Source of the DNA: Candidatus Iainarchaeum sp.
GTDB taxonomy: Archaea > Iainarchaeota > Iainarchaeia > Iainarchaeales > CSSED10-239
Direction of reading: 5' to 3'
DNA length: 64,000 nt
Assembly (NCBI GenBank): GCA_028700115.1
Contig: JAQVTI010000001.1
Span: forward strand, 107,798 to 171,797
Under the pieces are notes generated by a model that did no database searches, was not told where the DNA came from, and was given only the letters and a program-made list of their open reading frames with translations. The position numbers and the translations under genes were made by a program. The number at the start of each line of letters is the position of its first letter. The stretch's first letter is position 1. This document shows positions 1 to 64,000 of the stretch, piece by piece.

Positions 1-1776
1 TATAATAGAATAGCAATAATAGATAAAGATAAATGCCAACCAAAAGCATGTAACTATCTATGCCATAGAGTATGCCCACCTGTTAGAATGGGGGAAGATG
101 CAATTGAAATTACAAATAGAGATAACTGGTCACAACCAATAATTAATGAAGAACTTTGTACAGGTTGTGGGATTTGTTCTAATAAATGTCCTTTTGGAGC
201 TATACAAATAATAAATATAGGGGTAGACTTTTCAGAACCAATACATCAATTTTCTATAAATTCATATAGATTATATTCACTTCCAGAAATTGAAAAAGGA
301 TACATTACAGGTATGATTGGAAGAAATGGTTCTGGAAAATCAACTGCATTAAATATATTATCAGGAGAGTTAATTCCTAATTTAGGAAATTATAAAGAAA
401 AAGGAAATATAGATAAAGTAATAGAATATTATAGAGGAAAAAATATACAAAAACATTTTAAAGATATAAAAAATAAAGAAATAAAAGTATCTTACAAGAT
501 ACAAAAAGTTGAAGATATACCTAAGATGTTTAATAAAAAAATAATAGATCTATTAAACATGACTACAAATGATAAAGACAATATTAAAGAAATAATAAAA
601 GAACTTGAACTTGAAAAAATTATTAATAAAAAAACAACAGAAATATCAGGTGGAGAATTACAAAGAATTGCAATTGCTGCAAGTCTTTTAAAAAAATCAA
701 ATATATATTTCTTTGATGAATACACTACTTTTTTAGATATTAGACAAAGATTTAAAATAGCAAAACTTTTAAGGAAAAAAATAAATCCAGAAAAAGCAAT
801 TTTTTTAATAGAACATGATCTTGCAATACTTGATTATCTAAGTGATTTTACACAAATTATGTTTGGACAAAAAAATGCTTATGGAATGTGTTCTAATAAA
901 AAAAGTACTAAAAAAGGAATAAATGAATTTTTAGATGGATTTTTAAAAGAAGAAAATATAAGAATTAGAAAATATTCAATAGATTTTGCATCTTTAAAAA
1001 TAACCCAAGATTTTAAAAAAAATATACTTACCGAATATCCAGATATGAAAAAAAAACTTGGAGATTTTGAATTAGATATAAAATCTGCAGAAATTAGAAA
1101 AGGAGAAATAATAGGGGTAATAGGACCAAATGCAATAGGAAAAAGTACATTTATAAAAATGGTTTCTGGAGAAATGAAACCTGATAATTGTAATATTAAT
1201 AATAACTTAAAAATATCATATAAATCACAATATATAGAATTAGATAAAGAAAAAACTGTAGAAGAATTATTTTTAGAAAAAGATATTGATTATGATATTT
1301 TTAACTCAGAAATAAAAGGACAATTAGATTTAGAAAAGATAATACAACAAAAAATATCAGAATTATCTGGAGGAGAATTACAAAAAGTTGCAATAGCATA
1401 TACAATTTCAAAAAATGCAGACATTTATTTAATTGATGAACCTTCTGCTTTTTTAGATGTTGAACAAAAATTAATTATATCAAACGTAATTAAAAGCGTA
1501 ATAAATAAAAAAGAAAAATCAGCTTTAATTGTAGATCATGATCTTTTATTTATTGACCAAATCTCTGATAGAGTACTTTTATTTGAAGGAACCCCATCTA
1601 TAAAAGGATATGCAAATGAAATTGGAACTATTGAAAACTCATTTAATAAATTTTTAAAAGAACAAAATATGACATTTAGACAAGACCCCCAAACAAAAAG
1701 ACCAAGAGCAAATAAAGAAGGTTCTCAAAAAGATAAAGAACAAAAAAGAGATAATAAATATTATTATTCTCTTTAA
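1..1776 (+). CDS. abce1: ABCE1 / RNase L inhibitor (RLI) ribosome-recycling ATPase, 5' end truncated by window edge
   Basis: Frame of ORF 88..1776 stays open back to nt 1 (YNRIAIIDKDKCQPKACNYLCHRVCPPV = first 4Fe-4S CxxC..CP motif). Second ferredoxin-like CTGCGICSNKCP. Two ABC domains with Walker A GRNGSGKST / GPNAIGKST and signature LSGGELQ x2. Confidence 0.9.
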   Translation, partial: YNRIAIIDKDKCQPKACNYLCHRVCPPVRMGEDAIEITNRDNWSQPIINEELCTGCGICSNKCPFGAIQIINIGVDFSEPIHQFSINSYRLYSLPEIEKGYITGMIGRNGSGKSTALNILSGELIPNLGNYKEKGNIDKVIEYYRGKNIQKHFKDIKNKEIKVSYKIQKVEDIPKMFNKKIIDLLNMTTNDKDNIKEIIKELELEKIINKKTTEISGGELQRIAIAASLLKKSNIYFFDEYTTFLDIRQRFKIAKLLRKKINPEKAIFLIEHDLAILDYLSDFTQIMFGQKNAYGMCSNKKSTKKGINEFLDGFLKEENIRIRKYSIDFASLKITQDFKKNILTEYPDMKKKLGDFELDIKSAEIRKGEIIGVIGPNAIGKSTFIKMVSGEMKPDNCNINNNLKISYKSQYIELDKEKTVEELFLEKDIDYDIFNSEIKGQLDLEKIIQQKISELSGGELQKVAIAYTISKNADIYLIDEPSAFLDVEQKLIISNVIKSVINKKEKSALIVDHDLLFIDQISDRVLLFEGTPSIKGYANEIGTIENSFNKFLKEQNMTFRQDPQTKRPRANKEGSQKDKEQKRDNKYYYSL

Positions 1777-1804
1777 TTTTTTTTATTTTTTTATAATTAA
1801 AAAA

Positions 1805-2314
1805 TTATCTAATTAATTCTAATTGTATAGAATCATTATCAAAATTATCTTTAATAATTTGATTACATAAAGGAGAGATATAATTATTAGATATTTCTTT
1901 ACTAAAATTTAATGTTCTTGATAAAGATAAATCAGAAACTAATTCTCCTGAATAAGAACAAGCTATTTTAATTGAGCCAGTATAGTTAGAACTATTTAAA
2001 TTTGCAGAAAAATCAGAATAATTACAATTAATTGAACTTAAATTATTTATTTCTTGAAAATATAAATTTAAATAATTTTCTACCTTTAAATTATAATCTA
2101 ATTTAGAAGAAATATTACAATCAGAATAAGAAGTATCTGCAAGAGCATCAGCAATAACATTATCTACAGAAATAACTACATCTGTTGAAAACATTTCTAA
2201 ATCTTTTACAATATTAACCTGCCCAACATAATTCACATTTGGTACAAAAAATGCAAGCATAATTAATAAAAATATTGAATTAAATAAACCTTTTTGATTC
2301 ATAATACTCCTCAC
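1805..2314 (-). CDS. type IV pilin-like protein (class III signal peptide), Asn/Ser-rich secreted
   Basis: N-terminus MRSIMNQKG-LFNSIFLLIMLAFF: charged stretch, Gly, then hydrophobic helix resembling archaeal prepilin peptidase sites. Many N-x-S/T sequons. Last of four tandem similar genes. Confidence 0.5.
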   Translation of the reverse strand: MRSIMNQKGLFNSIFLLIMLAFFVPNVNYVGQVNIVKDLEMFSTDVVISVDNVIADALADTSYSDCNISSKLDYNLKVENYLNLYFQEINNLSSINCNYSDFSANLNSSNYTGSIKIACSYSGELVSDLSLSRTLNFSKEISNNYISPLCNQIIKDNFDNDSIQLELIR

Positions 2315-2588
2315 AATAAAATTTATTTAAATTATTATAATTTAATGAATTATCTTCTGTTGAATAAAAAACATATCTTAAACACCAATAATCATTATCA
2401 ATATCCCCAACAGGAATATTTGGAGTTTTACTTAAAAGTTTAGAAGAATAAACCACATCTATATTATTTTGAGAATCTTGTGAAAATGAAAAATATATAG
2501 TAGTAGTTAATACTGCAGCAAATATTATAAAAATAATTACATAATATAAAGTTGTTAAACTAAAAATAAAACCATTTTTATTATTCAT
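2280..2588 (-). CDS. small pilin-like / membrane-anchored protein
   Basis: N-term MNNKNG-FIFSLTTLYYVIIFIIFAAV. Weaker class III signal-like motif. Sits in the tandem pilin-like array and overlaps its neighbours by a few codons. Confidence 0.35.
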   Translation of the reverse strand: MNNKNGFIFSLTTLYYVIIFIIFAAVLTTTIYFSFSQDSQNNIDVVYSSKLLSKTPNIPVGDIDNDYWCLRYVFYSTEDNSLNYNNLNKFYCEEYYESKRFI

Positions 2589-3099
2589 TATACCACACTT
2601 TTAAATGTGCAATAGATATATTTAAATCACAATTTGAACTTCCTTCTATACAAGAAAGATATTTTTCTTTAGAAATATATTTAAAATCACTAATAATCAC
2701 ATTAAAATCAATTTCATAAACATTATCTATATTTGATTGTAATATATCATTACAAGAATTATTTAAAATATTAAATGAATCTATACTAAAATTACATTTA
2801 TAATTATCTAAAAGACCTAAAGAATTTTTATTAATATTTGAATCTGTATAAAAACAATTTCTAAAAACAAAACTATTATCTGAATTACTAATAAAACAAT
2901 TTATTTTAGAATTTTGAGAGATATTATTAAAAGCAATTTGAGATATTGAAGATAATTCTTTTTCTTTAAGAGTAGATTGAGTATTATATATTTTTAAATC
3001 AACAAATCTATTTAAAAGAAAAAACATAATAGTAAGTAAAACTATTGCAATAACAATATCTAAAACCATCATTTGTGCTTTTTCTTTTTTTATAAACAT
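2581..3099 (-). CDS. type IV pilin-like protein (class III signal peptide)
   Basis: MFIKKEKA-QMMVLDIVIAIVLLTIMFF matches the archaeal pilin consensus K-[GA]-Q-x-S/x-hydrophobic. Asn/Ser-rich mature part with N-glycosylation sequons. Confidence 0.55.
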   Translation of the reverse strand: MFIKKEKAQMMVLDIVIAIVLLTIMFFLLNRFVDLKIYNTQSTLKEKELSSISQIAFNNISQNSKINCFISNSDNSFVFRNCFYTDSNINKNSLGLLDNYKCNFSIDSFNILNNSCNDILQSNIDNVYEIDFNVIISDFKYISKEKYLSCIEGSSNCDLNISIAHLKVWYNE

Positions 3100-3136
3100 A
3101 TTTTAATCCATTTTATATTTATATTAAGATATTTAA

Positions 3137-3598
3137 TTAACTACAAATAACCTTATATGTAGATAAATTATAACTGCATTTAAGCTCGTCTCCACAAAAT
3201 GTATTTACATCTGTAGAAAACATATTAAATTTAGTTGGGAGAGTATATTCTATATATTTTTTACCTTTATAATCTGTAAAAATATATATAGAATCATTAG
3301 AAATATTTATATTACAATTTGCTTTAAAACTAAGAGTTCTTATATTTGGTATTTTTAAAATAGAATTATAGTTATTTAAATTAAAATTTGAATCATAATT
3401 ATTTATAGATTCAGTATATGCAAGATATTCATTTATTAAGAGAGCAATTTCTTTTTGATCTGAAATAATTTTGTTAACTTCTAAAGTATAAACATTATCT
3501 TTTGATAGATTATCATATATAAATATAAATAATATAACAAATACAATGATAAATAAAACCTCAATAGAAAATTGAGCTTTTTTATTTTTTAAAAACAT
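3137..3598 (-). CDS. type IV pilin-like protein (class III signal peptide)
   Basis: MFLKNKKA-QFSIEVLFIIVFVILFIFIY. The QFSIE motif closely resembles the processed N-termini of euryarchaeal pilins and archaellins (KGQISMEI-type). Confidence 0.6.
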   Translation of the reverse strand: MFLKNKKAQFSIEVLFIIVFVILFIFIYDNLSKDNVYTLEVNKIISDQKEIALLINEYLAYTESINNYDSNFNLNNYNSILKIPNIRTLSFKANCNINISNDSIYIFTDYKGKKYIEYTLPTKFNMFSTDVNTFCGDELKCSYNLSTYKVICS

Positions 3599-3720
3599 AT
3601 ATTATTTTCCTTTAATATATAATAAATTAATATTATATAATATATATAAAACATTTATAAATAATAGTTTTTAAATAAAAAAAAGAAAATTAAAAAAATA
3701 TAATAAAAAAAATATAAAAT

Positions 3721-3987
3721 TTAAATTAGTGTTGATGCTTCAACCTCAATTTGATTAACTCCATTAATTCCTTCTAATATATTTTCAAGCTTATCTAAAA
3801 GCCCTTCTACTTTTTCAGGATAAATTACATTTACTTTTAATAATTTTAAACCAAAAGCAATAGGTTCTTCTTTAATACCATATATTTTGTATGGTTCTCC
3901 AATTCCTTTTTCTAAAAATTCTTTAATTGAATCAAAATATTCCATATCTTCTGGATAGATTCTATAAACTGTCATTATATCTCCCAT
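3721..3987 (-). CDS. ef1b: translation elongation factor aEF-1 beta
   Basis: 88 aa, the typical aEF-1beta size. Conserved C-terminal GxxKIxxIEVxxxx-like region (VNQIEVEASTLI). A Zn-ribbon partner gene is adjacent. Confidence 0.75.
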   Translation of the reverse strand: MGDIMTVYRIYPEDMEYFDSIKEFLEKGIGEPYKIYGIKEEPIAFGLKLLKVNVIYPEKVEGLLDKLENILEGINGVNQIEVEASTLI

Positions 3988-4039
3988 ATCTATTCTCCTT
4001 ATAAATTATAGAGAATCAATTTATTTAAATAAAAAGATC

Positions 4040-4195
4040 CTATGGTCCTATAAATCCACATGCAGGGCAAACATATTCTTTAGATATAGATTTACATCTA
4101 TTACATCTAACAATTGTTGCTTTACCACAATTTGGACATTTAAATTTTGTAAAATCTTGATCTAATTCAACATTACAACTAGTACATTTTTCCAT
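4040..4195 (-). CDS. small Zn-ribbon protein (COG2888-like) commonly paired with aEF-1beta; not in ORF track
   Basis: Manual translation of minus strand gives MEKCTSCNVELDQDFTKFKCPNCGKATIVRCNRCKSISKEYVCPACGFIGP: four CxxC pairs, 51 aa. Lies immediately upstream of ef1b on the same strand. Confidence 0.6.
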   Translation of the reverse strand: MEKCTSCNVELDQDFTKFKCPNCGKATIVRCNRCKSISKEYVCPACGFIGP

Positions 4196-4371
4196 AATTT
4201 AACACCTCATAAAATATAATTTTTCTAAAATTTTAAAAAACATATAATTTTTAAAAAATAAAGTTTATTACTAAAACTAATAAACTATATAAATATATAG
4301 AAATATATTATATATATAATATAGAAACAATTTATTTATAAATATAAACTATTTATAAAAATTAAAAAAAA

Positions 4372-4443
4372 GGGTCTGTAGCATAGCGGATAGTGCAATT
4401 GGCTTCGGACCAATAGGTCGTGGGTTCGAATCCCACCAGATCC
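4372..4443 (+). tRNA. tRNA-Arg (anticodon TCG)
   Basis: Hand-folded cloverleaf. Acceptor GGGTCTG/CAGATCC with a G3:U70 wobble. D-arm GCAT-AGCGGATAG-GTGC. Anticodon stem ATTGG/CCAAT with loop CTTCGGA. T-arm GTGGG-TTCGAAT-CCCAC. No encoded CCA. Confidence 0.8.
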
Positions 4444-4449
4444 TTATTT

Positions 4450-5112
4450 TTAAATTTCTTTTTCTTCTAAAATATCAAATAAAATCATCTTTGTTTTAAT
4501 ATTTTTAGAAATTAATTCTTTTTTAAACATTTCAGGAGTTTTGTTAAGAAGTGGAAAAGTTCCAAAATGCATAGGAATTACAAAATCTGATTCTAAAAGA
4601 GTACAAGCATATGCAGCTTCTCTAGGACCCATATTATAATATCCATCAATTGGAAGAATACTAATTTTAGGAGAATAAAGATCTTTAATAATTTTCATAT
4701 CATAAAAAACTCCAGTATCTCCTGCAAAATAAATAGATTCATCTCCAAAAGTAATTACAAACCCAATAGCTACACCTTTATTTGAAGAATGATCTGCTTT
4801 TACAAATGTAAAAGAAATATCTTTATAAATAATTGTACCCCCAATGTTTCCTCCTAAAACACAAACAGCATATTTTGATAAAAATTCTGCTAAATCAAAA
4901 ATAGTAATCACACTTGCACCACAAGATTTTGCAATATCTATAGTATCTCCTAAATGGTCTTTATGATCATGGGTAACTAATATAACGTCTGGTTTTATTT
5001 CCAAAGGATTAATAGAAATATTTGGATTATTTGATATAAAAGGATCTGTTAAAATTTTAACTCCATTAATAGTTATTAAAAAACAAGAATGCCCTAAAAA
5101 TTTTAATTTCAT
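4450..5112 (-). CDS. metallo-beta-lactamase fold metal-dependent hydrolase (UPF0173-like)
   Basis: HDHKDHLGD metal-binding motif. MKLKFLGHSCFLI start typical of the MBL superfamily. Confidence 0.65.
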   Translation of the reverse strand: MKLKFLGHSCFLITINGVKILTDPFISNNPNISINPLEIKPDVILVTHDHKDHLGDTIDIAKSCGASVITIFDLAEFLSKYAVCVLGGNIGGTIIYKDISFTFVKADHSSNKGVAIGFVITFGDESIYFAGDTGVFYDMKIIKDLYSPKISILPIDGYYNMGPREAAYACTLLESDFVIPMHFGTFPLLNKTPEMFKKELISKNIKTKMILFDILEEKEI

Positions 5113-5978
5113 AAATTTACCTCTTCGTCAATTTTAACTGTTTTATTTTTTAAATTATTTAATAAATTATAAGGTCCAAAAATATACATTTTTCCAAAAC
5201 TATATTTTAATAAAAATTCATTTAAATAAATTTTAAATCTTACTTGTAAAGCAATATCAAAATTATCTAAAAGTAATTTTTCAAGAGAAAGAATATCTTT
5301 TGTTTGAAGAATATATACATTGTCTGATTTTTTTGTAAACTTTTTAAAAGAATTAAAAAGATTTTCTGTTTCTGGATAATTTTTATAGATTTCTAAGTTT
5401 ATTTCAGAAACATTATTTTTTATACAAAAAGATTTTATATTTTTAAAAGAACCTTTATCAAAATTAATTATCAAAAAATCTTCAAAATCAAGATCTTGTA
5501 AAATACTAATTTGAGATTTTAAAACTTCTAAAATATGATTATAATGAGAAACACTATTTTCAAGTTCTTTTCTTAAAAAATCAAGATCTGAAATATAAAA
5601 AGTAGAACCCGTTTTTCCAATTTTTAAAAGAGAAAAATCAGATTTACTTCTTTCAATAAATATTTGAAGATTTTTAACAATATTATCAACAAATTCTAAA
5701 CTATTTGTATTTCTAGATTTATTTAAAAGATCATTTATACTTATTAAAATTTTATTTTTAAATTTAGATTCAACAGTATTTTTACCTTTATCAGTAAGTA
5801 AATAAAAATCATCCTTTTTAATTAATTGACCAAAAGTAATCAAATTTTTTAAAGATCTTGAAAGAGCTGCTTTTGCAGATGCTACATTTGAATAATTTGG
5901 AATAATTTTAGTTAGTAAATCATTATAGGTTGTTTTTTTTTGATTTACTTGTAAAAGAACAGAATCTGACAAAGACAT
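5109..5978 (-). CDS. hypothetical protein, possible N-terminal winged-helix domain
   Basis: ORF only. Overlaps the MBL hydrolase start by 4 nt, so operonic. No recognisable catalytic motifs. Confidence 0.3.
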   Translation of the reverse strand: MSLSDSVLLQVNQKKTTYNDLLTKIIPNYSNVASAKAALSRSLKNLITFGQLIKKDDFYLLTDKGKNTVESKFKNKILISINDLLNKSRNTNSLEFVDNIVKNLQIFIERSKSDFSLLKIGKTGSTFYISDLDFLRKELENSVSHYNHILEVLKSQISILQDLDFEDFLIINFDKGSFKNIKSFCIKNNVSEINLEIYKNYPETENLFNSFKKFTKKSDNVYILQTKDILSLEKLLLDNFDIALQVRFKIYLNEFLLKYSFGKMYIFGPYNLLNNLKNKTVKIDEEVNL

Positions 5979-6185
5979 ATATAATCTAATTTTATTTTTT
6001 AAATTTTTTTTAAAAATTTTATAACTATAATAATATTAAATAGAAAAATATATAATAGTTAACAAAAACAAATAAATCCAAAAAAATGTTTAAAAAAGAC
6101 AATATTTCGAAAAAAACATTCATTTATAAACATTTTACATAAAAAAGTATATATAAAGCTTAAATTTTAAAAAAGAGGTGTTTTT

Positions 6186-6395
6186 ATGAGCGAATTACCA
6201 ATTGCAGCAGTAGATAGGTTAATTAGAAAAGCAGGAGCAGAAAGAGTTTCTGAAGAAGCAGCAGAAGCATTAGGAAAAATTTTAAGTGATGTTGCAATAG
6301 ATATTTCCAGCCAAGCAATAGAACTTGCAAAACATGCAAAAAGAAAAACAGTTACTGCAGAAGATATACAACTTGCAACAAAAACAATGCAATAA
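6186..6395 (+). CDS. archaeal histone (HMf-like histone fold)
   Basis: 69 aa. AERVSEEAAEALGKILSDVAIDISSQAIELAKHAKRKTVTAEDIQLA is a classic archaeal histone fold signature. The antisense ORF 6167..6760 is spurious. Confidence 0.9.
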   Translation: MSELPIAAVDRLIRKAGAERVSEEAAEALGKILSDVAIDISSQAIELAKHAKRKTVTAEDIQLATKTMQ

Positions 6396-6419
6396 AAATA
6401 ATTTACAACAAAATTAAAA

Positions 6420-7274
6420 ATGATTAAAATGAAAAAAGTTGATTTACATACACACACATATTTTTCAGATGGATTATTAAGCCCAAAACAATTAATTTCA
6501 CTTGCTAATAATAAAAAAATTTCAGCAATATCAATTACAGACCATGATACAATAGATGGACTTTTAGAAGGAAAAAAAGAAGCAATTAAAAAAAACATTG
6601 AATTTATAAATGGAGTTGAATTTTTTTCAATAGAAACAGAGATATTAGGATATTTATTTGATGAAAAAAATTCAGCACTTATTAATTTTCTAGAAAAACA
6701 AATATTACAAAAAGAAAAATACGCTATTAAAAAAATAGAACAATTAAATAATTTAAACATAGATATAGAAATTGAAGAAGTTTATGAGAAAATAAAGCCA
6801 GGAAGAGTAGTTACAACTACACATATAGCACAAATACTCTTAGAAAAAGGATATGTTAAAGAAATACAAGAGGCATTTAAAAAATATATAAATAAAGAAA
6901 AAGTTATACTTAAAGATCCACCAGAAAATGCAAAAAAAATAATAAAACTTATAAAAAATGCAGGAGGAGTTTCTGTTTTACCACATCCATGGTATTTAAA
7001 AGATTTCCAAAAAGAAAATTTAGAATATTTTTTAATAAAATTAGAAAAATATGGATTAAATGGAATAGAAACTACAGGATATATCCCAAATGAAAATATT
7101 TTATTTGAAGGTAAAAATTTAATTAAAAGAATTAAAGAAATATCAAGAGAATTAAAACTTGTAGAAACAGGGGGATCAGATTTTCATTCTGAAAAAATAC
7201 ATCCTCACAATATTTTAGGGAAATATAATATTTCTTATACAAAACTAAATGAACTTAAAAAAAAAATCAAATAA
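6420..7274 (+). CDS. PHP-domain metal-dependent phosphoesterase
   Basis: VDLHTHTYFSDG N-terminal PHP motif. Later His residues (LPHPWY, GGSDFHS). Confidence 0.65.
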   Translation: MIKMKKVDLHTHTYFSDGLLSPKQLISLANNKKISAISITDHDTIDGLLEGKKEAIKKNIEFINGVEFFSIETEILGYLFDEKNSALINFLEKQILQKEKYAIKKIEQLNNLNIDIEIEEVYEKIKPGRVVTTTHIAQILLEKGYVKEIQEAFKKYINKEKVILKDPPENAKKIIKLIKNAGGVSVLPHPWYLKDFQKENLEYFLIKLEKYGLNGIETTGYIPNENILFEGKNLIKRIKEISRELKLVETGGSDFHSEKIHPHNILGKYNISYTKLNELKKKIK

Positions 7275-7836
7275 ATTTTTTAAGTTTATTTTTTGCTTCT
7301 TTAAAAACTTGTTTAATATTTAAATTATCTGTATTTATAATTATATCAAAACCTTTTTTAGAACCAATTTCTATATTGTATAATTTTTTATAATGCTTTT
7401 TATTAAAATTATCTTTTTTATTAAGAAGCTCTTCTGCTTTTTTTAAAGAAATTTTATCTCTTAAAGCAAATCTTTTTATTCTAATTTTTTTAGATGTTTG
7501 AAGATATATTTTAATTATATCAGTTCTATTTTTTATAAGATATGGTAAAGTCCATGAATCAAATATATAATTATTATCAGAATTAATTAAAGATAATAAA
7601 AATTTATCTAAAAGAATATCAATATTTTTATTTTTAAAACGAATATCATCAAGATTAGAAAATTCATACCAACCATCATTTTTAGAAGTAGATTTTATAG
7701 ATGGTTTTTTGTTTTCTGAAATTTGTTTTAAAACATTAGAAGTATAAACAATTTTATAATCTTTAAAAACCTTAGATAAATTTTCTATTAAAAAACTTTT
7801 ACCAGAAGCAGAAAAACCCCAAACTAAAATTTTCAT
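7267..7836 (-). CDS. P-loop nucleotide kinase, archaeal cytidylate/adenylate-kinase-like
   Basis: Walker A GFSASGKS at the N-terminus. Size near 190 aa and C-terminal layout resemble archaeal CMP kinase. Confidence 0.4.
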   Translation of the reverse strand: MKILVWGFSASGKSFLIENLSKVFKDYKIVYTSNVLKQISENKKPSIKSTSKNDGWYEFSNLDDIRFKNKNIDILLDKFLLSLINSDNNYIFDSWTLPYLIKNRTDIIKIYLQTSKKIRIKRFALRDKISLKKAEELLNKKDNFNKKHYKKLYNIEIGSKKGFDIIINTDNLNIKQVFKEAKNKLKKFI

Positions 7837-7878
7837 ATATTTTTCACTTTATTAAAATTTTTTAAATTTATAATCTTT

Positions 7879-8046
7879 TTAAATTTTTTTATCTTTATGA
7901 GCTTTTTTTAAATAATTTATTTTTTCAATTTCACTCATCTTAGACCATTTTTCTAATAATTGTATATCTCCTTTTTCAAATATAAGTTTATTTCTAAGAG
8001 TAATTTGATTATTAATAGTTTTTTTATTTTTTCTAGAAACTGGCAT
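7879..8046 (-). CDS. small basic hypothetical protein (55 aa), not in ORF track
   Basis: Manual translation MPVSRKNKKTINNQITLRNKLIFEKGDIQLLEKWSKMSEIEKINYLKKAHKDKKI. No family recognised. Confidence 0.2.
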   Translation of the reverse strand: MPVSRKNKKTINNQITLRNKLIFEKGDIQLLEKWSKMSEIEKINYLKKAHKDKKI

Positions 8047-8060
8047 AAGATCACAGAAAT

Positions 8061-8166
8061 TATTTTTTTATTTTTTTAAAGTTTTTATTTTTTTAAAGTT
8101 TTTATTTTTTTAAAGTTTTTATTTTTTTAAAGTTTTTATTTTTTTAAAGTTTTTATTTTTTTAAAA
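8061..8166. repeat. 17-bp tandem repeat (aaagtttttattttttt) about 5-6 copies, spanning the 3' end of the CPA2 antiporter gene
   Basis: Perfect period-17 copies start at 8078, 8095, 8112, 8129 and 8146, with partial copies on each side. The period is not a multiple of 3. Confidence 0.9.
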
Positions 8167-9872
8167 GAATTATTTTTAAGCTTATCTTCAACATCTTTTC
8201 TTAAATAACTTAAATATGCAGATTTATAAAAAGACAAATTATCAGGACCTTCTTGAATTAGAACATTTATTCTTTCCAAAAGATAATTTGATTCTAAAAC
8301 TTTAGGAATAATTACTAAATCTGAACCTTCTTCATAAAGTTTTAAAGCATGCTCATTTGTTTTTGCTCTAGTATATATTATTATATTAGGATTTATATTT
8401 TTTGCAATTTTTAAAAATCTCATAGTAATATCAAATCTTGGTAAAGTTAAAATTACTGCCTTGGCATTTTCTAAATCTAAAGATTTTATAATATCCATAT
8501 TATTTATATCCCCACAAATCGCATTTTGTTTATTTTTAATTAATGGAATTATTTTTTCAGGATCTTGATCAACTATAACTAAGGGAATATTTTCATCTCT
8601 TCCTAAAACTTTAATAACTGCTTCACCCACAACATCAGAACCTACAATAATTATATGATCTTTAATTTTTTTTGGGAGATGTTTTAAATATTCAATTTTT
8701 CTAGAAAAATGCTTTAATTTAAAATTTTTAAAAACAGGACTTAAAAAATTATAAATATTATCATTATATTTTGAAAAATATGGAGTTAAAACCATAGTTA
8801 ATGCAGTTATAATTATTATTGCAGAATATTGAGAAGAAGTAATTTGATTTAAAATCCAACCTTGCATAGCTAAAATTAAGGAAAATTCAGACACTTGTGC
8901 TAAAATAACAGTTGTCTTTATAGAAATTCTAGAACCATACCCAGAAAATAATAATATGAAAAAATGAATTAGAGGCTTAATTATAAAAATAAATAAAAGT
9001 AATGCAATTAATAATAAAGGAACCCCCTCCTTAAAACTAAAAGATAATTGCATTCCTAAAGATACAAAAAAAATCATAGAAAGTAAATCTCTAATACTTG
9101 ATATTTTATTTGTAATCTCTAAATTATATGGAAAAACAGATATAGCTAATCCACCTATAAAAGCACCAACTGCAATATCAAAATTTAAAAAATAAGAAAT
9201 AAAAATAAACAAAAAACAACTACCTATTGCAAGTAAAAAAAAACTTTGAGAAGATTTAAATGCAGATTTTACAACTTTTGGATAAAAAAATTTATTTAAT
9301 AAAAATGCAATAAATATTAAAATAGCAGTTTTTCCAAAAACATTTAAAAGTAAATTTATTGAAAATAAATTTAAATCTTTTAAAATTGGAATAGCAATTA
9401 TTGCAATTAAATCTTCAACTAATAAAATTCCAATACTTAATTTACCATGTAAAGAACCCATTTCAAAATTTTCAATTAAAATCTTTGCAACAAGCATTGT
9501 AGAACTAAATGAAAGAATAAAAGAAAAATATAAAGATTGAGTAAAAGTCATTTTCAAAAATGATTGAAAGCATATAAGTATTAAAAAAGTAAAAATAATA
9601 TTAAAAAAAGGAAGTAAAAATACAGATAAATTTAATTTACTAATTTGTTTAAAATCAGTACTTATACCTACACTAAAAAGTAAAAATGCAATCCCAAGCT
9701 CAGATAAAAGTAAAATTTCTGTAGTATTTGAAACCCAATTAAAAACTAAAGGACCAATTAAAATTCCAGTAACTATAAATGCTAAAAGCGGAGGTTGATT
9801 TAGTTTATTAAAAATATAAGTCATGATTGTTGAAACTATTATAATTATACTCAAAGTAATTAAAAAATCCAT
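8136..9872 (-). CDS. CPA2 family K+(Na+)/H+ antiporter with C-terminal RCK/TrkA-N domain (KefB-like)
   Basis: About 12 TM helices, then a Rossmann motif IIIVGSDVVGEAVIKVLGRDENIPLVIVDQD. The last approximately 10 codons (the KKIKTLKK tail) read through the first repeat copies. Confidence 0.7.
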   Translation of the reverse strand: MDFLITLSIIIIVSTIMTYIFNKLNQPPLLAFIVTGILIGPLVFNWVSNTTEILLLSELGIAFLLFSVGISTDFKQISKLNLSVFLLPFFNIIFTFLILICFQSFLKMTFTQSLYFSFILSFSSTMLVAKILIENFEMGSLHGKLSIGILLVEDLIAIIAIPILKDLNLFSINLLLNVFGKTAILIFIAFLLNKFFYPKVVKSAFKSSQSFFLLAIGSCFLFIFISYFLNFDIAVGAFIGGLAISVFPYNLEITNKISSIRDLLSMIFFVSLGMQLSFSFKEGVPLLLIALLLFIFIIKPLIHFFILLFSGYGSRISIKTTVILAQVSEFSLILAMQGWILNQITSSQYSAIIIITALTMVLTPYFSKYNDNIYNFLSPVFKNFKLKHFSRKIEYLKHLPKKIKDHIIIVGSDVVGEAVIKVLGRDENIPLVIVDQDPEKIIPLIKNKQNAICGDINNMDIIKSLDLENAKAVILTLPRFDITMRFLKIAKNINPNIIIYTRAKTNEHALKLYEEGSDLVIIPKVLESNYLLERINVLIQEGPDNLSFYKSAYLSYLRKDVEDKLKNNSFKKIKTLKK

Positions 9873-10017
9873 AAATAATCGTATTAAATTTAATAAATTT
9901 TACAAAATTTTATATCTATAATAAATATAAAAACAATGCTTTATAAATATATTGTATATAAAAATTAAATAGATATTATTTTAAAAAATATAATCTTGGA
10001 CACTATAAGGTGAAAAA

Positions 10018-10440
10018 ATGACAAATTATTTAATAAAAGATTGTTTAAACGATCATACAAAGATATCAAAAATAAATAATTCTTGTAAAGAATTACATAT
10101 TACACAAGCATTTTCATATAAAACTGCTGAAAAAATATATAATAAATCAAAAAAAATTAATTTAATAACAGTATCAAAATCTACAAAAGAAAGAATAAGC
10201 CCAAAAACCAAACAATTTTTAAAATCAAAAAATATTAATTTAGTTATAAAAAAAGAACAAGGAAGACCAATAGATATTCCTATTGAAAAATTAAATCAAA
10301 TAATAAAAATGCACAAAGATTATTCATATAGAGATTTAGCCGAAAAATTAAAAATACCAAAATCTACAATACATTATTTAATTAAAAAATCAAAAAAGAA
10401 AAAATTAAAAAATGGAAATAAAATTATTTATTTAAAATAA
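10018..10440 (+). CDS. small basic protein with C-terminal resolvase-type HTH
   Basis: EQGRPIDIPIEKLNQIIKMHKDYSYRDLAEKLKIPKSTIHYLIKK resembles the HTH_7 tail of serine recombinases. There is no catalytic Ser domain. Confidence 0.3.
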   Translation: MTNYLIKDCLNDHTKISKINNSCKELHITQAFSYKTAEKIYNKSKKINLITVSKSTKERISPKTKQFLKSKNINLVIKKEQGRPIDIPIEKLNQIIKMHKDYSYRDLAEKLKIPKSTIHYLIKKSKKKKLKNGNKIIYLK

Positions 10441-10467
10441 TATTTATAAAAATAAAGAAAAAAAGGT

Positions 10468-10815
10468 TTAAGCAACACCTTCTACATTTTCTTTATTACC
10501 TTCTTGTTTTTTAGAAGAATTTTCTTTTGAAAATTCATTTAATTTTTTTATAATTTCAGATTCTTGTTTTTCTAAATTTTTTAATTTTAATTCAACTGTT
10601 TCTTTAGAATCTTTTGTTTGTTTTAAAACATCTGTTTTATCAGTCATAATAAAGATGTTTCCAACACCTTTAAAGACTCTTTTTTCAGAAGTTTTTTCAA
10701 GTTCTTTAATAGAAGAATCTAAAATATTTATTTGAAATTGCAATTGTTGTTTTTGTTGTGAAACAAACATTAATTGTTGTTTGTAAGTATTTACCATATT
10801 TTTTTCATTACTCAT
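10468..10815 (-). CDS. pfdB: prefoldin beta subunit
   Basis: Coiled-coil, central beta-hairpin (KGVGNIFIM), coiled-coil. Terminal gene of the conserved exosome superoperon. Confidence 0.6.
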   Translation of the reverse strand: MSNEKNMVNTYKQQLMFVSQQKQQLQFQINILDSSIKELEKTSEKRVFKGVGNIFIMTDKTDVLKQTKDSKETVELKLKNLEKQESEIIKKLNEFSKENSSKKQEGNKENVEGVA

Positions 10816-11060
10816 AAATCCACCTCATAAGTTTTAGATATAAGTTCTAATAAACTTATATAATTATTCATTGTTGCTTTAAAAGCAATAATATCTTTTG
10901 CAAAAATCTTAATTACAAGATTTTTAGAATTATCAATATATATTTCTGAATCAGATCTTTTAAAATCTTTTCTTTTAATTTCTAAATCTAATAATTTTTT
11001 TAAATTAATAGATTCTTTTGTAGAAATTATAATTTCAGAAGATAATATATTATCAATCAA
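10812..11060 (-). CDS. Pcc1-like KEOPS subunit (COG2892-type)
   Basis: 82 aa. Sits between Brix and prefoldin beta, where the archaeal superoperon carries the Pcc1 homolog. Sequence alone is weak. Confidence 0.4.
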   Translation of the reverse strand: MIDNILSSEIIISTKESINLKKLLDLEIKRKDFKRSDSEIYIDNSKNLVIKIFAKDIIAFKATMNNYISLLELISKTYEVDL

Positions 11061-11520
11061 ACATAATCACTTTTAAAAGTTTAAATTTTATCCCAAGAAA
11101 AACATCTTGAAATCTAAATTCAAAAAAATCATTTTCATAAAAAAGTTCAAAATCACTTTTTACAGTTTTTTTATTTTTATCTAAAAAATAAAATAAATTT
11201 TTGGAATCTTTTATCTTAATTGGTATAAATGCTTTAAAAGATTTAAAAGATCTTAAATCAATTAAATCTATTAAATATTCTCTTTCTGGATAAAATGAAT
11301 TATCTTTATTTTTATAAATTAAAATACTAATAGATTTTAATCTGTTTTTTTTAATCAAAATAAAATATTTACATCCAAGATAATTTAACTTATTAAAAAT
11401 ATTTTTAAGAGGACCTTTTCCTCTTGGAAAATAATTTAAATTCAGAAGTTTAGAAAGATATTTTGCAAATTTAATAAGAGTTAAATTTGCATTTCTTGAA
11501 CAACTGATATTAATACTCAT
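11053..11520 (-). CDS. Brix-domain (Imp4-like) ribosome biogenesis protein
   Basis: Size and position downstream of rpoP in the superoperon. GKGPLKN motif region. Confidence 0.5.
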   Translation of the reverse strand: MSINISCSRNANLTLIKFAKYLSKLLNLNYFPRGKGPLKNIFNKLNYLGCKYFILIKKNRLKSISILIYKNKDNSFYPEREYLIDLIDLRSFKSFKAFIPIKIKDSKNLFYFLDKNKKTVKSDFELFYENDFFEFRFQDVFLGIKFKLLKVIMFD

Positions 11521-11529
11521 AAATATCTT

Positions 11530-11658
11530 TTAATAAGCTTTAATTTTTTTAATAATAGGAAATCTTTTTTTATAAAAAGTCCTAGAACCACAAACACTAC
11601 ATTTATTATTTTCTGGAATCTCATCAAATTCAGTTTTACATCTTGAACAATAATACAT
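11530..11658 (-). CDS. rpoP: DNA-directed RNA polymerase subunit P (RpoP/Rpc10), not in ORF track
   Basis: Manual translation MYYCSRCKTEFDEIPENNKCSVCGSRTFYKKRFPIIKKIKAY: 42 aa Zn ribbon CxxC..CxxC. Lies between Brix and L37ae, exactly as in the conserved superoperon. Confidence 0.7.
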   Translation of the reverse strand: MYYCSRCKTEFDEIPENNKCSVCGSRTFYKKRFPIIKKIKAY

Positions 11659-11680
11659 TTATATTCACCATTTATTTAAA

Positions 11681-11908
11681 TTATTTAGAACTTAATCTAT
11701 ATGCAGCACCTGCAATTTGGGATTTACATTTATCACATTTATAAATTCCAGAAGCTGTTCTTTTAATTTTTCCTTTATACCCACAATTAGGACAAACATA
11801 TTCAGATTTATTTGTTTTTGTAGCTAAAATATATTTTTGTCTAATACCTCTTCCAGATCTAACACCATATTTTCCAGTTTGTTTAACTTTTTCTGTAGCC
11901 ATAATCAA
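11681..11908 (-). CDS. rpl37ae: ribosomal protein L37ae (eL43)
   Basis: GKYGVRSGRGIRQ..CPNCGY..KCDKCKSQIAGAAY is a classic L37ae Zn ribbon. Confidence 0.9.
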   Translation of the reverse strand: MIMATEKVKQTGKYGVRSGRGIRQKYILATKTNKSEYVCPNCGYKGKIKRTASGIYKCDKCKSQIAGAAYRLSSK

Positions 11909-11966
11909 ATCACTTTTTTAATTTTTATTTTTTTTTAATTTTTATAATATTTTAATTCTATAAAAA

Positions 11967-12764
11967 TTATATTAAACTTTTAATAATCTTAATAATTGAA
12001 TCATATTTTTTTATTGCAAGATCAATCATTATATTAATTTCATCTTCACTAAAACTTCCACCTTTACTTTTTTGACAAGAAACAATTGTATCTTTAATAA
12101 GACCCAAACTAAATCTAGTATTAGATGTAAATTCTTCTTCTTCTGTAGGATCTATTAAAATTTTATTATCTATTTTCTCAAAAGTAATTGATAAAGGAAT
12201 TTTATTTAAATCTATTGGAAGAGAATCAGAAGATAATTCTTTTCCAATATTATTATTTTCATCTAAAATTGGAATTTTAGTATTTAATAAAGCTGCAAGA
12301 GCTGCAAATTCAGTAGCATCTATTAAATTTCCATCTGCATTAATTGCAATACAATCAATAAAAATAACAAATACTTTTTCACCAGAAACAATAGATAATT
12401 TTTTAAAGTCAATAAATTCTGAAGATCTTAAAGCTCTATCAGCAACTCTTCCATATTCAATTGCATCTATTTGTGGGGGTCCAGTAAAAAAATCTGGAGA
12501 AGAAATACCTGTTAATTCTAAATTTAAACTCATAGATCCTTCATCAGGAGAATCTGGATAAGGACTACCTACTGCAAACTTAATTCCTGCAATTATTTCT
12601 GTATTACCTAATTTTACCCATGCAGATCCTGCTGCAGATGGAATCACACCTGTTTTTATTTCAAGATTTCTAAATTCATCTAAATTTCTTCCATCTAATC
12701 TTTTTCCTTCTTTAATTAATTTTAAAACATTATCTGCATTAACAATATTTAATATACTACTCAT
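11967..12764 (-). CDS. rrp42: exosome complex component Rrp42 (RNase PH-like, inactive)
   Basis: RNase PH fold composition, and position after rrp41 in the operon. Confidence 0.75.
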   Translation of the reverse strand: MSSILNIVNADNVLKLIKEGKRLDGRNLDEFRNLEIKTGVIPSAAGSAWVKLGNTEIIAGIKFAVGSPYPDSPDEGSMSLNLELTGISSPDFFTGPPQIDAIEYGRVADRALRSSEFIDFKKLSIVSGEKVFVIFIDCIAINADGNLIDATEFAALAALLNTKIPILDENNNIGKELSSDSLPIDLNKIPLSITFEKIDNKILIDPTEEEEFTSNTRFSLGLIKDTIVSCQKSKGGSFSEDEINIMIDLAIKKYDSIIKIIKSLI

Positions 12765-13486
12765 TGTAAATCACCTTCTAATGGATACTTTTCAAGAATT
12801 GCTTTCTTTTGAAGTTCATAAACTTTTTCAGCACCCTTTACTCCTACAGAAATTATTTTTTTCCAATCTTTTTGATTTACAAAACCATCCATTTGCATTA
12901 AAACAATTTCATTTTGTGGCATTAAAACCCCAATTGCTGTGTCTACAGCATCAAAAGTATCTTCTTCATCTTTTGTTAAATCTAAAACAAATTCTCCATT
13001 TGCTCTTCCTGAAGCAACAGCACTAACAAGACCTTTCATTGGAAGACCTGCATCAGCACACGCTAAAGATGCAGCTGTTAATGCAGCAGCTCTTGTTCCA
13101 GCATCCGCAGAAAGAATTATTGAATTTATATCAATAACAGTATTTGGAAATTGCTCTAAATCAATTGCTTTTTCTAAAGCAAACCCAGAAACTAAAGAAA
13201 TTTCTTTATCTCTTTTTCCAGGAACTGGATTTTTTCTATCAGATACTGAAAAAGGAGCCATTCTATATCTATAATCAATTACAGCCTTTGTAGAATCTGC
13301 TAAATGTTTTGGAAACATTGGTTTTGGTCCATGAACAGTAGCAATAACTATATTTCTACCCCATTCTAAATAACAGGAACCATCTGCACTTTTTACAACA
13401 CCTAATTTTATATTTATAGGTCTTAATTGATCTATTTGTCTATTATCTAATCTTGTCATATTATCACACTCATATATTTTTCTCAA
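12761..13486 (-). CDS. rrp41: exosome complex exonuclease Rrp41 (RNase PH domain)
   Basis: LRPINIKLGVVKSADGSCYLEWGRNIVIATVHGP, plus phosphate-binding GTRAAAL-type AGTRAAAL. Confidence 0.85.
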   Translation of the reverse strand: MRKIYECDNMTRLDNRQIDQLRPINIKLGVVKSADGSCYLEWGRNIVIATVHGPKPMFPKHLADSTKAVIDYRYRMAPFSVSDRKNPVPGKRDKEISLVSGFALEKAIDLEQFPNTVIDINSIILSADAGTRAAALTAASLACADAGLPMKGLVSAVASGRANGEFVLDLTKDEEDTFDAVDTAIGVLMPQNEIVLMQMDGFVNQKDWKKIISVGVKGAEKVYELQKKAILEKYPLEGDLQ

Positions 13487-14081
13487 TATATTCTTTTATT
13501 GAATTTGTAAGGTTTGATTTTTGAGAATTATTTATAATCAAATTAATTGCATTTTCTAAAATTAAATAATTATCACAATTATACCAAATCCAACCATTTT
13601 TACCAATAACAATATTGGCTTTAAGTAAATTTTTAAATAAATTAAGCATAGAATCATTTTTACCAATAAGCCTTGGAACTTTTACAGGAGATGCATTAAA
13701 AAGTCTTCCTTTTGGTAAAATATTTATATGATCTATATCAATAGTATCATTATCATTAACACTAGAAAGCCTTGCAAAAATAATTTGCCCTTTTTTAAGT
13801 TCTTTTTTAATCATTGATTTTGGTAAAAAAGTATCTGTAAAAGAATTATATTCTAAAACATAACCATTTGGAAGATCATCTTTTACAATCAAAATAATCC
13901 CATCATTAACATTTGGCTTATAAATCCCATTTAAAGCAACAACTGAAATATAATCTGTTGATTCAGATAATAACCCAACAACTTGACTATAAACTTTATT
14001 ATTTAAAAGAAAAACATTTGATCCTAATTTTTTTCGTTGATCAGTTAGAAACTCTCCTGGGATTACAATTTTTTTATCCAT
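13470..14081 (-). CDS. rrp4: exosome RNA-binding subunit Rrp4 (S1 + KH)
   Basis: KH GxxG motif IVIGKNGWIW near the C-terminus. S1-like middle domain. Shorter than usual at 203 aa. Confidence 0.65.
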   Translation of the reverse strand: MDKKIVIPGEFLTDQRKKLGSNVFLLNNKVYSQVVGLLSESTDYISVVALNGIYKPNVNDGIILIVKDDLPNGYVLEYNSFTDTFLPKSMIKKELKKGQIIFARLSSVNDNDTIDIDHINILPKGRLFNASPVKVPRLIGKNDSMLNLFKNLLKANIVIGKNGWIWYNCDNYLILENAINLIINNSQKSNLTNSIKEYIEKNI

Positions 14082-14155
14082 TTTTAAATCACACTCACTA
14101 TTAAATTTAAGATATTTATAAAATTTATAATTATTTAAAAAAAATCTTTAAAAAA

Positions 14156-14863
14156 TTAAATATCTTCTTCAACTTTTAAAATAATATTACCATGTGTAAC
14201 ATTATTTAATTCAGAAACTAATTGATTTTTAAGACCAGAAGCAATCTTTATTTTTGCAATAAGACTACCATTTGAAAGCCATTTTTGATCAATAATTTCA
14301 TATTTATAAACAACTGATGAAGCTCTACCAGAATAACTTGCTGGAATTTCAACAGAAACTATAATTTTCTCTAAAGAAATTGGCATAATTCTTTTTAATT
14401 TATCTAAAATTTCTTCAATTTCTTTATCTTTTGTTTTATTTAAATTTATTTTTATTTTTAATTCCTCAAATGCATTTCTTATTCTTTGTTCTGGTATTGG
14501 GGTTTTATTTTTAGGATCATGAGCATTTGTTTTAATAAAAGTAATTATTTCATTTTCTCTTTTTTCAACCATTTGTTGTTTTTGAACAGTAGTTAATTGA
14601 ACATCTCCATGCATTATTATTTCTTTTGCAATTTTAAAAAAATCTGTAGTCCCAAAAATACTACTTAAATCTTCTTTTGAAGCTTCTTCTCCTTTTTTAG
14701 CATCAGTATATACAGCTTCATAAGCAACCATATTGTCTATAGAAATATCTTTACCATGTTTAAAATCCCATGCCATGAAAGGATCAACATAAATTTCAAA
14801 ATTTAATTCATTTTTTTTTAATCTTGCAAGAACTGCATCATCCATTTTAACCATAACAATCAT
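14156..14863 (-). CDS. sdo1: SBDS / Sdo1 ribosome maturation protein
   Basis: KNELNFEIYVDPFMAWDFKHGKD N-terminal FYSH-domain signature. Operon position after psmA. Confidence 0.8.
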   Translation of the reverse strand: MIVMVKMDDAVLARLKKNELNFEIYVDPFMAWDFKHGKDISIDNMVAYEAVYTDAKKGEEASKEDLSSIFGTTDFFKIAKEIIMHGDVQLTTVQKQQMVEKRENEIITFIKTNAHDPKNKTPIPEQRIRNAFEELKIKINLNKTKDKEIEEILDKLKRIMPISLEKIIVSVEIPASYSGRASSVVYKYEIIDQKWLSNGSLIAKIKIASGLKNQLVSELNNVTHGNIILKVEEDI

Positions 14864-15579
14864 ATAAATTTATTTATTTTTTCAACAGATATTCTTTCAC
14901 AAATTTTATCAGAAACAAAATATGCTTCTAAATTACTAGCAATTAATTTTTGTTTAGATTCTAAATTTTGTGAAAGTGTTTTTAATGCTAATTTTAATGC
15001 ATCATCACTTGATAATTTTTCTTTAAAATTTTTTTCTAAAAAAGACATTAGTTTATTTCTATTTTGACCAATTGCAGCAGCTTTATAAGAAGTTGTTGCC
15101 CCACTAGGTTCTGTTTCAAAAATATGATTTCCTAAAGAATCAAAACCAATTGTTAAAGTAGAAACCCCAAAAGGTCTTGCCCCACCATACTGGGTATAAT
15201 ATTGAACTATATTTGCTACTTTTTTAACTAATGTTTCTATCTCTATAGGATCATCATAATATACTTTATTCTCTTGAGCAATTTGTCTTGCAAAATCTAC
15301 AAGTCTTCTACCATCTCCAATTAAACCAGAACATGCGATCCATATATGCTTATCTATTTTAAAAATTTTTTCAATAGAATCTGGGATAATTAAAGAAGAA
15401 TATATTTTTTTATCAGCAACAACAACAACACCTTCCTTATAAGTAATTGCTACTGCTGGAGATCCTTTTTCTATAATTTTTGAAGCATAATCTACTTGAT
15501 ATAGATGACCTTCAGGACTAAAAACTGTAATTGAACGATCATAGGCTTGTGCCATATTAGCACCAGAAACTGGAAACAA
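14860..15579 (-). CDS. psmA: proteasome alpha subunit
   Basis: AYDRSITVFSPEGHLYQVDYA alpha-subunit N-terminal signature. Confidence 0.9.
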   Translation of the reverse strand: MFPVSGANMAQAYDRSITVFSPEGHLYQVDYASKIIEKGSPAVAITYKEGVVVVADKKIYSSLIIPDSIEKIFKIDKHIWIACSGLIGDGRRLVDFARQIAQENKVYYDDPIEIETLVKKVANIVQYYTQYGGARPFGVSTLTIGFDSLGNHIFETEPSGATTSYKAAAIGQNRNKLMSFLEKNFKEKLSSDDALKLALKTLSQNLESKQKLIASNLEAYFVSDKICERISVEKINKFI

Positions 15580-15748
15580 AATTATTCACCTTTTTTATTT
15601 TTTATATAATTTTATTTATATAATCAAACATAATCTAAAATTAGATCTATTTTTTTAAATCTTCTTTTCTATATAATATATATAGTTAACACTTATAAAT
15701 ATATTGGAAAAATGAAAATATTATAAAAACATAAAAAATATAAAAAAT

Positions 15749-16090
15749 TTAAGAAATTAAAGACTTTAAAGTAAAAGATTGCTTTTCTATAAAAAGTAAT
15801 CCTAAATCATTATTTATATAAAAAAGAGAACTTAAAAAATCATTTAAAAATAATTTATTAACTCTTATAATTATAATATTATTTTTAAAATCTAAAACAG
15901 AAATATTTGCCGAAGAAGTTTTAAATAAACCATGTGTTTTTTGAAAATTTTTAATAAATATATATGCTAATTTTTTATTATCATAAGAAGATAAATCATT
16001 AAAACAACTAATTTTTAAATATCTTTTTTTATGTCTTAAAGTAGGTCTAATAACATTAATTTTTTTAAATTTAATCATATTTTTCCACAA
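15749..16090 (-). CDS. rnp2: RNase P protein component Pop5 (Rnp2)
   Basis: IRPTLRHKKRYLKISCF matches the archaeal Pop5 LRxKKRYI start. The real start is probably the internal MIKFKK. Immediately upstream of psmA, as in other archaea. Confidence 0.6.
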   Translation of the reverse strand: MWKNMIKFKKINVIRPTLRHKKRYLKISCFNDLSSYDNKKLAYIFIKNFQKTHGLFKTSSANISVLDFKNNIIIIRVNKLFLNDFLSSLFYINNDLGLLFIEKQSFTLKSLIS

Positions 16091-16691
16091 ATTTATTATA
16101 ATCTAAAATATTATTTAAGATATCTTGGTCTAAATTAAATTCTTTTAAAAAATTAAAAAGAACTTGTTTTGAACAAAGAGAATTTAGATCTTTTGCAAAA
16201 GAACAAAAATACATATTAATTAATTTTTGTTTAAGAAGTAATATAATAAATTGAGCTTGTTTTATATTTTTTTGAAAATTCTTAGATCTAAAAGAATTAT
16301 AATTAAAAACAACTTTAATATTATTTATTTTACACAAATTAGAACATTGCTCATCAAAAATTAGAGAATCAGATAAAGGATTATATAAATATTTAATATT
16401 TTTATTAATTAAAAATTTTGTAAGTTTATTACTTTTAGAAAAATTTGGATTAAATAAAATTATTTTTTTATCTAAATCTTTTAAAATAGAAATATCCTCT
16501 ATAAGATAAATATATTCTAAAGAAATTTTTTTAAAAGAAGAAAAATCAGGATTTAAAATAATATCTTTTTTTGAAACAATAGGAACTATTACAAAAATTT
16601 TATTAAAACCTAATTTTAAAAATATATTTTCTAGTTCTTTTGGATTTGAAGAATCTATTAAATCTTTATAAACTATATCAAAAAATTTCAT
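16071..16691 (-). CDS. rnp3: RNase P protein component Rpp30 (Rnp3)-like
   Basis: Size about 206 aa. MKFFDIVY.. start. Conserved position upstream of pop5 in the superoperon. Confidence 0.45.
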   Translation of the reverse strand: MKFFDIVYKDLIDSSNPKELENIFLKLGFNKIFVIVPIVSKKDIILNPDFSSFKKISLEYIYLIEDISILKDLDKKIILFNPNFSKSNKLTKFLINKNIKYLYNPLSDSLIFDEQCSNLCKINNIKVVFNYNSFRSKNFQKNIKQAQFIILLLKQKLINMYFCSFAKDLNSLCSKQVLFNFLKEFNLDQDILNNILDYNKFVEKYD

Positions 16692-16805
16692 AAAAATACC
16701 TTTATTTGAAATAAATTTTTATATTTTCTAAAAAAAATAAAAAATATAATAAATATATTTATTATAAAGAATTTATAAACATATACATTATTTAAAAATA
16801 AAAAA

Positions 16806-18512
16806 CTACATTTTAGAAGGGATATTTATACCTAAAAGATACAATGCATTTTCTAAAACAATATAAAATGCTTTTGTAAATAAAAGCCTATTTGTAGAAA
16901 TTGATTTATTATTACATAGAACATGACAAGAATTATAAAATTTATTAAAAATATGAGATAATTCAATTACATAATTTGCAATAATATTTGGTTTAAAGTC
17001 TTTAGATGCATATATAACTTTTTCTTTAAATTCATTTAATTTATTAATTAATAATAACTCTTCTTTTTCAAAATCATCTTTTAAAAATAAAAAATCAGTA
17101 TTAAAATTATTAAAATTAGATTTATCTAAAATACTTTTAGCTCTCACACCACTATATTGAACATAAGCAGAAGAATCACCATTAAGATCTGTAGATTTAT
17201 TTATATCAAAAACAATTGTTTTAAAAATAGAATTTTTTAATAATTCAAATTTTATAGTCCCAAAAGAAATATCTTTTATTACTTGACTATCTTTATCTAA
17301 ACCATTTTGATCTAAAACAAAATTTACTTTTTCAAATAAAGCATCTCTAAAATCTTCATATAAAAATAAAGACCCACTTCTAGATTTCATTTTTCCTTCA
17401 GGAGTATTTACAAGACCATGAGATATATGTTTATTATCTAAATTAGGATAAATTATTTTAAATAATTTAAATAATTGCTCAAAATAAAATTCTTGTTCAG
17501 AAGCAACAATATACAAAAAATTATTACAATCTTTAAATTTCTCTTTTTTAAGATTAATTAAACCAATATCTTTAGCACCGTATAAAAGTGCATGATTACT
17601 TTTAATAATAATAAAATTACCAAGATGCTTGTCATTTAAATCTGCAACAATTGCACCTTGATCTTCTTTAAAAATATAGTTATATTTATTAAAAAGGCCT
17701 TCTTTAATTTCATTAAATTTTTTCTCAGATTGACTTTCAAAAAAGTTAAAACATAAATTAATATCTAATTCTTTTGCAACTTCCATATACCCATTAAAAC
17801 TAGAATCTATGAAAAGCTTTAATCTATTTTGTAAATTAATATTTTTAATTAATTGAATTTGATAACTTTCAACTTGAGCTTTATATAAATCTTTATTTTC
17901 TAAAATTTTTTCACCAGCAAGAATGTATATATTACCAAACCATTTACTTTTATCTTTTTCAGGAATTAATTTTTTATTTTCAGCTAAAAAATTATCATAA
18001 TACCAAAGCCATTTTGCAATATGTGTCCCAACATCCCCCATATAAGAAACTGGTCTTGGATCAAAACCTGTAAATTTAAGTAATCTACAAATTGATTCTC
18101 CAACAACTCCATTTCTAATGTGACCTATATGAAGCATCTTTAAAGGATTTGGTTGAAAAGTGTCAATTACAAAAGATTTATTTTTACCAAAATCAGATTT
18201 ACCAAAATCTTTTTTTTTATTTAAAATCTCGGAAATTACATTTTTAACTAAAATTGAAGAATTAATAGTTGCATTTAAATAACCATTTAGTGATTTAAAA
18301 CTAAAAATATCAGAAAAAATATTTTCAGATAAATTATTAGAAATTACTACTGGAGATTTTTTTAAAGATTTAGATAAAAAAAAACAAGGAAAAGAAAAAT
18401 TTCCCAAATCTATTTTTGGAGGTATTTCTATAAGATCATATATTTCTTGAAAATTAAAATCAGAACCTAATTGTTCTAAAATAAGATCTGCAAAACACTT
18501 TTTATAATCCAT
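16806..18512 (-). CDS. argS: arginyl-tRNA synthetase
   Basis: Class I HIGH motif LHIGHIRNGVVGE. C-terminal anticodon-binding domain ending in Met (..INIPSKM), as is typical for ArgRS. Confidence 0.8.
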   Translation of the reverse strand: MDYKKCFADLILEQLGSDFNFQEIYDLIEIPPKIDLGNFSFPCFFLSKSLKKSPVVISNNLSENIFSDIFSFKSLNGYLNATINSSILVKNVISEILNKKKDFGKSDFGKNKSFVIDTFQPNPLKMLHIGHIRNGVVGESICRLLKFTGFDPRPVSYMGDVGTHIAKWLWYYDNFLAENKKLIPEKDKSKWFGNIYILAGEKILENKDLYKAQVESYQIQLIKNINLQNRLKLFIDSSFNGYMEVAKELDINLCFNFFESQSEKKFNEIKEGLFNKYNYIFKEDQGAIVADLNDKHLGNFIIIKSNHALLYGAKDIGLINLKKEKFKDCNNFLYIVASEQEFYFEQLFKLFKIIYPNLDNKHISHGLVNTPEGKMKSRSGSLFLYEDFRDALFEKVNFVLDQNGLDKDSQVIKDISFGTIKFELLKNSIFKTIVFDINKSTDLNGDSSAYVQYSGVRAKSILDKSNFNNFNTDFLFLKDDFEKEELLLINKLNEFKEKVIYASKDFKPNIIANYVIELSHIFNKFYNSCHVLCNNKSISTNRLLFTKAFYIVLENALYLLGINIPSKM

Positions 18513-18537
18513 TTTAAATCAAAATAAAATTTATAAG

Positions 18538-18610
18538 CGAGTCCGGAGGGATTCGAACCCTCGACCCACAGCTTAGAAGGCTGTTGCCCTATCCACTAGG
18601 CCACGGACCC
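18538..18610 (-). tRNA. tRNA-Arg (anticodon TCT)
   Basis: Hand-folded from the reverse complement. Acceptor GGGTCCG/CGGACTC (G2:U71). Anticodon stem ACAGC/GCTGT with loop CTTCTAA. T-arm GAGGG-TTCGAAT-CCCTC. Confidence 0.8.
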
Positions 18611-18683
18611 AATATAATATAGTATAGCAAAATATATAAATAGTAACTTTATTTGAACTAAAAAAAAATATAAAAAAGAAAAC

Positions 18684-20192
18684 CTATTGGTTTTCTAAAA
18701 TAATTTGATATTGTTCATTCAAATATTCTGATTCAGAAGCATATTTATCCATAATTGGTAAAACAATTTTTTCTTGCCCTAAAGAATCTTTTAAACTAAA
18801 TAAAAGTCTATGTGTTTCTAAATAAACTCCTTGTTCTTGAGCACATCTAGAAAATACAGCTGGGAAAATTGCAGAAGTTTCATGAACAACAAAATCTTTA
18901 ATAACAAGATATGCTTTATTTGTGTCCACATATTCCTCTATAAACTTTTCTTGAGTATCTTTTTCAAATAATGTACAATATGGACAATCATAATCTGTAA
19001 AAACATAAACCCCAAAATTAGAATATTTATTTCCAATAACATAATCGTTTGAATTTTCTAAAACAGTAGAATCAATTAACTTATATACAAAATCAAGACC
19101 ACTAGAAGAAACTAAATTAGGCATAACAAATGGATTTAAAAGATAACCTTTTGATTTTGTTTCTATAAATAATTGCTCAAAAAAACTTTGAAAATTTTGA
19201 TCATAAACATCATCTTCAAAAATATTTCCTTCAATATATATAGCTGGGATTGAATCTATTTGAGAACCTTCTATAATTTTTTTAGCATTATCAGATTCAT
19301 AAGAAAGATAAATAGTTTCAAAAGAATCTAAAATATCTGTGAAAAATTCTTTAACATCTAAAGTTAAATTTTCTGAATTTTTTAAAGAATTTATAAATTC
19401 AATTGTATTTTGTTTAGAAACAGCATTATTTTCATTTGTAATAATATATATTTTTGGAACAGAATTTACATCTGAAATAAAAGTATTATTATAATCAAAA
19501 GAAATAATTGGATCATTTAAAGTAAAATCAATTTTTTCTTTAAAAGAATTATAATCAACATATCCTGGTAACAAATAACCATTTAAATATATTCCAGGAG
19601 TACCTGTTATTCCTAAAACATTAGCAAGAGAAATATCTTCAGTAATTTTTTTTATAATATCTGCTTTTTCAAGATTTAAATTTGGATTTGAATAATCATT
19701 TTCTATAATACAAGCATCCATTAATTCTTTATTAATATTTAAATCTTTATAATATGGTTCTAAAACTTCTAATTGTGCAAACTTTATATCTCTAAAAATA
19801 TTTGATTGAAGAGAAGTCACTCTTTCTTCAAATTCTTCTAAACTAAGATTTTCTACAATATTGTTATCTATTTGATTTTCATCTAAAAAAGAATTTTGAT
19901 CAATAGATGAAGAACTGTCAATATTTTTAGGATATAAAATAATTAAAATTACAATTGCAATAATTAATAAACCTAAAACAATAATTGTTGCAATATCTTT
20001 AGATTTATATTTTTTAGTAGACTTTACTTTAGAAATCTTTTTTTTATCATTAGAAGACGCATCTTTCTTTTTAGAAACAATATTATTATCAGAAATAGAA
20101 TTTTTCTTTTTTGAAATATTCTTATTTTCTTTAACTACAACCTTTTTTTGTAGTTTCTTTTTATTACTTTTTTTAGTTGCCAAAATAACCAC
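18684..20192 (-). CDS. membrane-anchored DsbA-like thiol:disulfide oxidoreductase with two thioredoxin-fold regions
   Basis: Lys-rich cytoplasmic N-terminus and a single TM (IATIIVLGLLIIAIVILIILY). First domain carries GITGTPGIYLNG cis-Pro-type DsbA motifs. Second domain carries the CPYC active site (DYDCPYCTLFEKD). Confidence 0.6.
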   Translation of the reverse strand: MVILATKKSNKKKLQKKVVVKENKNISKKKNSISDNNIVSKKKDASSNDKKKISKVKSTKKYKSKDIATIIVLGLLIIAIVILIILYPKNIDSSSSIDQNSFLDENQIDNNIVENLSLEEFEERVTSLQSNIFRDIKFAQLEVLEPYYKDLNINKELMDACIIENDYSNPNLNLEKADIIKKITEDISLANVLGITGTPGIYLNGYLLPGYVDYNSFKEKIDFTLNDPIISFDYNNTFISDVNSVPKIYIITNENNAVSKQNTIEFINSLKNSENLTLDVKEFFTDILDSFETIYLSYESDNAKKIIEGSQIDSIPAIYIEGNIFEDDVYDQNFQSFFEQLFIETKSKGYLLNPFVMPNLVSSSGLDFVYKLIDSTVLENSNDYVIGNKYSNFGVYVFTDYDCPYCTLFEKDTQEKFIEEYVDTNKAYLVIKDFVVHETSAIFPAVFSRCAQEQGVYLETHRLLFSLKDSLGQEKIVLPIMDKYASESEYLNEQYQIILENQ

Positions 20193-20304
20193 CTTAATTT
20201 TTTATTATTTAAAATATTATTTTAAAAAACAATAGATAATATAAAAAAGATAGAAAATGTTTATAAACATACTTTATTTAATGTTTTCTTACAATATAAA
20301 TAAT

Positions 20305-21273
20305 ATGGATAAAGAAAAAATATTTAAAGACTTAAAAAAGAAACAATATGGTATTTTTGGAGATCATAGTGCGGTAGAAATTTGTGAATGGAATAAAAAA
20401 GCATTAAGAGGAGAAGGAGTTTGCTATAAACAAAAATTTTATAATGCAGACTGTCACAGATGTGCACAAATTACCCCTGCTGTTATTTGGTGTCATCAAA
20501 ATTGTATTTTTTGTTGGAGACCTGCAAATTATATGAAAGAACATATTCTTAAAGGAAAAATAAATGAACCAAAAGAAATAATAGATAATCTTTTTGAAGA
20601 AAGAAAAAAATTATTAAACGGATTTGGAGGAAATCCAAAAGTAGATAAAGAATTTTATAAAGAAGCATTAATACCATCTCATGTAGCAATATCTCTTGCA
20701 GGAGAACCAACTATATATCCTAAAATAGGAGAACTTATAAATGAACTTAAAAGCAGAGAAGAAATTAAAACAATTTTTTTAGTAACAAATGGATTAGAAC
20801 CAAAAAGACTAAAAGAATTAAATGATAAAAATAATCTTCCAACACAATTATATTTATCTATAGAAGCATGTAATTATGATATGCATTTAAAAATAAACAG
20901 ACCAAAAATAAAAGACTCTTGGCAAAGACTAAATGAAACAATAAAACTAATGCCAATTTTAAATTGTAGACGGGTAGTAAGATTTACTTTAATAAAAGGA
21001 TTAAATGATTCTTTAGAATATATAGATGATTTTTTAAAAATGTTTGAAGAAACACAAACAGACTTTATAGAAATAAAATCATATATGTTTTTGGGGGAAT
21101 CAAGAGAAAATTTAAAAAAAGAAAATATGCCAACACATACAGAAGTAGAAAACTATGCTAAAGAAATTGAAAAAAGATCTGAAAATTACTCTGTAATAGA
21201 TAGACAAGTTGCTTCCAGAATAGTACTTTTAAAAAATAAGAATAGCAAATATAGAAATTTCATAAAAGATTAA
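20305..21273 (+). CDS. taw1: tRNA 4-demethylwyosine synthase Taw1 (TYW1 radical SAM)
   Basis: Radical SAM CxxxCxxC (CHQNCIFC). Three upstream Cys whose spacing matches the auxiliary cluster ligands of archaeal TYW1 (Cys about 27/40/53 then 63/67/70, counted from Met at 20305). Confidence 0.7.
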   Translation: MDKEKIFKDLKKKQYGIFGDHSAVEICEWNKKALRGEGVCYKQKFYNADCHRCAQITPAVIWCHQNCIFCWRPANYMKEHILKGKINEPKEIIDNLFEERKKLLNGFGGNPKVDKEFYKEALIPSHVAISLAGEPTIYPKIGELINELKSREEIKTIFLVTNGLEPKRLKELNDKNNLPTQLYLSIEACNYDMHLKINRPKIKDSWQRLNETIKLMPILNCRRVVRFTLIKGLNDSLEYIDDFLKMFEETQTDFIEIKSYMFLGESRENLKKENMPTHTEVENYAKEIEKRSENYSVIDRQVASRIVLLKNKNSKYRNFIKD

Positions 21274-21274
21274 T

Positions 21275-22138
21275 ATGGAAGAAAAATACAAACAAAAAAT
21301 AATAAAAGAAATAACAACAAATAAAACAATTTGTTTATTAGCACCTTCTTTTCCAGTAGATTTCAAATATCCAGATATAGTATATAAACTGAGACAAATT
21401 GGATTTGATAAAATATTTGAATTAACATATGCGGCAAAAATAATTAACCAACATTATCATACAATAATAAAAAATGAAAACAAAAAACAATTTATAGCAG
21501 CAAATTGCCCATGTACAATAACATATATAGAAAATCAATTTCCTGAATTTAAAAAAAACATAATAAACATTGCATCACCAATGGTAGTAATGGCAAGATT
21601 TTCAAAAAAAAAATATCCAAAAAAAAAATGTGTTTTTATAGGACCTTGCCTTGCTAAACAACAAGAAGCAAAAAAAAATAAAGAAGTAGATTTTGCAATA
21701 ACATTTAAAAACCTATATGAAATATTTAAATATTTTGAAAAAGAAAAAAAATTTAGAAAAATTAAAAAATCAAAAAAAAATTTGCAATTTGATTCATTAT
21801 ATAATGATTATACAAAAATATATCCATTATCAGGAGCAGTTGCAAAAACAATGCATTATAAAAAAATACTTAAAAAAAATCAAATAATTGTTGCAGATGG
21901 GGTTATAAAAATTAAAGAAGCACTTGAAAAAATGAAAATTAATAAAAATATAAAATTCTTAGATGCACTTTTTTGTAAAGGAGGATGCATTGGAGGACCA
22001 GGAATTATTTCTAAAAATAATTTAAATACAAAAATTAAAAAAATAAAAGAATATAGAAAAAATGCAAAAAAAGAAAAAATAGGAAAACATAAAGGATTAT
22101 TTAAATATTCTAAAAATTTAAATGTAAAAAGAAAATAA
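21275..22138 (+). CDS. [FeFe]-hydrogenase large-subunit C-terminal (H-cluster) domain-like protein, stand-alone
   Basis: Three Cys motifs resemble H-cluster L1/L2/L3: ANCPCTI, IGPCLAKQQEAK (MPCxxKxxE-like) and FCKGGCIGGPG (CxxGCxxGGG-like). Starts 2 nt after the taw1 stop. Lys-rich tail. Confidence 0.4.
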   Translation: MEEKYKQKIIKEITTNKTICLLAPSFPVDFKYPDIVYKLRQIGFDKIFELTYAAKIINQHYHTIIKNENKKQFIAANCPCTITYIENQFPEFKKNIINIASPMVVMARFSKKKYPKKKCVFIGPCLAKQQEAKKNKEVDFAITFKNLYEIFKYFEKEKKFRKIKKSKKNLQFDSLYNDYTKIYPLSGAVAKTMHYKKILKKNQIIVADGVIKIKEALEKMKINKNIKFLDALFCKGGCIGGPGIISKNNLNTKIKKIKEYRKNAKKEKIGKHKGLFKYSKNLNVKRK

Positions 22139-22162
22139 AAAAATTAATTTCTTAAAAAGAAA

Positions 22163-23311
22163 TTAATCAACTAAACCATCACCAGTTACATTATATACAG
22201 CTTCACCATCTGGAAGAGAAGGAGAATCAACTAATTTTGCAATTCTTTTAGAACCAGTTCCTTTTCTTAAATAAACACGTGTTTTAGAAGCATGTTTTAC
22301 AACATTCCCACCAATTGCATCTGTTGGGTCTCCAAACAATATATCTGGTCGTGACATAACTTGATTTGTAACAAAAACAACAACATTATAAAGTTCTGCA
22401 ATCTTTTGTAAAAGTCTCATATGCTTATTGATTTTTTGTTGCCTATCTGATAATTGACCTCTACCAGTAAACTCAGATCTAAATTGACTAGTTAAAGAAT
22501 CAACAATTACAAGTTTAATATTTTTATCTTTAATTAAATCAACACCCTTTTCTGCAAGAAGCATTTGATGATCACTATTATATGCTCTTGCAACAAATAT
22601 ATTTTTCATAACCTTTTCAGGATCAAGTCCTCTATATTGAGCAATTTGAGACACTCTTTCAGGTCTAAAAGAATTTTCTGTATCAATATATAAAACAGCT
22701 CCATCTAAACCACCTTGATCTTTAGGAAGTTGAGCAGTAACACATAATTGAAAACACCATTGACTTTTTCCAGAAGCAAACTTTCCATAAACTTCTGTAA
22801 TTGATTGACTTTCAATTCCACCACCTAATAACTCATCAAGACTTGAAGAACCAGTAGTTATTCTTGAAATTAATTTTCTTCTATCTAAAATTTTTTCAGC
22901 ACTTTCAAAACCCATCTCAAGTGCATCTCTTGCAGCTTTAATTGCTTTTATAGCAGTACCTTCACCTAAAGATGCAACAGCAACAAGCTCCATAGGTGAT
23001 GCAACTGCAATAGATTCATAAGTTTCATAACCTGCGGCTTTTAATTTTTCTGCAGAAGTTGGACCAATACCAGGAAGATCAGTTATTTCTTTTGGTTTTA
23101 TTTTTTCTTTTATAGGATCATCTATAATTTCATCATCTACATCTACTGGAGAATCTAAATTATCATAATCTTCTACACCTTCTTGATAACTATCATCTAA
23201 ATTTTTATCTAAATTTATATTTTTTTTAGACATATTAAACACCTTCTTTTTATTTTTTATAAACTTTTTAAATTGCGTTTTATTTCTTGTGTTTCTCGCC
23301 TCACAAATCAT
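22163..23311 (-). CDS. radA: DNA repair and recombination protein RadA
   Basis: N-terminal HhH (ITDLPGIGPTSAEKLKAAGYETYESIA). RecA core Walker A GKFASGKSQ and Walker B LVIVDS. The likely true start is the internal MSKKN Met near nt 23233. An acidic low-complexity stretch precedes the HhH. Confidence 0.85.
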   Translation of the reverse strand: MICEARNTRNKTQFKKFIKNKKKVFNMSKKNINLDKNLDDSYQEGVEDYDNLDSPVDVDDEIIDDPIKEKIKPKEITDLPGIGPTSAEKLKAAGYETYESIAVASPMELVAVASLGEGTAIKAIKAARDALEMGFESAEKILDRRKLISRITTGSSSLDELLGGGIESQSITEVYGKFASGKSQWCFQLCVTAQLPKDQGGLDGAVLYIDTENSFRPERVSQIAQYRGLDPEKVMKNIFVARAYNSDHQMLLAEKGVDLIKDKNIKLVIVDSLTSQFRSEFTGRGQLSDRQQKINKHMRLLQKIAELYNVVVFVTNQVMSRPDILFGDPTDAIGGNVVKHASKTRVYLRKGTGSKRIAKLVDSPSLPDGEAVYNVTGDGLVD

Positions 23312-23631
23312 AACTTAAGTGAAGATATAACTTAAGAAAATATATATATATATATTATATAATTTAAATATATAATATAATCTATTATACTAAAATTAAT
23401 TTTAATTTAACATAATATATTATTAATCAATATTTGTATACCTCCTATTTATAAACAGTTTTTTAAATTGTTTACAAATTATATAATTAAATAATATATG
23501 ATAATAAATAAGTTAATTTCTAAAGACCTTGTGACCGAGAAAAAAAATATAAAAATAAATTAAATATAAATATATTTCTATTTACTATTAAGATAGAAAT
23601 TAATATAAAAATACTAATAAAATGAAAAAAT

Positions 23632-25761
23632 ATGCTTGACGATAATAATATTAAATGGTTTAAAGATATAAAAGATAGTGAAATTACAGAAATAGGATAT
23701 AAAGCACATAGACTTTCTGAATTACATAAATCACATTTCCCAATACCAAGAGGGTTTGTAATAAACTCAAAATATTATTTTAGTTTTTTTCAACAAAATG
23801 ATCTTAAAGAAAAAATCTTAGAAATTTTAAAAACAATAAATATAGATAATAAAGAGGAAATTTTAAAAAAATCAAAACAAATTAAAGATTTAATATATAA
23901 AACTAAATTTAAAGAAAAATTTATTAATGAAATTGCAAAAATGTATAATAAAATTGGAGAATCACAAATAGGATGGCTAAATAGTAAAGTCGATGAATAT
24001 GTTGCAATTAGAGTATCTATAGTTTCAGAAAAGCACCCCCCTAAAGAACTAGATTTTATTGAAAAATATAGTGGTTTTCTAAATATTAAAGGAATTAACC
24101 AAATTATGGAATGTATTAAAGAAATATGGGCATCTTCTTTTGATCCAGAATTAATTATTGAAAAAAATAAAAAAAATATTTCAGATAATGATTTTGCTAT
24201 CGCAATAATTATTCAAAAAATGATAAATGCACCAATTTCAGGAATTATGAAAACAACAAATGATATTGGAGAAAAAAATACAATTATTGAAGCAATATAT
24301 GGTTTTGGAGGAAGTGGTATAATTTGCCAAATAACTCCAGATAATTATGAAGTAAATAAAAAAAATATAGAAATTATTAGAAAAACACAATCAAAACAAG
24401 AATGGATGTTAAAAAGAATAGTTGGGAAAACAACAAAAGTTATAATTGATGAAAATAAAAAAAATAAACCTAAATTAGAAAATCACGATATTAAAGAGCT
24501 TACATCTATTGGAAAAAAATTAGAACTTTTTTTTGGAAATCCATTATATGTAGATTGGGTAATTGATAAAGCAGATATATATATTCTTAGTGCTGATCCA
24601 ATAGATCCTTCTAAAAAAAAAATTATTAAAAAAAACACAAAAAAAATAGAACATGAAGGATTCCAAGATAAAATGGACTCTTTTAAAAAAGATGTAATTA
24701 TCCAAGGAATTCCTGTATCCCCAGGAATAGCAAACGGAGTTGTAAAAATTATAAAAAATAAATTAGATTTAGAAGAAATTGATTCAGAAACAATTTTAGT
24801 TTCAAAAATGACAAGCCTAGAAATGACTCCATATGTTAAAAAAGCAAAAGCTGTAATTACAGATGCAGGAAGTACTATTTGCCATGCAGCATTAATTTCA
24901 AAAAAATATGATATTCCATGTATAGTTCATACAGAATATGCAACAAGTAAATTAAAAGATGGACAAAATATACAAGTAAATGGAAATAATGGAAAAGTAT
25001 ATAATCTTACAGGAGTAAAAATTATAAAAATAAAAAAAGAAGAAGAAAAAGAAATAAAAATGATTGAAAAAGAAAGCGAGATTCCAAAAACATTTACACA
25101 AATAATTGTAAAAATTGATGAAATTGAAAAATTAAGAGAAATAAATAAAGAAGACATTAATGGAATATATATATGTACACAAAATCTTTTTACAAAAGAA
25201 GAATATATAGAAATAATTAAAGATAAAGAAATATTAATTAAAAAAATTAGATCAAAAATTGATTTAATTAAAAAAATAACAGATAATAAAAAAATATATT
25301 ATGAAATAAATCTCCATCAAAAAGACTTAGTTTATGAAAATATTTCTAATTATGAATTAGAAGCAATTTTTGAAGAAAATAATGAAAATATAAAAATTAT
25401 TTTAGACAATATAAAATCTAAAGAAGAAATTATCCCAATAGAACAGAATACAATAAATAAAATTGGAATAAAAATAGATTCATTAAATACAAATATAATT
25501 TATTCAATATTAGAAAATATAGAAACAATTATAATTAATACAGATAATTTTGATAAATCTAAAAATGTTGAAATTACAAATATTTGTAAAGAAAATAAAA
25601 TTAAAAAAATAATTAATATTAATAAAAATAATAAAAAAAATATAAAAGAATATATTGAATCAAAAATAAATGCAATAATTATAGACTATAATGAAATTAA
25701 TCTAAAAGAAATAGTCTATAAAAAAGAACAAGAGATGTTAAAAGATTTATTATCAATTTAA
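23632..25761 (+). CDS. PEP synthase / pyruvate phosphate dikinase-like protein with ATP-grasp N-domain and phospho-His swivel domain, lacking the PEP/pyruvate-binding TIM-barrel
   Basis: N-terminus HFPIPRGFVIN (PPDK_N-like). Mobile domain with the catalytic His context GSTICHAALISKKYDIPCIV. C-terminal 250 aa are low-complexity K/I/N/E-rich with none of the PEP-utilizers_C motifs. Confidence 0.5.
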   Translation: MLDDNNIKWFKDIKDSEITEIGYKAHRLSELHKSHFPIPRGFVINSKYYFSFFQQNDLKEKILEILKTINIDNKEEILKKSKQIKDLIYKTKFKEKFINEIAKMYNKIGESQIGWLNSKVDEYVAIRVSIVSEKHPPKELDFIEKYSGFLNIKGINQIMECIKEIWASSFDPELIIEKNKKNISDNDFAIAIIIQKMINAPISGIMKTTNDIGEKNTIIEAIYGFGGSGIICQITPDNYEVNKKNIEIIRKTQSKQEWMLKRIVGKTTKVIIDENKKNKPKLENHDIKELTSIGKKLELFFGNPLYVDWVIDKADIYILSADPIDPSKKKIIKKNTKKIEHEGFQDKMDSFKKDVIIQGIPVSPGIANGVVKIIKNKLDLEEIDSETILVSKMTSLEMTPYVKKAKAVITDAGSTICHAALISKKYDIPCIVHTEYATSKLKDGQNIQVNGNNGKVYNLTGVKIIKIKKEEEKEIKMIEKESEIPKTFTQIIVKIDEIEKLREINKEDINGIYICTQNLFTKEEYIEIIKDKEILIKKIRSKIDLIKKITDNKKIYYEINLHQKDLVYENISNYELEAIFEENNENIKIILDNIKSKEEIIPIEQNTINKIGIKIDSLNTNIIYSILENIETIIINTDNFDKSKNVEITNICKENKIKKIININKNNKKNIKEYIESKINAIIIDYNEINLKEIVYKKEQEMLKDLLSI

Positions 25762-25994
25762 ATTTTACCTCTTGAAGCCATAAAAGATAAAACAGAAACA
25801 ACATGCTTATAGGATACATTTGGGTTATTTATAAATATTTTTTTTATTTCTTCTTTTTGAATATCTGATAACCTAGAATAACTTTTTCTAACTTCTTTTA
25901 ATAATAATTGATATTTTTTAGATACAGAAAGCGGATTTAAATTATTCTTTTTTGAAATATTTTCAACTTCTTTTACACCTAAAGTAAATCTCAC
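25758..25994 (-). CDS. small hypothetical protein (78 aa), possible winged-helix
   Basis: ORF only. Overlaps the stop of the preceding gene by 4 nt in a convergent arrangement. Confidence 0.25.
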   Translation of the reverse strand: MRFTLGVKEVENISKKNNLNPLSVSKKYQLLLKEVRKSYSRLSDIQKEEIKKIFINNPNVSYKHVVSVLSFMASRGKI

Positions 25995-26038
25995 TTTATT
26001 TTTTTTAATAATAATATCACCTTAAAATTATATTTAAA

Positions 26039-26109
26039 AGCCAAGGTAGGGAGTCGAACCCCACTCTTCCGCTCTGCAGGCGGAGGCATAACCGATCTGC
26101 CACCTTGGC
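26039..26109 (-). tRNA. tRNA-Cys (anticodon GCA)
   Basis: Hand-folded from the reverse complement. Acceptor GCCAAGG/CCTTGGC with discriminator U (a Cys identity element). Anticodon stem TCCGC/GCGGA with loop CTGCAGA. T-arm TGGGG-TTCGACT-CCCTA. Confidence 0.75.
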
Positions 26110-26192
26110 ATATTTTAATGAAAAGGTTTATATGATATTTTCTATATTAAATATATATAAACAAAAGAATTTATAAACAAAATGGATAAATT

Positions 26193-27401
26193 ATGAAAAT
26201 TGCAATAATTAGTGATTGGCATTTGGGATTAAATTGGAAAACAGAATTAGAAATGGATTCATTTATACAACTAGAAGAAGCATTTAAACAAATAGAAACA
26301 GAAAATGTAGATTTAGTGCTATGTGCTGGGGATTTATTTGATAAACAATTACCTAATCATGAAGTTTATTTTCAAGCAATAAAAGTTTTAAATAAAATAA
26401 ATATTAAAAATAATATAGAACTTAAAAATAAATTTGGGCAATTGTTAAAAATACCAATGATAGGAATTATTGGAAATCATGAATATAGAGGAAAAGACTA
26501 TATTTCTACTGTTGAACTTTTAGAAATTATTGGATTTTTAAAAGTAATCCATGCAGAAAATATAAAAATTGAAAAAGAAAATGAAAAAATAAATATTTTT
26601 GGAATTTCTGGACTTCCAGATTCATTAATTAAAGAAATATTAAATAAATGGAATCCAAAACCTATAGAAAATGAAAAAAATATATTATTACTCCATCAAT
26701 CTATAAAAGAATATCTACCATTTGAAACAGAAGATATGCTTTCTTTATCAAATCTCCCAAAAGGATTTAATTTAATTATAAATGGACATCTTCATTGGAA
26801 TACATTAATAGATTTAGAACAAGGAAAATTTCTTATGCCTGGATCAACTGTTGCAACTCAACTTAAAAAAATAGAATCTAATAATAAAAAAGGATTTTAT
26901 ATCTATGATTCAAAAAAAGAAGAATATAAATATATAGAAATAAAAAATACAAGACAAATAATATATCTTGATTTAAAATATAATAATAAAACAATATCTG
27001 AAATAAAATATAATATAATTGAAAAAATTAATCAAAGCTTAGAAAAAATAAAAAAAGAAAATATAAATAAAAAACCATTTATTAGAATAAAAATAAAAGG
27101 AGAATTAGAAGATGGATTTTTTTCAAAAGATTTAAATATATCATATATTGAAAAAGAATTTCAAGAAAAAGCATATATTTCTATATCAAATAAATTAGAA
27201 GAAAAATCAATAAAAGAAAGTGTTGAAAAATTAAAAGATCTACAAAAAAATAAAGGAAATATTTTTGAAATATCTAAAGAAATCTTTTTTGAACAACTTA
27301 AACAAACAAAATTAAATAATTCTTTTGATACTAAAAGACTTTTTGAAGCATTATACAATAAAGATATAGAAAAGGCAAAAGAAATTATTTTTAAAAACTA
27401 A
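26193..27401 (+). CDS. mre11: Mre11/SbcD-family DNA repair nuclease (calcineurin-like phosphoesterase)
   Basis: Phosphoesterase motifs I-V in order: DWHLG, AGDLFD, GNHE, LLLHQS and GHLH. No rad50 is adjacent. Confidence 0.55.
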   Translation: MKIAIISDWHLGLNWKTELEMDSFIQLEEAFKQIETENVDLVLCAGDLFDKQLPNHEVYFQAIKVLNKINIKNNIELKNKFGQLLKIPMIGIIGNHEYRGKDYISTVELLEIIGFLKVIHAENIKIEKENEKINIFGISGLPDSLIKEILNKWNPKPIENEKNILLLHQSIKEYLPFETEDMLSLSNLPKGFNLIINGHLHWNTLIDLEQGKFLMPGSTVATQLKKIESNNKKGFYIYDSKKEEYKYIEIKNTRQIIYLDLKYNNKTISEIKYNIIEKINQSLEKIKKENINKKPFIRIKIKGELEDGFFSKDLNISYIEKEFQEKAYISISNKLEEKSIKESVEKLKDLQKNKGNIFEISKEIFFEQLKQTKLNNSFDTKRLFEALYNKDIEKAKEIIFKN

Positions 27402-27450
27402 TTTTAAATTAAAACAATACTTATTTAAAATAGTTTATACTAACATATAT

Positions 27451-27756
27451 ATGAATTATAAATCATATCATTTATTTGAAGTAATATCTAATAAAACTAG
27501 ATGGAAAATAATAAGTACACTTTACAAATCAGAAAAATGCGTTAAAGAAATTTGTAAAGATATAAAAGAAGAACAATCAAAAGTTAGTCATAATCTAAAA
27601 ATATTATCTAATTGTAAAATTGTTTTTTATAAAAGAGAAGGGAAATATAAAACTTATTCTTTAAATAAAAAAACAATTATACCAATAATAGAAATTACAG
27701 AAAAACATATAGATAATTTTTGTAAAAAAGAAGGGTGTAAATTTAAAAAAGATTAA
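27451..27756 (+). CDS. ArsR/SmtB-family HTH transcriptional regulator
   Basis: HTH region VKEICKDIKEEQSKVSHNLKILSNCKIV. Precedes the iscS-iscU operon. Confidence 0.55.
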   Translation: MNYKSYHLFEVISNKTRWKIISTLYKSEKCVKEICKDIKEEQSKVSHNLKILSNCKIVFYKREGKYKTYSLNKKTIIPIIEITEKHIDNFCKKEGCKFKKD

Positions 27757-27758
27757 AT

Positions 27759-28904
27759 ATGAAACAAATTTATTTAGATTATGCTGCTACTACACCTGTA
27801 GTTAAAGAAGTATATGATGAAATGAAAGATTATTTTTTAAAAAATTATGGAAATACATCTAGTCTTCATATACTTGGACAAAATGCAGATGAAAAAGTAG
27901 AAAAAGTAAGAGAAAAAATTAAACAAAAATTAAATGCAAAAGATCACAAAGTAATTTTTACTTCAGGAGGAACAGAAAGTAATAACTTAGCTATTAAAGG
28001 ATTAGTTTATGCAAACAAAGAAAAAAAACATATAATTATTTCAAAAATAGAACATGATTGTATTTTAAAAACTGCAAAATTTTTAGAAAAACAAGGATAT
28101 GAAGTCACATATTTAAATGTTGATAAAGAAGGTTTTATTGATTTAAAACAATTAGAAAAATCTATTAAAAAAGAAACTATATTAGTTTCAATAATGCACG
28201 CAAACAATGAAATAGGAACTTTGCAAAATCTTAAAGAAATTGGAAAAATTTGTAAAGAAAAAAAGGTTTTATTTCATACAGATGCTTGTCAAAGTTTTAC
28301 AAAAGAAAAAATAGATTTAGAAGAATTTAATATAGACTTGATTACAATAAATGCACATAAAATTTATGGCCCTAAAGGAATTGGAGCATTAGTTATTAAA
28401 AATGGAATTAAACTAACCCCTTTATTACATGGAGGGGGACACGAATATGGTTTTAGAAGTGGAACTTTAAATGTACCTGCTATTATTGGCTTTGGAAAAG
28501 CAATAGATGTAATTTCTAAAGAAGATATTAAAAAAATGATCGATTTAAGAAATTACATGATTAAAGAAATTTTAAAAAAAATACCAACTTCTAAACTAAA
28601 TGGACCTACAGAAAATAGACTTTGTAATAATTTAAATTTTTTATTTAATTATATAGAAGGAGAATCAATTCTTTTACAATTAGATATGGAAGGAATATGT
28701 ATTTCAACAGGATCTGCATGTTCATCAAATACACTTGAAACAAACCACGTAGCAAATGCTATTGGAATACCAAAAGATAAGGCAAATGGAATTATAAGGA
28801 TATCTTTAGGAATAGAAACAACTAAAGAAGAAACAGATATTTTTATTGAAAAATTAATTAAAATTGTAAAAAGACTTACAGACATGTCTCCTCTTACAAA
28901 ATAA
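27759..28904 (+). CDS. iscS: cysteine desulfurase (IscS/NifS, class V aminotransferase)
   Basis: TSGGTESNN; PLP Lys in INAHKIYGPKG; active-site Cys loop STGSACSS. Confidence 0.85.
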   Translation: MKQIYLDYAATTPVVKEVYDEMKDYFLKNYGNTSSLHILGQNADEKVEKVREKIKQKLNAKDHKVIFTSGGTESNNLAIKGLVYANKEKKHIIISKIEHDCILKTAKFLEKQGYEVTYLNVDKEGFIDLKQLEKSIKKETILVSIMHANNEIGTLQNLKEIGKICKEKKVLFHTDACQSFTKEKIDLEEFNIDLITINAHKIYGPKGIGALVIKNGIKLTPLLHGGGHEYGFRSGTLNVPAIIGFGKAIDVISKEDIKKMIDLRNYMIKEILKKIPTSKLNGPTENRLCNNLNFLFNYIEGESILLQLDMEGICISTGSACSSNTLETNHVANAIGIPKDKANGIIRISLGIETTKEETDIFIEKLIKIVKRLTDMSPLTK

Positions 28905-28923
28905 GCTTTAAAGAAAATTAATT

Positions 28924-29382
28924 ATGCAAAATATAAAATATTCTAAAAAAGTTAAAGAACATTTTCTACATCCACACAATATGGGTAAAATAAAAAATGC
29001 AGATGGTATTGGAAAACTTGGAAACCCAGCTTGTGGGGATGTAATGTATATTTATTTAAAAATTATAAAAAAAAATGAAAAAGAAATAATTAAAGATATT
29101 AAATTTCAAACAATGGGATGTGCAGCTGCAATATCAACATCTTCAATGATTACAGATATAGTAAAAGGAAAAACTTTAGAAGAAGCTTTTAAAATAACTA
29201 ACAAAGATGTTGCAAAAGAATTAGATGGATTACCACCAATAAAAATGCATTGTTCTAATCTTGCTGCAGATGTTTTAAAAGAAGCAATAAAAGACTATTA
29301 TAATAAACAAAAAAATAGAAAAATAAAATATGAAAAAACAGCATGTTATAAATGTTGTGATTCTAAAAAAGAAATGGATTGA
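28924..29382 (+). CDS. iscU: Fe-S cluster assembly scaffold IscU/NifU
   Basis: GNPACGDVMY, FQTMGCAAAIS and MHCSNLAA: three scaffold Cys in canonical contexts. Confidence 0.85.
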   Translation: MQNIKYSKKVKEHFLHPHNMGKIKNADGIGKLGNPACGDVMYIYLKIIKKNEKEIIKDIKFQTMGCAAAISTSSMITDIVKGKTLEEAFKITNKDVAKELDGLPPIKMHCSNLAADVLKEAIKDYYNKQKNRKIKYEKTACYKCCDSKKEMD

Positions 29383-29594
29383 TAAAAATGATTACAAAAA
29401 ATACAACTTTAAAAGAAATTTTAGATCTTAAAAATGCAGAAAAAGTTTTAGAGAAATACAAAGTACCATGTCTTTCATGTCCTTATGCAAAAATGGAAAT
29501 GGATACTTTAGAAATTGGCTTAATTGCAGAAATGTATGATTTAGATTTAGATAACATTATTGAAGAATTAAATAAACTTAAAAAAATAAAATAA
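29379..29594 (+). CDS. DUF1858-like redox-disulfide small protein
   Basis: TLKEILD...VPCLSCPYA...TLEIGL pattern. Overlaps the iscU stop by 4 nt. Confidence 0.45.
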   Translation: MIKMITKNTTLKEILDLKNAEKVLEKYKVPCLSCPYAKMEMDTLEIGLIAEMYDLDLDNIIEELNKLKKIK

Positions 29595-29645
29595 TTATTT
29601 TTATTTAATAATTATTTTTATTTAATTATAAATATAAAAATAAAA

Positions 29646-30995
29646 TTAAATAAATTTTAAAATATCAGATAAATCTTTTGGATCTTTAAAACAAATAACA
29701 TTATTTTTTTCTAAAGTTTCTAAAAAAATATTTGTTTGAAAACCACCAATTGCTAAAACAAATATTGGTTTCTTACTTTTTTTTCTAATATTTATAATTT
29801 CAATTAAAATATCTTGATTAATAGTAGATAATTGAAATAAAAATAATAAAATTAAACAAGAAATATTTTTATCATTTAAACAAATATTTATAGTTTTTAT
29901 AAATCTAAAATTATCACAATCTCCAGTAAGATCTAAAGGATTTTTAATAACAGCATAACTTGGAACAATTTTTTTAATTTTTTCAAAAGACTTTTTTGAA
30001 ATTGAAGGTAAATTAAAACCATTAAAATCTAATTGATCAGAAGTTAAAACTCCAAACCCACCACCATTTGTAATTATTTGGATATTAGAAAGATCTAAAT
30101 AATCATAATTTGAAAAAACTTTTGCAAGAGAAAACATTTCTGAAATAGAATTAACTAGATATGCCCCAGATTGTTTACAAGCAGATTTAAAAACATCAAA
30201 AGACCCAGCAATTGCAGCTGTATGTGACGTTGCTGCAACAATTCCTTTATTTGATATTCCTCCTTTTAAGATAATTATTTTTTTAGACTTTGATACTTTT
30301 TTTAAAGTTTTTAAAAAAAGATTACCATCTTTAATTCCTTCAATATAACATAAAATAATTTTAGTATTTTTCTCATTTTCTAAACTTAATAATAAATCAG
30401 ATTCAGAAATATCTAAAGAATTACCATATGAAAAAAATTTACTAACACCTATATTTTCAAAATTAGCTCTATCTAAAAAAGATAAACCTAAAGCACCAGA
30501 TTGAGATATCAAAGATACATTCCCTTTTTGTGGGAATTTAACTTCAGAAGAAATAAATGAAGCATTTAAATTATTATATAGATCTACATACCCAAGGCAA
30601 TTTGGACCTAAAAGATTAATTTTATTTTTATCTAAGATATTTTTTAAATCTAAAGATAATTGTTTATTTCCAATTTCTAAAAAACCAGATGAAATTAAAA
30701 TAATATTTTTACAAGTTGTTTTAGATATATCTTTAATTACATCTAAAATAAGATTATGAGAAATGGCAATAATTACTATATCTATTTGTTTATTAATATC
30801 TAAAATTGACGAAAAAACTTTTTTATTAAAAATATATTTCCCAGAAAGTCTTGGATTTACATAAAAAACATCTTTTTTAAAAAAAGAAAGATTTTTAGAA
30901 ATAGTATAACCTATACTATTTTCTTTATCAGAAGCACCTATTAAACAAATAGAAGACACATTATAAAAAGTATTTAAATTTTTCATATTTTTCAA
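29646..30995 (-). CDS. acetyl-CoA synthetase (ADP-forming) alpha-type subunit / CoA-binding domain protein
   Basis: N-terminal CoA-binding Rossmann (ICLIGASDKENSIGYTISKNL), then a succinyl-CoA-ligase-like flavodoxin domain. No beta (ATP-grasp) subunit adjacent. Confidence 0.55.
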   Translation of the reverse strand: MKNMKNLNTFYNVSSICLIGASDKENSIGYTISKNLSFFKKDVFYVNPRLSGKYIFNKKVFSSILDINKQIDIVIIAISHNLILDVIKDISKTTCKNIILISSGFLEIGNKQLSLDLKNILDKNKINLLGPNCLGYVDLYNNLNASFISSEVKFPQKGNVSLISQSGALGLSFLDRANFENIGVSKFFSYGNSLDISESDLLLSLENEKNTKIILCYIEGIKDGNLFLKTLKKVSKSKKIIILKGGISNKGIVAATSHTAAIAGSFDVFKSACKQSGAYLVNSISEMFSLAKVFSNYDYLDLSNIQIITNGGGFGVLTSDQLDFNGFNLPSISKKSFEKIKKIVPSYAVIKNPLDLTGDCDNFRFIKTINICLNDKNISCLILLFLFQLSTINQDILIEIINIRKKSKKPIFVLAIGGFQTNIFLETLEKNNVICFKDPKDLSDILKFI

Positions 30996-31138
30996 TATTT
31001 TTTTATAAAATATATATTATTTTTAATTATAAAATTTTTATAAATATTATAATTTTAGAAACATATAAATATACAATAGTTAATTATATAAATATATATA
31101 TTTTAATAAAAATATATTTTACAAAAATAAAGATAATT

Positions 31139-31705
31139 ATGAATCAAAAAAGTGAAATAATATTTTATGGAAGAGGTGGACTTGGAGCAAAAACAGCAGC
31201 ACAAATTCTTGCAGAAGCAGCAAATATAGAAGAAAAAAATATCCAAGCTTTTCCAGAATATGGTCCAGAAAGAAGAGGAGCACCTGTTAGATCTTTTGTT
31301 AGAATATCAGATAAACATATAAGAGTGCATGAACCAATTTTAAATCCAGACTACATAGTTGTAATTGATTCAAACTTATTTGATGTTATTGAAAATTTAA
31401 AAGAATTTAATGGAACTTATATAATTAATACAAATAAACCTAAAGATTATTTTAAAAAAATTCTTAAAAATAAAAAATTTATTTTAATAGATGGAACTAA
31501 GATTGCTTTAGAAAATCTAAAAATAAATAATCCAAATATAGTTTTGATTGGAGCTTTAATTAAACAAAGTAAAATTATTAAATTAAGTTCTGTTGAAAAA
31601 ATAATTGAAGAAGAATTTACAAAAAAAGGAAAAGAATATTTTATTAAGCCTAATTTAAAATGTTTAAATGAAGGTTATAATTATAATTTTAAAAAGAAAA
31701 AATAA
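31139..31705 (+). CDS. porG: pyruvate:ferredoxin oxidoreductase gamma subunit
   Basis: IFYGRGGLGAKTAAQILAEAA start typical of Por gamma. First gene of the porGDAB order. Confidence 0.8.
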   Translation: MNQKSEIIFYGRGGLGAKTAAQILAEAANIEEKNIQAFPEYGPERRGAPVRSFVRISDKHIRVHEPILNPDYIVVIDSNLFDVIENLKEFNGTYIINTNKPKDYFKKILKNKKFILIDGTKIALENLKINNPNIVLIGALIKQSKIIKLSSVEKIIEEEFTKKGKEYFIKPNLKCLNEGYNYNFKKKK

Positions 31706-31727
31706 ATAAATTTAGGATAAAATAAAT

Positions 31728-32042
31728 ATGGAAAATAAAAAAAAATCTAAAGAACTACCAATTGGAAGTATACTTCCAGGAGGAACTTCAACTAAAAACA
31801 AAACAGGTTCTTGGAAAGATAAAGTTCCTGTTTGGGATGAAAAAAAATGTATTCATTGTATGATATGTTATAATAAATGCCCAGAAAACTGTATTCTTGC
31901 ACAAGTTAAAGCAGGAAAAATTAAAAGAACAAAAACAGATTTAGAATACTGCAAAGGTTGTGGAATTTGTGCAAAGGTTTGTCCAGTTGGAGCAATAACT
32001 ATGAAAGATGCAAGTGAAGTTGAAAAAGAAAATAAAAAATGA
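31728..32042 (+). CDS. porD: pyruvate:ferredoxin oxidoreductase delta subunit (2x[4Fe-4S] ferredoxin)
   Basis: CIHCMICYNKCP and CKGCGICAKVCP. Confidence 0.85.
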   Translation: MENKKKSKELPIGSILPGGTSTKNKTGSWKDKVPVWDEKKCIHCMICYNKCPENCILAQVKAGKIKRTKTDLEYCKGCGICAKVCPVGAITMKDASEVEKENKK

Positions 32043-32056
32043 ATTTGTGAAAAATT

Positions 32057-33217
32057 ATGAAAAATAAAAAAATGGCATTAACAGGTGGAGAAGCAATCTC
32101 ATATGCTTTAAAACAAATTAATCCAGATGTTGTGGCGATGTATCCAATAACTCCACAAACTCCTATTATTGAAAGATATTCAAAATATGTTGCAGATGGA
32201 GAAGTAGATACTGAACTAATTAGAGTTGAATCAGAACACTCTGCACTTTCAGCCACAATCGGAGCTGCTGCTTCAGGGTCTCGTGCAGTTACAGCAACAG
32301 CTTCTCAAGGTTTACTTTATATGTTTGAAGTTTTATCTGTTGCTTCAGGACTAAGACTTCCAATTGTTATGCCTGTTGTAAATAGAGCAATATCTTCTCC
32401 AATAAACATACACTGCGATCATTCAGATTCAATGTCTGCAATTGATCAAGGTTGGATGCAAGTATATTGTCAAAATGCACAAGAAAGTTATGAAATGACT
32501 TTATTTGCAACTAAGCTTGCAGAAAAAGTAAACTTACCTATTATGGTTTGTCAAGATGGATTTATAACTTCCCATAATCTAGAAAACATAGAAGTTTTTA
32601 ATGATAATAAAGTTAAAAAATTTATTGAGGACTACAAACCAGCATATAATTTATTAGATGTAGATAAACCTATATCAATTGGACCTTTAGCCTTAACAGA
32701 TTATTATTTTGAAATAAGAGCACAATTATTTGAAGCTTTTTCAAAAATTAAAAAAGAATTTAAAGAAATTTCAAATGAGTTTAAAGAAACTTTTGACATG
32801 AAAATTAATTTTTTAGAAAAATATAAATCAAATGATGCAGAAATTATTTTTATATGCTTAAGCTCAACTGCTGAAAGTATAAAAGATGTAATTGATACTT
32901 ATAGAGATAATGGTTATAAGGTAGGACTTGTAAGACCAGTTTTATTTAGACCATTTTTTTATGAAGAATATGCAAAAGAATTAGAAAATGCAAAAACAGT
33001 AGTTGTTTTAGATAGATCTGAAGGTCCAGGAAGCCATGCACCTTTGTTTAAAGACATAGTTATTTCTTTAACAAACATAGAAAAAAGACCAGAAGTTTTT
33101 TCTTTTGTTTATGGACTTGGTGGAAGAGAGATTTATCAAAAAGATATATGTAAATTATTAGATACTTTAATCTCTGGTAAGCTTCCAAAAAGTAAATATA
33201 TTGGACTTAGAGAATAA
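32057..33217 (+). CDS. porA: pyruvate:ferredoxin oxidoreductase alpha subunit
   Basis: ALTGGEAISYALKQINPDVVAMYPITPQT N-terminal signature of POR/KOR alpha. Confidence 0.85.
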   Translation: MKNKKMALTGGEAISYALKQINPDVVAMYPITPQTPIIERYSKYVADGEVDTELIRVESEHSALSATIGAAASGSRAVTATASQGLLYMFEVLSVASGLRLPIVMPVVNRAISSPINIHCDHSDSMSAIDQGWMQVYCQNAQESYEMTLFATKLAEKVNLPIMVCQDGFITSHNLENIEVFNDNKVKKFIEDYKPAYNLLDVDKPISIGPLALTDYYFEIRAQLFEAFSKIKKEFKEISNEFKETFDMKINFLEKYKSNDAEIIFICLSSTAESIKDVIDTYRDNGYKVGLVRPVLFRPFFYEEYAKELENAKTVVVLDRSEGPGSHAPLFKDIVISLTNIEKRPEVFSFVYGLGGREIYQKDICKLLDTLISGKLPKSKYIGLRE

Positions 33218-33236
33218 TTTTAAATTTGTGAAAAAT

Positions 33237-35672
33237 ATGAATAATTCAGAACTTGCAATAAAGATTAATGAAAATAAAAAATTAGTTCCAGGACATAGAA
33301 CATGTGCAGGATGCCCTATTGCTGTGATATTAAGAACAGCACTTGCTTCAACTGATAAAAAAATAGTTGTAGCTTCAGCTACTTCTTGTGCAGAAGTAAC
33401 TACTACAATATATCCTTATACATCTTGGAATGTTCCTTGGATGCATTCTGTTTTTGCAAATGCAGCTGCAACTATTTCAGGAATTGAAAGTTCTTATAAA
33501 GCTTTAAAGAAAAAAGGCAAAATAAAAAAAGATATTAGATTTTTAGCTTTTGGTGGAGATGGTGGATGTTACATTCCAAAAACAAAAATATTAACTACAG
33601 AAGGTTTTAAAAATGTAGAAAAAATAACTACAAAAGATTTAATTTGGTCAATAAATCCAAAAAATAAAACTTTAGAAAAATCAAAAATAAAAAAAATGCA
33701 TAAATATAATTATAATGAAAAAATAATTTCTGTAAATCACAATTTTGTACATTTTGATGTATCTTTACAACACAACATTCCAATTTATAATAAATTAAAT
33801 AACAAAATAGAAGCTATTAAAGCACATGAATTATTAAATTATGGTAGAAGTGATAAAATAAATATAATAACAGGTGATTTAAACTGGAAAGGTAAAAATA
33901 AAAAATATTTTGAATTACCAAAAATTAAATACAACAAAAATTCAAATAATAAAAAGGACATACCTAAAATAAATATGAAAATTTGGTTAGAATTTTTTGG
34001 ATATTGGATATCTGAAGGACACCTTTCAAAACATAATAGTAAAAGAAATATATACAACACTTTTATATCTCAAACAAAAAAAGCAACTATTAAAAAAATA
34101 GATAAATGCTTAAAACAAACTAAAATAAATTATTGGTATAATAAAGATAGATTTTGTATAAGTAATCAAAAATTATGGGTATATTTAGAACAATTTGGAA
34201 AAGCAAAAGACAAATATATTCCTCAAGAATTTAAAGAATTATCAAAAGACTATTTACAAATATTATTAAATTCATTAATGGAAGGAGACGGCACAATAAT
34301 TAAAAGACTTAAAAGCACAGCTTATTCTTATAGTACAATTTCAAAAAAATTAAAAGACGATGTAATTGAAATTGCACTTAAATTAGGATATAGAGTGCAT
34401 TTAGATGAAAGAACTAGAAAAAACAGAAAAGAATACAGTATATCTTTTTCAAATTACAAACCAACAAGATTAGCAAACCTAAGAAAAAAACACATCACAA
34501 ATTATAATTATAAAGGAAAAATATATTGTCCAGAATTAGAAAAAAACCACATCATGGTTATTGAAAAAGATGGGCGAATAAGTTTAAATATGAATAGTTT
34601 CGACATTGGACTTCAAAGTCTATCAGGAGCATTAGAAAGAGGACATGATTTTACATATATATGTTATACAAACGAAGGATATATGAATTGTTTATCTACA
34701 GATTCACTAATTATGACTGAATCAGGATTAAAACAAATTACAGAAATTAAAAAAGGAGAAAAAGTTTGGGCTTTTGATCAAAAAACATATCAACCTGTTT
34801 TAAAAAAATGCACAGGTGTATTTGATAATGGTAGAAAAAAAGTATATGAAATTGAAACTATACATCAAAATATAAAAGCAACATCTAATCATCCGTTCTT
34901 AGTATTAAAAAGAAATAAAAATAAAGAAAATGAATTTGTTTGGAAAACAGTTACAGAACTTAAAAAAGATGACGAAATTGTAACTCTTAAAAAGAAATTT
35001 TATAAAAACTTAGATATAAATAAAAATCTAAAAAATGATTATAAAATACAAAATAATCATTATTTTATAATAAGAAAAATAAAAAATATAATTCCTAGAA
35101 AAATAGAACAAACATTAGATTTAAGAGTTGAAGGAGAACACAATTTTATTGCAAATGGAATTGTTGTTCATAACACAGGAAATCAGAGATCTTCAGCAAC
35201 ACCTTATGGAGCATCAACAACTACAACTCCTTCTGGAAAAGTTTCTTTTGGTAAAGAAAAATTCCAAAAAGATCTTGCACAAATTATAATTGCACACAAC
35301 ATACCTTATGTGGCAACTGCAAATCCAGAATTCCAAATTGATATGTATGAAAAAATGAAAAAAGCTTTTGAAACAAAAGGACCTTCATTTATTTTAATTT
35401 TTGCAGCATGCCCTACAAACATGAAAGCAGATCCATCAGAGACATTTACAATTAGTAAAATGGCTACTGAGACAAATTACTTCCCACTTTATGAATATGA
35501 GAATAGAAAATATAAAATTAATTATAAACCTTTTAAAAAAGTTCCAATTGAAGAATTTTTAAAACTACAAACAAAATTTAGAGAAGTTTTAAAAGATAAA
35601 AAAGAAATTAAAATCATACAAGAACACGTAGATGAAAAATGGAATAGTATTCTAAAAAAGGAAGAAAAATAA
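33237..35672 (+). CDS. porB: pyruvate:ferredoxin oxidoreductase beta subunit (TPP-binding) interrupted by two inteins
   Basis: Extein pieces CAGCP, AFGGDGG / SFDIGLQSLSGALERGHDFTYICYTNEGYMN / TGNQRSSATPYGAS match the PorB TPP motif. Excising 343 aa and 162 aa leaves about 306 aa, the normal PorB size. Start taken at the Met after the porA stop. Confidence 0.8.
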   Translation: MNNSELAIKINENKKLVPGHRTCAGCPIAVILRTALASTDKKIVVASATSCAEVTTTIYPYTSWNVPWMHSVFANAAATISGIESSYKALKKKGKIKKDIRFLAFGGDGGCYIPKTKILTTEGFKNVEKITTKDLIWSINPKNKTLEKSKIKKMHKYNYNEKIISVNHNFVHFDVSLQHNIPIYNKLNNKIEAIKAHELLNYGRSDKINIITGDLNWKGKNKKYFELPKIKYNKNSNNKKDIPKINMKIWLEFFGYWISEGHLSKHNSKRNIYNTFISQTKKATIKKIDKCLKQTKINYWYNKDRFCISNQKLWVYLEQFGKAKDKYIPQEFKELSKDYLQILLNSLMEGDGTIIKRLKSTAYSYSTISKKLKDDVIEIALKLGYRVHLDERTRKNRKEYSISFSNYKPTRLANLRKKHITNYNYKGKIYCPELEKNHIMVIEKDGRISLNMNSFDIGLQSLSGALERGHDFTYICYTNEGYMNCLSTDSLIMTESGLKQITEIKKGEKVWAFDQKTYQPVLKKCTGVFDNGRKKVYEIETIHQNIKATSNHPFLVLKRNKNKENEFVWKTVTELKKDDEIVTLKKKFYKNLDINKNLKNDYKIQNNHYFIIRKIKNIIPRKIEQTLDLRVEGEHNFIANGIVVHNTGNQRSSATPYGASTTTTPSGKVSFGKEKFQKDLAQIIIAHNIPYVATANPEFQIDMYEKMKKAFETKGPSFILIFAACPTNMKADPSETFTISKMATETNYFPLYEYENRKYKINYKPFKKVPIEEFLKLQTKFREVLKDKKEIKIIQEHVDEKWNSILKKEEK
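33567..34595 (+). mobile_element. intein 1 in PorB (343 aa) with LAGLIDADG homing endonuclease domain
   Basis: Inserted right after the GGDGG of the TPP motif. Starts CYIPKTKILTTEGF (block A) and ends ..ISLNMN, followed by Ser (+1). Carries two LAGLIDADG motifs (FFGYWISEGH and LLNSLMEGDGTI). The penultimate residue is Met rather than His. Confidence 0.65.
34689..35174 (+). mobile_element. intein 2 in PorB (162 aa mini-intein, no endonuclease)
   Basis: Inserted after YMN of YICYxNEGYMN. Starts CLSTDSLIMTESG and ends GIVVHN, followed by Thr (+1): textbook Hint-domain termini. Confidence 0.8.
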
Positions 35673-35686
35673 AAAAGGTTTTAATT

Positions 35687-36394
35687 GTGCCAAACATCTC
35701 AACACATGCAAAAATAATTAAAGAAGTTTATTCTAAAAATAAAAAATTTAATTTAGATTATTTAGTATCTGGAAGTATATTTCCAGATTATTACTATTTT
35801 TTAAAATATCAAAAATATAATGACCCCACTAATTTACTACATTCTAAACTTGCAAAAAGATACTCAGAAAAACTAATTAAATCTGCAAAAAACAAAAAAG
35901 AACTTTCTTTTGCAATAGGTGTTTATTCACACATTATAGTTGACCAAAAAGTTCATGCATATTTAAGAAAAAACAAACTTGAAAAAAACATAAATCACCT
36001 AGTAATTGAACATTTTTTAGAGATAAAACAACATACACCTGTTAACAAAATATTAATTTGTAAAAATTTAATTAAAAGAACTATTCCTAAAAAATATTAT
36101 ATACATTTAAAAAAAATAAATTTATTTAATTCAATTAAATTTATTTTATTTAATAAAACTATATTTTTTTTAATAAAACAAAAATACATAAATAAAAAAA
36201 GATCTAAGAAAAAAAGTATATGGAATTTAATTTTAAGAATAGGTTATAAAAGACCACTTAAAAGAGTAGAGTTTACAGATATAGAAAAAATAGTAAATCC
36301 TAATTTTAAATTAAAAAAACATATAAAAAATATAGAAAAAGAAATAAATTTATCTAAAAAAGAAATAATTAAAAAAATCAAAGAATTAATTTAA
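35687..36394 (+). CDS. hypothetical protein, weak resemblance to Zn-dependent phospholipase C-like (H-rich N-terminus)
   Basis: ISTHAKIIKEV ... SGSIFPDYYY. Basic C-terminus. Low confidence. Confidence 0.25.
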   Translation: MPNISTHAKIIKEVYSKNKKFNLDYLVSGSIFPDYYYFLKYQKYNDPTNLLHSKLAKRYSEKLIKSAKNKKELSFAIGVYSHIIVDQKVHAYLRKNKLEKNINHLVIEHFLEIKQHTPVNKILICKNLIKRTIPKKYYIHLKKINLFNSIKFILFNKTIFFLIKQKYINKKRSKKKSIWNLILRIGYKRPLKRVEFTDIEKIVNPNFKLKKHIKNIEKEINLSKKEIIKKIKELI

Positions 36395-37573
36395 TAATTC
36401 TTTAACATCTCTAATCATTTGTAATTCTTCATTTGTTGGAATAACTAAAACTTTAATTAAACTATCTTCTGATGAAATTATTAATTCATTTGAATTATTT
36501 TTACTTTCATCTAACTTAAGTCCTAAAAAACTAAAATGATCTAAAACAAGTTTTCTTAAAAAAGGAGAATGCTCTCCAACTCCTCCTGTAAAAACAATTA
36601 CATTTATTCCTTTCATCTCAGAAATGTATGCACCAATTATTTTAATTATTCTATTTACTAAAATATCATTTGCAAGAGTACAATCTTTACAACCTTTAAT
36701 TGCATTTTCTTCAATATACCTATGATCACTTGATTGCTTAGATATTCCTAAAAGCCCAGATTGTTTATTTATTAATTTTTTAATATCTTCTTTAGAATAA
36801 CCATTTTCTAATAAAAATAAAATTATTTCAGGATCAAAACTTCCAGATCTAGTTCCCATTGGAAGACCATCTAAAGGAGTAAAACCCATAGAAGTATCAA
36901 AACTTTTACCATTTTTAATAGCACATATACTTTGACCATTCCCTAAATGACATGTAATTATATTTATTGAATCATAATCTTTTTCTAAAATCTCACATGC
37001 TTTTCTTGAAACAAACTTATGAGAGGATCCATGAAAACCATAACTTCTAATTTTAAATTTTTCATAAAGCTCTATTGGAAGAGCATATAAATAATTTTCT
37101 AAAGGTATAGTTGAATGGAATGCTGTATCAAAAACCCCAAAATGCTTTGTAGATTCTGGCAAATGACCTTTTAAAATTTCAACACATTTTAAATTTACAG
37201 GATTATGAAGCGGTGCTAAAAAATTATATTTTTTTAAATCTTCTAAAACCTCAGAAGTAAGCTCTGTTGTTTTATTATATTTTTCAGCTCCATGAACAAT
37301 TCTATGAACAACATAATTAATTTCAAAAAAAGAAGTAATAATATTATTTTCTATTAAAAAATCTAAAAGATTAGAAACAGCTAAATCATGTTCTAAAATA
37401 TCAAACTCATCTTTTAATTTTTTATCATTAAATTTAATTTTTCTAAGACAAGTTCTACCAGAAACTCCAATTCCATCAAATTGTCCAACAATTAATGTTT
37501 TTTCATTTTCAAAATCGGCTAATTCAAATTTTAAAGAACTACTACCTGCATTAATTACTAAAATATTACTCAT
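36386..37573 (-). CDS. ackA: acetate (or short-chain acyl) kinase
   Basis: MSNILVINAGSSSLKFEL N-terminal signature. ASKHA fold motifs (VHRIVHGAEK, GFHGSSH). Confidence 0.8.
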   Translation of the reverse strand: MSNILVINAGSSSLKFELADFENEKTLIVGQFDGIGVSGRTCLRKIKFNDKKLKDEFDILEHDLAVSNLLDFLIENNIITSFFEINYVVHRIVHGAEKYNKTTELTSEVLEDLKKYNFLAPLHNPVNLKCVEILKGHLPESTKHFGVFDTAFHSTIPLENYLYALPIELYEKFKIRSYGFHGSSHKFVSRKACEILEKDYDSINIITCHLGNGQSICAIKNGKSFDTSMGFTPLDGLPMGTRSGSFDPEIILFLLENGYSKEDIKKLINKQSGLLGISKQSSDHRYIEENAIKGCKDCTLANDILVNRIIKIIGAYISEMKGINVIVFTGGVGEHSPFLRKLVLDHFSFLGLKLDESKNNSNELIISSEDSLIKVLVIPTNEELQMIRDVKELLN

Positions 37574-37651
37574 AATTTATTCCTCACATATTTTTAAAAA
37601 TAAAAAAAGAAAATGTATTTTTATAAAAATACATTATAAAAAATTATAAAA

Positions 37652-38803
37652 TTATTTAACAAAAATTTTATTTTTAATTTTTTCTGGGAGATATTTTTTT
37701 GCAACAAAATCTAAAGATTTATTTGCAAGAGCTTGTTGCTCTATCCTGATTTTTTTATCAAGTGCAATCTTTAATTCTTTTTGCCAACCAGGAGTATTAA
37801 ACCAATCATATTTCATTAATTCTTTTGCTCTTTTAATATCCCCATCTTTCATCTTCTCAGTTACATTTTGTAAACCATATGTTTCTACATCTGTTAAAGT
37901 CATACCAACATATTCAGCATCTGGAACTGCAAGATATTTTGAATGAGCTGCAAGAGCCATAGACCCACTTTTAATTACAGAAAAAATATACCATCCATAA
38001 GGATCCCCATCTGTAAAAACAATCACAGGTAAATTAAATTCATATCTTAATCTATGAATTAATCTTCTTGTACCTCTTGCAGCTTGCCCACCTGTTCCTA
38101 TTAAAATAGCTCTATTTTCTTTTGTAAATCTTTCTTCAATTAATCTCCCATACATTGCAGAGGTTTCAATAACTAAAACATAATCTGCATTAACTTCTTT
38201 AATTTCAATCTCTTCAGGTTCAAGTCTAGACATAATAGACCATCCCCCTCTTCCAAGAGTAGAACAATTAAATTCATCATTATCATGCTTTTTATCAATT
38301 AAAGTAATATCCCCATATAAAGATCCTTTAGGATCTGCATGAAGACCTAATTTTTCTCTAATAGTATTTACTGAATGTTCAATATCCACAATTACATCAT
38401 TTGATTCTTCTTGGGCATCAAAAGTGTTTTCTTTAGTACCTTCTACAGTTCTTTTAAGTTCATAATAAATTTCTCTGATAGATGCAGTTTTATCATGAAT
38501 TAAATAATCATAACATTTATCATTTACTAAAACAGTTTGCATGAATTTTCTTGCAGCTCCAAGATTTAAAAAAGGTCTTGTTACTTTTTTATCTCCTAAT
38601 TGTATAAAATTATTTTTTTCATCAAAATAAACATTTGAATATCCTCTAACTCTAGTTGTAAAAGTAGGAGAATGATTATTTTCAATCTGATGTGCAATAT
38701 TTTTTGATATTTCAAAAACTCTTTTTGCAATATCTTTCTTCCCTTCAATTTCATGCTCTTCTAATTTATTTTTTTCTTGTTTTTTAACATTCATAAAAAT
38801 CAC
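37652..38803 (-). CDS. top6A: DNA topoisomerase VI subunit A (Spo11-like)
   Basis: Size, Toprim region (VIVFTDGDPYGW) and adjacency to top6B. Confidence 0.8.
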   Translation of the reverse strand: MIFMNVKKQEKNKLEEHEIEGKKDIAKRVFEISKNIAHQIENNHSPTFTTRVRGYSNVYFDEKNNFIQLGDKKVTRPFLNLGAARKFMQTVLVNDKCYDYLIHDKTASIREIYYELKRTVEGTKENTFDAQEESNDVIVDIEHSVNTIREKLGLHADPKGSLYGDITLIDKKHDNDEFNCSTLGRGGWSIMSRLEPEEIEIKEVNADYVLVIETSAMYGRLIEERFTKENRAILIGTGGQAARGTRRLIHRLRYEFNLPVIVFTDGDPYGWYIFSVIKSGSMALAAHSKYLAVPDAEYVGMTLTDVETYGLQNVTEKMKDGDIKRAKELMKYDWFNTPGWQKELKIALDKKIRIEQQALANKSLDFVAKKYLPEKIKNKIFVK

Positions 38804-38809
38804 AAATTT

Positions 38810-40582
38810 TTATTCTTCCATTTCATCATTTTCTTCAGAAAAATCATCATCTATATTTTCAGGTTTACTAGATAAATGTTTTTCATTTTCATCATCCATT
38901 TTTAATTTTTCTAAAACCATTTTATCTAAATTTTTTTGTAAAATTTTAGGATCTCCCCCAACTGTATGAACTATAGCTTCTACTACATATGGAGAATATC
39001 TAGAAAATACTTTTCTTTTTTCTTTTTTCTCAGCATCTCTTTTTTTATCTATTAAAAACTTACCAAGTCTTCTTGCAACATCTTGTAATGCAAGCTTTAA
39101 ATCAGTTACAATTTCTTCTTCATCTGCAATTGCAGATTTACCTGCAGAAGTATAAGGTATATGAACAGAGATTAAATTTACAAAAATAGAAATTGGTGCA
39201 GAATCTATATTTGATATTCCATATCTTTTCCAATCAATTGAAGAAACTGTTTTAGTAATAACACATCCTCCGGCATCAAAAAGTAAAGGTGCTTTATTTG
39301 AATATCTAATTATTTCAGAAACTCTTACTTCTCTTATAGTTTCTCCATTTTCACTTGCTTCTTCTGCTTCTTCTTTTTTCTTTTTAGAAACTTTTGCAGA
39401 ATTTAAACTAACAAGTCTTCCAGCTTGCCCACCATATGCCAACCCAACTTCAACTTGAAAAGCATATCCACCTTTATAAACAGAAGGTTTTCTAGTATTT
39501 ACAAAACAAAATTCTGGATCAATTACAGATTTTAAAGACTTTTCAATAAAAGGTTCTCCAATAGGCACTAAATTTTCTGTATTTGGTGCAATAAATTTTG
39601 TTTGTTTTATAGCTTTAACAATTTCTTCTGCTTCATCCCAAGTTAATTTTTTTGGATCTTTATTAAGATCAAAATGAACTAATTTTGCAACATTATCAAC
39701 AGCAGTTTGACCAAATCTATCATATGTTATTAAAAGATATGAAGATACTTTTCTTGCAGGGCTATATCTTGCAAGAGATAACATTTCATCAACTGTAACT
39801 CCTCTTGGATGTGGTTTTACTTGTTTTGGAATTTTTGGAAGTTTTTTTACACTTCTAGGATATAAAGTTATTTCTCCAGAAGGATCTTCAAATTTAATAG
39901 TTGCATGAGGATTAGAAATTGCTGTTCGTCTTAAATATTCATCTACTGAATTTTGTCCTTTTTTATATTGTATTTCTTTAAATTTAGACTTTATTGCAAG
40001 ACCTCTAAATTTTTTATCTAAATAAATTTTTTCAGTAATTTTTGGGGAATTTGTTTTTGAATCTATAGATATTTCTAAAGAAACAGTTTTTCCAGTTGTA
40101 GTCCCAGAAATAACTTTAGTTGGTTTACCAGTTGTAATTTGAGAAAATAAAATAATTCCAGAAACTCCAATTCCTTGTTGACCTCTTGTTTGAACTAGTC
40201 TATGAAATTTAGTTCCAGCTAAAAGTTTTCCTAAAGCACTTCCAATTTTATTTTCTGGAATCCCAGGACCATTATCAATAACAGAAATTTCAAAATATTC
40301 TTCACTGATTTCAGAAAGTTTAACTTCTATTTCAGGTAAAATTCCAGCTTCTTCACAAGCATCTAAAGAATTAGTTACAATTTCATGAATAATTGTTGTA
40401 AGTGTTCTTTGTTTTCCATAAAGACCTAACATTTGTCTATTTTTTTTAAAAAAATCAGCTACAGAATTTTCTTTAAATTCAGAAAATAAAACATTTGCAT
40501 CTATTCCATCTGGATTTTTATTATCTTGAGAATTATCAATATCAATTTCTTTTTTATTTTTTATATTTTTATTATCTGGCAT
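38810..40582 (-). CDS. top6B: DNA topoisomerase VI subunit B (GHKL ATPase)
   Basis: Bergerat ATP-binding fold motifs (EIVTNSLDA, IDNGPGI, GQQGIGVSG). Acidic C-terminal tail. Confidence 0.8.
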   Translation of the reverse strand: MPDNKNIKNKKEIDIDNSQDNKNPDGIDANVLFSEFKENSVADFFKKNRQMLGLYGKQRTLTTIIHEIVTNSLDACEEAGILPEIEVKLSEISEEYFEISVIDNGPGIPENKIGSALGKLLAGTKFHRLVQTRGQQGIGVSGIILFSQITTGKPTKVISGTTTGKTVSLEISIDSKTNSPKITEKIYLDKKFRGLAIKSKFKEIQYKKGQNSVDEYLRRTAISNPHATIKFEDPSGEITLYPRSVKKLPKIPKQVKPHPRGVTVDEMLSLARYSPARKVSSYLLITYDRFGQTAVDNVAKLVHFDLNKDPKKLTWDEAEEIVKAIKQTKFIAPNTENLVPIGEPFIEKSLKSVIDPEFCFVNTRKPSVYKGGYAFQVEVGLAYGGQAGRLVSLNSAKVSKKKKEEAEEASENGETIREVRVSEIIRYSNKAPLLFDAGGCVITKTVSSIDWKRYGISNIDSAPISIFVNLISVHIPYTSAGKSAIADEEEIVTDLKLALQDVARRLGKFLIDKKRDAEKKEKRKVFSRYSPYVVEAIVHTVGGDPKILQKNLDKMVLEKLKMDDENEKHLSSKPENIDDDFSEENDEMEE

Positions 40583-40590
40583 CTACAATC

Positions 40591-40766
40591 ACATTTATTT
40601 TAATTTAGGTTAATTTATTTTAATTTATTTTAATTTAGTTTAAAAATATAATTTAATTATTATAAAATTATTATAAAATTATTATAAAATTATTATAAAA
40701 TTATTATAAAATTATTATAAAATTATTATAAAATTATTATAAAATTATTATAAAATTATTATAAAT
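40591..40766. repeat. two adjoining 11-bp tandem repeat arrays (taatttatttt-like about 4 copies, then ttattataaaa x10) in the top6B / asnB-fusion divergent intergenic region
   Basis: Counted copies of ttattataaaa at 40657, 40668 and so on through 40756. The period of 11 is close to one helical turn. Confidence 0.9.
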
Positions 40767-40899
40767 ATTACAAATTATAAATATTATATATATAATATAT
40801 TAAAATATATTTATAAATATATTTATGATAAAGAAAGTAAAATAAATATAATAAAGATAAAACAAATAATTTAAATATATATTGTAAAATAAGATATTT

Positions 40900-43044
40900 A
40901 TGTGTTCGATTGCAGGTAGCTTTAATTTAACTCAAAGCATCAAAAATTGTTATGAAATGAATGTTTTAATGCAAAAAAGAGGTCCTAACCACACATCTTT
41001 TGCACACATCAAAGATAATAAAGTATATATTTATGAATATACAGATAGATTTGAACAAAACAATACAATAAGCCATAATTTACTTGCAATTGTAGGAAAC
41101 ATATCTCAACCTATAAAATATAAAAACACATTAATTACATCTAATTGTGAGATATATAATTGGAAAGAAATTTGTAAAAAAGAAAAAATAAATGCAAGAA
41201 ATGACTCAGAGATGTTAATTAAACTTTTTGAGAAAGAAAAAGTAAATAAGAAAACTTTAGAAAAACTAGATGGAGCATATGCATTTTGTTTCTGGAAAGA
41301 AAACAAAATTTATCTTGCAAGAGATATTTTAGGAGTAAAACCTTTATGGTTTTCATATGAGAACAAAAGTTTTTGTTTTGCATCAGAAAAAAAAGCCTTA
41401 GAAAAAATTGGACGAGAAAAAATAGAATTTTTAGATCCAAGAAAGATTTTAATTTATGATATTAATAAAAATCTAATTAACTATAAAAAAAGAGAATTTA
41501 TAAAAATTAAAGAAAATAAAAATGGTTTAGAAAAAAATAAAAAAATAATTCAAGAAAAATTAGAACAAGCAATTATTAAAAGAATTCCAGAAAAAAAACT
41601 AGCACTTCTTTTTAGTGGAGGAATAGATTCTACAATAATTGCAATGATTCTTAAAAAACACAAAATAGATTTTACAGCATACTTTGCACATCTTAAAGGA
41701 TATAATGAAAATAAAGATTTAGAATATGTTAGAGAGATTGCAAAAAAATATAAAATTAAATTAAAAATTAAAAGTTTAGATTATAAAGACTTAGAAAAAA
41801 ATATTAAACAAGTTGTAAAAACTATTGAATCAACTAACCCTATTAAAATAGGAGTTGGCTTACCTATTTATCTTGCAAGTAAACTTGCTTCAAAAGATAA
41901 AAATAAAGTTATTTTTTCAGGACTTGGTTCTGATGAGATTTTTGCAGGATATAATAGATTTAAAGAATCTAAACATATTCAAAAAGACACACTTAATCTA
42001 CTTTATCAAATACATGAAAATGATTTAAATAGAGACGACTCTCTTACAATGGAAAACAGTATTGAGTTAAGACTTCCTTTTTTAGATTTACCTTTAATTA
42101 AAGAAGTAATTGGAATTGAAGATAAACAAAAAATTAACTCTGAAGAAAATAAAATTATCTTAAGAGAGATTTCAAAAGAATATAGTCTAGATGAAAAATA
42201 TTTTAAAAGAAAAAAAGTTGCTGCACAATATGGTTCTGGGTTTGATAAAGGAATAATTAAACTTTCAAAAGAAAATAAATTTAAATCAAAATCAGAATAT
42301 CTAAAAACTTTTTTAGAAAAGCAGAATCTTAATTTAGGATGTTTATATTCTTCTGGAAAAGACTCTAATCTTTCTTTAAATATTCTAAAAAAACAAAATT
42401 ATAAAATAAAATGTTTAATTTCTATTATTCCAGAAAACAAAGACTCATACATGTATCAAACTCCTGATTTAAAAATTTTAAAAGCACAATCAGAATGTAT
42501 AGAAATACCTTTAGTTTTAGGAAAAACAAAAGGTGAAAAAGAAAAAGAATTAATTGATCTTAAAAAAGTAATTAAAAAAGCAAAAGATAAATACAATCTG
42601 CAAGGAATTGTCTCAGGTGCATTATTTAGTAACTACCAAAGAGAAAGAATTCAAAACATATGTAATGATTTAGGTTTAAGATTGTTTTCACCTCTATGGA
42701 ATATAAACCAAGAAAAAGAAGTTTTGAAATTAATAAAAGAAAAATTTGATTTTAGAATTGTTAAAATTGCTGGATATGGACTAAATAAAGATTGGTTTTT
42801 AAGAAAAATAGATTTAAAAGCTTTAGAAGAACTTAAAAAACTAAATAAGAAATATGGTTTCAATGTAGCAGGAGAAGGTGGAGAATTTGAAACTATTGTT
42901 TTAGACTCACCTGATTTTAAAAAAAAAATAAAAGTTATAGACTACAAGATAAATTTAGAAAATGAATTTACTGGTGAAATTGAAATTAAAAAAATAAAAA
43001 TAGAAGAAAAAAGAAAAACTAATTCTAACAAGTACAACCAATAG
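40900..43044 (+). CDS. asparagine synthetase-like glutamine amidotransferase (Ntn Cys2 + PP-loop) fused to a C-terminal Dph6/MJ0570-type (DUF71, ATP_bind_4) PP-loop domain
   Basis: MCSIAG N-terminal nucleophile; SGGIDST PP-loop at about residue 235. The C-terminal approximately 230 aa carry a second PP-loop SSGKDS and the EGGEFET motif characteristic of diphthine-ammonia ligase-type enzymes. Confidence 0.6.
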   Translation: MCSIAGSFNLTQSIKNCYEMNVLMQKRGPNHTSFAHIKDNKVYIYEYTDRFEQNNTISHNLLAIVGNISQPIKYKNTLITSNCEIYNWKEICKKEKINARNDSEMLIKLFEKEKVNKKTLEKLDGAYAFCFWKENKIYLARDILGVKPLWFSYENKSFCFASEKKALEKIGREKIEFLDPRKILIYDINKNLINYKKREFIKIKENKNGLEKNKKIIQEKLEQAIIKRIPEKKLALLFSGGIDSTIIAMILKKHKIDFTAYFAHLKGYNENKDLEYVREIAKKYKIKLKIKSLDYKDLEKNIKQVVKTIESTNPIKIGVGLPIYLASKLASKDKNKVIFSGLGSDEIFAGYNRFKESKHIQKDTLNLLYQIHENDLNRDDSLTMENSIELRLPFLDLPLIKEVIGIEDKQKINSEENKIILREISKEYSLDEKYFKRKKVAAQYGSGFDKGIIKLSKENKFKSKSEYLKTFLEKQNLNLGCLYSSGKDSNLSLNILKKQNYKIKCLISIIPENKDSYMYQTPDLKILKAQSECIEIPLVLGKTKGEKEKELIDLKKVIKKAKDKYNLQGIVSGALFSNYQRERIQNICNDLGLRLFSPLWNINQEKEVLKLIKEKFDFRIVKIAGYGLNKDWFLRKIDLKALEELKKLNKKYGFNVAGEGGEFETIVLDSPDFKKKIKVIDYKINLENEFTGEIEIKKIKIEEKRKTNSNKYNQ

Positions 43045-44299
43045 CTGCACAACTTTTACCCCAAGCAGTTGCCATTGCTTGACAAAGTGCGACATTACCG
43101 TCTGTAGATGACCTATAAAACATATCACTTGTATCAGTTGTAATCGAAACATTCCATGAAGATAAATTTCTATTCATTTTAGTTCTACCAAACATATAAT
43201 ACATAGTAGATACATTTGAAACATCCCAATTAGATAAATCTTGGTTAAAATTACTTGCATATGCGAACATATTACGCATATTATTAATATTTGAAACATC
43301 CCAATTATTCATATTAGAAACATAAGATACATTTGAACAATTTCTAAAAAAACCTTCTAAACTAGTAACCCCATTTAAATCTAAAATATCAGTTGCAGTT
43401 ATACTAGTTAAATTACTACAACCATAAAATGCATTTGTACTAAATTTTGGGTTAAACCCCCCCCAATGAGATATATTTGTAATTTTAGGATAATCTCCAG
43501 AAGCATTAAAAGACCAACCTTGAATAGTTCCAAACATATTTACATCATAAATTCCTGATGAAGAATAAGTATGTAATTTATCAGAATCATCATAAGAAGT
43601 TATTTCTGAAGTAGTCCCATCTCCCCAATCTACTGTAAAATCATAATTACCTTCAGAAACTAAAGGTAAAGATATTTGATTAGCTTCACTAGATCCAGTA
43701 GAAGTTTTTGTAGTATCCCAAGTTGAAGAAAAATAAGGAATTATACAATCTTGACCACATGAAGAAATTGTTTCATCTCCATTACAAGTTCCATCTCCAC
43801 AATAAGGTGCATTATCACATGAAACAAGACTTGCTCCTAAATAACTTACAGGAATAGAAATATATTTACCATCATTAGTTTTTAATTCTAAAATAAATTC
43901 TTTTGAAGGAATACATATTATATCTAATTGATTACTTCTATTTGGATTAATAACTAAAGGAGTTTCTAAAGTATATTCTGTGTTTATAAAATTTGTATTT
44001 TCTGCGGTTGTAGAAATTAATTTATATGCAACAACATTTAAATCTTTATTAAAATTGTTATTTTCTAAAACAACTTTAGAATAATCCCCAGACATACTTT
44101 CATAAACAGATCTGTATTTTATAAACCCATCTAAATCTGATTTATCATAAGTAACTACAGAAGATTCATCTAGATTAGATGTAGTAAAATCTTTTGAAAA
44201 AGAAACAATTCCTGCAATTAAAACAACTGAAACTAAAACAATTAAAACAGTTGCAATTAATGGAGAAATTGCTTTTTTATAAAAATCATTGCCAAACAT
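43025..44299 (-). CDS. surface protein with archaeal class III (pilin-type) signal peptide, Cys-rich module and C-terminal DUF285/BspA-like repeats
   Basis: Start taken at MFGNDFYKKA-ISPLIATVLIVLVSVVLIAG (archaeal pilin N-domain-like). The longer track ORF begins at 44383. CGDGTCNGDETISSCGQDC module. Repeats NFNQDLSNWDVSNVSTMYYMF / NLSSWNVS..DMF typical of DUF285. Confidence 0.55.
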   Translation of the reverse strand: MFGNDFYKKAISPLIATVLIVLVSVVLIAGIVSFSKDFTTSNLDESSVVTYDKSDLDGFIKYRSVYESMSGDYSKVVLENNNFNKDLNVVAYKLISTTAENTNFINTEYTLETPLVINPNRSNQLDIICIPSKEFILELKTNDGKYISIPVSYLGASLVSCDNAPYCGDGTCNGDETISSCGQDCIIPYFSSTWDTTKTSTGSSEANQISLPLVSEGNYDFTVDWGDGTTSEITSYDDSDKLHTYSSSGIYDVNMFGTIQGWSFNASGDYPKITNISHWGGFNPKFSTNAFYGCSNLTSITATDILDLNGVTSLEGFFRNCSNVSYVSNMNNWDVSNINNMRNMFAYASNFNQDLSNWDVSNVSTMYYMFGRTKMNRNLSSWNVSITTDTSDMFYRSSTDGNVALCQAMATAWGKSCAAIGCTC

Positions 44300-44360
44300 A
44301 TATAAACAATTATAAAAAATATTTAAAAACATATTTATTATTAAATAAAAATTAAAAAAA

Positions 44361-44942
44361 TTAATCAAAAGAAATATCATCAATTTTAACTTCTTGGGTC
44401 TTAACTTTTTTATAACCTTCTGCTTTTAAAGATAAAGATTTTAACATTTTAAAAACAGTTGTATGTTTTACACCTTGTAATATTTTTTCAATAACATCTC
44501 TTACTTCAGAAATATTATCTTGATAACCAATAATAGAAACTGTCTTTCCATAAACAGAAATAAAACAATGAAGCTTATCTTCAATCATTTTTTTAATATG
44601 ACCATCTTTTCCAATAACTCTTCCTCTTATTTGTTCATGTCTATTTCTTGTATTTTTTACAAAATCATCTAAATCAATTATTTCTAAAAGAAAATTATCT
44701 TCTAAAAGATTAAAAGAAACTTCTGGAGAAAACCCTCTTGAAATTGCAGTAAGTATATTTTTTGCGATATGTATTTCATAAAATGATTTTTTAGTTGAAA
44801 TAATTATTTCCCCAGTATGACTATTAATATTTAAATTAGTAGAAGTTTTTTTTTGAATATCTTTTTTAGTTTGACCATTTTCTCCAATAATTACAGCAAG
44901 TCTTTTTTTAGTAACTTTTATTTCATCTTCCATAAAGCTCAA
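44361..44942 (-). CDS. KH-domain RNA-binding protein (Dim2/Pno1-like)
   Basis: KH GxxG motif VIGKDGHIKKMIE. Downstream of the Rio kinase, as in many archaea. Confidence 0.6.
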   Translation of the reverse strand: MSFMEDEIKVTKKRLAVIIGENGQTKKDIQKKTSTNLNINSHTGEIIISTKKSFYEIHIAKNILTAISRGFSPEVSFNLLEDNFLLEIIDLDDFVKNTRNRHEQIRGRVIGKDGHIKKMIEDKLHCFISVYGKTVSIIGYQDNISEVRDVIEKILQGVKHTTVFKMLKSLSLKAEGYKKVKTQEVKIDDISFD

Positions 44943-45660
44943 CTTTTTTCTTTTTTAAATCTTCTAAAAACATGTCATATGTAATTTCTATTTTTGGAAA
45001 TTTTTTAGACAAAAAATCCACAATATTAATAATATCTCTTTTTAAAAAAAACTTAGATTTAGGATGGCTATAAGTTACAGATTGACCCATATCAATAATA
45101 CTTATTATTTGAGAAATAGGGTTAATTAAAATATTAAATGCAGAAAAATCTGCATGAACTATTTTAGCTCCATAAAGCAATTTTGCATAATTATCTATAA
45201 GTTGAGGATAAATTTTATCTAAATCAAAATCAATTTCATTAAGTCTTGGGAAAGATTTATCATTTATACCTAAAAAAGACATAATAATTATATTTTTTTC
45301 TCTAGCTATTACAACAGGACAACTAACATTATATTTTAAAGCAAGAGTTAAATTTTTAAATTCTTTAGAAGCCCAAACCATAAACATATCTCTTTTGTCA
45401 GTAGACATATTTCTAAATCTAAAATCTCCTTTAATATATTGATCCATATTTTTAAATTTAGAAGTTTCTATCTTATAAATTTTTGCAACTAAGGGAGTTT
45501 TTTCTAAATGTCCTAAAAAAGTAATTGCTTCTTTTCCACTAGATATAGGAGAATCAATTGAAGTAATAATATTATTAGAAGAAAGTTTAAATAAAGCTTT
45601 ATGTGTAGATTCATCAAAAACATAATTCTCTATCTTAGTATTAATTTTCATAAATATCAA
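44923..45660 (-). CDS. rio1: RIO-type serine protein kinase (Rio1-like)
   Basis: ATP loop SGKEA, catalytic loop VHADFSAFNILI, metal-binding IIDMGQS. Confidence 0.7.
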   Translation of the reverse strand: MIFMKINTKIENYVFDESTHKALFKLSSNNIITSIDSPISSGKEAITFLGHLEKTPLVAKIYKIETSKFKNMDQYIKGDFRFRNMSTDKRDMFMVWASKEFKNLTLALKYNVSCPVVIAREKNIIIMSFLGINDKSFPRLNEIDFDLDKIYPQLIDNYAKLLYGAKIVHADFSAFNILINPISQIISIIDMGQSVTYSHPKSKFFLKRDIINIVDFLSKKFPKIEITYDMFLEDLKKKKVELYGR

Positions 45661-45682
45661 AATTTATTTATATTAAAAATAA

Positions 45683-46042
45683 TTATTCTTTTTCATTTTT
45701 AGAATAATTATTTGAAGAAACAACATCATGAGTAAATTTATATAAATTATTTAAAACACCTTTTCTTTCAAGTTGACCAACTTGAAAACCTAAAAATCTC
45801 CAAATCACATCTCCTTTTATAGGTTGAAAATCCCAAAGTTTTACTATAACAACATCTCCTGGTTTTATCCAAATATGTTTAAACATTTTTCCAGGTATTC
45901 TACAAACTCTTTCTATTCCATCTTCACAAAGAATAGAAATATTATTTACACCCATAAGTTGTACTACTTTTCCAAATAACTCTAAGTCTTCTTTTCTTGG
46001 CAACCTAAGTCTTTTAAAATTTGGGGTTTGATCTAAGCTCAA
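45683..46042 (-). CDS. eif1a: translation initiation factor aIF-1A
   Basis: OB fold with VCRIPGKMFKHIWIKPGDVVIV signature. Confidence 0.85.
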   Translation of the reverse strand: MSLDQTPNFKRLRLPRKEDLELFGKVVQLMGVNNISILCEDGIERVCRIPGKMFKHIWIKPGDVVIVKLWDFQPIKGDVIWRFLGFQVGQLERKGVLNNLYKFTHDVVSSNNYSKNEKE

Positions 46043-46060
46043 AAATTAATCACTCCTTTA

Positions 46061-46366
46061 TTAAATTTTATATATTTGCACATGTGGCACTTTATTTAAA
46101 AAAATTACTTGATCTTTATTAATTAAATTATTATTTATAAAAAAACCACAAGATTTTTTCCCAAAACAATTTACAGAATCACAATCTTTAAAAAAATCTA
46201 AAACTTCTTTTTCAGAAATAATTTTTTCTCCAAAAAAAGAAGAAGATATCATAATTTCAAAATTTTTTAAAATAATTTTTGTATTAACTAAATTTGAATC
46301 ACAAACAGCTAAGATTTTATTTTTTGAAAAATTATGTAATTTACCAATCATAATATTTGTTTCCAT
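46061..46366 (-). CDS. small conserved hypothetical protein (about 100 aa) between aIF2-beta and aIF-1A
   Basis: ORF only. Position fits a gene neighbourhood seen in archaea, but no motif is recognised. Confidence 0.3.
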   Translation of the reverse strand: METNIMIGKLHNFSKNKILAVCDSNLVNTKIILKNFEIMISSSFFGEKIISEKEVLDFFKDCDSVNCFGKKSCGFFINNNLINKDQVIFLNKVPHVQIYKI

Positions 46367-46399
46367 TTTAAATTTTAAATAATAAACTTTTTAAAAAAA

Positions 46400-46825
46400 T
46401 TATAATTTTGGTAAAGGATTAATTGCACCACAAACACTACATTTTAAAACCTTTACACCATTTTGAGTTACAATATCTGTATCTGGTTTTTTACAAGCAA
46501 GACATATCACAAAATTTTTTAAATATTTCTCAAAGATTTGATTTAATTTATAATTATTAAAAACACCATTTAAAATTAAAGTACCATTTTGAATACTTGA
46601 AGATGTAGAAATCTCTTTCATAATAAATTTATATATTTGAGATTCATCTCTTTTAATAGTTTTTGCAACTTTTGAAAAATTTTTCCAAATAGTTTGTTTA
46701 CCCATAACCATTGATTCAACTGTTGGAAGTATAAATCTAGAATCATCTAATGCTTTATTAGGAAGAGACATATAAATCCTATCTAATAAATCTTTATAAT
46801 TTAATTCATTTTTAGTATCGTTCAT
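46400..46825 (-). CDS. eif2b: translation initiation factor aIF-2 beta
   Basis: C-terminal Zn ribbon CLACKKPDT...CSVCGA. Size 141 aa. Confidence 0.8.
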   Translation of the reverse strand: MNDTKNELNYKDLLDRIYMSLPNKALDDSRFILPTVESMVMGKQTIWKNFSKVAKTIKRDESQIYKFIMKEISTSSSIQNGTLILNGVFNNYKLNQIFEKYLKNFVICLACKKPDTDIVTQNGVKVLKCSVCGAINPLPKL

Positions 46826-46927
46826 AAATATAATATATGATAAGAAGTATTTATAAAACTAAAGTAAAAAGAAAAAAAAGAAAATAAATCAAGAAAAATT
46901 AAAAAAATAAAAATAAACAAAATAAAA

Positions 46928-47779
46928 CTATAAAAGAAATATTAAAATATAAATAATTACAAAAAGCATAAATAAAGTTTGAAGGGGAAGAGCAGGAAGT
47001 GCTTTTATTTTTTTAGACTTAGAAAGAATTACAAAAGTTAAAACCAATCCTAAAATAGAAGCAAGCCAAATAAACATAATAGGAAATATTGTTTGAATAA
47101 AGGTATATTTACCAATTAATATATAAAAAAAAGATACAGAAGTTAATAATGGAATAACAATATCTCCCCCTCCAAGTTGATATACTTTTCTTTTAGTAGG
47201 AATAGAAAATGTAAAAGCTAATTTTTTTTTAATAACCATATTTGCTAAAACCACCATATGCTTTGTATAAAAAACAGCAATAATATCATAAATAGATAAT
47301 AAAATTATAAAAACGATTACAGGAATAACACCTAAAGATAAACCAATAATAGACCCTGCTCCTGCAATAGATATAGCTAATAAAAAATTATTATACCACA
47401 TTAAAAGTTTTATATTTTTTTTAAATTTTAAAAAATTTCTAAAAACTAATAAAAACAAACTAATTAACAAAGCAAAATAATAAGATAAAAAAACATCAAA
47501 AACAACTACACAACCAACAAATAAAGCCATAATTTCAAAAAAATTAAGATAATTTTGTTTTTTAAAAAATCTTTTTAAAAAAATCATAAGAAAAGTAAAT
47601 ATTAAAATTTCAATTAAAATACCAAAAGCATTAATTACATTATTAGGATCTTCTGTAAATACACCTCTAACAGCATCTTGATTTAAATAATAATTTGCAG
47701 AAATTAACCCAATTATTTGTATAAATACAAAAATTAAAATAAAAATTATAAAAAAATTAAAATCTAATTTTTTAGTCAT
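46928..47779 (-). CDS. presenilin / signal-peptide-peptidase family intramembrane aspartyl protease (A22) homolog
   Basis: Multi-TM protein with the three family motifs in order: YD (LSIYDIIAVF), GxGD (QLGGGDIVIP) and PAL (KALPALP). Confidence 0.65.
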   Translation of the reverse strand: MTKKLDFNFFIIFILIFVFIQIIGLISANYYLNQDAVRGVFTEDPNNVINAFGILIEILIFTFLMIFLKRFFKKQNYLNFFEIMALFVGCVVVFDVFLSYYFALLISLFLLVFRNFLKFKKNIKLLMWYNNFLLAISIAGAGSIIGLSLGVIPVIVFIILLSIYDIIAVFYTKHMVVLANMVIKKKLAFTFSIPTKRKVYQLGGGDIVIPLLTSVSFFYILIGKYTFIQTIFPIMFIWLASILGLVLTFVILSKSKKIKALPALPLQTLFMLFVIIYILIFLL

Positions 47780-47856
47780 AAATAATCTTTTTTTAAAATT
47801 TTATTTTAAAAATATATATTTTATAATGTTATTAAAAATAATAAATATCTTTAAAA

Positions 47857-48234
47857 TTATTTAGAAAATTCTTTTTTAAAAGGTTTTTTATATGAAAAAT
47901 CTTTAAAAATATTATAATCATTAGAAATCTTTTTAAACAAAAGACTATAAAGACCTTTTTGTTTATAATAACTTGAAATTACAACTTCTTTTTTAAAAAA
48001 CTTATTAGAAGAAACTTTACCAATTATAAAACCTATTGCATTTGTATTTTGTTTTGCAATATAAATCACATAATTTTTATTTAAAACTAAATCTTCTAAA
48101 TCTTTTTTAACTTTTGGAATACTTTTTGTAATATCTATTCCTGGAAATTTAATTTTTAAAAAATCAGAAATATATGAATCTTTTAAAAAAATAATATTTT
48201 TAGAATAAATTTTAGAATAAATTATATTGTTCAT
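47857..48234 (-). CDS. GNAT-family acetyltransferase-like protein (short)
   Basis: AIGFIIG ... QKGLYSLLF resembles GNAT motif A (Q/RxxGxG/A). 125 aa, possibly truncated. Confidence 0.35.
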   Translation of the reverse strand: MNNIIYSKIYSKNIIFLKDSYISDFLKIKFPGIDITKSIPKVKKDLEDLVLNKNYVIYIAKQNTNAIGFIIGKVSSNKFFKKEVVISSYYKQKGLYSLLFKKISNDYNIFKDFSYKKPFKKEFSK

Positions 48235-48257
48235 ATTAATATATACTTTACAAAATA

Positions 48258-50402
48258 TTAAAAACTATCCTGTTCAATAGGTTTTAATAAACCTATTTTT
48301 GGTTCATAAACATCTCCAATTTTTTTAAGTTTAGAAATTGCTTCTAAAACCTTATCTCTATTATGTCCTTCTTTTTCAGCAAAATCTAAAACTTCCTTTG
48401 TAGGAATTGGATTTCCATTTTCACAAAGATCTTTTATATATCTTAAAACAGTTTTTACAAGATTTCTTTCAGATTGAGATTGACCTGTTGCTAAAATATC
48501 AATATCTATTTTTCCAGTTTCAACATCTAAAGCAGTTTGTTCTAAAGAAGTTTTAAAAATTCTAATTGCTCTTTGAGCATCATCTGGGTCAATTATTTTT
48601 TTTAATTTTATTTTTGCACTAGCTTCAGATAATCTAATTAATCCTTCTAACTGTCTTGGAGTTGCTGCAAAACTTTTTTGTTTTCGCCCAAGATCTCTTA
48701 AACTAATATAATAATCTAAAATAATTTTTGAAGCTTCAGCAGAAAGAATAGGTTTTATGTTCTGTCTTGAATAAGCAACATATTTTTTATAAAGTAAAGG
48801 ATCTATTTCTGGAAGAATATTTCTATTTGCTTCATCATATTCTTCTTTATCTATAGAATTATCATTTGTTGAAAGTTTTTGTGCAAAAGTTTGTGTATTT
48901 AAAATATGCTTTGCAATACTTATATCTTGATCTCTTTTTAAATTATCAGGAATAACAAAATATAAATCAAATCTTGAAATTAAAGAAAAAGGAAGATCTA
49001 TTTGTTCAATTGGATTTTTAAAAGGATCAAATCTATTATATTTAGGATTTGCAGCAGCAAGAATAGAACAATCTGCTTTAAATTTACTATATAATCCAGC
49101 TTTTGAAACAGAAACAGTAGATTGAGCCATTGCTTCATGAAGAGAACTTTTATCTTCAGGACTTATTTTATCAAATTCATCAATTAATGCAATCCCACCA
49201 CTTGCTAAAATAACAGCACCAGCCTTTAAAGTCCAACCACCTTCTCCAAATTCATCTTTTACTGCTGAAACTGTAAGCCCTGCTCCTGAAACTGTTTTTC
49301 CTGCAACATAAACAGATTTTGGTGCTAAAATATTTGTATATTCTAAAAGTTTAGATTTTCCTGTAGATGGATCACCAACTAAAAGAATATGAATATTCCC
49401 TCTTAATTTTTGTTTAGCTGCTTCTTTTTTAACACCACCAAACATTTGAAGAGTAATTGCTTCTTTTACAACTTCATGACCCCAAATATTAGGGGCAATA
49501 GATCTTGCTAAAACATCATAAATATCATTTTTTTTAGAAAGTTCTAAAATTTGTGTTTCTTCTTCAGGATCAATGGTTAATTCATCATATTCTTGATCTA
49601 TTTTTTCAATATGATTTGCAACAATATATTTCCCATAAATATTCATATCTCCTTTTGGAGGTCTTAATTTTAAAACACCAGTAACTAAAATTTTATCTCC
49701 TGCAGAACATTTATTAACAAGATCTTGAGAAAGATAAACATCTATATTACTTGCTTGATCAGAACCTTTTAAACTTTCTAAAGGCTCTTGCATTTGAATT
49801 TTTTGATAATCTATAAAAGCAGATTGCTCTAAATCAATATCAAATTCTCTAGACTTACACTCCCTACATAAAACAGGTTTTGAAAGCTGTTGGGATTTTT
49901 GTTCGATATCAATTGCAGTACCACATTTTCTACAAACAAAATGAGCTGTAGTTAATTTTTCTAATCTTTCAGTAATTAATCTAATTGTTCCTTCTGCAGA
50001 AATTAATTTTGTTAAATGATCAGAACCAATATCTCTTATTGAAACCCTATATTCTTTTGGAAGATTATAAAATCTAATAATAGGTTCAAACTTTTCTTCA
50101 ATTTCAGAATCTAAAATTCCAATATCTATTTTTTTAATTGCAGCATTTGCTGCTTCAATTATAATTTGAGGATTATCTATTAATCTTTCAGAAATATTTA
50201 AATCAAATTCTTCTAATTTTTTATAATCTATATCAAGACTTATTTTTTTAGGATAATTAGAAGCAAGAAACTCAATTTCTCTTTTATATATATCATCAAA
50301 AAATTCTTGCAAAATATCTATATAACTATCAATTGCTAAATCTTTTGGCTTTCCAGTATTTGTATCTTCAAGAGAATCAAATTCTTTATCTAAATCAATC
50401 AT
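48258..50402 (-). CDS. mcm: MCM replicative helicase
   Basis: Zn finger CRKCG...CRECKS. Walker A GDPSTGKS, Walker B IDEFDK, arginine finger SRFDL. No intein. Confidence 0.9.
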   Translation of the reverse strand: MIDLDKEFDSLEDTNTGKPKDLAIDSYIDILQEFFDDIYKREIEFLASNYPKKISLDIDYKKLEEFDLNISERLIDNPQIIIEAANAAIKKIDIGILDSEIEEKFEPIIRFYNLPKEYRVSIRDIGSDHLTKLISAEGTIRLITERLEKLTTAHFVCRKCGTAIDIEQKSQQLSKPVLCRECKSREFDIDLEQSAFIDYQKIQMQEPLESLKGSDQASNIDVYLSQDLVNKCSAGDKILVTGVLKLRPPKGDMNIYGKYIVANHIEKIDQEYDELTIDPEEETQILELSKKNDIYDVLARSIAPNIWGHEVVKEAITLQMFGGVKKEAAKQKLRGNIHILLVGDPSTGKSKLLEYTNILAPKSVYVAGKTVSGAGLTVSAVKDEFGEGGWTLKAGAVILASGGIALIDEFDKISPEDKSSLHEAMAQSTVSVSKAGLYSKFKADCSILAAANPKYNRFDPFKNPIEQIDLPFSLISRFDLYFVIPDNLKRDQDISIAKHILNTQTFAQKLSTNDNSIDKEEYDEANRNILPEIDPLLYKKYVAYSRQNIKPILSAEASKIILDYYISLRDLGRKQKSFAATPRQLEGLIRLSEASAKIKLKKIIDPDDAQRAIRIFKTSLEQTALDVETGKIDIDILATGQSQSERNLVKTVLRYIKDLCENGNPIPTKEVLDFAEKEGHNRDKVLEAISKLKKIGDVYEPKIGLLKPIEQDSF

Positions 50403-50727
50403 TTATAAAAACCTCAAAAATATTATATATAAAATATTTATAAACATAAATAAAGGGTATGTGACCAAAACCTAAATTTACAAAAAATATAAATATATAA
50501 ATTTTATTAAAATTTTCTATATATTACAAATTTTAAAAAAATCCTTAAAAAAACCTATTTTTAAAAATAGGTTTTTATTAAAGAAAGTTTTATAGTTGTA
50601 TAAAAATAAATATTACAAATCTTATATATTATTATTTAGTTTGGAAAAAATAAAAAAAAACATATAAAATAAGGAAATAATACAAGAAGTATAGAGGTAA
50701 AATAAAAAAAAATAAAAAAAATACAAA

Positions 50728-51069
50728 TTAATTTACATAATAATTATATAAATAATTTGCAGCACCTTGACAACTTGCTTGACAAGCTTGCATATTATAA
50801 TTACAACTAGATACTGATGATCCACTATCTATACATATTTCAAAATTATCCTTACAACCATTAATACACCAATTATAAAAAGCACTATTATATGGAGATT
50901 CTTCATCTAAAGAAAATGGATTTGCAATAGATATAGGTTGTGAAATAATATTGTTTGCAGAACCAGATATTGTTAAATCATTTATTAAAAAACCAACAAT
51001 TATTCCAATAACTAAAGCAATAATTACTAAAAGACTTAACTTTAAATTATTTTTCATAAAACTAAACAC
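50728..51069 (-). CDS. small secreted/membrane-anchored Cys-rich protein (10 Cys in 60 aa)
   Basis: N-terminal hydrophobic segment LSLLVIIALVIGIIVGFLI, then NWCINGCKDNFEICIDSGSSVSSCNYNMQACQASCQG. Confidence 0.4.
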   Translation of the reverse strand: MFSFMKNNLKLSLLVIIALVIGIIVGFLINDLTISGSANNIISQPISIANPFSLDEESPYNSAFYNWCINGCKDNFEICIDSGSSVSSCNYNMQACQASCQGAANYLYNYYVN

Positions 51070-51148
51070 CTCATAAACAAATATTTTAAAATATTTAATA
51101 ATATATATTATAAAAGATAATGTTTATAAAACAAATTAATATATAAAA

Positions 51149-52480
51149 CTAAACAAAATCAATAGAATTTGCAAGTAATTCTATTTCTGAAGAAAAACCA
51201 TTAAGTTTAGCTCTTCCTTTAATTTTTATTCTTTTACCTAAAAGATCATCTTCAAGCTTAGAAAAAATATTTTCTTTTTCTTCTTCAGAAAATTCTTTTA
51301 TAAAATCTTCTTTTTTAATATTAAATATTTTTTCAACAACTTCTTTAAAGAAAACAACCTTTAAAATACCAGTACCATCATCTACATCAATAGATGCAAA
51401 AAGATTAACTTCAGGATTATCAACTTCTTTATTACATTTTTCACAAATAAATGATTCATTTATTAATTGTATTTTTTCTTTACAATCAGGACATTTAAAA
51501 TATCTTAATTTATTTCTATTTACAGAAACAATAGTAGCTTCAATTTCATAATTTTTAGAATCTTCTAAAGAAGAAATTGTTGAATTTTCATAACTTTGAG
51601 AAAAAGCATCTATTAATTGCTCTAAAGAAGGAATATTTAAATTATTTTTTGGATTTTTAAAAATTGTAGAATTCCAATTAATATTTATTTCAAAATCATA
51701 TAAACCTTCTCTTACATTTACATCTGTTAATTTTACAATATCTCCTCTTTTATAATCTTTTTCAAAAGTATGTGCTAATTGATCCCAAGCAGTACACTTT
51801 ATAGACTTTATTCCATCAGAAATTTCAAAATTTAAAACAAATCTTTTTTTTTGATTTTTATCTTCAAATTCTCTAATAGGATAAATAGCTATAATTCTTC
51901 CAATAGTTTCAATTAATTTATCAGTTAAATCAATTTCAGAAACTTTTATAAAAATATTTTCAATAGGTTTAATATCAGGAGCATTTTCTGGAAGAATAAT
52001 GCTTCCTCCATATCTTAAAGCAAGTTCTTTATTATCATTATAAGTTGTAACATATGCATCTTTTATTAAAACTAAAGAATTTTTTTCTAAATTTAAAGAA
52101 TCTATTAAATCTACTTTTTCATTAAAAAGATTTAATTTAATTTCACCAGTATCATCTTGTAAAAAAACATTTTGAATTTTCCCAAGAGAACCATCCTTTG
52201 CATTATATGTTTTAAAAGGTGGGATAGATTTTACTCTAGCATATAAACTAACCCCATCTTGAGAAGAAGAAATTTCTGAAATTTTATATATAGAAGAAGT
52301 AGATTTTATATCTAAATCTACATTATATTGCTTTGCAAGCATTATATTTGCACCAACATCAGAAAGTAGACCTTGATATTTATCTTTTATTTTATTTATT
52401 TCTTCTAAAAGCTCTTCATCAGTTTTCTTAGTTTCAACTTTTATTTTTTTAAAAATATCTTCAGCATTATTTAATTGCAT
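51149..52480 (-). CDS. rpa: replication protein A (RPA)-like ssDNA-binding protein with OB folds and C4 Zn ribbon
   Basis: OB-fold-like N-terminal region (ARVKSIPPFKTYNAKDGSLGKIQNVFLQDDTGEIKLNLF). Zn ribbon CPDCKEKI...CEKCNKEV. Confidence 0.6.
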   Translation of the reverse strand: MQLNNAEDIFKKIKVETKKTDEELLEEINKIKDKYQGLLSDVGANIMLAKQYNVDLDIKSTSSIYKISEISSSQDGVSLYARVKSIPPFKTYNAKDGSLGKIQNVFLQDDTGEIKLNLFNEKVDLIDSLNLEKNSLVLIKDAYVTTYNDNKELALRYGGSIILPENAPDIKPIENIFIKVSEIDLTDKLIETIGRIIAIYPIREFEDKNQKKRFVLNFEISDGIKSIKCTAWDQLAHTFEKDYKRGDIVKLTDVNVREGLYDFEININWNSTIFKNPKNNLNIPSLEQLIDAFSQSYENSTISSLEDSKNYEIEATIVSVNRNKLRYFKCPDCKEKIQLINESFICEKCNKEVDNPEVNLFASIDVDDGTGILKVVFFKEVVEKIFNIKKEDFIKEFSEEEKENIFSKLEDDLLGKRIKIKGRAKLNGFSSEIELLANSIDFV

Positions 52481-52710
52481 AATTTAAAACCATTTTTATT
52501 TTTTTAATTTTTTATAAAAATTTTAAAAAAATTATAATATAAATATATATTAATAAAGAAAATATTAATAAAAGGGTAAGAATATAAAATAATACAAAAA
52601 ATAAAACCAATTTAAAAATATTAAAATAAATATAATTATAAATATATTAGACTAAATATATTAAATAAAATATATTTTAGAAAATAAAAATTTATAAAAA
52701 GTGTAAAAAA

Positions 52711-55020
52711 ATGAAGATAGGAAAATATACTGTTGGAAACTACATAGTTACTCAAGAAGGAAATAAAAAAAAATTAGTTTTTGACTGTAGAAACTGTCCA
52801 TATAATACATCAATTGCAGAAGATGCAAGATGTAGATACCATGTTTTAAAAACATTAGAAACAATAGATGCAGATGAAATAATATTAGCAGAAGTATATG
52901 AAAGAAGCTATGATAAAATACAAACAAAATTTTTAAAAGAAATGGTAAATCTTGGGATGGATTTTGAAAATAAAGCTGTTTGGGTTTCAGAACATTTAAA
53001 TATTAATGATATTGATTGCGATCAATGTTACCCACAAAGACATAATAATATTTTAAAATTTGCAAGAGAACTAATCTCATATGACCCAATAGCATCATAT
53101 ATAACTTTATTAAAAGAAATAGAAAACAATAAAACAAGAGAAGAAGACTCAAAAGGAAAAGAATGCGAAAAATGCTTTACTGCAAATATAAATCATTTAT
53201 TAAATTTAAAAAAACAATATGAAAAAACTGAGTTTATTAGAAGAATCAAACCAATTTTAGTAAAAAGCAAAGATCTTTCTGACTTAACAGATATTTATAG
53301 AACCATTTTTGAAGTAGAAATAAAACCATCTTTTATTGGATCTAAAATATCTTTTGAAAATATGGATAAATTAGAACTAATAGACGAATACCAAGTATTA
53401 AACACAAATGTACAAATATTTAAACATCCAGAAAAAATAGAATATATGTATATGATTAACCCCCCAGAGTACACACTTTCTCCAGACCATTATTTTGTAC
53501 TTACAAAAACAAAAGAAACTGTTGCAAACTATGCTCCTGGAACAGTTACTCTTACAACAGGGGATTCAACTAGAAAATACTTTCAAAGAATATATCAAAG
53601 CACAATAACAGATATTGCACGAAAATTTGCAATAAACATAAATGCAGAAGACATTTTTGCACTTTCTGAAATAGTTACAAGATATACAATTGGATATGGA
53701 ATTTTAGAATTACTACTTTCAGACAGACAAGTAACAGATGTTTATCTAGACTCACCACTTGGTTCAAAACCAATCTATTTAGTTCACTCTAAATATGGAC
53801 AATGCCAAACAAACATACAATACCCAGAAAGCGATGCTGAAAGCTTTATTGGAAAAATTAGAGCAATGTCTGGAAGACCATTTGATGATGCACATCCAAT
53901 TTTAGACTTTGATTTACCAGATCTTAACACAAGAATTGCAATTATTGGAAGACCTCTTGCAACTGATGGGATTGCATTTGCATTCAGACTTCATAAAGAC
54001 ACTCCTTGGACTCTACCACAGTTAATAAATGTAAAATCACTTAACTCACTTGCAGCAGGTATGCTTTCATTTTTTATAGATAATAATTCAACTATGCTAA
54101 TTGCAGGATCACGTGGTGCAGGAAAAACTTCTTTAATGACTTCTTTAATGCTTGAGATTCTACAAAACAGTAGAATCATAGTTCAAGAAGACACATTAGA
54201 ACTTCCTGTAATGTACATGAAAGATATTGGGTTTAATGCCCAAAGACTAAAAACAAGATCTGCAATTGGTGGAACAGGAGATCTAGCAACATCTGAAGTT
54301 AAACCAGAAGATGCTCTAAGAACAGCTTTAAGACTTGGTGACTCTGCTTTAATTGTTGGGGAAGTTAGAAGTGTTGAGGCTAAAGTTTTATATGAAGCCA
54401 TGAGAATTGGTGCAGCTGGAAATGTTGTTATGGGAACAATACATGCTGATTCAGCTTATGCAGTTTGGGATAGAGTTGTAAATGATCTAGAAGTTCCAAC
54501 AACTTCTTTTAAGGCAACTGATATTGTAGTTGTTGCAAAGCCTATAAGATTTAAAGGATCTTTAAAAAACCATAGAAGAGTAGTTCAAATCACAGAAGTT
54601 AGAAAGCATTGGAATAATGATCCAGATGCAGAAGGCGGACTTTTAAACTTAATGGAATATGATGCTTCAAAAGATACACTTGTTTTAAATGAAGATGCTC
54701 TAAAAGACTCTGAGATGTTTACAAAGATAAGTAAACTTTCTGGTATGAAGATAGAAGAGATTTGGGAGAACATTAACTTAAGGTCAAAAGAGAAACAGTT
54801 CCAAGTAGATTTTGCAAAAGAAAAAGATGTGATTGAAATTTTAGAGGCAGAACACACTGTTTTTGCACACAACAAGCTTCTTATCATGAAAGAAGAATAT
54901 TTGGAGTATTATAATGATAAGCTAGATTATAATGATTTATACGAAAAATGGAAAAAATGGTATACAGAAAGCTTTGCTCCAAGAGTAATTAAAAGAATAA
55001 AAGATAATAGAATTGAATAA
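52711..55020 (+). CDS. FlaI/VirB11/TadA-family secretion ATPase (type IV pilus/archaellum assembly) with about 250 aa Cys-rich N-terminal extension
   Basis: Walker A GSRGAGKTS. Asp/Glu box IIVQEDTLEL. His box region TIHADSAY. N-terminal CRNCPYN...CRYH, CDQCYPQRH and CEKCF suggest a Zn-binding module. Confidence 0.65.
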   Translation: MKIGKYTVGNYIVTQEGNKKKLVFDCRNCPYNTSIAEDARCRYHVLKTLETIDADEIILAEVYERSYDKIQTKFLKEMVNLGMDFENKAVWVSEHLNINDIDCDQCYPQRHNNILKFARELISYDPIASYITLLKEIENNKTREEDSKGKECEKCFTANINHLLNLKKQYEKTEFIRRIKPILVKSKDLSDLTDIYRTIFEVEIKPSFIGSKISFENMDKLELIDEYQVLNTNVQIFKHPEKIEYMYMINPPEYTLSPDHYFVLTKTKETVANYAPGTVTLTTGDSTRKYFQRIYQSTITDIARKFAININAEDIFALSEIVTRYTIGYGILELLLSDRQVTDVYLDSPLGSKPIYLVHSKYGQCQTNIQYPESDAESFIGKIRAMSGRPFDDAHPILDFDLPDLNTRIAIIGRPLATDGIAFAFRLHKDTPWTLPQLINVKSLNSLAAGMLSFFIDNNSTMLIAGSRGAGKTSLMTSLMLEILQNSRIIVQEDTLELPVMYMKDIGFNAQRLKTRSAIGGTGDLATSEVKPEDALRTALRLGDSALIVGEVRSVEAKVLYEAMRIGAAGNVVMGTIHADSAYAVWDRVVNDLEVPTTSFKATDIVVVAKPIRFKGSLKNHRRVVQITEVRKHWNNDPDAEGGLLNLMEYDASKDTLVLNEDALKDSEMFTKISKLSGMKIEEIWENINLRSKEKQFQVDFAKEKDVIEILEAEHTVFAHNKLLIMKEEYLEYYNDKLDYNDLYEKWKKWYTESFAPRVIKRIKDNRIE

Positions 55021-55021
55021 A

Positions 55022-55222
55022 TTATTCTATTATCTTCCATTGTCCTTTTTTTGTAGAACCAATTCTCTTTAATTTACCTTTTTCTTTTAATTTAGATATA
55101 TTCCACTCAACACCCCTAACAGATAATCCAACTTTTAAAGATAATTCTTTTACAGTAATATTAGGATTTTTCTTAATTAATAAAATTATTTTATCCACAG
55201 TTTCTTCCACAGTCTCTTCCAC
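55022..55222 (-). CDS. small winged-helix DNA-binding protein
   Basis: ITVKELSLKVGLSVRGVEWNISKLKEKGKLKRI HTH/wing. N-terminus encoded by a 12-bp tandem repeat (EETVEETV). Confidence 0.45.
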   Translation of the reverse strand: MEETVEETVDKIILLIKKNPNITVKELSLKVGLSVRGVEWNISKLKEKGKLKRIGSTKKGQWKIIE

Positions 55223-55377
55223 AGTCTCTTCAAAAATTATTTAAAAACAAATAAAATATATATAATTTTCTAAAAGTCAACTAATTAATTAGCAAACTAA
55301 TTAAATAATATAGAATAATTTATAAATATAATAAACAATATTAATATATTATTTAAAAAAACAAAACAAGAGAAAAC

Positions 55378-56004
55378 ATGAAATTATTTAATAGAGTTAG
55401 AAAACCTAAAAGAGAGACACCTCATAAGATAATAGAAAAAACATATAAAATAAATGAACTTGAAGCAGCTTTTACAAAAGAGAAAGGCAAAAACTCAAAA
55501 TTAAAAGAAATAAATGCAGTTAGAAGAAAAGATTCAGGTAAATTTGTTTTAGGAGATATTAAAGATAAATTTTACCACACACATATTCTAGATAGTCTAA
55601 AAGAAAGAAATAAATTAATACCTAGTCCAGAAGACATAGTTACATCTAGTTTACTTAAAAGATATAAGAATGTAAAAAACAATGGTGTTTTTCTAATACA
55701 CAAAGGTAAAGAAATTGGAAAAATACATTTTAGATTAAGTGATAAATTTATTAAAGATATTAGAGAAGGAACAGAGAGAGCAAGTAAGACTAATAAAGAT
55801 ATTAATAAGGTTGATTTTTTTAATGCATTTCTAAAACTAAGAATAAGTAATATTTATTCTTTTAATATTTTAAAAGATAAAATGACTTTAGAAAAACAAG
55901 TTAAGATAATTAATGAACTTAAAAAAGAAGGTATACAAATAAAATATAAAGCAATGCCTGGATATAAGTTTAATGAAAAAACTATGCTTTTTGAAAAAGC
56001 ATAA
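55378..56004 (+). CDS. hypothetical basic protein
   Basis: ORF only. Its last 7 codons lie inside the left copy of a 53-bp direct repeat. Confidence 0.3.
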   Translation: MKLFNRVRKPKRETPHKIIEKTYKINELEAAFTKEKGKNSKLKEINAVRRKDSGKFVLGDIKDKFYHTHILDSLKERNKLIPSPEDIVTSSLLKRYKNVKNNGVFLIHKGKEIGKIHFRLSDKFIKDIREGTERASKTNKDINKVDFFNAFLKLRISNIYSFNILKDKMTLEKQVKIINELKKEGIQIKYKAMPGYKFNEKTMLFEKA

Positions 56005-56028
56005 AACTAATTTTATTTTTATAAAAAA
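55976..56028. repeat. left copy of 53-bp perfect direct repeat (aaaaaactatgctttttgaaaaagcataaaactaattttatttttataaaaaa)
   Basis: Identical to 57485..57537. The pair brackets the AAA-ATPase gene. Confidence 0.9.
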
Positions 56029-57362
56029 CTTTTTGGTTTTTCTAACATAGCTAAAAACATACATACAGGTATAACTAAATTATTATTTAGATTAATATCT
56101 GCAGGTGCAACTAAATTTTTTGAAAGCATAATATATTCATCAACATCTTCTATAAAATTAGGTTTTTTAAATTTATTTCTATATTTAACTTCAATTGCTT
56201 TATTTTTAAAAACAAAATCAATTTCTTTTTGATCTACATTATAATATTTTAATTCTAAATTATAAATATTTTGTAAATGACTACCAACTGTATTTTCTAC
56301 AAGCTTACCTAAAAAAGTATCATTAAATAAAAGAGATCTACTTTCTTCAAAAGAATCTAAATTATTTGAATAGTTTAATAAAGAATGAATAATAAAAGGA
56401 TCTTTAATATAAAATTTCTTTAAAAGATCTCTTGCAGATTCTTTTATTTCAAAAATAATTAATAATTCTTTTAATTCATTTAAATATTTTTTAATAGTAT
56501 CTATAGAATAACCTGTTTTTTCACTAATAGTTGTATATTTTAAAGAACCAGTTAAAGATTCAATTAAAACTTTTAATATTTCAATAGATTTTGTTTTATC
56601 CATTTTTTCAAATATTTTTTGAATAATATCTTCATAATATTTTTCAGAAATTGAATTATTTTTAAAATAAGAGTTTATAGTTTCTGGAAAACCACCTGTT
56701 AATAAATAAATATTAAAATATTTATTAATTTCATCAAAATAAGATTCTATATTTAAAAATTTACTAAGTATATCTTCATTAGATAAATTTAAATTAATTT
56801 CAGACTTAACTAAAAGGTTATATAAACTTAAATTATCAGTTTTAGTTATATTTAAAAGAAATTGCCTAAAAGTTAAAGAAGACATAACTTTTATTTCTTC
56901 AGATCTTCCAATTAATGCTTGTTTACATTCTTCAATTTTTCTAGGATCAGAACCAGTAACTACTAAACAAATATCTTTTAATAAATTAGAATCTTTTAAA
57001 GCTTTTAAAAAGGCACAACTATTTTGTAAAGATTGAATCTCATCAAATAAAATAATTTTAATAGGATATAAATTAATTATTTTTTCCATTTGCCTAAATA
57101 GTTCTTTTTCTTTTAAATTTAATAAAATATCAAAATTAAAATAAATTACTTCCTTTGAATTAGTAGAATAAGCAATTTGTTTTAAATAAATTGTTTTTCC
57201 TACTCTTCTAGGTCCTTTAATTAAATTTATAGTCCCAGGAGTAAGATTTATAGAATCTCTAGTTATAATATATTTATTTTTAGATAAATTATCTATATCT
57301 GGATCTTTTTTTCCTGAAAACCAGGGATTTTGACTTAAAACAACATTCCAATCTAAAGGCAT
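56019..57362 (-). CDS. AAA+ ATPase of the archaeal COG1373 / DUF4143 type
   Basis: Walker A GPRRVGKT, Walker B ILFDEIQ. C-terminal DUF4143-like region. Confidence 0.6.
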   Translation of the reverse strand: MPLDWNVVLSQNPWFSGKKDPDIDNLSKNKYIITRDSINLTPGTINLIKGPRRVGKTIYLKQIAYSTNSKEVIYFNFDILLNLKEKELFRQMEKIINLYPIKIILFDEIQSLQNSCAFLKALKDSNLLKDICLVVTGSDPRKIEECKQALIGRSEEIKVMSSLTFRQFLLNITKTDNLSLYNLLVKSEINLNLSNEDILSKFLNIESYFDEINKYFNIYLLTGGFPETINSYFKNNSISEKYYEDIIQKIFEKMDKTKSIEILKVLIESLTGSLKYTTISEKTGYSIDTIKKYLNELKELLIIFEIKESARDLLKKFYIKDPFIIHSLLNYSNNLDSFEESRSLLFNDTFLGKLVENTVGSHLQNIYNLELKYYNVDQKEIDFVFKNKAIEVKYRNKFKKPNFIEDVDEYIMLSKNLVAPADINLNNNLVIPVCMFLAMLEKPKSFL

Positions 57363-57484
57363 ATATTAATTATACACCTATAAGTTTATAAATTTATCTA
57401 AAAGTCAACTAGTTAACTAGTTGAAATTATCTAAAAGTCAACTAATTAACTAATTAACTAATTAACTAATTAATTAAATAATAA

Positions 57485-57537
57485 AAAAAACTATGCTTTT
57501 TGAAAAAGCATAAAACTAATTTTATTTTTATAAAAAA
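57485..57537. repeat. right copy of 53-bp perfect direct repeat
   Basis: See left copy. Preceded by operator-like motifs at 57397..57475. Confidence 0.9.
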
Positions 57538-57538
57538 A

Positions 57539-58114
57539 TCATACATTAATATAGTCTTTATGAATATACTCTTTTACAAATAATAAAACATCTTTATTTG
57601 TAAATTGATTTATACTCTTTTTATGATCTTCAAAAAACAGTTCATAACAATATCTAAGATATGAAGGATTAAGAGTTTTTACTTGGTTAAAAAATTTAAC
57701 TTTTAACTCTTTAGAAATATCTAATTCTTTTATTTTTTTATCTAATTTATATTTTAAGATATTTCCTTGTCTATCAGATCTATTAACATAGATTTCTGCT
57801 TCACGTTTTTCTATTTGTGCATATTTTAAAAAATGTTCAACAATTTTTATATATTCTTTTTGAGTTAGTTTTTTCATTAACTCTTTTGTAGTCATGTTTT
57901 TTTTATCTCTTAAAAGAATATTATGCATATGAAAAACAATATCAGAATCTGATAAAAATTTATCTTTTTGTTTAATTAGTTCTCTTAGTTTAGGGTCTAC
58001 TACTTTTTGATTTAGTTTCTTTGTAGACCTATTTCTAGTTATTTTAAAACTTTGTCTTTTTTCCTTAAATGTATAAGGTTTATTTGTTTTTGGATTTATT
58101 TTTCTAAAAGGCAT
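57539..58114 (-). CDS. hypothetical basic protein
   Basis: ORF only. Starts 2 nt after the right direct-repeat copy. Confidence 0.3.
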   Translation of the reverse strand: MPFRKINPKTNKPYTFKEKRQSFKITRNRSTKKLNQKVVDPKLRELIKQKDKFLSDSDIVFHMHNILLRDKKNMTTKELMKKLTQKEYIKIVEHFLKYAQIEKREAEIYVNRSDRQGNILKYKLDKKIKELDISKELKVKFFNQVKTLNPSYLRYCYELFFEDHKKSINQFTNKDVLLFVKEYIHKDYINV

Positions 58115-58216
58115 AAATAATTAACTCTTTTATATTATAACAAATATATAAAAGATAAATAAATTTATAAATAGTAATTTTTATTAAAAAAATAAATTTT
58201 TTTAAAGAAAATTCAT

Positions 58217-58960
58217 TTAATTAATTTTATTTAAAATAAACTTACAAATAAGTTTAAAATCTAATCTATATTTTTTTAAAATATAATGATTTGTTGAATT
58301 ATTATACAATTTTATTTTATAATCATCATTTATTATATTATTTAATTTATTAATAACTATAGATTTATCTTTTATTGGAAAATTATTATCTTTTAGTATA
58401 ACATAGATATCATAAATATCTTTACCTTCATCTCTATTTATAAAAGCTTTAATTTTTTGATAAAATAATTCTTCTAAACTATAAACATTAAAATAAGATA
58501 TATCAAAATCAACAAATCCAGGATAAATTATTTTTTTATTAATATCAGGCATATCTTTATTATTTAATCTAAATTCAAGCATAATTTTATCTTTTTGATT
58601 AATCTCATTAATATACTGAATATCAAATCTAATTGTTTTATTCATGATTCTTGGTTTATTTACAATATAAGATTTCAAATATTTTTTTAAAATTAAATAA
58701 ATATCTTCTTTTAAAATATTTATTTCTTTTTTAGAAAAAATATCAAAATCAATATCTTCAGAAAATCTTTTAAATTTATTAAAATAAACTCTATTTAAAG
58801 AAGTTCCTCCTTTTAATATTATATTATCAAATTTATTCTCTAATAATTTAAATATTTTTGAAATTTCTTTATCTTTTATAATATAATTTGTAGATAATCC
58901 AGTATCTAAACAAATTTTTCTAATAAGTTTTATATCCATTAATTTAATACCACCAATCAA
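58217..58960 (-). CDS. abiEii: AbiEii/AbiGii-family nucleotidyltransferase toxin (type IV TA, DUF1814)
   Basis: IILKGGTSLNRVYFNKFKRFSEDIDFDIF matches the LKGGTAL...RFSEDIDF signature. Confidence 0.65.
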   Translation of the reverse strand: MIGGIKLMDIKLIRKICLDTGLSTNYIIKDKEISKIFKLLENKFDNIILKGGTSLNRVYFNKFKRFSEDIDFDIFSKKEINILKEDIYLILKKYLKSYIVNKPRIMNKTIRFDIQYINEINQKDKIMLEFRLNNKDMPDINKKIIYPGFVDFDISYFNVYSLEELFYQKIKAFINRDEGKDIYDIYVILKDNNFPIKDKSIVINKLNNIINDDYKIKLYNNSTNHYILKKYRLDFKLICKFILNKIN

Positions 58961-59732
58961 TTATATTTTTTTCACCTAAATTATCTTTTAGTTTCCATTT
59001 ATCTATATATTTTGATTTTTTATTATTTATATTTAATAAATAAGTATTAGATTTGTCTTGAGATAATAAATATTTTAAAAAATAATTAGGTATTTTTAAA
59101 TTTGTATTTTTAAGTAAAATATCTAAAATATAGCCAGTAATTTGATTTTGTCTTTTACTAGAGTATTTTTTATAAATTAATAATAATTTATTCCAATTTA
59201 TTTTATTTGAACCTAAATATATAGCTTTAGATAAAATAGAATAACTACCTATATATTTAAATTTATTAAAACAATCAAATATAGTTTTTTCTAAAGAAGA
59301 AATATAAATATTATCTATTCTTATAAAATCATTATAAAAATTAGTATTTATATATTTTAGATTATATTCATATAATTTAATATTTTTAGATTTTTTATTA
59401 GTAGAAATATATATGTTGAAAGGATGGTAATCTATTAAACCATAATAAAATAAAGCAGATGAAAAAGAAATATATCCAGGATATAAATTAGTTGCTATTT
59501 CAAAAAGATCATTTATTGAAAAAATATCTTTTTTAATATAATTATTTTTTTTAAGATTTAATAAATACCCTTTATCTTTTAATTGTTTTAATAAAAAATT
59601 AATCTTATAATTAGAATAATCTTTAAAAGCAGATTTTAAATCATTGTTTTTTAATATATTATTCTTTTTTTTAGAATCTATATAGTTATACAAATAATTT
59701 TCATTATTTGTTAATTGGTTATTTTTTTGCAT
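58944..59732 (-). CDS. abiEi: AbiEi-family antitoxin / transcriptional regulator
   Basis: YPGYISFSSALFYYGLIDYHP matches the AbiEi_4 motif YxSxxSALxxHGL. Overlaps the downstream toxin gene by 17 nt. Confidence 0.6.
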   Translation of the reverse strand: MQKNNQLTNNENYLYNYIDSKKKNNILKNNDLKSAFKDYSNYKINFLLKQLKDKGYLLNLKKNNYIKKDIFSINDLFEIATNLYPGYISFSSALFYYGLIDYHPFNIYISTNKKSKNIKLYEYNLKYINTNFYNDFIRIDNIYISSLEKTIFDCFNKFKYIGSYSILSKAIYLGSNKINWNKLLLIYKKYSSKRQNQITGYILDILLKNTNLKIPNYFLKYLLSQDKSNTYLLNINNKKSKYIDKWKLKDNLGEKNIIDWWY

Positions 59733-59937
59733 ATAACATAATTATATTACATAACCTTTAAAAAATTAACCAAAAAATATTTATTTAAAATATATTAAAA
59801 ATAAATAAAATTTTAAGAAAAAGAATAAGTTTTAGATTTTTAAAATTTTTTTAAAAATAAAAAAAAGAAAAGAAAGAAAAGGAAATAAATCCTTTATCTT
59901 TAACGGTTTAGATTTAATCTATTTTATTTTCAAACAT

Positions 59938-62493
59938 TTACATGTTTTCAATAACGTTGATTAATTCTTTAGCAGCCATTGCAGTGTCTTCAGCTGTCAT
60001 TCCAGCAACAACAATATTACCTTCAGCGTTTTGTCCTAATACATAGTCTCCAGAAGCTGTTAACATAGTATCTAATCCTATATTTTGAGCTAATGTGTTA
60101 ACTAAGTGACCACCAACAATGATTTTGTTTCCTGCTGGGTTTTCGTTATCAAGGTATACTAATTTGTTTGTTGCAACATTCCATGTCATTGGAACAATAG
60201 CATCAGTTGCAGCTCCACCAGATAAAGCAACAGCATCTAATGATACAGATACTCCGTCTTCTGTTTGTTGTTCTCCTTCAGCTGTTAAAGTGAATGTTGA
60301 ACCGTTAATTGATGTTGAAGTACTAGCTCCTCCACCAACGAAGATTTGTCCATATAATTTAGTATCAGGAACAATTGCAGTAAACATACCTCCGTCTACT
60401 TCAGCATATGTACCAAATTCTGTATATCCCCAAGTTAAATCATCAGAATCTTCTTGATTTAGTGTGTAAGTTACAGCATCACCAGTTGTGAAAGCTGAAT
60501 TTCCATTTACAACAAGAACTTGATCAACAACAGCTAAATAAGATGAATCATCTGTATCTACTAAATTTCCAGTTCCAGCATCAATATGAGCTACTACTGA
60601 ATCTTGACCATCATCAACAACAAATTCAAACATAGATTTCATATCAGTACCGTCTGTTAAAACACCTGTAGCAGTTTTACCAACATATGTACCATCACTA
60701 GTTGCAGCAACATCTATTTGTGTATATATATTTTTAATAGTCCAATCTTGAGTAGGACTATCAATAGTACCTTCAATAGATCCTGCAGCACCTTCTTTAA
60801 GACCTAATGCAAATTGAGTAATATCATTTGTTCCAGTTGCACCATCTTCGTTAATATATAAACCATAAGCTAATTTTTCAGATTCATTATTATATAATGG
60901 GATTGTTAAATCTGTAAATGCAGCATCTGTGTAAACAAATTTAGAATTATCTGTATTTGTTGTTTCCCAAGTCCAAACATTAGAAGTTTTTGTTAAGTAA
61001 TCTCCATCATCATCTTCTAATTGAACTGTGAAATAACCAATATCTAAAGCATCATTTGCAGCATTAGGAATTCCACCAACATTGGAATCTTCATTACCAT
61101 ATATAAAACTATCATAAGAACCTACATCTGTAGTAGTATTAAAATCCTCATCAGCTGTATGGAATTCAATGTATAATTTCTTATCATCTAATGTTTGCAT
61201 AGTTGTATAGTTTTCACCATCTCCGTAAGTTCCATCTTCTTCTTCATAAAAGAATACTTTGTGATCGTCGTCAGTAGCATCTATATAAGAAATATATCCA
61301 TCTTCAACAATTACTTCTTTTGATGATTCATTAGTTAAACCTAAAAAGTCAATAGAACCTAAATCAAATGGTAAAACAATAGAGTCATCTACTTTTAAAG
61401 CATCTTCATCTTCCCATTGAACATCTTGATCTTCATTAGTAAATACTATTTTTGTAATAGGATCAGAACCTGTAAAACTAACTTTCCATAATTTATCATC
61501 TATATTTGGGAAATCTTCAATAATTTGTCCACTTTCAAGCTCTATACTTGTACTTGTACCTGAAACAACAGTTACTTTTTTATCATAAACTGTATCTATT
61601 TCTACATTTGATTCTAAATATTCGTTGAATACTGTTTCATAATCTGTAAAAACTTCAGAAGCTAAAATTGCACCATTTTGAGAAATACTTAATTCAACAG
61701 AATAATTATTACTAGATTCTAAAATATCTTCAACAGTGATTGTATATCCGTCAACTTCAAAAGAAGCACCTTCTTCATAAGGAGCTGTATTTTTATTTTG
61801 AACTAAAGTTACAATTCCATTAGAATAGTCTTCAAGAGTATATTCATTACCCATTAAATTAAATTTGAAATCAGGACTACCTTCATCATTAGCACCATTA
61901 TTAATTCCAGGATTAAATTCAAGAGTATATGAAATATCCCCTCTATCAAATGATGCTGTTAAATCAGCTACATCTTTATCTGAATCAAAAGCAACTGTAG
62001 GAGTAATAGTAATACTTTCTTGTACATTTATTTCATCAGTATCAAAAATACTATCATCAACATCTACGTCATAATCTCCTAAAACAGAATAATCTCTGTC
62101 ATCAAGAGTTTCTGTAACACTAGTAGATCCTAATTCCCAATCATCTGTTAACAAACCGTCTCCAGAAATTGTAGATGTTGATTCAGCACCAGCTGTAACA
62201 GTTACACTTTCTAATGCAGCTCCAGCGATTGCGTCACCTGATGTGTAAGCTTTCTTTCCAATAGCAGCAGCTATGTTTCCAGCCCATACAACATCAACTG
62301 GTTGAGCCATAGATCCAACGATTACATTGTAAGCTGGTCCTGTAGCACCAAATAATTGATCTTTTGTTAAGTTGTCTATTCCAGTGTATGTGTCATCTGC
62401 CATGTTAGCAGCAGCAACAGCACCTGCAAATAAAGCAGAAACTGCAAAAACACCTGCACCAGCAACTATTTTCTTCATATTTATATTCTTCAT
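59938..62493 (-). CDS. putative S-layer / major cell-surface protein
   Basis: Sec signal MKKIVAGAGVFAVSALFAGAVAAA. 851 aa, Thr/Asp/Gly/Val-rich with almost no Lys, unlike the K/N/I-rich rest of the window. Local GC clearly higher. Long AT-rich promoter region. Confidence 0.5.
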   Translation of the reverse strand: MKNINMKKIVAGAGVFAVSALFAGAVAAANMADDTYTGIDNLTKDQLFGATGPAYNVIVGSMAQPVDVVWAGNIAAAIGKKAYTSGDAIAGAALESVTVTAGAESTSTISGDGLLTDDWELGSTSVTETLDDRDYSVLGDYDVDVDDSIFDTDEINVQESITITPTVAFDSDKDVADLTASFDRGDISYTLEFNPGINNGANDEGSPDFKFNLMGNEYTLEDYSNGIVTLVQNKNTAPYEEGASFEVDGYTITVEDILESSNNYSVELSISQNGAILASEVFTDYETVFNEYLESNVEIDTVYDKKVTVVSGTSTSIELESGQIIEDFPNIDDKLWKVSFTGSDPITKIVFTNEDQDVQWEDEDALKVDDSIVLPFDLGSIDFLGLTNESSKEVIVEDGYISYIDATDDDHKVFFYEEEDGTYGDGENYTTMQTLDDKKLYIEFHTADEDFNTTTDVGSYDSFIYGNEDSNVGGIPNAANDALDIGYFTVQLEDDDGDYLTKTSNVWTWETTNTDNSKFVYTDAAFTDLTIPLYNNESEKLAYGLYINEDGATGTNDITQFALGLKEGAAGSIEGTIDSPTQDWTIKNIYTQIDVAATSDGTYVGKTATGVLTDGTDMKSMFEFVVDDGQDSVVAHIDAGTGNLVDTDDSSYLAVVDQVLVVNGNSAFTTGDAVTYTLNQEDSDDLTWGYTEFGTYAEVDGGMFTAIVPDTKLYGQIFVGGGASTSTSINGSTFTLTAEGEQQTEDGVSVSLDAVALSGGAATDAIVPMTWNVATNKLVYLDNENPAGNKIIVGGHLVNTLAQNIGLDTMLTASGDYVLGQNAEGNIVVAGMTAEDTAMAAKELINVIENM

Positions 62494-62865
62494 ATATTCA
62501 CCTTTTTTTTTATATAAAGACTGAACCTGTGTAAATTAATTTTAAGTTAACAAAAAAACAAAGTTAGCTTATAAAACAGATTCGCCAAAGTAACGTTCAT
62601 AGTTTACACTCATGTTACTGTAAGATATTAAAGAAAGAATATATTTAAAAAGGTAAGTTTTTTGGAAAGAAAACAAAAGGTTTATAAAGAAATATGCCTC
62701 ATAAAAATTGTTTTCCAAACCATAAAAAAACCTTATTTTAGACATATAATAATAAATTATATTTGTTTATATATAATATATATTAAATATATAATATTTT
62801 AAAATATAATCTATTGAATAAAAAAAGAACAAAAAAGAACTAAAAAGAAAATATCTAAAAAAAAA

Positions 62866-63401
62866 TTATTTATCTAGATAAATATCTAGATACATAGGCA
62901 AGGCACCTTTATCTCTTTCTTTTAATATTTTAAATTTAAATTTTTTATAAAAATGAATAGAATCTTTACTTTTGTCCTTATTTCTTTTTACATCTAAAAT
63001 TAAAAATCTACAACCACAAATACTAGATAACTTTTTAGCTACACTATAAGAAATTTCAAGTAACATTGTTCCAAAGCCCATTCTTGAAAAATCATCATCA
63101 ACTGCAAGTCTACCTATCTTTAATGCAGGAATTGCTTTATATTTAACATTTTTTTAAGAAAAAAAGTCTTTAAAGGTTTAGTTAAATTTAAAGAATCAGT
63201 TAATAAAGTAACATAACATACTAAATTATCTTTATAAAATAATAAATAAGTAGTAGATATTTTTTGTTTTTAATTACTTAAAGCATCATCTACTAAAAAA
63301 TCTTTCAAATCTTTCTCATAGGTTTTAAAATTAGTAATAATATCTTTGTCAGTTTTTAAAATAGGTCTAATTTTAATATATTTTAAATTTATTTTTTCCA
63401 T
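62866..63401 (-). pseudogene. GNAT-family acetyltransferase (toxin-like size, about 178 codons) disrupted by two frameshifts in A/T homopolymer runs
   Basis: Three consecutive minus-strand frames: MEKINLKYIKIRPILKTDKD..DDALSN* / KQKISTTYLLFYKDNLVCYVTLLTD..KKMLNIKQFLH* / KNVKYKAIPALKIGRLAVDDDFSRMGFGTMLLE..CRFLILDV..FYKKFKFKIL. Motif A is intact. The frame changes sit near nt 63285 and 63160. Confidence 0.55.
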
Positions 63402-63556
63402 AATTGACTTTCATAAAAAGATCTGTTCTTTTCTGCATTTTTAATAAATGCAACTCTTTCTTTAGAAGGATGCTTTAACTCTTTAGCCCATCCTTTAATA
63501 AACTTATCAGCATCATCCCCTCTTAATACAGGAGTTGCTCTAATTAGTTTAGCCAT
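63389..63556 (-). CDS. small protein (55 aa) upstream of and overlapping the GNAT gene start; possible antitoxin-like partner
   Basis: Manual translation MAKLIRATPVLRGDDADKFIKGWAKELKHPSKERVAFIKNAEKNRSFYESQLWKK. Its stop overlaps the GNAT ATG by 11 nt. Confidence 0.3.
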   Translation of the reverse strand: MAKLIRATPVLRGDDADKFIKGWAKELKHPSKERVAFIKNAEKNRSFYESQLWKK

Positions 63557-63709
63557 ATTTATCACATTTATATAATATATATGTATTTATTAAAACAATT
63601 TATAAGTATTTGTATTACAAATAAAAAAAGAACAAAAAAGAAAGAGAAATAGAATATAAATTTTTAAAAAAAAGAAAATAAAAAAACAGTTTTTAATATT
63701 TTAAAAAAA

Positions 63710-64000
63710 CTATCTCCTTCCACCACTAACTGCATCTTCTATTGTCCAATTAAAATTATTTATAATATAGTCTTTTGCAGTAAGTCCATCTCCAGAAGGA
63801 GTACTATTTCCTGCATCAAAAGATACATTTGATTGTAAAGGCAATTTACTCCAACTAATTAATAAAGAATTATAATTTGAAGAAGATAAAGAAGTAATTG
63901 AAAACATATTTCCCATATCTGTTACATTAGAAACATTCCAAGAAGCTAAATTTTGATCGAAAACCTCATTATTACAAAACATATAATACATATTATTTAC
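63710..64000 (-). CDS. DUF285/BspA-like surface protein, C-terminal part (continues past window end)
   Basis: MYYMFCNNEVFDQNLASWNVSNVTDMGNMF repeats, same family as 43025..44299. Reading frame is open to nt 64000. Confidence 0.5.
   Translation of the reverse strand, partial: VNNMYYMFCNNEVFDQNLASWNVSNVTDMGNMFSITSLSSSNYNSLLISWSKLPLQSNVSFDAGNSTPSGDGLTAKDYIINNFNWTIEDAVSGGRR

Follow-up and report, generated by a model that had tools for sequence, protein, structure and literature searches.

Perfect direct repeats around a candidate defence ATPase gene of Iainarchaeia may be a displaced gene 3′ end at a hot spot of gene exchange

Rhs arrays and the T6SS effector-immunity arrays of Vibrio cholerae form a variable region beside a conserved anchor gene, keep orphan 3′ fragments of that gene between cassettes, have no dedicated recombinase and diverge as a mosaic that stops sharply at non-homologous sequence; homology-facilitated illegitimate recombination and 3′-end displacement have been proposed for these arrays (PMC5361080). 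The locus described here, two identical 53-mers around an ATPase gene in a 64-kb stretch of DNA (hereafter the window) from Candidatus Iainarchaeum (GC ~22%), resembles them in the anchor gene, the orphan fragments, the mosaic divergence and the apparent lack of a dedicated recombinase, and may do so in the sharp end; its orphan fragments come from gene A in the window, from the T2SSE gene in L010 and from the S-layer gene in L052 (numbers of this form denote the sequences compared with the window). It differs in that the host is archaeal (DPANN), candidate defence ATPases and pairs of toxin and antitoxin take the place of toxin tips as cargo, and the fragment in the window is tiny (7-11 codons and a terminator). 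Furthermore, orphan fragments in Rhs and T6SS arrays normally decay, whereas here the fragment stays perfectly identical to the live copy, and the mechanism that we propose is read from sequence alone.

Islands inserted by tyrosine integrases at the ends of tRNA or protein genes are likewise bracketed by direct repeats, restore the 3′ end of their target and leave both products intact. Unlike these islands, the present locus showed no integrase among the window ORFs checked, no core shared across lineages and no empty site, its cargo is a syntenic resident, and its repeat is whatever the neighbouring gene supplies. Integron arrays, including those of Archaea (PMC9668308), also combine single-gene cassettes and repeated hairpin-capable elements with a fixed chromosomal platform, and the boundary elements of Vibrio super-integrons share the homogeneity within a genome that is seen here. 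However, neither IntI nor an attI platform was found among the window ORFs checked, and the 53-mer differs from attC in having no R″/R′ core (GTTRRRY) on either strand and a stem that is perfect, not bulged. In further contrast to integrons, the ATPase cassette has its own TATA box and putative operator, orientations are mixed (gene A and the ATPase gene are convergent) and fragments of genes make up many of the boundary repeats. Core-genome defence hot spots and islands with PDC-S01 (PMC12988326) similarly hold variable PDC-S01-type ATPases, AbiE and Fic between two core genes, but the cassettes of Iainarchaeia are delimited by lineage-specific direct repeats. Finally, in defence islands under repressors such as RptR (PMC12255303), the operators are palindromic; as here, a palindrome adjoins a defence gene's core promoter, and the same site recurs at a small HTH gene of the islet. 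The promoter at our locus is instead archaeal (TATA/BRE), and the putative operator is conserved while the small wHTH gene is not.

The islet comprises the following genes and repeats, given in window coordinates:

52711..55020, + strand, FlaI/T2SSE-type secretion ATPase gene (Pfam T2SSE), the conserved left border of the variable islet
55022..55222, − strand, wHTH gene, 66 aa (Pfam HTH_24, E=1.8e-10), found in the window lineage only
55378..56004, + strand, gene A, 208 aa, of a small uncharacterised family
55976..56028, no strand, left 53-mer, spanning the end of gene A (7 codons and stop), a hairpin, T-runs on either strand, and the end of the ATPase gene (last codons and stop)
56019..57362, − strand, ATPase-nuclease gene with AAA_14, wHTH and DUF4143 (PD-(D/E)XK) domains (COG1373 / PADLOC PDC-S01)
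57485..57537, no strand, right 53-mer, a non-coding duplicate of the gene-A 3′ end and predicted terminator
57539..58114, − strand, gene B, 191 aa, predicted to be all-helical
58217..59732, − strand, AbiEii/AbiEi toxin-antitoxin pair (Pfam and PADLOC matches), within the same variable islet
59938..62493, − strand, S-layer-like protein gene, the conserved right border of the islet (S_layer_C annotated in relatives)

The protein encoded between the repeats has an N-terminal AAA_14 P-loop domain (PF13173, E=7e-20), whose GPRRVGKT motif is invariant, and a C-terminal DUF4143 domain (PF13635, E=1e-17), a family assigned to PD-(D/E)XK (PMC3424549); the nuclease catalytic residues E356, D382, E391 and K393 are invariant in 22/22 orthologues. 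It is matched by seven PADLOC PDC-S01 HMMs (best 8.4e-24), which makes it a candidate antiviral defence protein of the PDC-S01 family. Genes of the PDC-S01 (COG1373) family are reported to rank with the most frequent defence candidates of prokaryotes, to be enriched in Archaea and to await experimental validation (PMC12988326). Gene A had no match in Pfam, PHROG or PADLOC, and the homologues recovered were just 2 close and 11 remote ones. Relative to L008, the only close relative, gene B is highly diverged in its N-terminal two-thirds and conserved in its C-terminal 45 residues, and a Foldseek search with its AF2 model (pLDDT 67) returned no PDB match; the AbiE pair is an insertion of ~1.67 kb relative to the same sequence. 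The 66-aa wHTH gene features three tandem 12-nt units at its N-terminus.

The preliminary description of this DNA had reported an identical 53-mer at these two positions, with the final 7 codons of gene A and its stop in the left copy and a COG1373 AAA ATPase alone in the interval. All of this is borne out by the sequence: the copies have 0 mismatches, and the interval contains the ATPase ORF with its upstream region and nothing else. The left copy also takes in the stop and final 2-3 codons of the ATPase gene, which had been overlooked. This is the longest non-tandem exact direct repeat of the window and its sole long dispersed exact one; a search of the 64-kb window for further copies found none with up to 3 mismatches, and no shuffled sequence contained a match. 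Within the 53-mer, ATGCTTTTT-G-AAAAAGCAT forms a hairpin with a perfect 9-bp stem (RNA fold −8 kcal/mol, z = −2.8). The left copy is a junction of convergent genes and is likely to be a bidirectional terminator. The right copy is located between the gene-B stop (57539) and the ATPase promoter region. The C-terminal motif MPGYKFN..FEK is conserved in the gene-A family and partly encoded within the left repeat; because the duplicated codons encode this conserved C-terminus (..FEK), the right copy is taken to derive from gene A and not the reverse.

Comparison with L008, a 15-kb SPAdes contig from another sample and a diverged lineage, showed the same order of T2SSE, gene A, ATPase, gene B and S-layer genes, with a perfect 58-nt repeat pair at the sites orthologous to the window 53-mers (right copy at 12113-12170). 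A four-copy alignment revealed a 6-nt indel that is common to both L008 copies and missing from both window copies. The boundaries also differ, with 11 gene-A codons in L008 versus 7 in the window, where the repeat reaches 13 nt further right. The shared arrangement, the indel in both L008 copies and the shifted boundaries therefore argue against a single fresh insertion scar, and the copies appear to be homogenised or re-made within each genome. The same arrangement with divergent repeats in related genomes had been named as evidence against a recent insertion; L008 does have the arrangement, but its repeats are perfect within the genome and differ only between genomes, which points to ongoing or recurrent recombination and not to an old, dead scar. 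Independent recent events could also produce this concerted pattern, so it does not by itself prove gene conversion. A search of relatives for an empty site (gene A, one repeat, gene B), as had been suggested, found none: gene A occurs only in the source genome and L008, both of which are occupied, and is lacking in the more distant genomes compared. No circular junction was seen.

Divergence between the window and L008 is mosaic. The ATPase gene has a dS of 0.17 against a background of 0.52-0.71 (~0.6 pooled; Fisher p = 2e-16), while dS is 0.75 in the N-terminal half and 0.35 in the C-terminal half of T2SSE, 0.41 and then 0.26 along gene A, and 0.56-0.81 in gene B. The low-divergence tract stops abruptly at the ATPase promoter, where the alignment of the two genomes collapses near 57375-57395, and divergence is greatest (56% identity) in the promoter region between the ATPase start and the right repeat. 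Such a mosaic with a sharp promoter end would be compatible with import of a tract that had its anchor in T2SSE or gene A and a non-homologous far end. As the tract is not bounded by the repeats and the promoter is most diverged, a simple model in which the cassette and one repeat move as a unit fails, and import requires an additional rearrangement of the operator region. The low dS of the ATPase gene could partly result from constraint and not from recent exchange, yet the equally conserved T2SSE and MCM genes show high dS.

To place the islet in a wider context, its neighbourhood was compared across Iainarchaeia. In all sampled relatives whose flanks were long enough, the orthologue of the ATPase (51-61% identity) lies between the S-layer gene and the FlaI-like gene; the T2SSE gene adjoins the orthologue in L008, L010, L013, L014, L017, L018, L019, L050, L052 and L054, and the S-layer gene is kept beside it in relatives. 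Between these borders the content varies and includes other AAA ATPases, AbiE and Fic. This comparison shows a conserved hot spot in Iainarchaeia at which genes for ATPases, AbiE and Fic come, go and replace one another; no such S-layer/FlaI-like hot spot was found in the literature searched.

Bracketing repeats recur at this site in several lineages. A repeat of ~550 nt (369 exact) in L010 consists of the 3′ end of a pilin-like gene, an intergenic spacer and the last 93 T2SSE codons; the duplicated T2SSE fragment has 99% amino-acid identity, and the right-hand pilin fragment is merely 67% identical, as if derived from a donor. In L052, 330 nt of the S-layer 3′ end are present twice, around an AAA_14 gene, and L013 has 40 nt of the T2SSE 3′ end around a second ATPase gene. 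Three ATPase genes in L053 are separated by a 125-190-nt module present four times, which by eye is the S-layer 3′ end with a promoter, an assignment that tblastn did not confirm. Hairpin elements of 39-49 nt lie behind successive genes in L019, L044, L045, L047 and L050, and no bracketing repeats were found in L017, L018 (Forterrea) or L069. The repeats of L014 are shared promoter modules and not gene ends, so more than one process may operate. The bracketing repeats of L010, L013, L019, L047, L052 and L053 are unrelated in sequence, which indicates that there is no conserved att core. Across seven long loci, 10 of the 14 direct-repeat pairs scoring at least 40 bits fall in the islet with 600 nt on each side, which makes up 27% of bases (p ~6e-4).

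Repeats made of neighbouring gene ends, their identity within and difference between genomes, and the mosaic dS together point to host homologous recombination. We favour, with a probability of roughly 55%, a reading in which the 53-mers represent the displaced 3′ end of gene A with its predicted bidirectional terminator, produced by homology-anchored recombination at a gene-swapping hot spot. Orphan 3′ fragments beyond an inserted module are found for gene A (window and L008), for T2SSE (93 codons in L010) and for the S-layer gene (L052). Populations of Diapherotrites are inferred to undergo homologous recombination (PMC5905446), and RadA and Mre11-like genes are present in the window. In the mechanism that we infer, DNA from a sibling strain, linear or circular, would recombine through a shared gene end, and its other side would be joined illegitimately or by a single Campbell-type crossover, so that the old 3′ end is displaced or duplicated. 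The end of gene A, with the T-rich hairpin terminator that would serve both convergent genes, would thus have gained a second copy beyond a resident single-gene cassette, the PDC-S01-type AAA+/wHTH/PD-(D/E)XK ATPase-nuclease with its own, putatively operator-controlled promoter. Gene conversion between the copies, or repeated loss and re-acquisition of the cassette by recombination at the repeats, may keep them identical. As a side function, the right copy may terminate gene-B transcription just ahead of the ATPase promoter. The preliminary description had offered either an att-like duplication from insertion of a small cassette or a recombination scar; the second part agrees with this reading, while an att-like insertion is at odds with the resident, syntenic ATPase, the occupied site in L008, the lack of an integrase among the window ORFs checked and the lack of a conserved core.

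The best surviving alternative, which we nevertheless consider unlikely, involves no mobility. Templated repair or an ectopic conversion tract would have placed a copy of the gene-A terminator ahead of the ATPase promoter, and the copy would have been kept as a shield from gene-B read-through, with selection and occasional gene conversion accounting for identity. The repeat, with its hairpin and T-runs on both strands, does sit precisely where gene A, the ATPase gene and gene B end, the upstream repeats of L010 and L008 likewise part the ATPase promoter from the preceding gene, and the ATPase is stably resident. Selection for termination, however, requires neither identity at 53-58 of 53-58 positions nor a shared 6-nt indel, and the duplications of 93 T2SSE codons in L010 and of 330 nt of the S-layer gene in L052 are left unexplained, as is the threefold lower dS of the ATPase. 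The hairpin is also weak (−8 kcal/mol), and T-runs suffice for termination in Archaea, which counts against a terminator shield.

It is more doubtful still that the 53-mers are attL and attR of a small non-autonomous integrative cassette, with a recombinase encoded elsewhere that recognises the hairpin-containing core and maintains identity by repeated excision and integration. Perfect repeats that restore the 3′ ends of target and cargo genes and leave both excision products intact would be expected of such a cassette, as would copies that are identical within each genome and different between genomes, an ATPase dS below that of its flanks and hairpin-bearing boundary elements after successive genes (L019, L045, L047, L050). 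Yet neither integrase nor transposase was found in the bracket or among 20 mid-size window ORFs examined, all of which are housekeeping genes, and the ATPase is syntenic, not scattered, in every sampled relative with enough flanks. The repeats of other lineages are unrelated and often plain gene fragments of 330-550 nt without a conserved core, the 53-mer core has no match in GTDB representative genomes or IMG/VR, no empty site was found, and within the bracket divergence peaks in the promoter region. A further reading, to which we likewise give little credence, treats the islet as an integrase-independent, integron-like platform where single-gene defence cassettes (PDC-S01-type ATPase-nucleases and their relatives) would actively enter and leave through short boundary repeats maintained as identical copies; the ATPase-nuclease or a host factor might catalyse this at hairpin junctions, and the 53-mers would be functional recombination sites, not passive scars.

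Self-mobilisation of the ATPase-nuclease is very improbable. Widely staggered nicks by its PD-(D/E)XK domain at convergent-gene junctions would, on repair, produce long target-site duplications of variable length (28-550 nt), and the repeats would be transposition footprints. The invariant catalytic residues, the variable-length repeats of local target sequence around AAA_14-type genes in several lineages and the edges of the window repeat, which lie in A-runs, are compatible with this, but the cassette has neither terminal inverted repeats nor conserved ends, the gene occurs at a single conserved locus, several lineages lack the flanking duplication, and the L014 repeats are shared promoter modules, not target duplications. 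We know of no transposon family that makes duplications this long.

Independent contigs at 100% identity cover 53865-57421, 55999-57473 and 57508-58767, and the join at 57474-57507 is provided by the window contig alone (one assembly), together with the parallel arrangement of L008. Short-read contigs end at 56005, 57421, 57470/57473 and 57508, the unitigs and the NCBI contig break within the distal promoter module O2 (57430..57478), and the NCBI MAG contig terminates in a foreign GC-rich tail of 93 nt. An assembly artefact, in which two strain variants or loci sharing the 53-mer were threaded into one path, could account for these breaks, the foreign tail and the singly supported join, but it is hardly credible, given that a true repeat would itself cause short-read contigs to break there, that the independent L008 contig runs through both repeats in the same arrangement, that unitig L007 connects gene B with the final 30 nt of the repeat and L002 connects gene A, the repeat and the ATPase gene, that reads span a 53-nt repeat shorter than themselves, and that three independent assemblies of the L010 locus have analogous structures.

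The region upstream of the ATPase gene, and its counterpart at the wHTH gene, contain the following elements:

55269..55292, − strand, module in the wHTH-gene promoter, with TCTAAAAGTCAACT followed by the 12-bp palindrome CTAATTAATTAG (55281-55292), beside an AT-rich TATA-like stretch
57385..57392, − strand, probable TATA box of the ATPase gene, TTTATAAA, 23-30 nt upstream of the ATG, assigned from its sequence
57397..57424, − strand, putative proximal operator O1, a motif copy and the 20-bp perfect palindrome TCAACTAGTTAACTAGTTGA, abutting the BRE/TATA region
57430..57478, − strand, distal module O2, a second motif copy then (AACTAATT)x4

Three exact copies of TCTAAAAGTCAACT are present in the window, at 55269, 57397 and 57430 (the last previously placed at 57429), confined to these two promoters, and a search of the 64 kb found no further match even at 2 mismatches. 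Matches to a 14-mer at 2 mismatches are not rare (30/100 shuffles yield at least 3), and the three exact copies are the unusual part. The palindrome, described earlier as 18 bp, extends to 20 bp (57405-57424) and consists of two AACTAGTT units, the only two in the window, side by side; the 12-bp palindrome was found as described. A reported 4x taattaac tandem does comprise four 8-nt units (57440-57471), but the unit is better read as AACTAATT, a G-to-A, slipped variant of AACTAGTT. The wHTH promoter module shares a 20-nt exact match with 57430-57449 and is a paralogue of the distal ATPase module, which is not present in L008.

The position of the TATA box is conserved in L008, L010 and other orthologous promoters, and in 10 orthologous ATPase promoter sequences a distance of 40-49 nt separates the end of the palindrome from the ATG. 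When eight promoters were aligned, the dyad axis, upstream of the TATA box, kept a constant register, with 91% of cells complementary and 7 of 10 dyad pairs changed on both sides, a result matched by 0/500 shuffles (slid controls, 5-42%). This maintenance of the palindrome through compensatory changes supports the earlier proposal of a shared operator for a dimeric regulator, here a putative one. The single L008 sequence supplies several of the compensatory changes.

The same proposal had named the wHTH gene at 55022 as the possible regulator. This gene is absent from the corresponding position in L008, where the gap between T2SSE and gene A is 30 nt, and was not detected in the other loci compared, where the operator is kept; it is lineage-specific, and a role as the operator's regulator is therefore not established. 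Bearing the same promoter module, it is more likely to be co-regulated than to be a conserved regulator. The first candidate for the operator-binding protein is the wHTH of the ATPase itself (residues ~260-301), the other being the 66-aa wHTH protein. TCTAAAAGTCAACT may represent one half of the palindromic operator fused to the BRE/TATA region. The operator module would be ancestral to the ATPase promoter and, in the window lineage, would have been duplicated to give the distal copy and the promoter of the newly acquired wHTH gene.

The locus appears to be a conserved DPANN chromosomal site that exchanges PDC-S01-type genes, AbiE and Fic, and it informs how defence genes may turn over in tiny genomes without obvious mobile-element machinery. 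Its covarying palindrome, as a putative operator, offers a handle on the control of PDC-S01-type ATPase genes, and the perfect repeats predict that defence genes would be frequently lost or amplified within populations.

The 53-mer AAAAAACTATGCTTTTTGAAAAAGCATAAAACTAATTTTATTTTTATAAAAAA occurs in exactly two copies (55976-56028 and 57485-57537) and is the longest exact non-tandem repeat of the very AT-rich (GC ∼22%) 64-kb window, within which no third copy was found at up to three mismatches. All elements listed in the preliminary description were present, with coordinates off by no more than 1-2 nt. Elsewhere in the window (40655-40790), an 11-nt unit (AATTATTATAA) is tandemly repeated, and exact sub-repeats here reach 45 nt. 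The source is Candidatus Iainarchaeum sp. (DPANN, Diapherotrites), and NCBI MAG proteins under this organism name match the gene A and ATPase proteins with full identity. The genes around the repeats are as follows:

52711-55020, plus strand, FlaI/T2SSE-type ATPase
55022-55222, minus strand, 66-aa winged-helix protein (wHTH)
55378-56004, plus strand, gene A, without family match
56019-57362, minus strand, AAA_14 plus DUF4143 ATPase
57539-58114, minus strand, gene B, without family match
58217-59732, minus strand, AbiEii/AbiEi
59938-62493, minus strand, S-layer-like protein

The left 53-mer covers the 3' ends of two convergent genes, with the final 7 codons and stop codon of gene A on the plus strand and the stop and terminal codons of the ATPase on the minus strand; the right 53-mer ends 1 base short of the gene B stop. 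The sequence can form a hairpin (9-bp stem, -8 kcal/mol, z = -2.8) with T-runs on both strands, and is without integron-type core sites. This anatomy makes it plausible that the right copy has a secondary role in terminating transcription from gene B or insulating the ATPase promoter from it. The core of the 53-mer had no match in IMG/VR or in the GTDB representative genomes, to which the source genome evidently does not belong, and Rfam searches across 54500-60500 gave no match.

The ATPase matches seven PADLOC PDC-S01 models, and its residues E356, D382, E391 and K393 are invariant across 22 orthologues. DUF4143/COG1373 belongs to the PD-(D/E)XK nuclease superfamily (PMC3424549), and PDC-S01, an ATPase fused to PD-(D/E)XK, has been described as an abundant, archaea-enriched and experimentally unvalidated defence candidate (PMC12988326). 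Gene A belongs to a small family (12 representatives in 1.8 billion), and a remote homologue lies in an unrelated context; its AF2 model is poor (pLDDT 47), and neither Pfam nor a profile search of PDB sequences gave any indication of function. In alignment A5 of this family, the pattern E..H-x-H..P-S-x-x-D is invariant and the C-terminus, MPGYKFN..FEK, is conserved. We take the former to be reminiscent of a JAB/MPN+ metalloprotease, a candidate likeness without a Pfam or PDB sequence match. Gene B was considered as a split or N-terminal integrase fragment, which was rejected following the lack of any Pfam or PHROG match, an all-helical AF2 model (pLDDT 67) and no PDB match with Foldseek. Similarity between genes A and B is absent, so they were also rejected as paralogues. 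The 5' end of the wHTH gene (55186-55224) consists of three tandem 12-nt units (gaagagactgtg, coding EETV), and gene callers differ on its start (66 vs 62 aa).

Among 5.8 billion proteins, the only close match to gene A (81% identity) is encoded on contig L008 (ENA ERZ18242344) of a close relative. In this contig, T2SSE is followed by gene A, the ATPase, gene B' and the S-layer gene, the wHTH gene and AbiE are both missing, and a distinct perfect 58-nt direct repeat pair (10586-10643 and 12113-12170) occupies positions orthologous to those of the window. Compared with the window, the L008 repeat reaches 11 nt deeper into gene A and ends 13 nt sooner on the side away from it, and both of its copies have a 6-nt insertion right after the gene A stop. 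Background dS between the two genomes is 0.52-0.71 (T2SSE, MCM, RPA, SPP, eIF2B), a level at which copies of a 55-nt, largely non-coding segment should show several differences if independent since before the split. The copies are identical within each of the two genomes. Either they have been homogenised, by gene conversion or inter-repeat recombination, or each lineage has recently formed the duplication anew; both readings imply a recurrent process and not a single old scar. The duplicated gene A codons encode ...K-T-M-L-F-E-K-A, part of the C-terminal motif kept in remote family members; therefore, the right copy is a displaced gene A end, not the reverse. Relative to L008, the AbiE pair is a ∼1.67-kb insertion (58183-59853), at the flanks of which no clear repeat was found. 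Older scars from the T2SSE or S-layer 3' ends were not found inside the window islet.

Divergence between the window and L008 is mosaic.

Divergence of the window from L008 by region
T2SSE N-terminal half: dS 0.71-0.78
T2SSE C-terminal half: dS 0.35
Gene A: nucleotide identity 87.6%; dS 0.41, then 0.26
ATPase gene: nucleotide identity 95.0%; dS 0.13-0.23
ATPase upstream region (57363-57484): nucleotide identity 56%
Gene B: nucleotide identity 66.7%; dS 0.56-0.81
S-layer C-terminus: dS 0.14

For the ATPase, the count is 39/255 synonymous sites versus a background of 595/1452 (Fisher p = 2e-16). The dS pattern therefore indicates that the ATPase, and to a lesser extent the segment to its left, has a later common ancestor than the two genomes. 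The tract of high similarity breaks off sharply within the ATPase promoter (near 57375-57395), short of the right repeat, a position that fits an import anchored by homology at the T2SSE/gene A side with a non-homologous far end, and fits less well a unit bounded by both repeats. A simple cassette moving as a unit with one repeat is likewise weakened, because divergence peaks in the promoter segment, which lies inside the bracket. In gene B (57539-58114 vs L008 12181-12726), the C-terminal 45 residues are near-identical although dS is high (0.8), and the N-terminal two-thirds have a dN of 0.45, so the C-terminal helices alone are under strong purifying selection, with the rest evolving very fast. 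Separately, the 87 nt 3' of the S-layer stop (window 59854-59940 vs L008 12886-12972) are 100% identical in genomes that are otherwise ∼86% identical; together with the low C-terminal dS, this suggests a strongly constrained 3' element or a second recent recombination tract.

The wider history of the locus was followed using ATPase orthologues (51-61% identity) from GTDB genomes and JGI metagenomes. Wherever the flanking sequence was sufficient, the ATPase was located in the interval bounded by the S-layer gene and the convergent T2SSE gene, and is therefore an old resident of the site. The islet also carries, in various combinations, AAA_14, DUF234 and ATPase_2 genes, AbiE pairs, Fic and pilin-like genes; the interval is a variable defence islet flanked by two conserved genes. 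Genes A and B and the wHTH gene are restricted to the window/L008 clade (the wHTH gene being missing in L008). The AbiE pair is missing at the window's position in L008, and AbiE is found in the islets of L014 and L050. The nearest outgroup loci (L037 and L069, short contigs with a 61% identical ATPase) lacked genes A and B, and no bracketing repeat was found there.

Bracketing repeats of other sequence were found in several of these loci. In L010 (GCA_964591795.1), the ATPase and its promoter are flanked by two copies of a ∼550-nt segment (369 nt exact) in which a pilin-like gene 3' end is joined through the intergenic spacer to the final 93 codons of T2SSE. Of the T2SSE fragments, that on the left shares 99% identity with the live gene. 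The pilin fragment on the right (7604-7750) comprises 48 in-frame codons of a pilin-like gene (class III signal), with only 67% protein identity to the live copy 2.3 kb away, and the adjoining 369 nt are identical; this fragment looks donor-derived, as if from another strain. In L052, an AAA_14 gene is flanked on both sides by a 330-nt S-layer 3' end, and in L013 a second ATPase gene is similarly flanked by two copies of a 40-nt T2SSE 3' end. In L053, three ATPase genes are separated by a 125-190-nt module present in four copies; by eye it resembles an S-layer 3' end plus promoter, which was undetected by tblastn with the window S-layer protein. In L019, L044 and L045, and in L047 and L050, one gene after another is followed by a hairpin element of 39-49 nt, and the same 49-81-nt promoter module is present at each gene in L014. 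Bracketing repeats were not found in L017, L018 (Forterrea, complete genome) or L069. Seven long loci contain 14 direct-repeat pairs of at least 40 bits, 10 of which fall inside the islet ±600 nt, which represents 27% of bases (binomial p ∼6e-4, with pairs that are not fully independent). As a separate observation, L018 (Candidatus Forterrea multitransposorum CP045477.1) has two tandem 29-nt units (TAAAAACCGGTCAATAGACTAGCCGGTTA) at 5793-5854, each with dyad symmetry, ∼150 nt upstream of the orthologous ATPase gene.

The boundary repeats have no core common to the lineages, and several are plain gene fragments. Homology-anchored recombination is the mechanism that best fits these data. This could take the form of a circular piece entering by a Campbell-type single crossover, or of homology-facilitated illegitimate recombination in which the old 3' end is displaced, a process put forward for Rhs loci and T6SS effector-immunity arrays (PMC5361080). 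For Diapherotrites populations, a major role of homologous recombination has been inferred (PMC5905446). Unequal recombination between perfect repeats 1.5 kb apart would allow loss or amplification of the ATPase, and the identity of the copies may be upheld by re-acquisition from siblings or by gene conversion. Deletion between the repeats would leave gene A, one 53-mer and gene B (...AATGAAAAAACTATGC...TATAAAAAAATCATACATT), and a circle or tandem product would join 57484, the 53-mer and 56029. The 53-mer pair is best read as a recombination-made duplication located at a cassette boundary, as the preliminary description had allowed, but its reading as the att sites of a mobile cassette is not supported. 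No integrase or transposase was found, either in the bracket, which contains the ATPase gene only, or among 20 further window ORFs, which are housekeeping genes; window ORFs include a [FeFe]-hydrogenase large-subunit-like protein, RadA and an Mre11-like phosphoesterase (21275-22138, 22163-23311, 26193-27401).

An assembly artefact was also considered. Short-read contigs end at the repeat edges, the palindrome and the 8-mer array, and NCBI contig JAQUYT010000014.1, which corresponds to window 45378-57470, exits inside the (AACTAATT)n array into 93 nt of GC-rich, foreign-looking sequence (∼45% GC; L001 12094-12186). This tail has an ORF start, MSDQRYNLRGVSASKEDVHNAI, that we presume to be purM/AIR-synthase-like, and is probably a chimeric MAG join; gene B is truncated at a contig end in the NCBI annotation. 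Such breaks are an expected effect of real repeats, perhaps with copy-number variation of the 8-mer array, and an artefact is unlikely because the independent L008 contig holds the whole structure. Integration targeted to a tRNA is excluded, as there is no tRNA near the locus.

The operator-like motifs of the preliminary description were confirmed. Of the motifs TCTAAAAGTCAACT and AACTAGTT, the former has three exact copies (55269, 57397 and 57430), the palindrome is 20 bp long (57405-57424) and the 8-nt array is (AACTAATT)x4. On the ATPase strand, an upstream alignment of the window, L008 and L010 reads TTTC, palindrome, (A)CTTTTAGA, TATA, ∼25 nt, ATG. The modules span 57397-57424 (proximal, O1), 57430-57478 (distal, O2) and 55269-55292 (wHTH promoter); ACTAGT is the operator core, and AGTCAATGAATTGACT is the L008 variant. 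In 10 orthologous promoter sequences, the palindrome ends 40-49 nt from the ATG, mostly with ACTAGT or CTAG cores and outer arms of TCAA/TTGA or TTAA/TTAA. The dyad axis falls at one fixed column in an alignment of 8 of the 10, where 91% of cells are complementary (5-42% for slid controls) and both-side changes occur in 7/10 pairs, with several double changes from L008 alone; no shuffle attains this. By sequence, the palindromes behave as a predicted operator, and their position upstream of the TATA box is most naturally explained by a DNA operator for a dimeric protein. A terminator is a minor alternative: the palindrome is terminator-like on the minus strand in a bacterial-type scan, but the sigma-70 and intrinsic-terminator scan is designed for bacteria and was excluded from the evidence.

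The promoter-proximal half of this operator, together with the BRE-side spacer, makes up TCTAAAAGTCAACT. The second copy of this motif (57430) and the (AACTAATT)4 array represent a duplication confined to this lineage and missing in L008. At 55269, the third copy combines with CTAATTAATTAG and a TATA-like stretch into the promoter of the wHTH gene, which has therefore taken up an ATPase-type promoter module and is probably co-regulated with the ATPase. The nearby wHTH protein had been proposed as the regulator, but its absence from L008 bars it as the conserved regulator of this operator. The first candidate binder is instead the internal wHTH of the ATPase, whose residues 260-301 give weak matches to HTH_Mga, HTH_36 and HTH_24. 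The 66-aa protein was rejected as a homologue of this domain (no significant similarity, E=0.45).

By type, the locus is a defence hot spot carrying probable 3'-end displacement scars, as known from bacteria. From the literature searched, the apparently new aspects are the DPANN setting, short repeats that are identical within a genome, and the recurrence of repeats around PDC-S01-type genes at one conserved locus.
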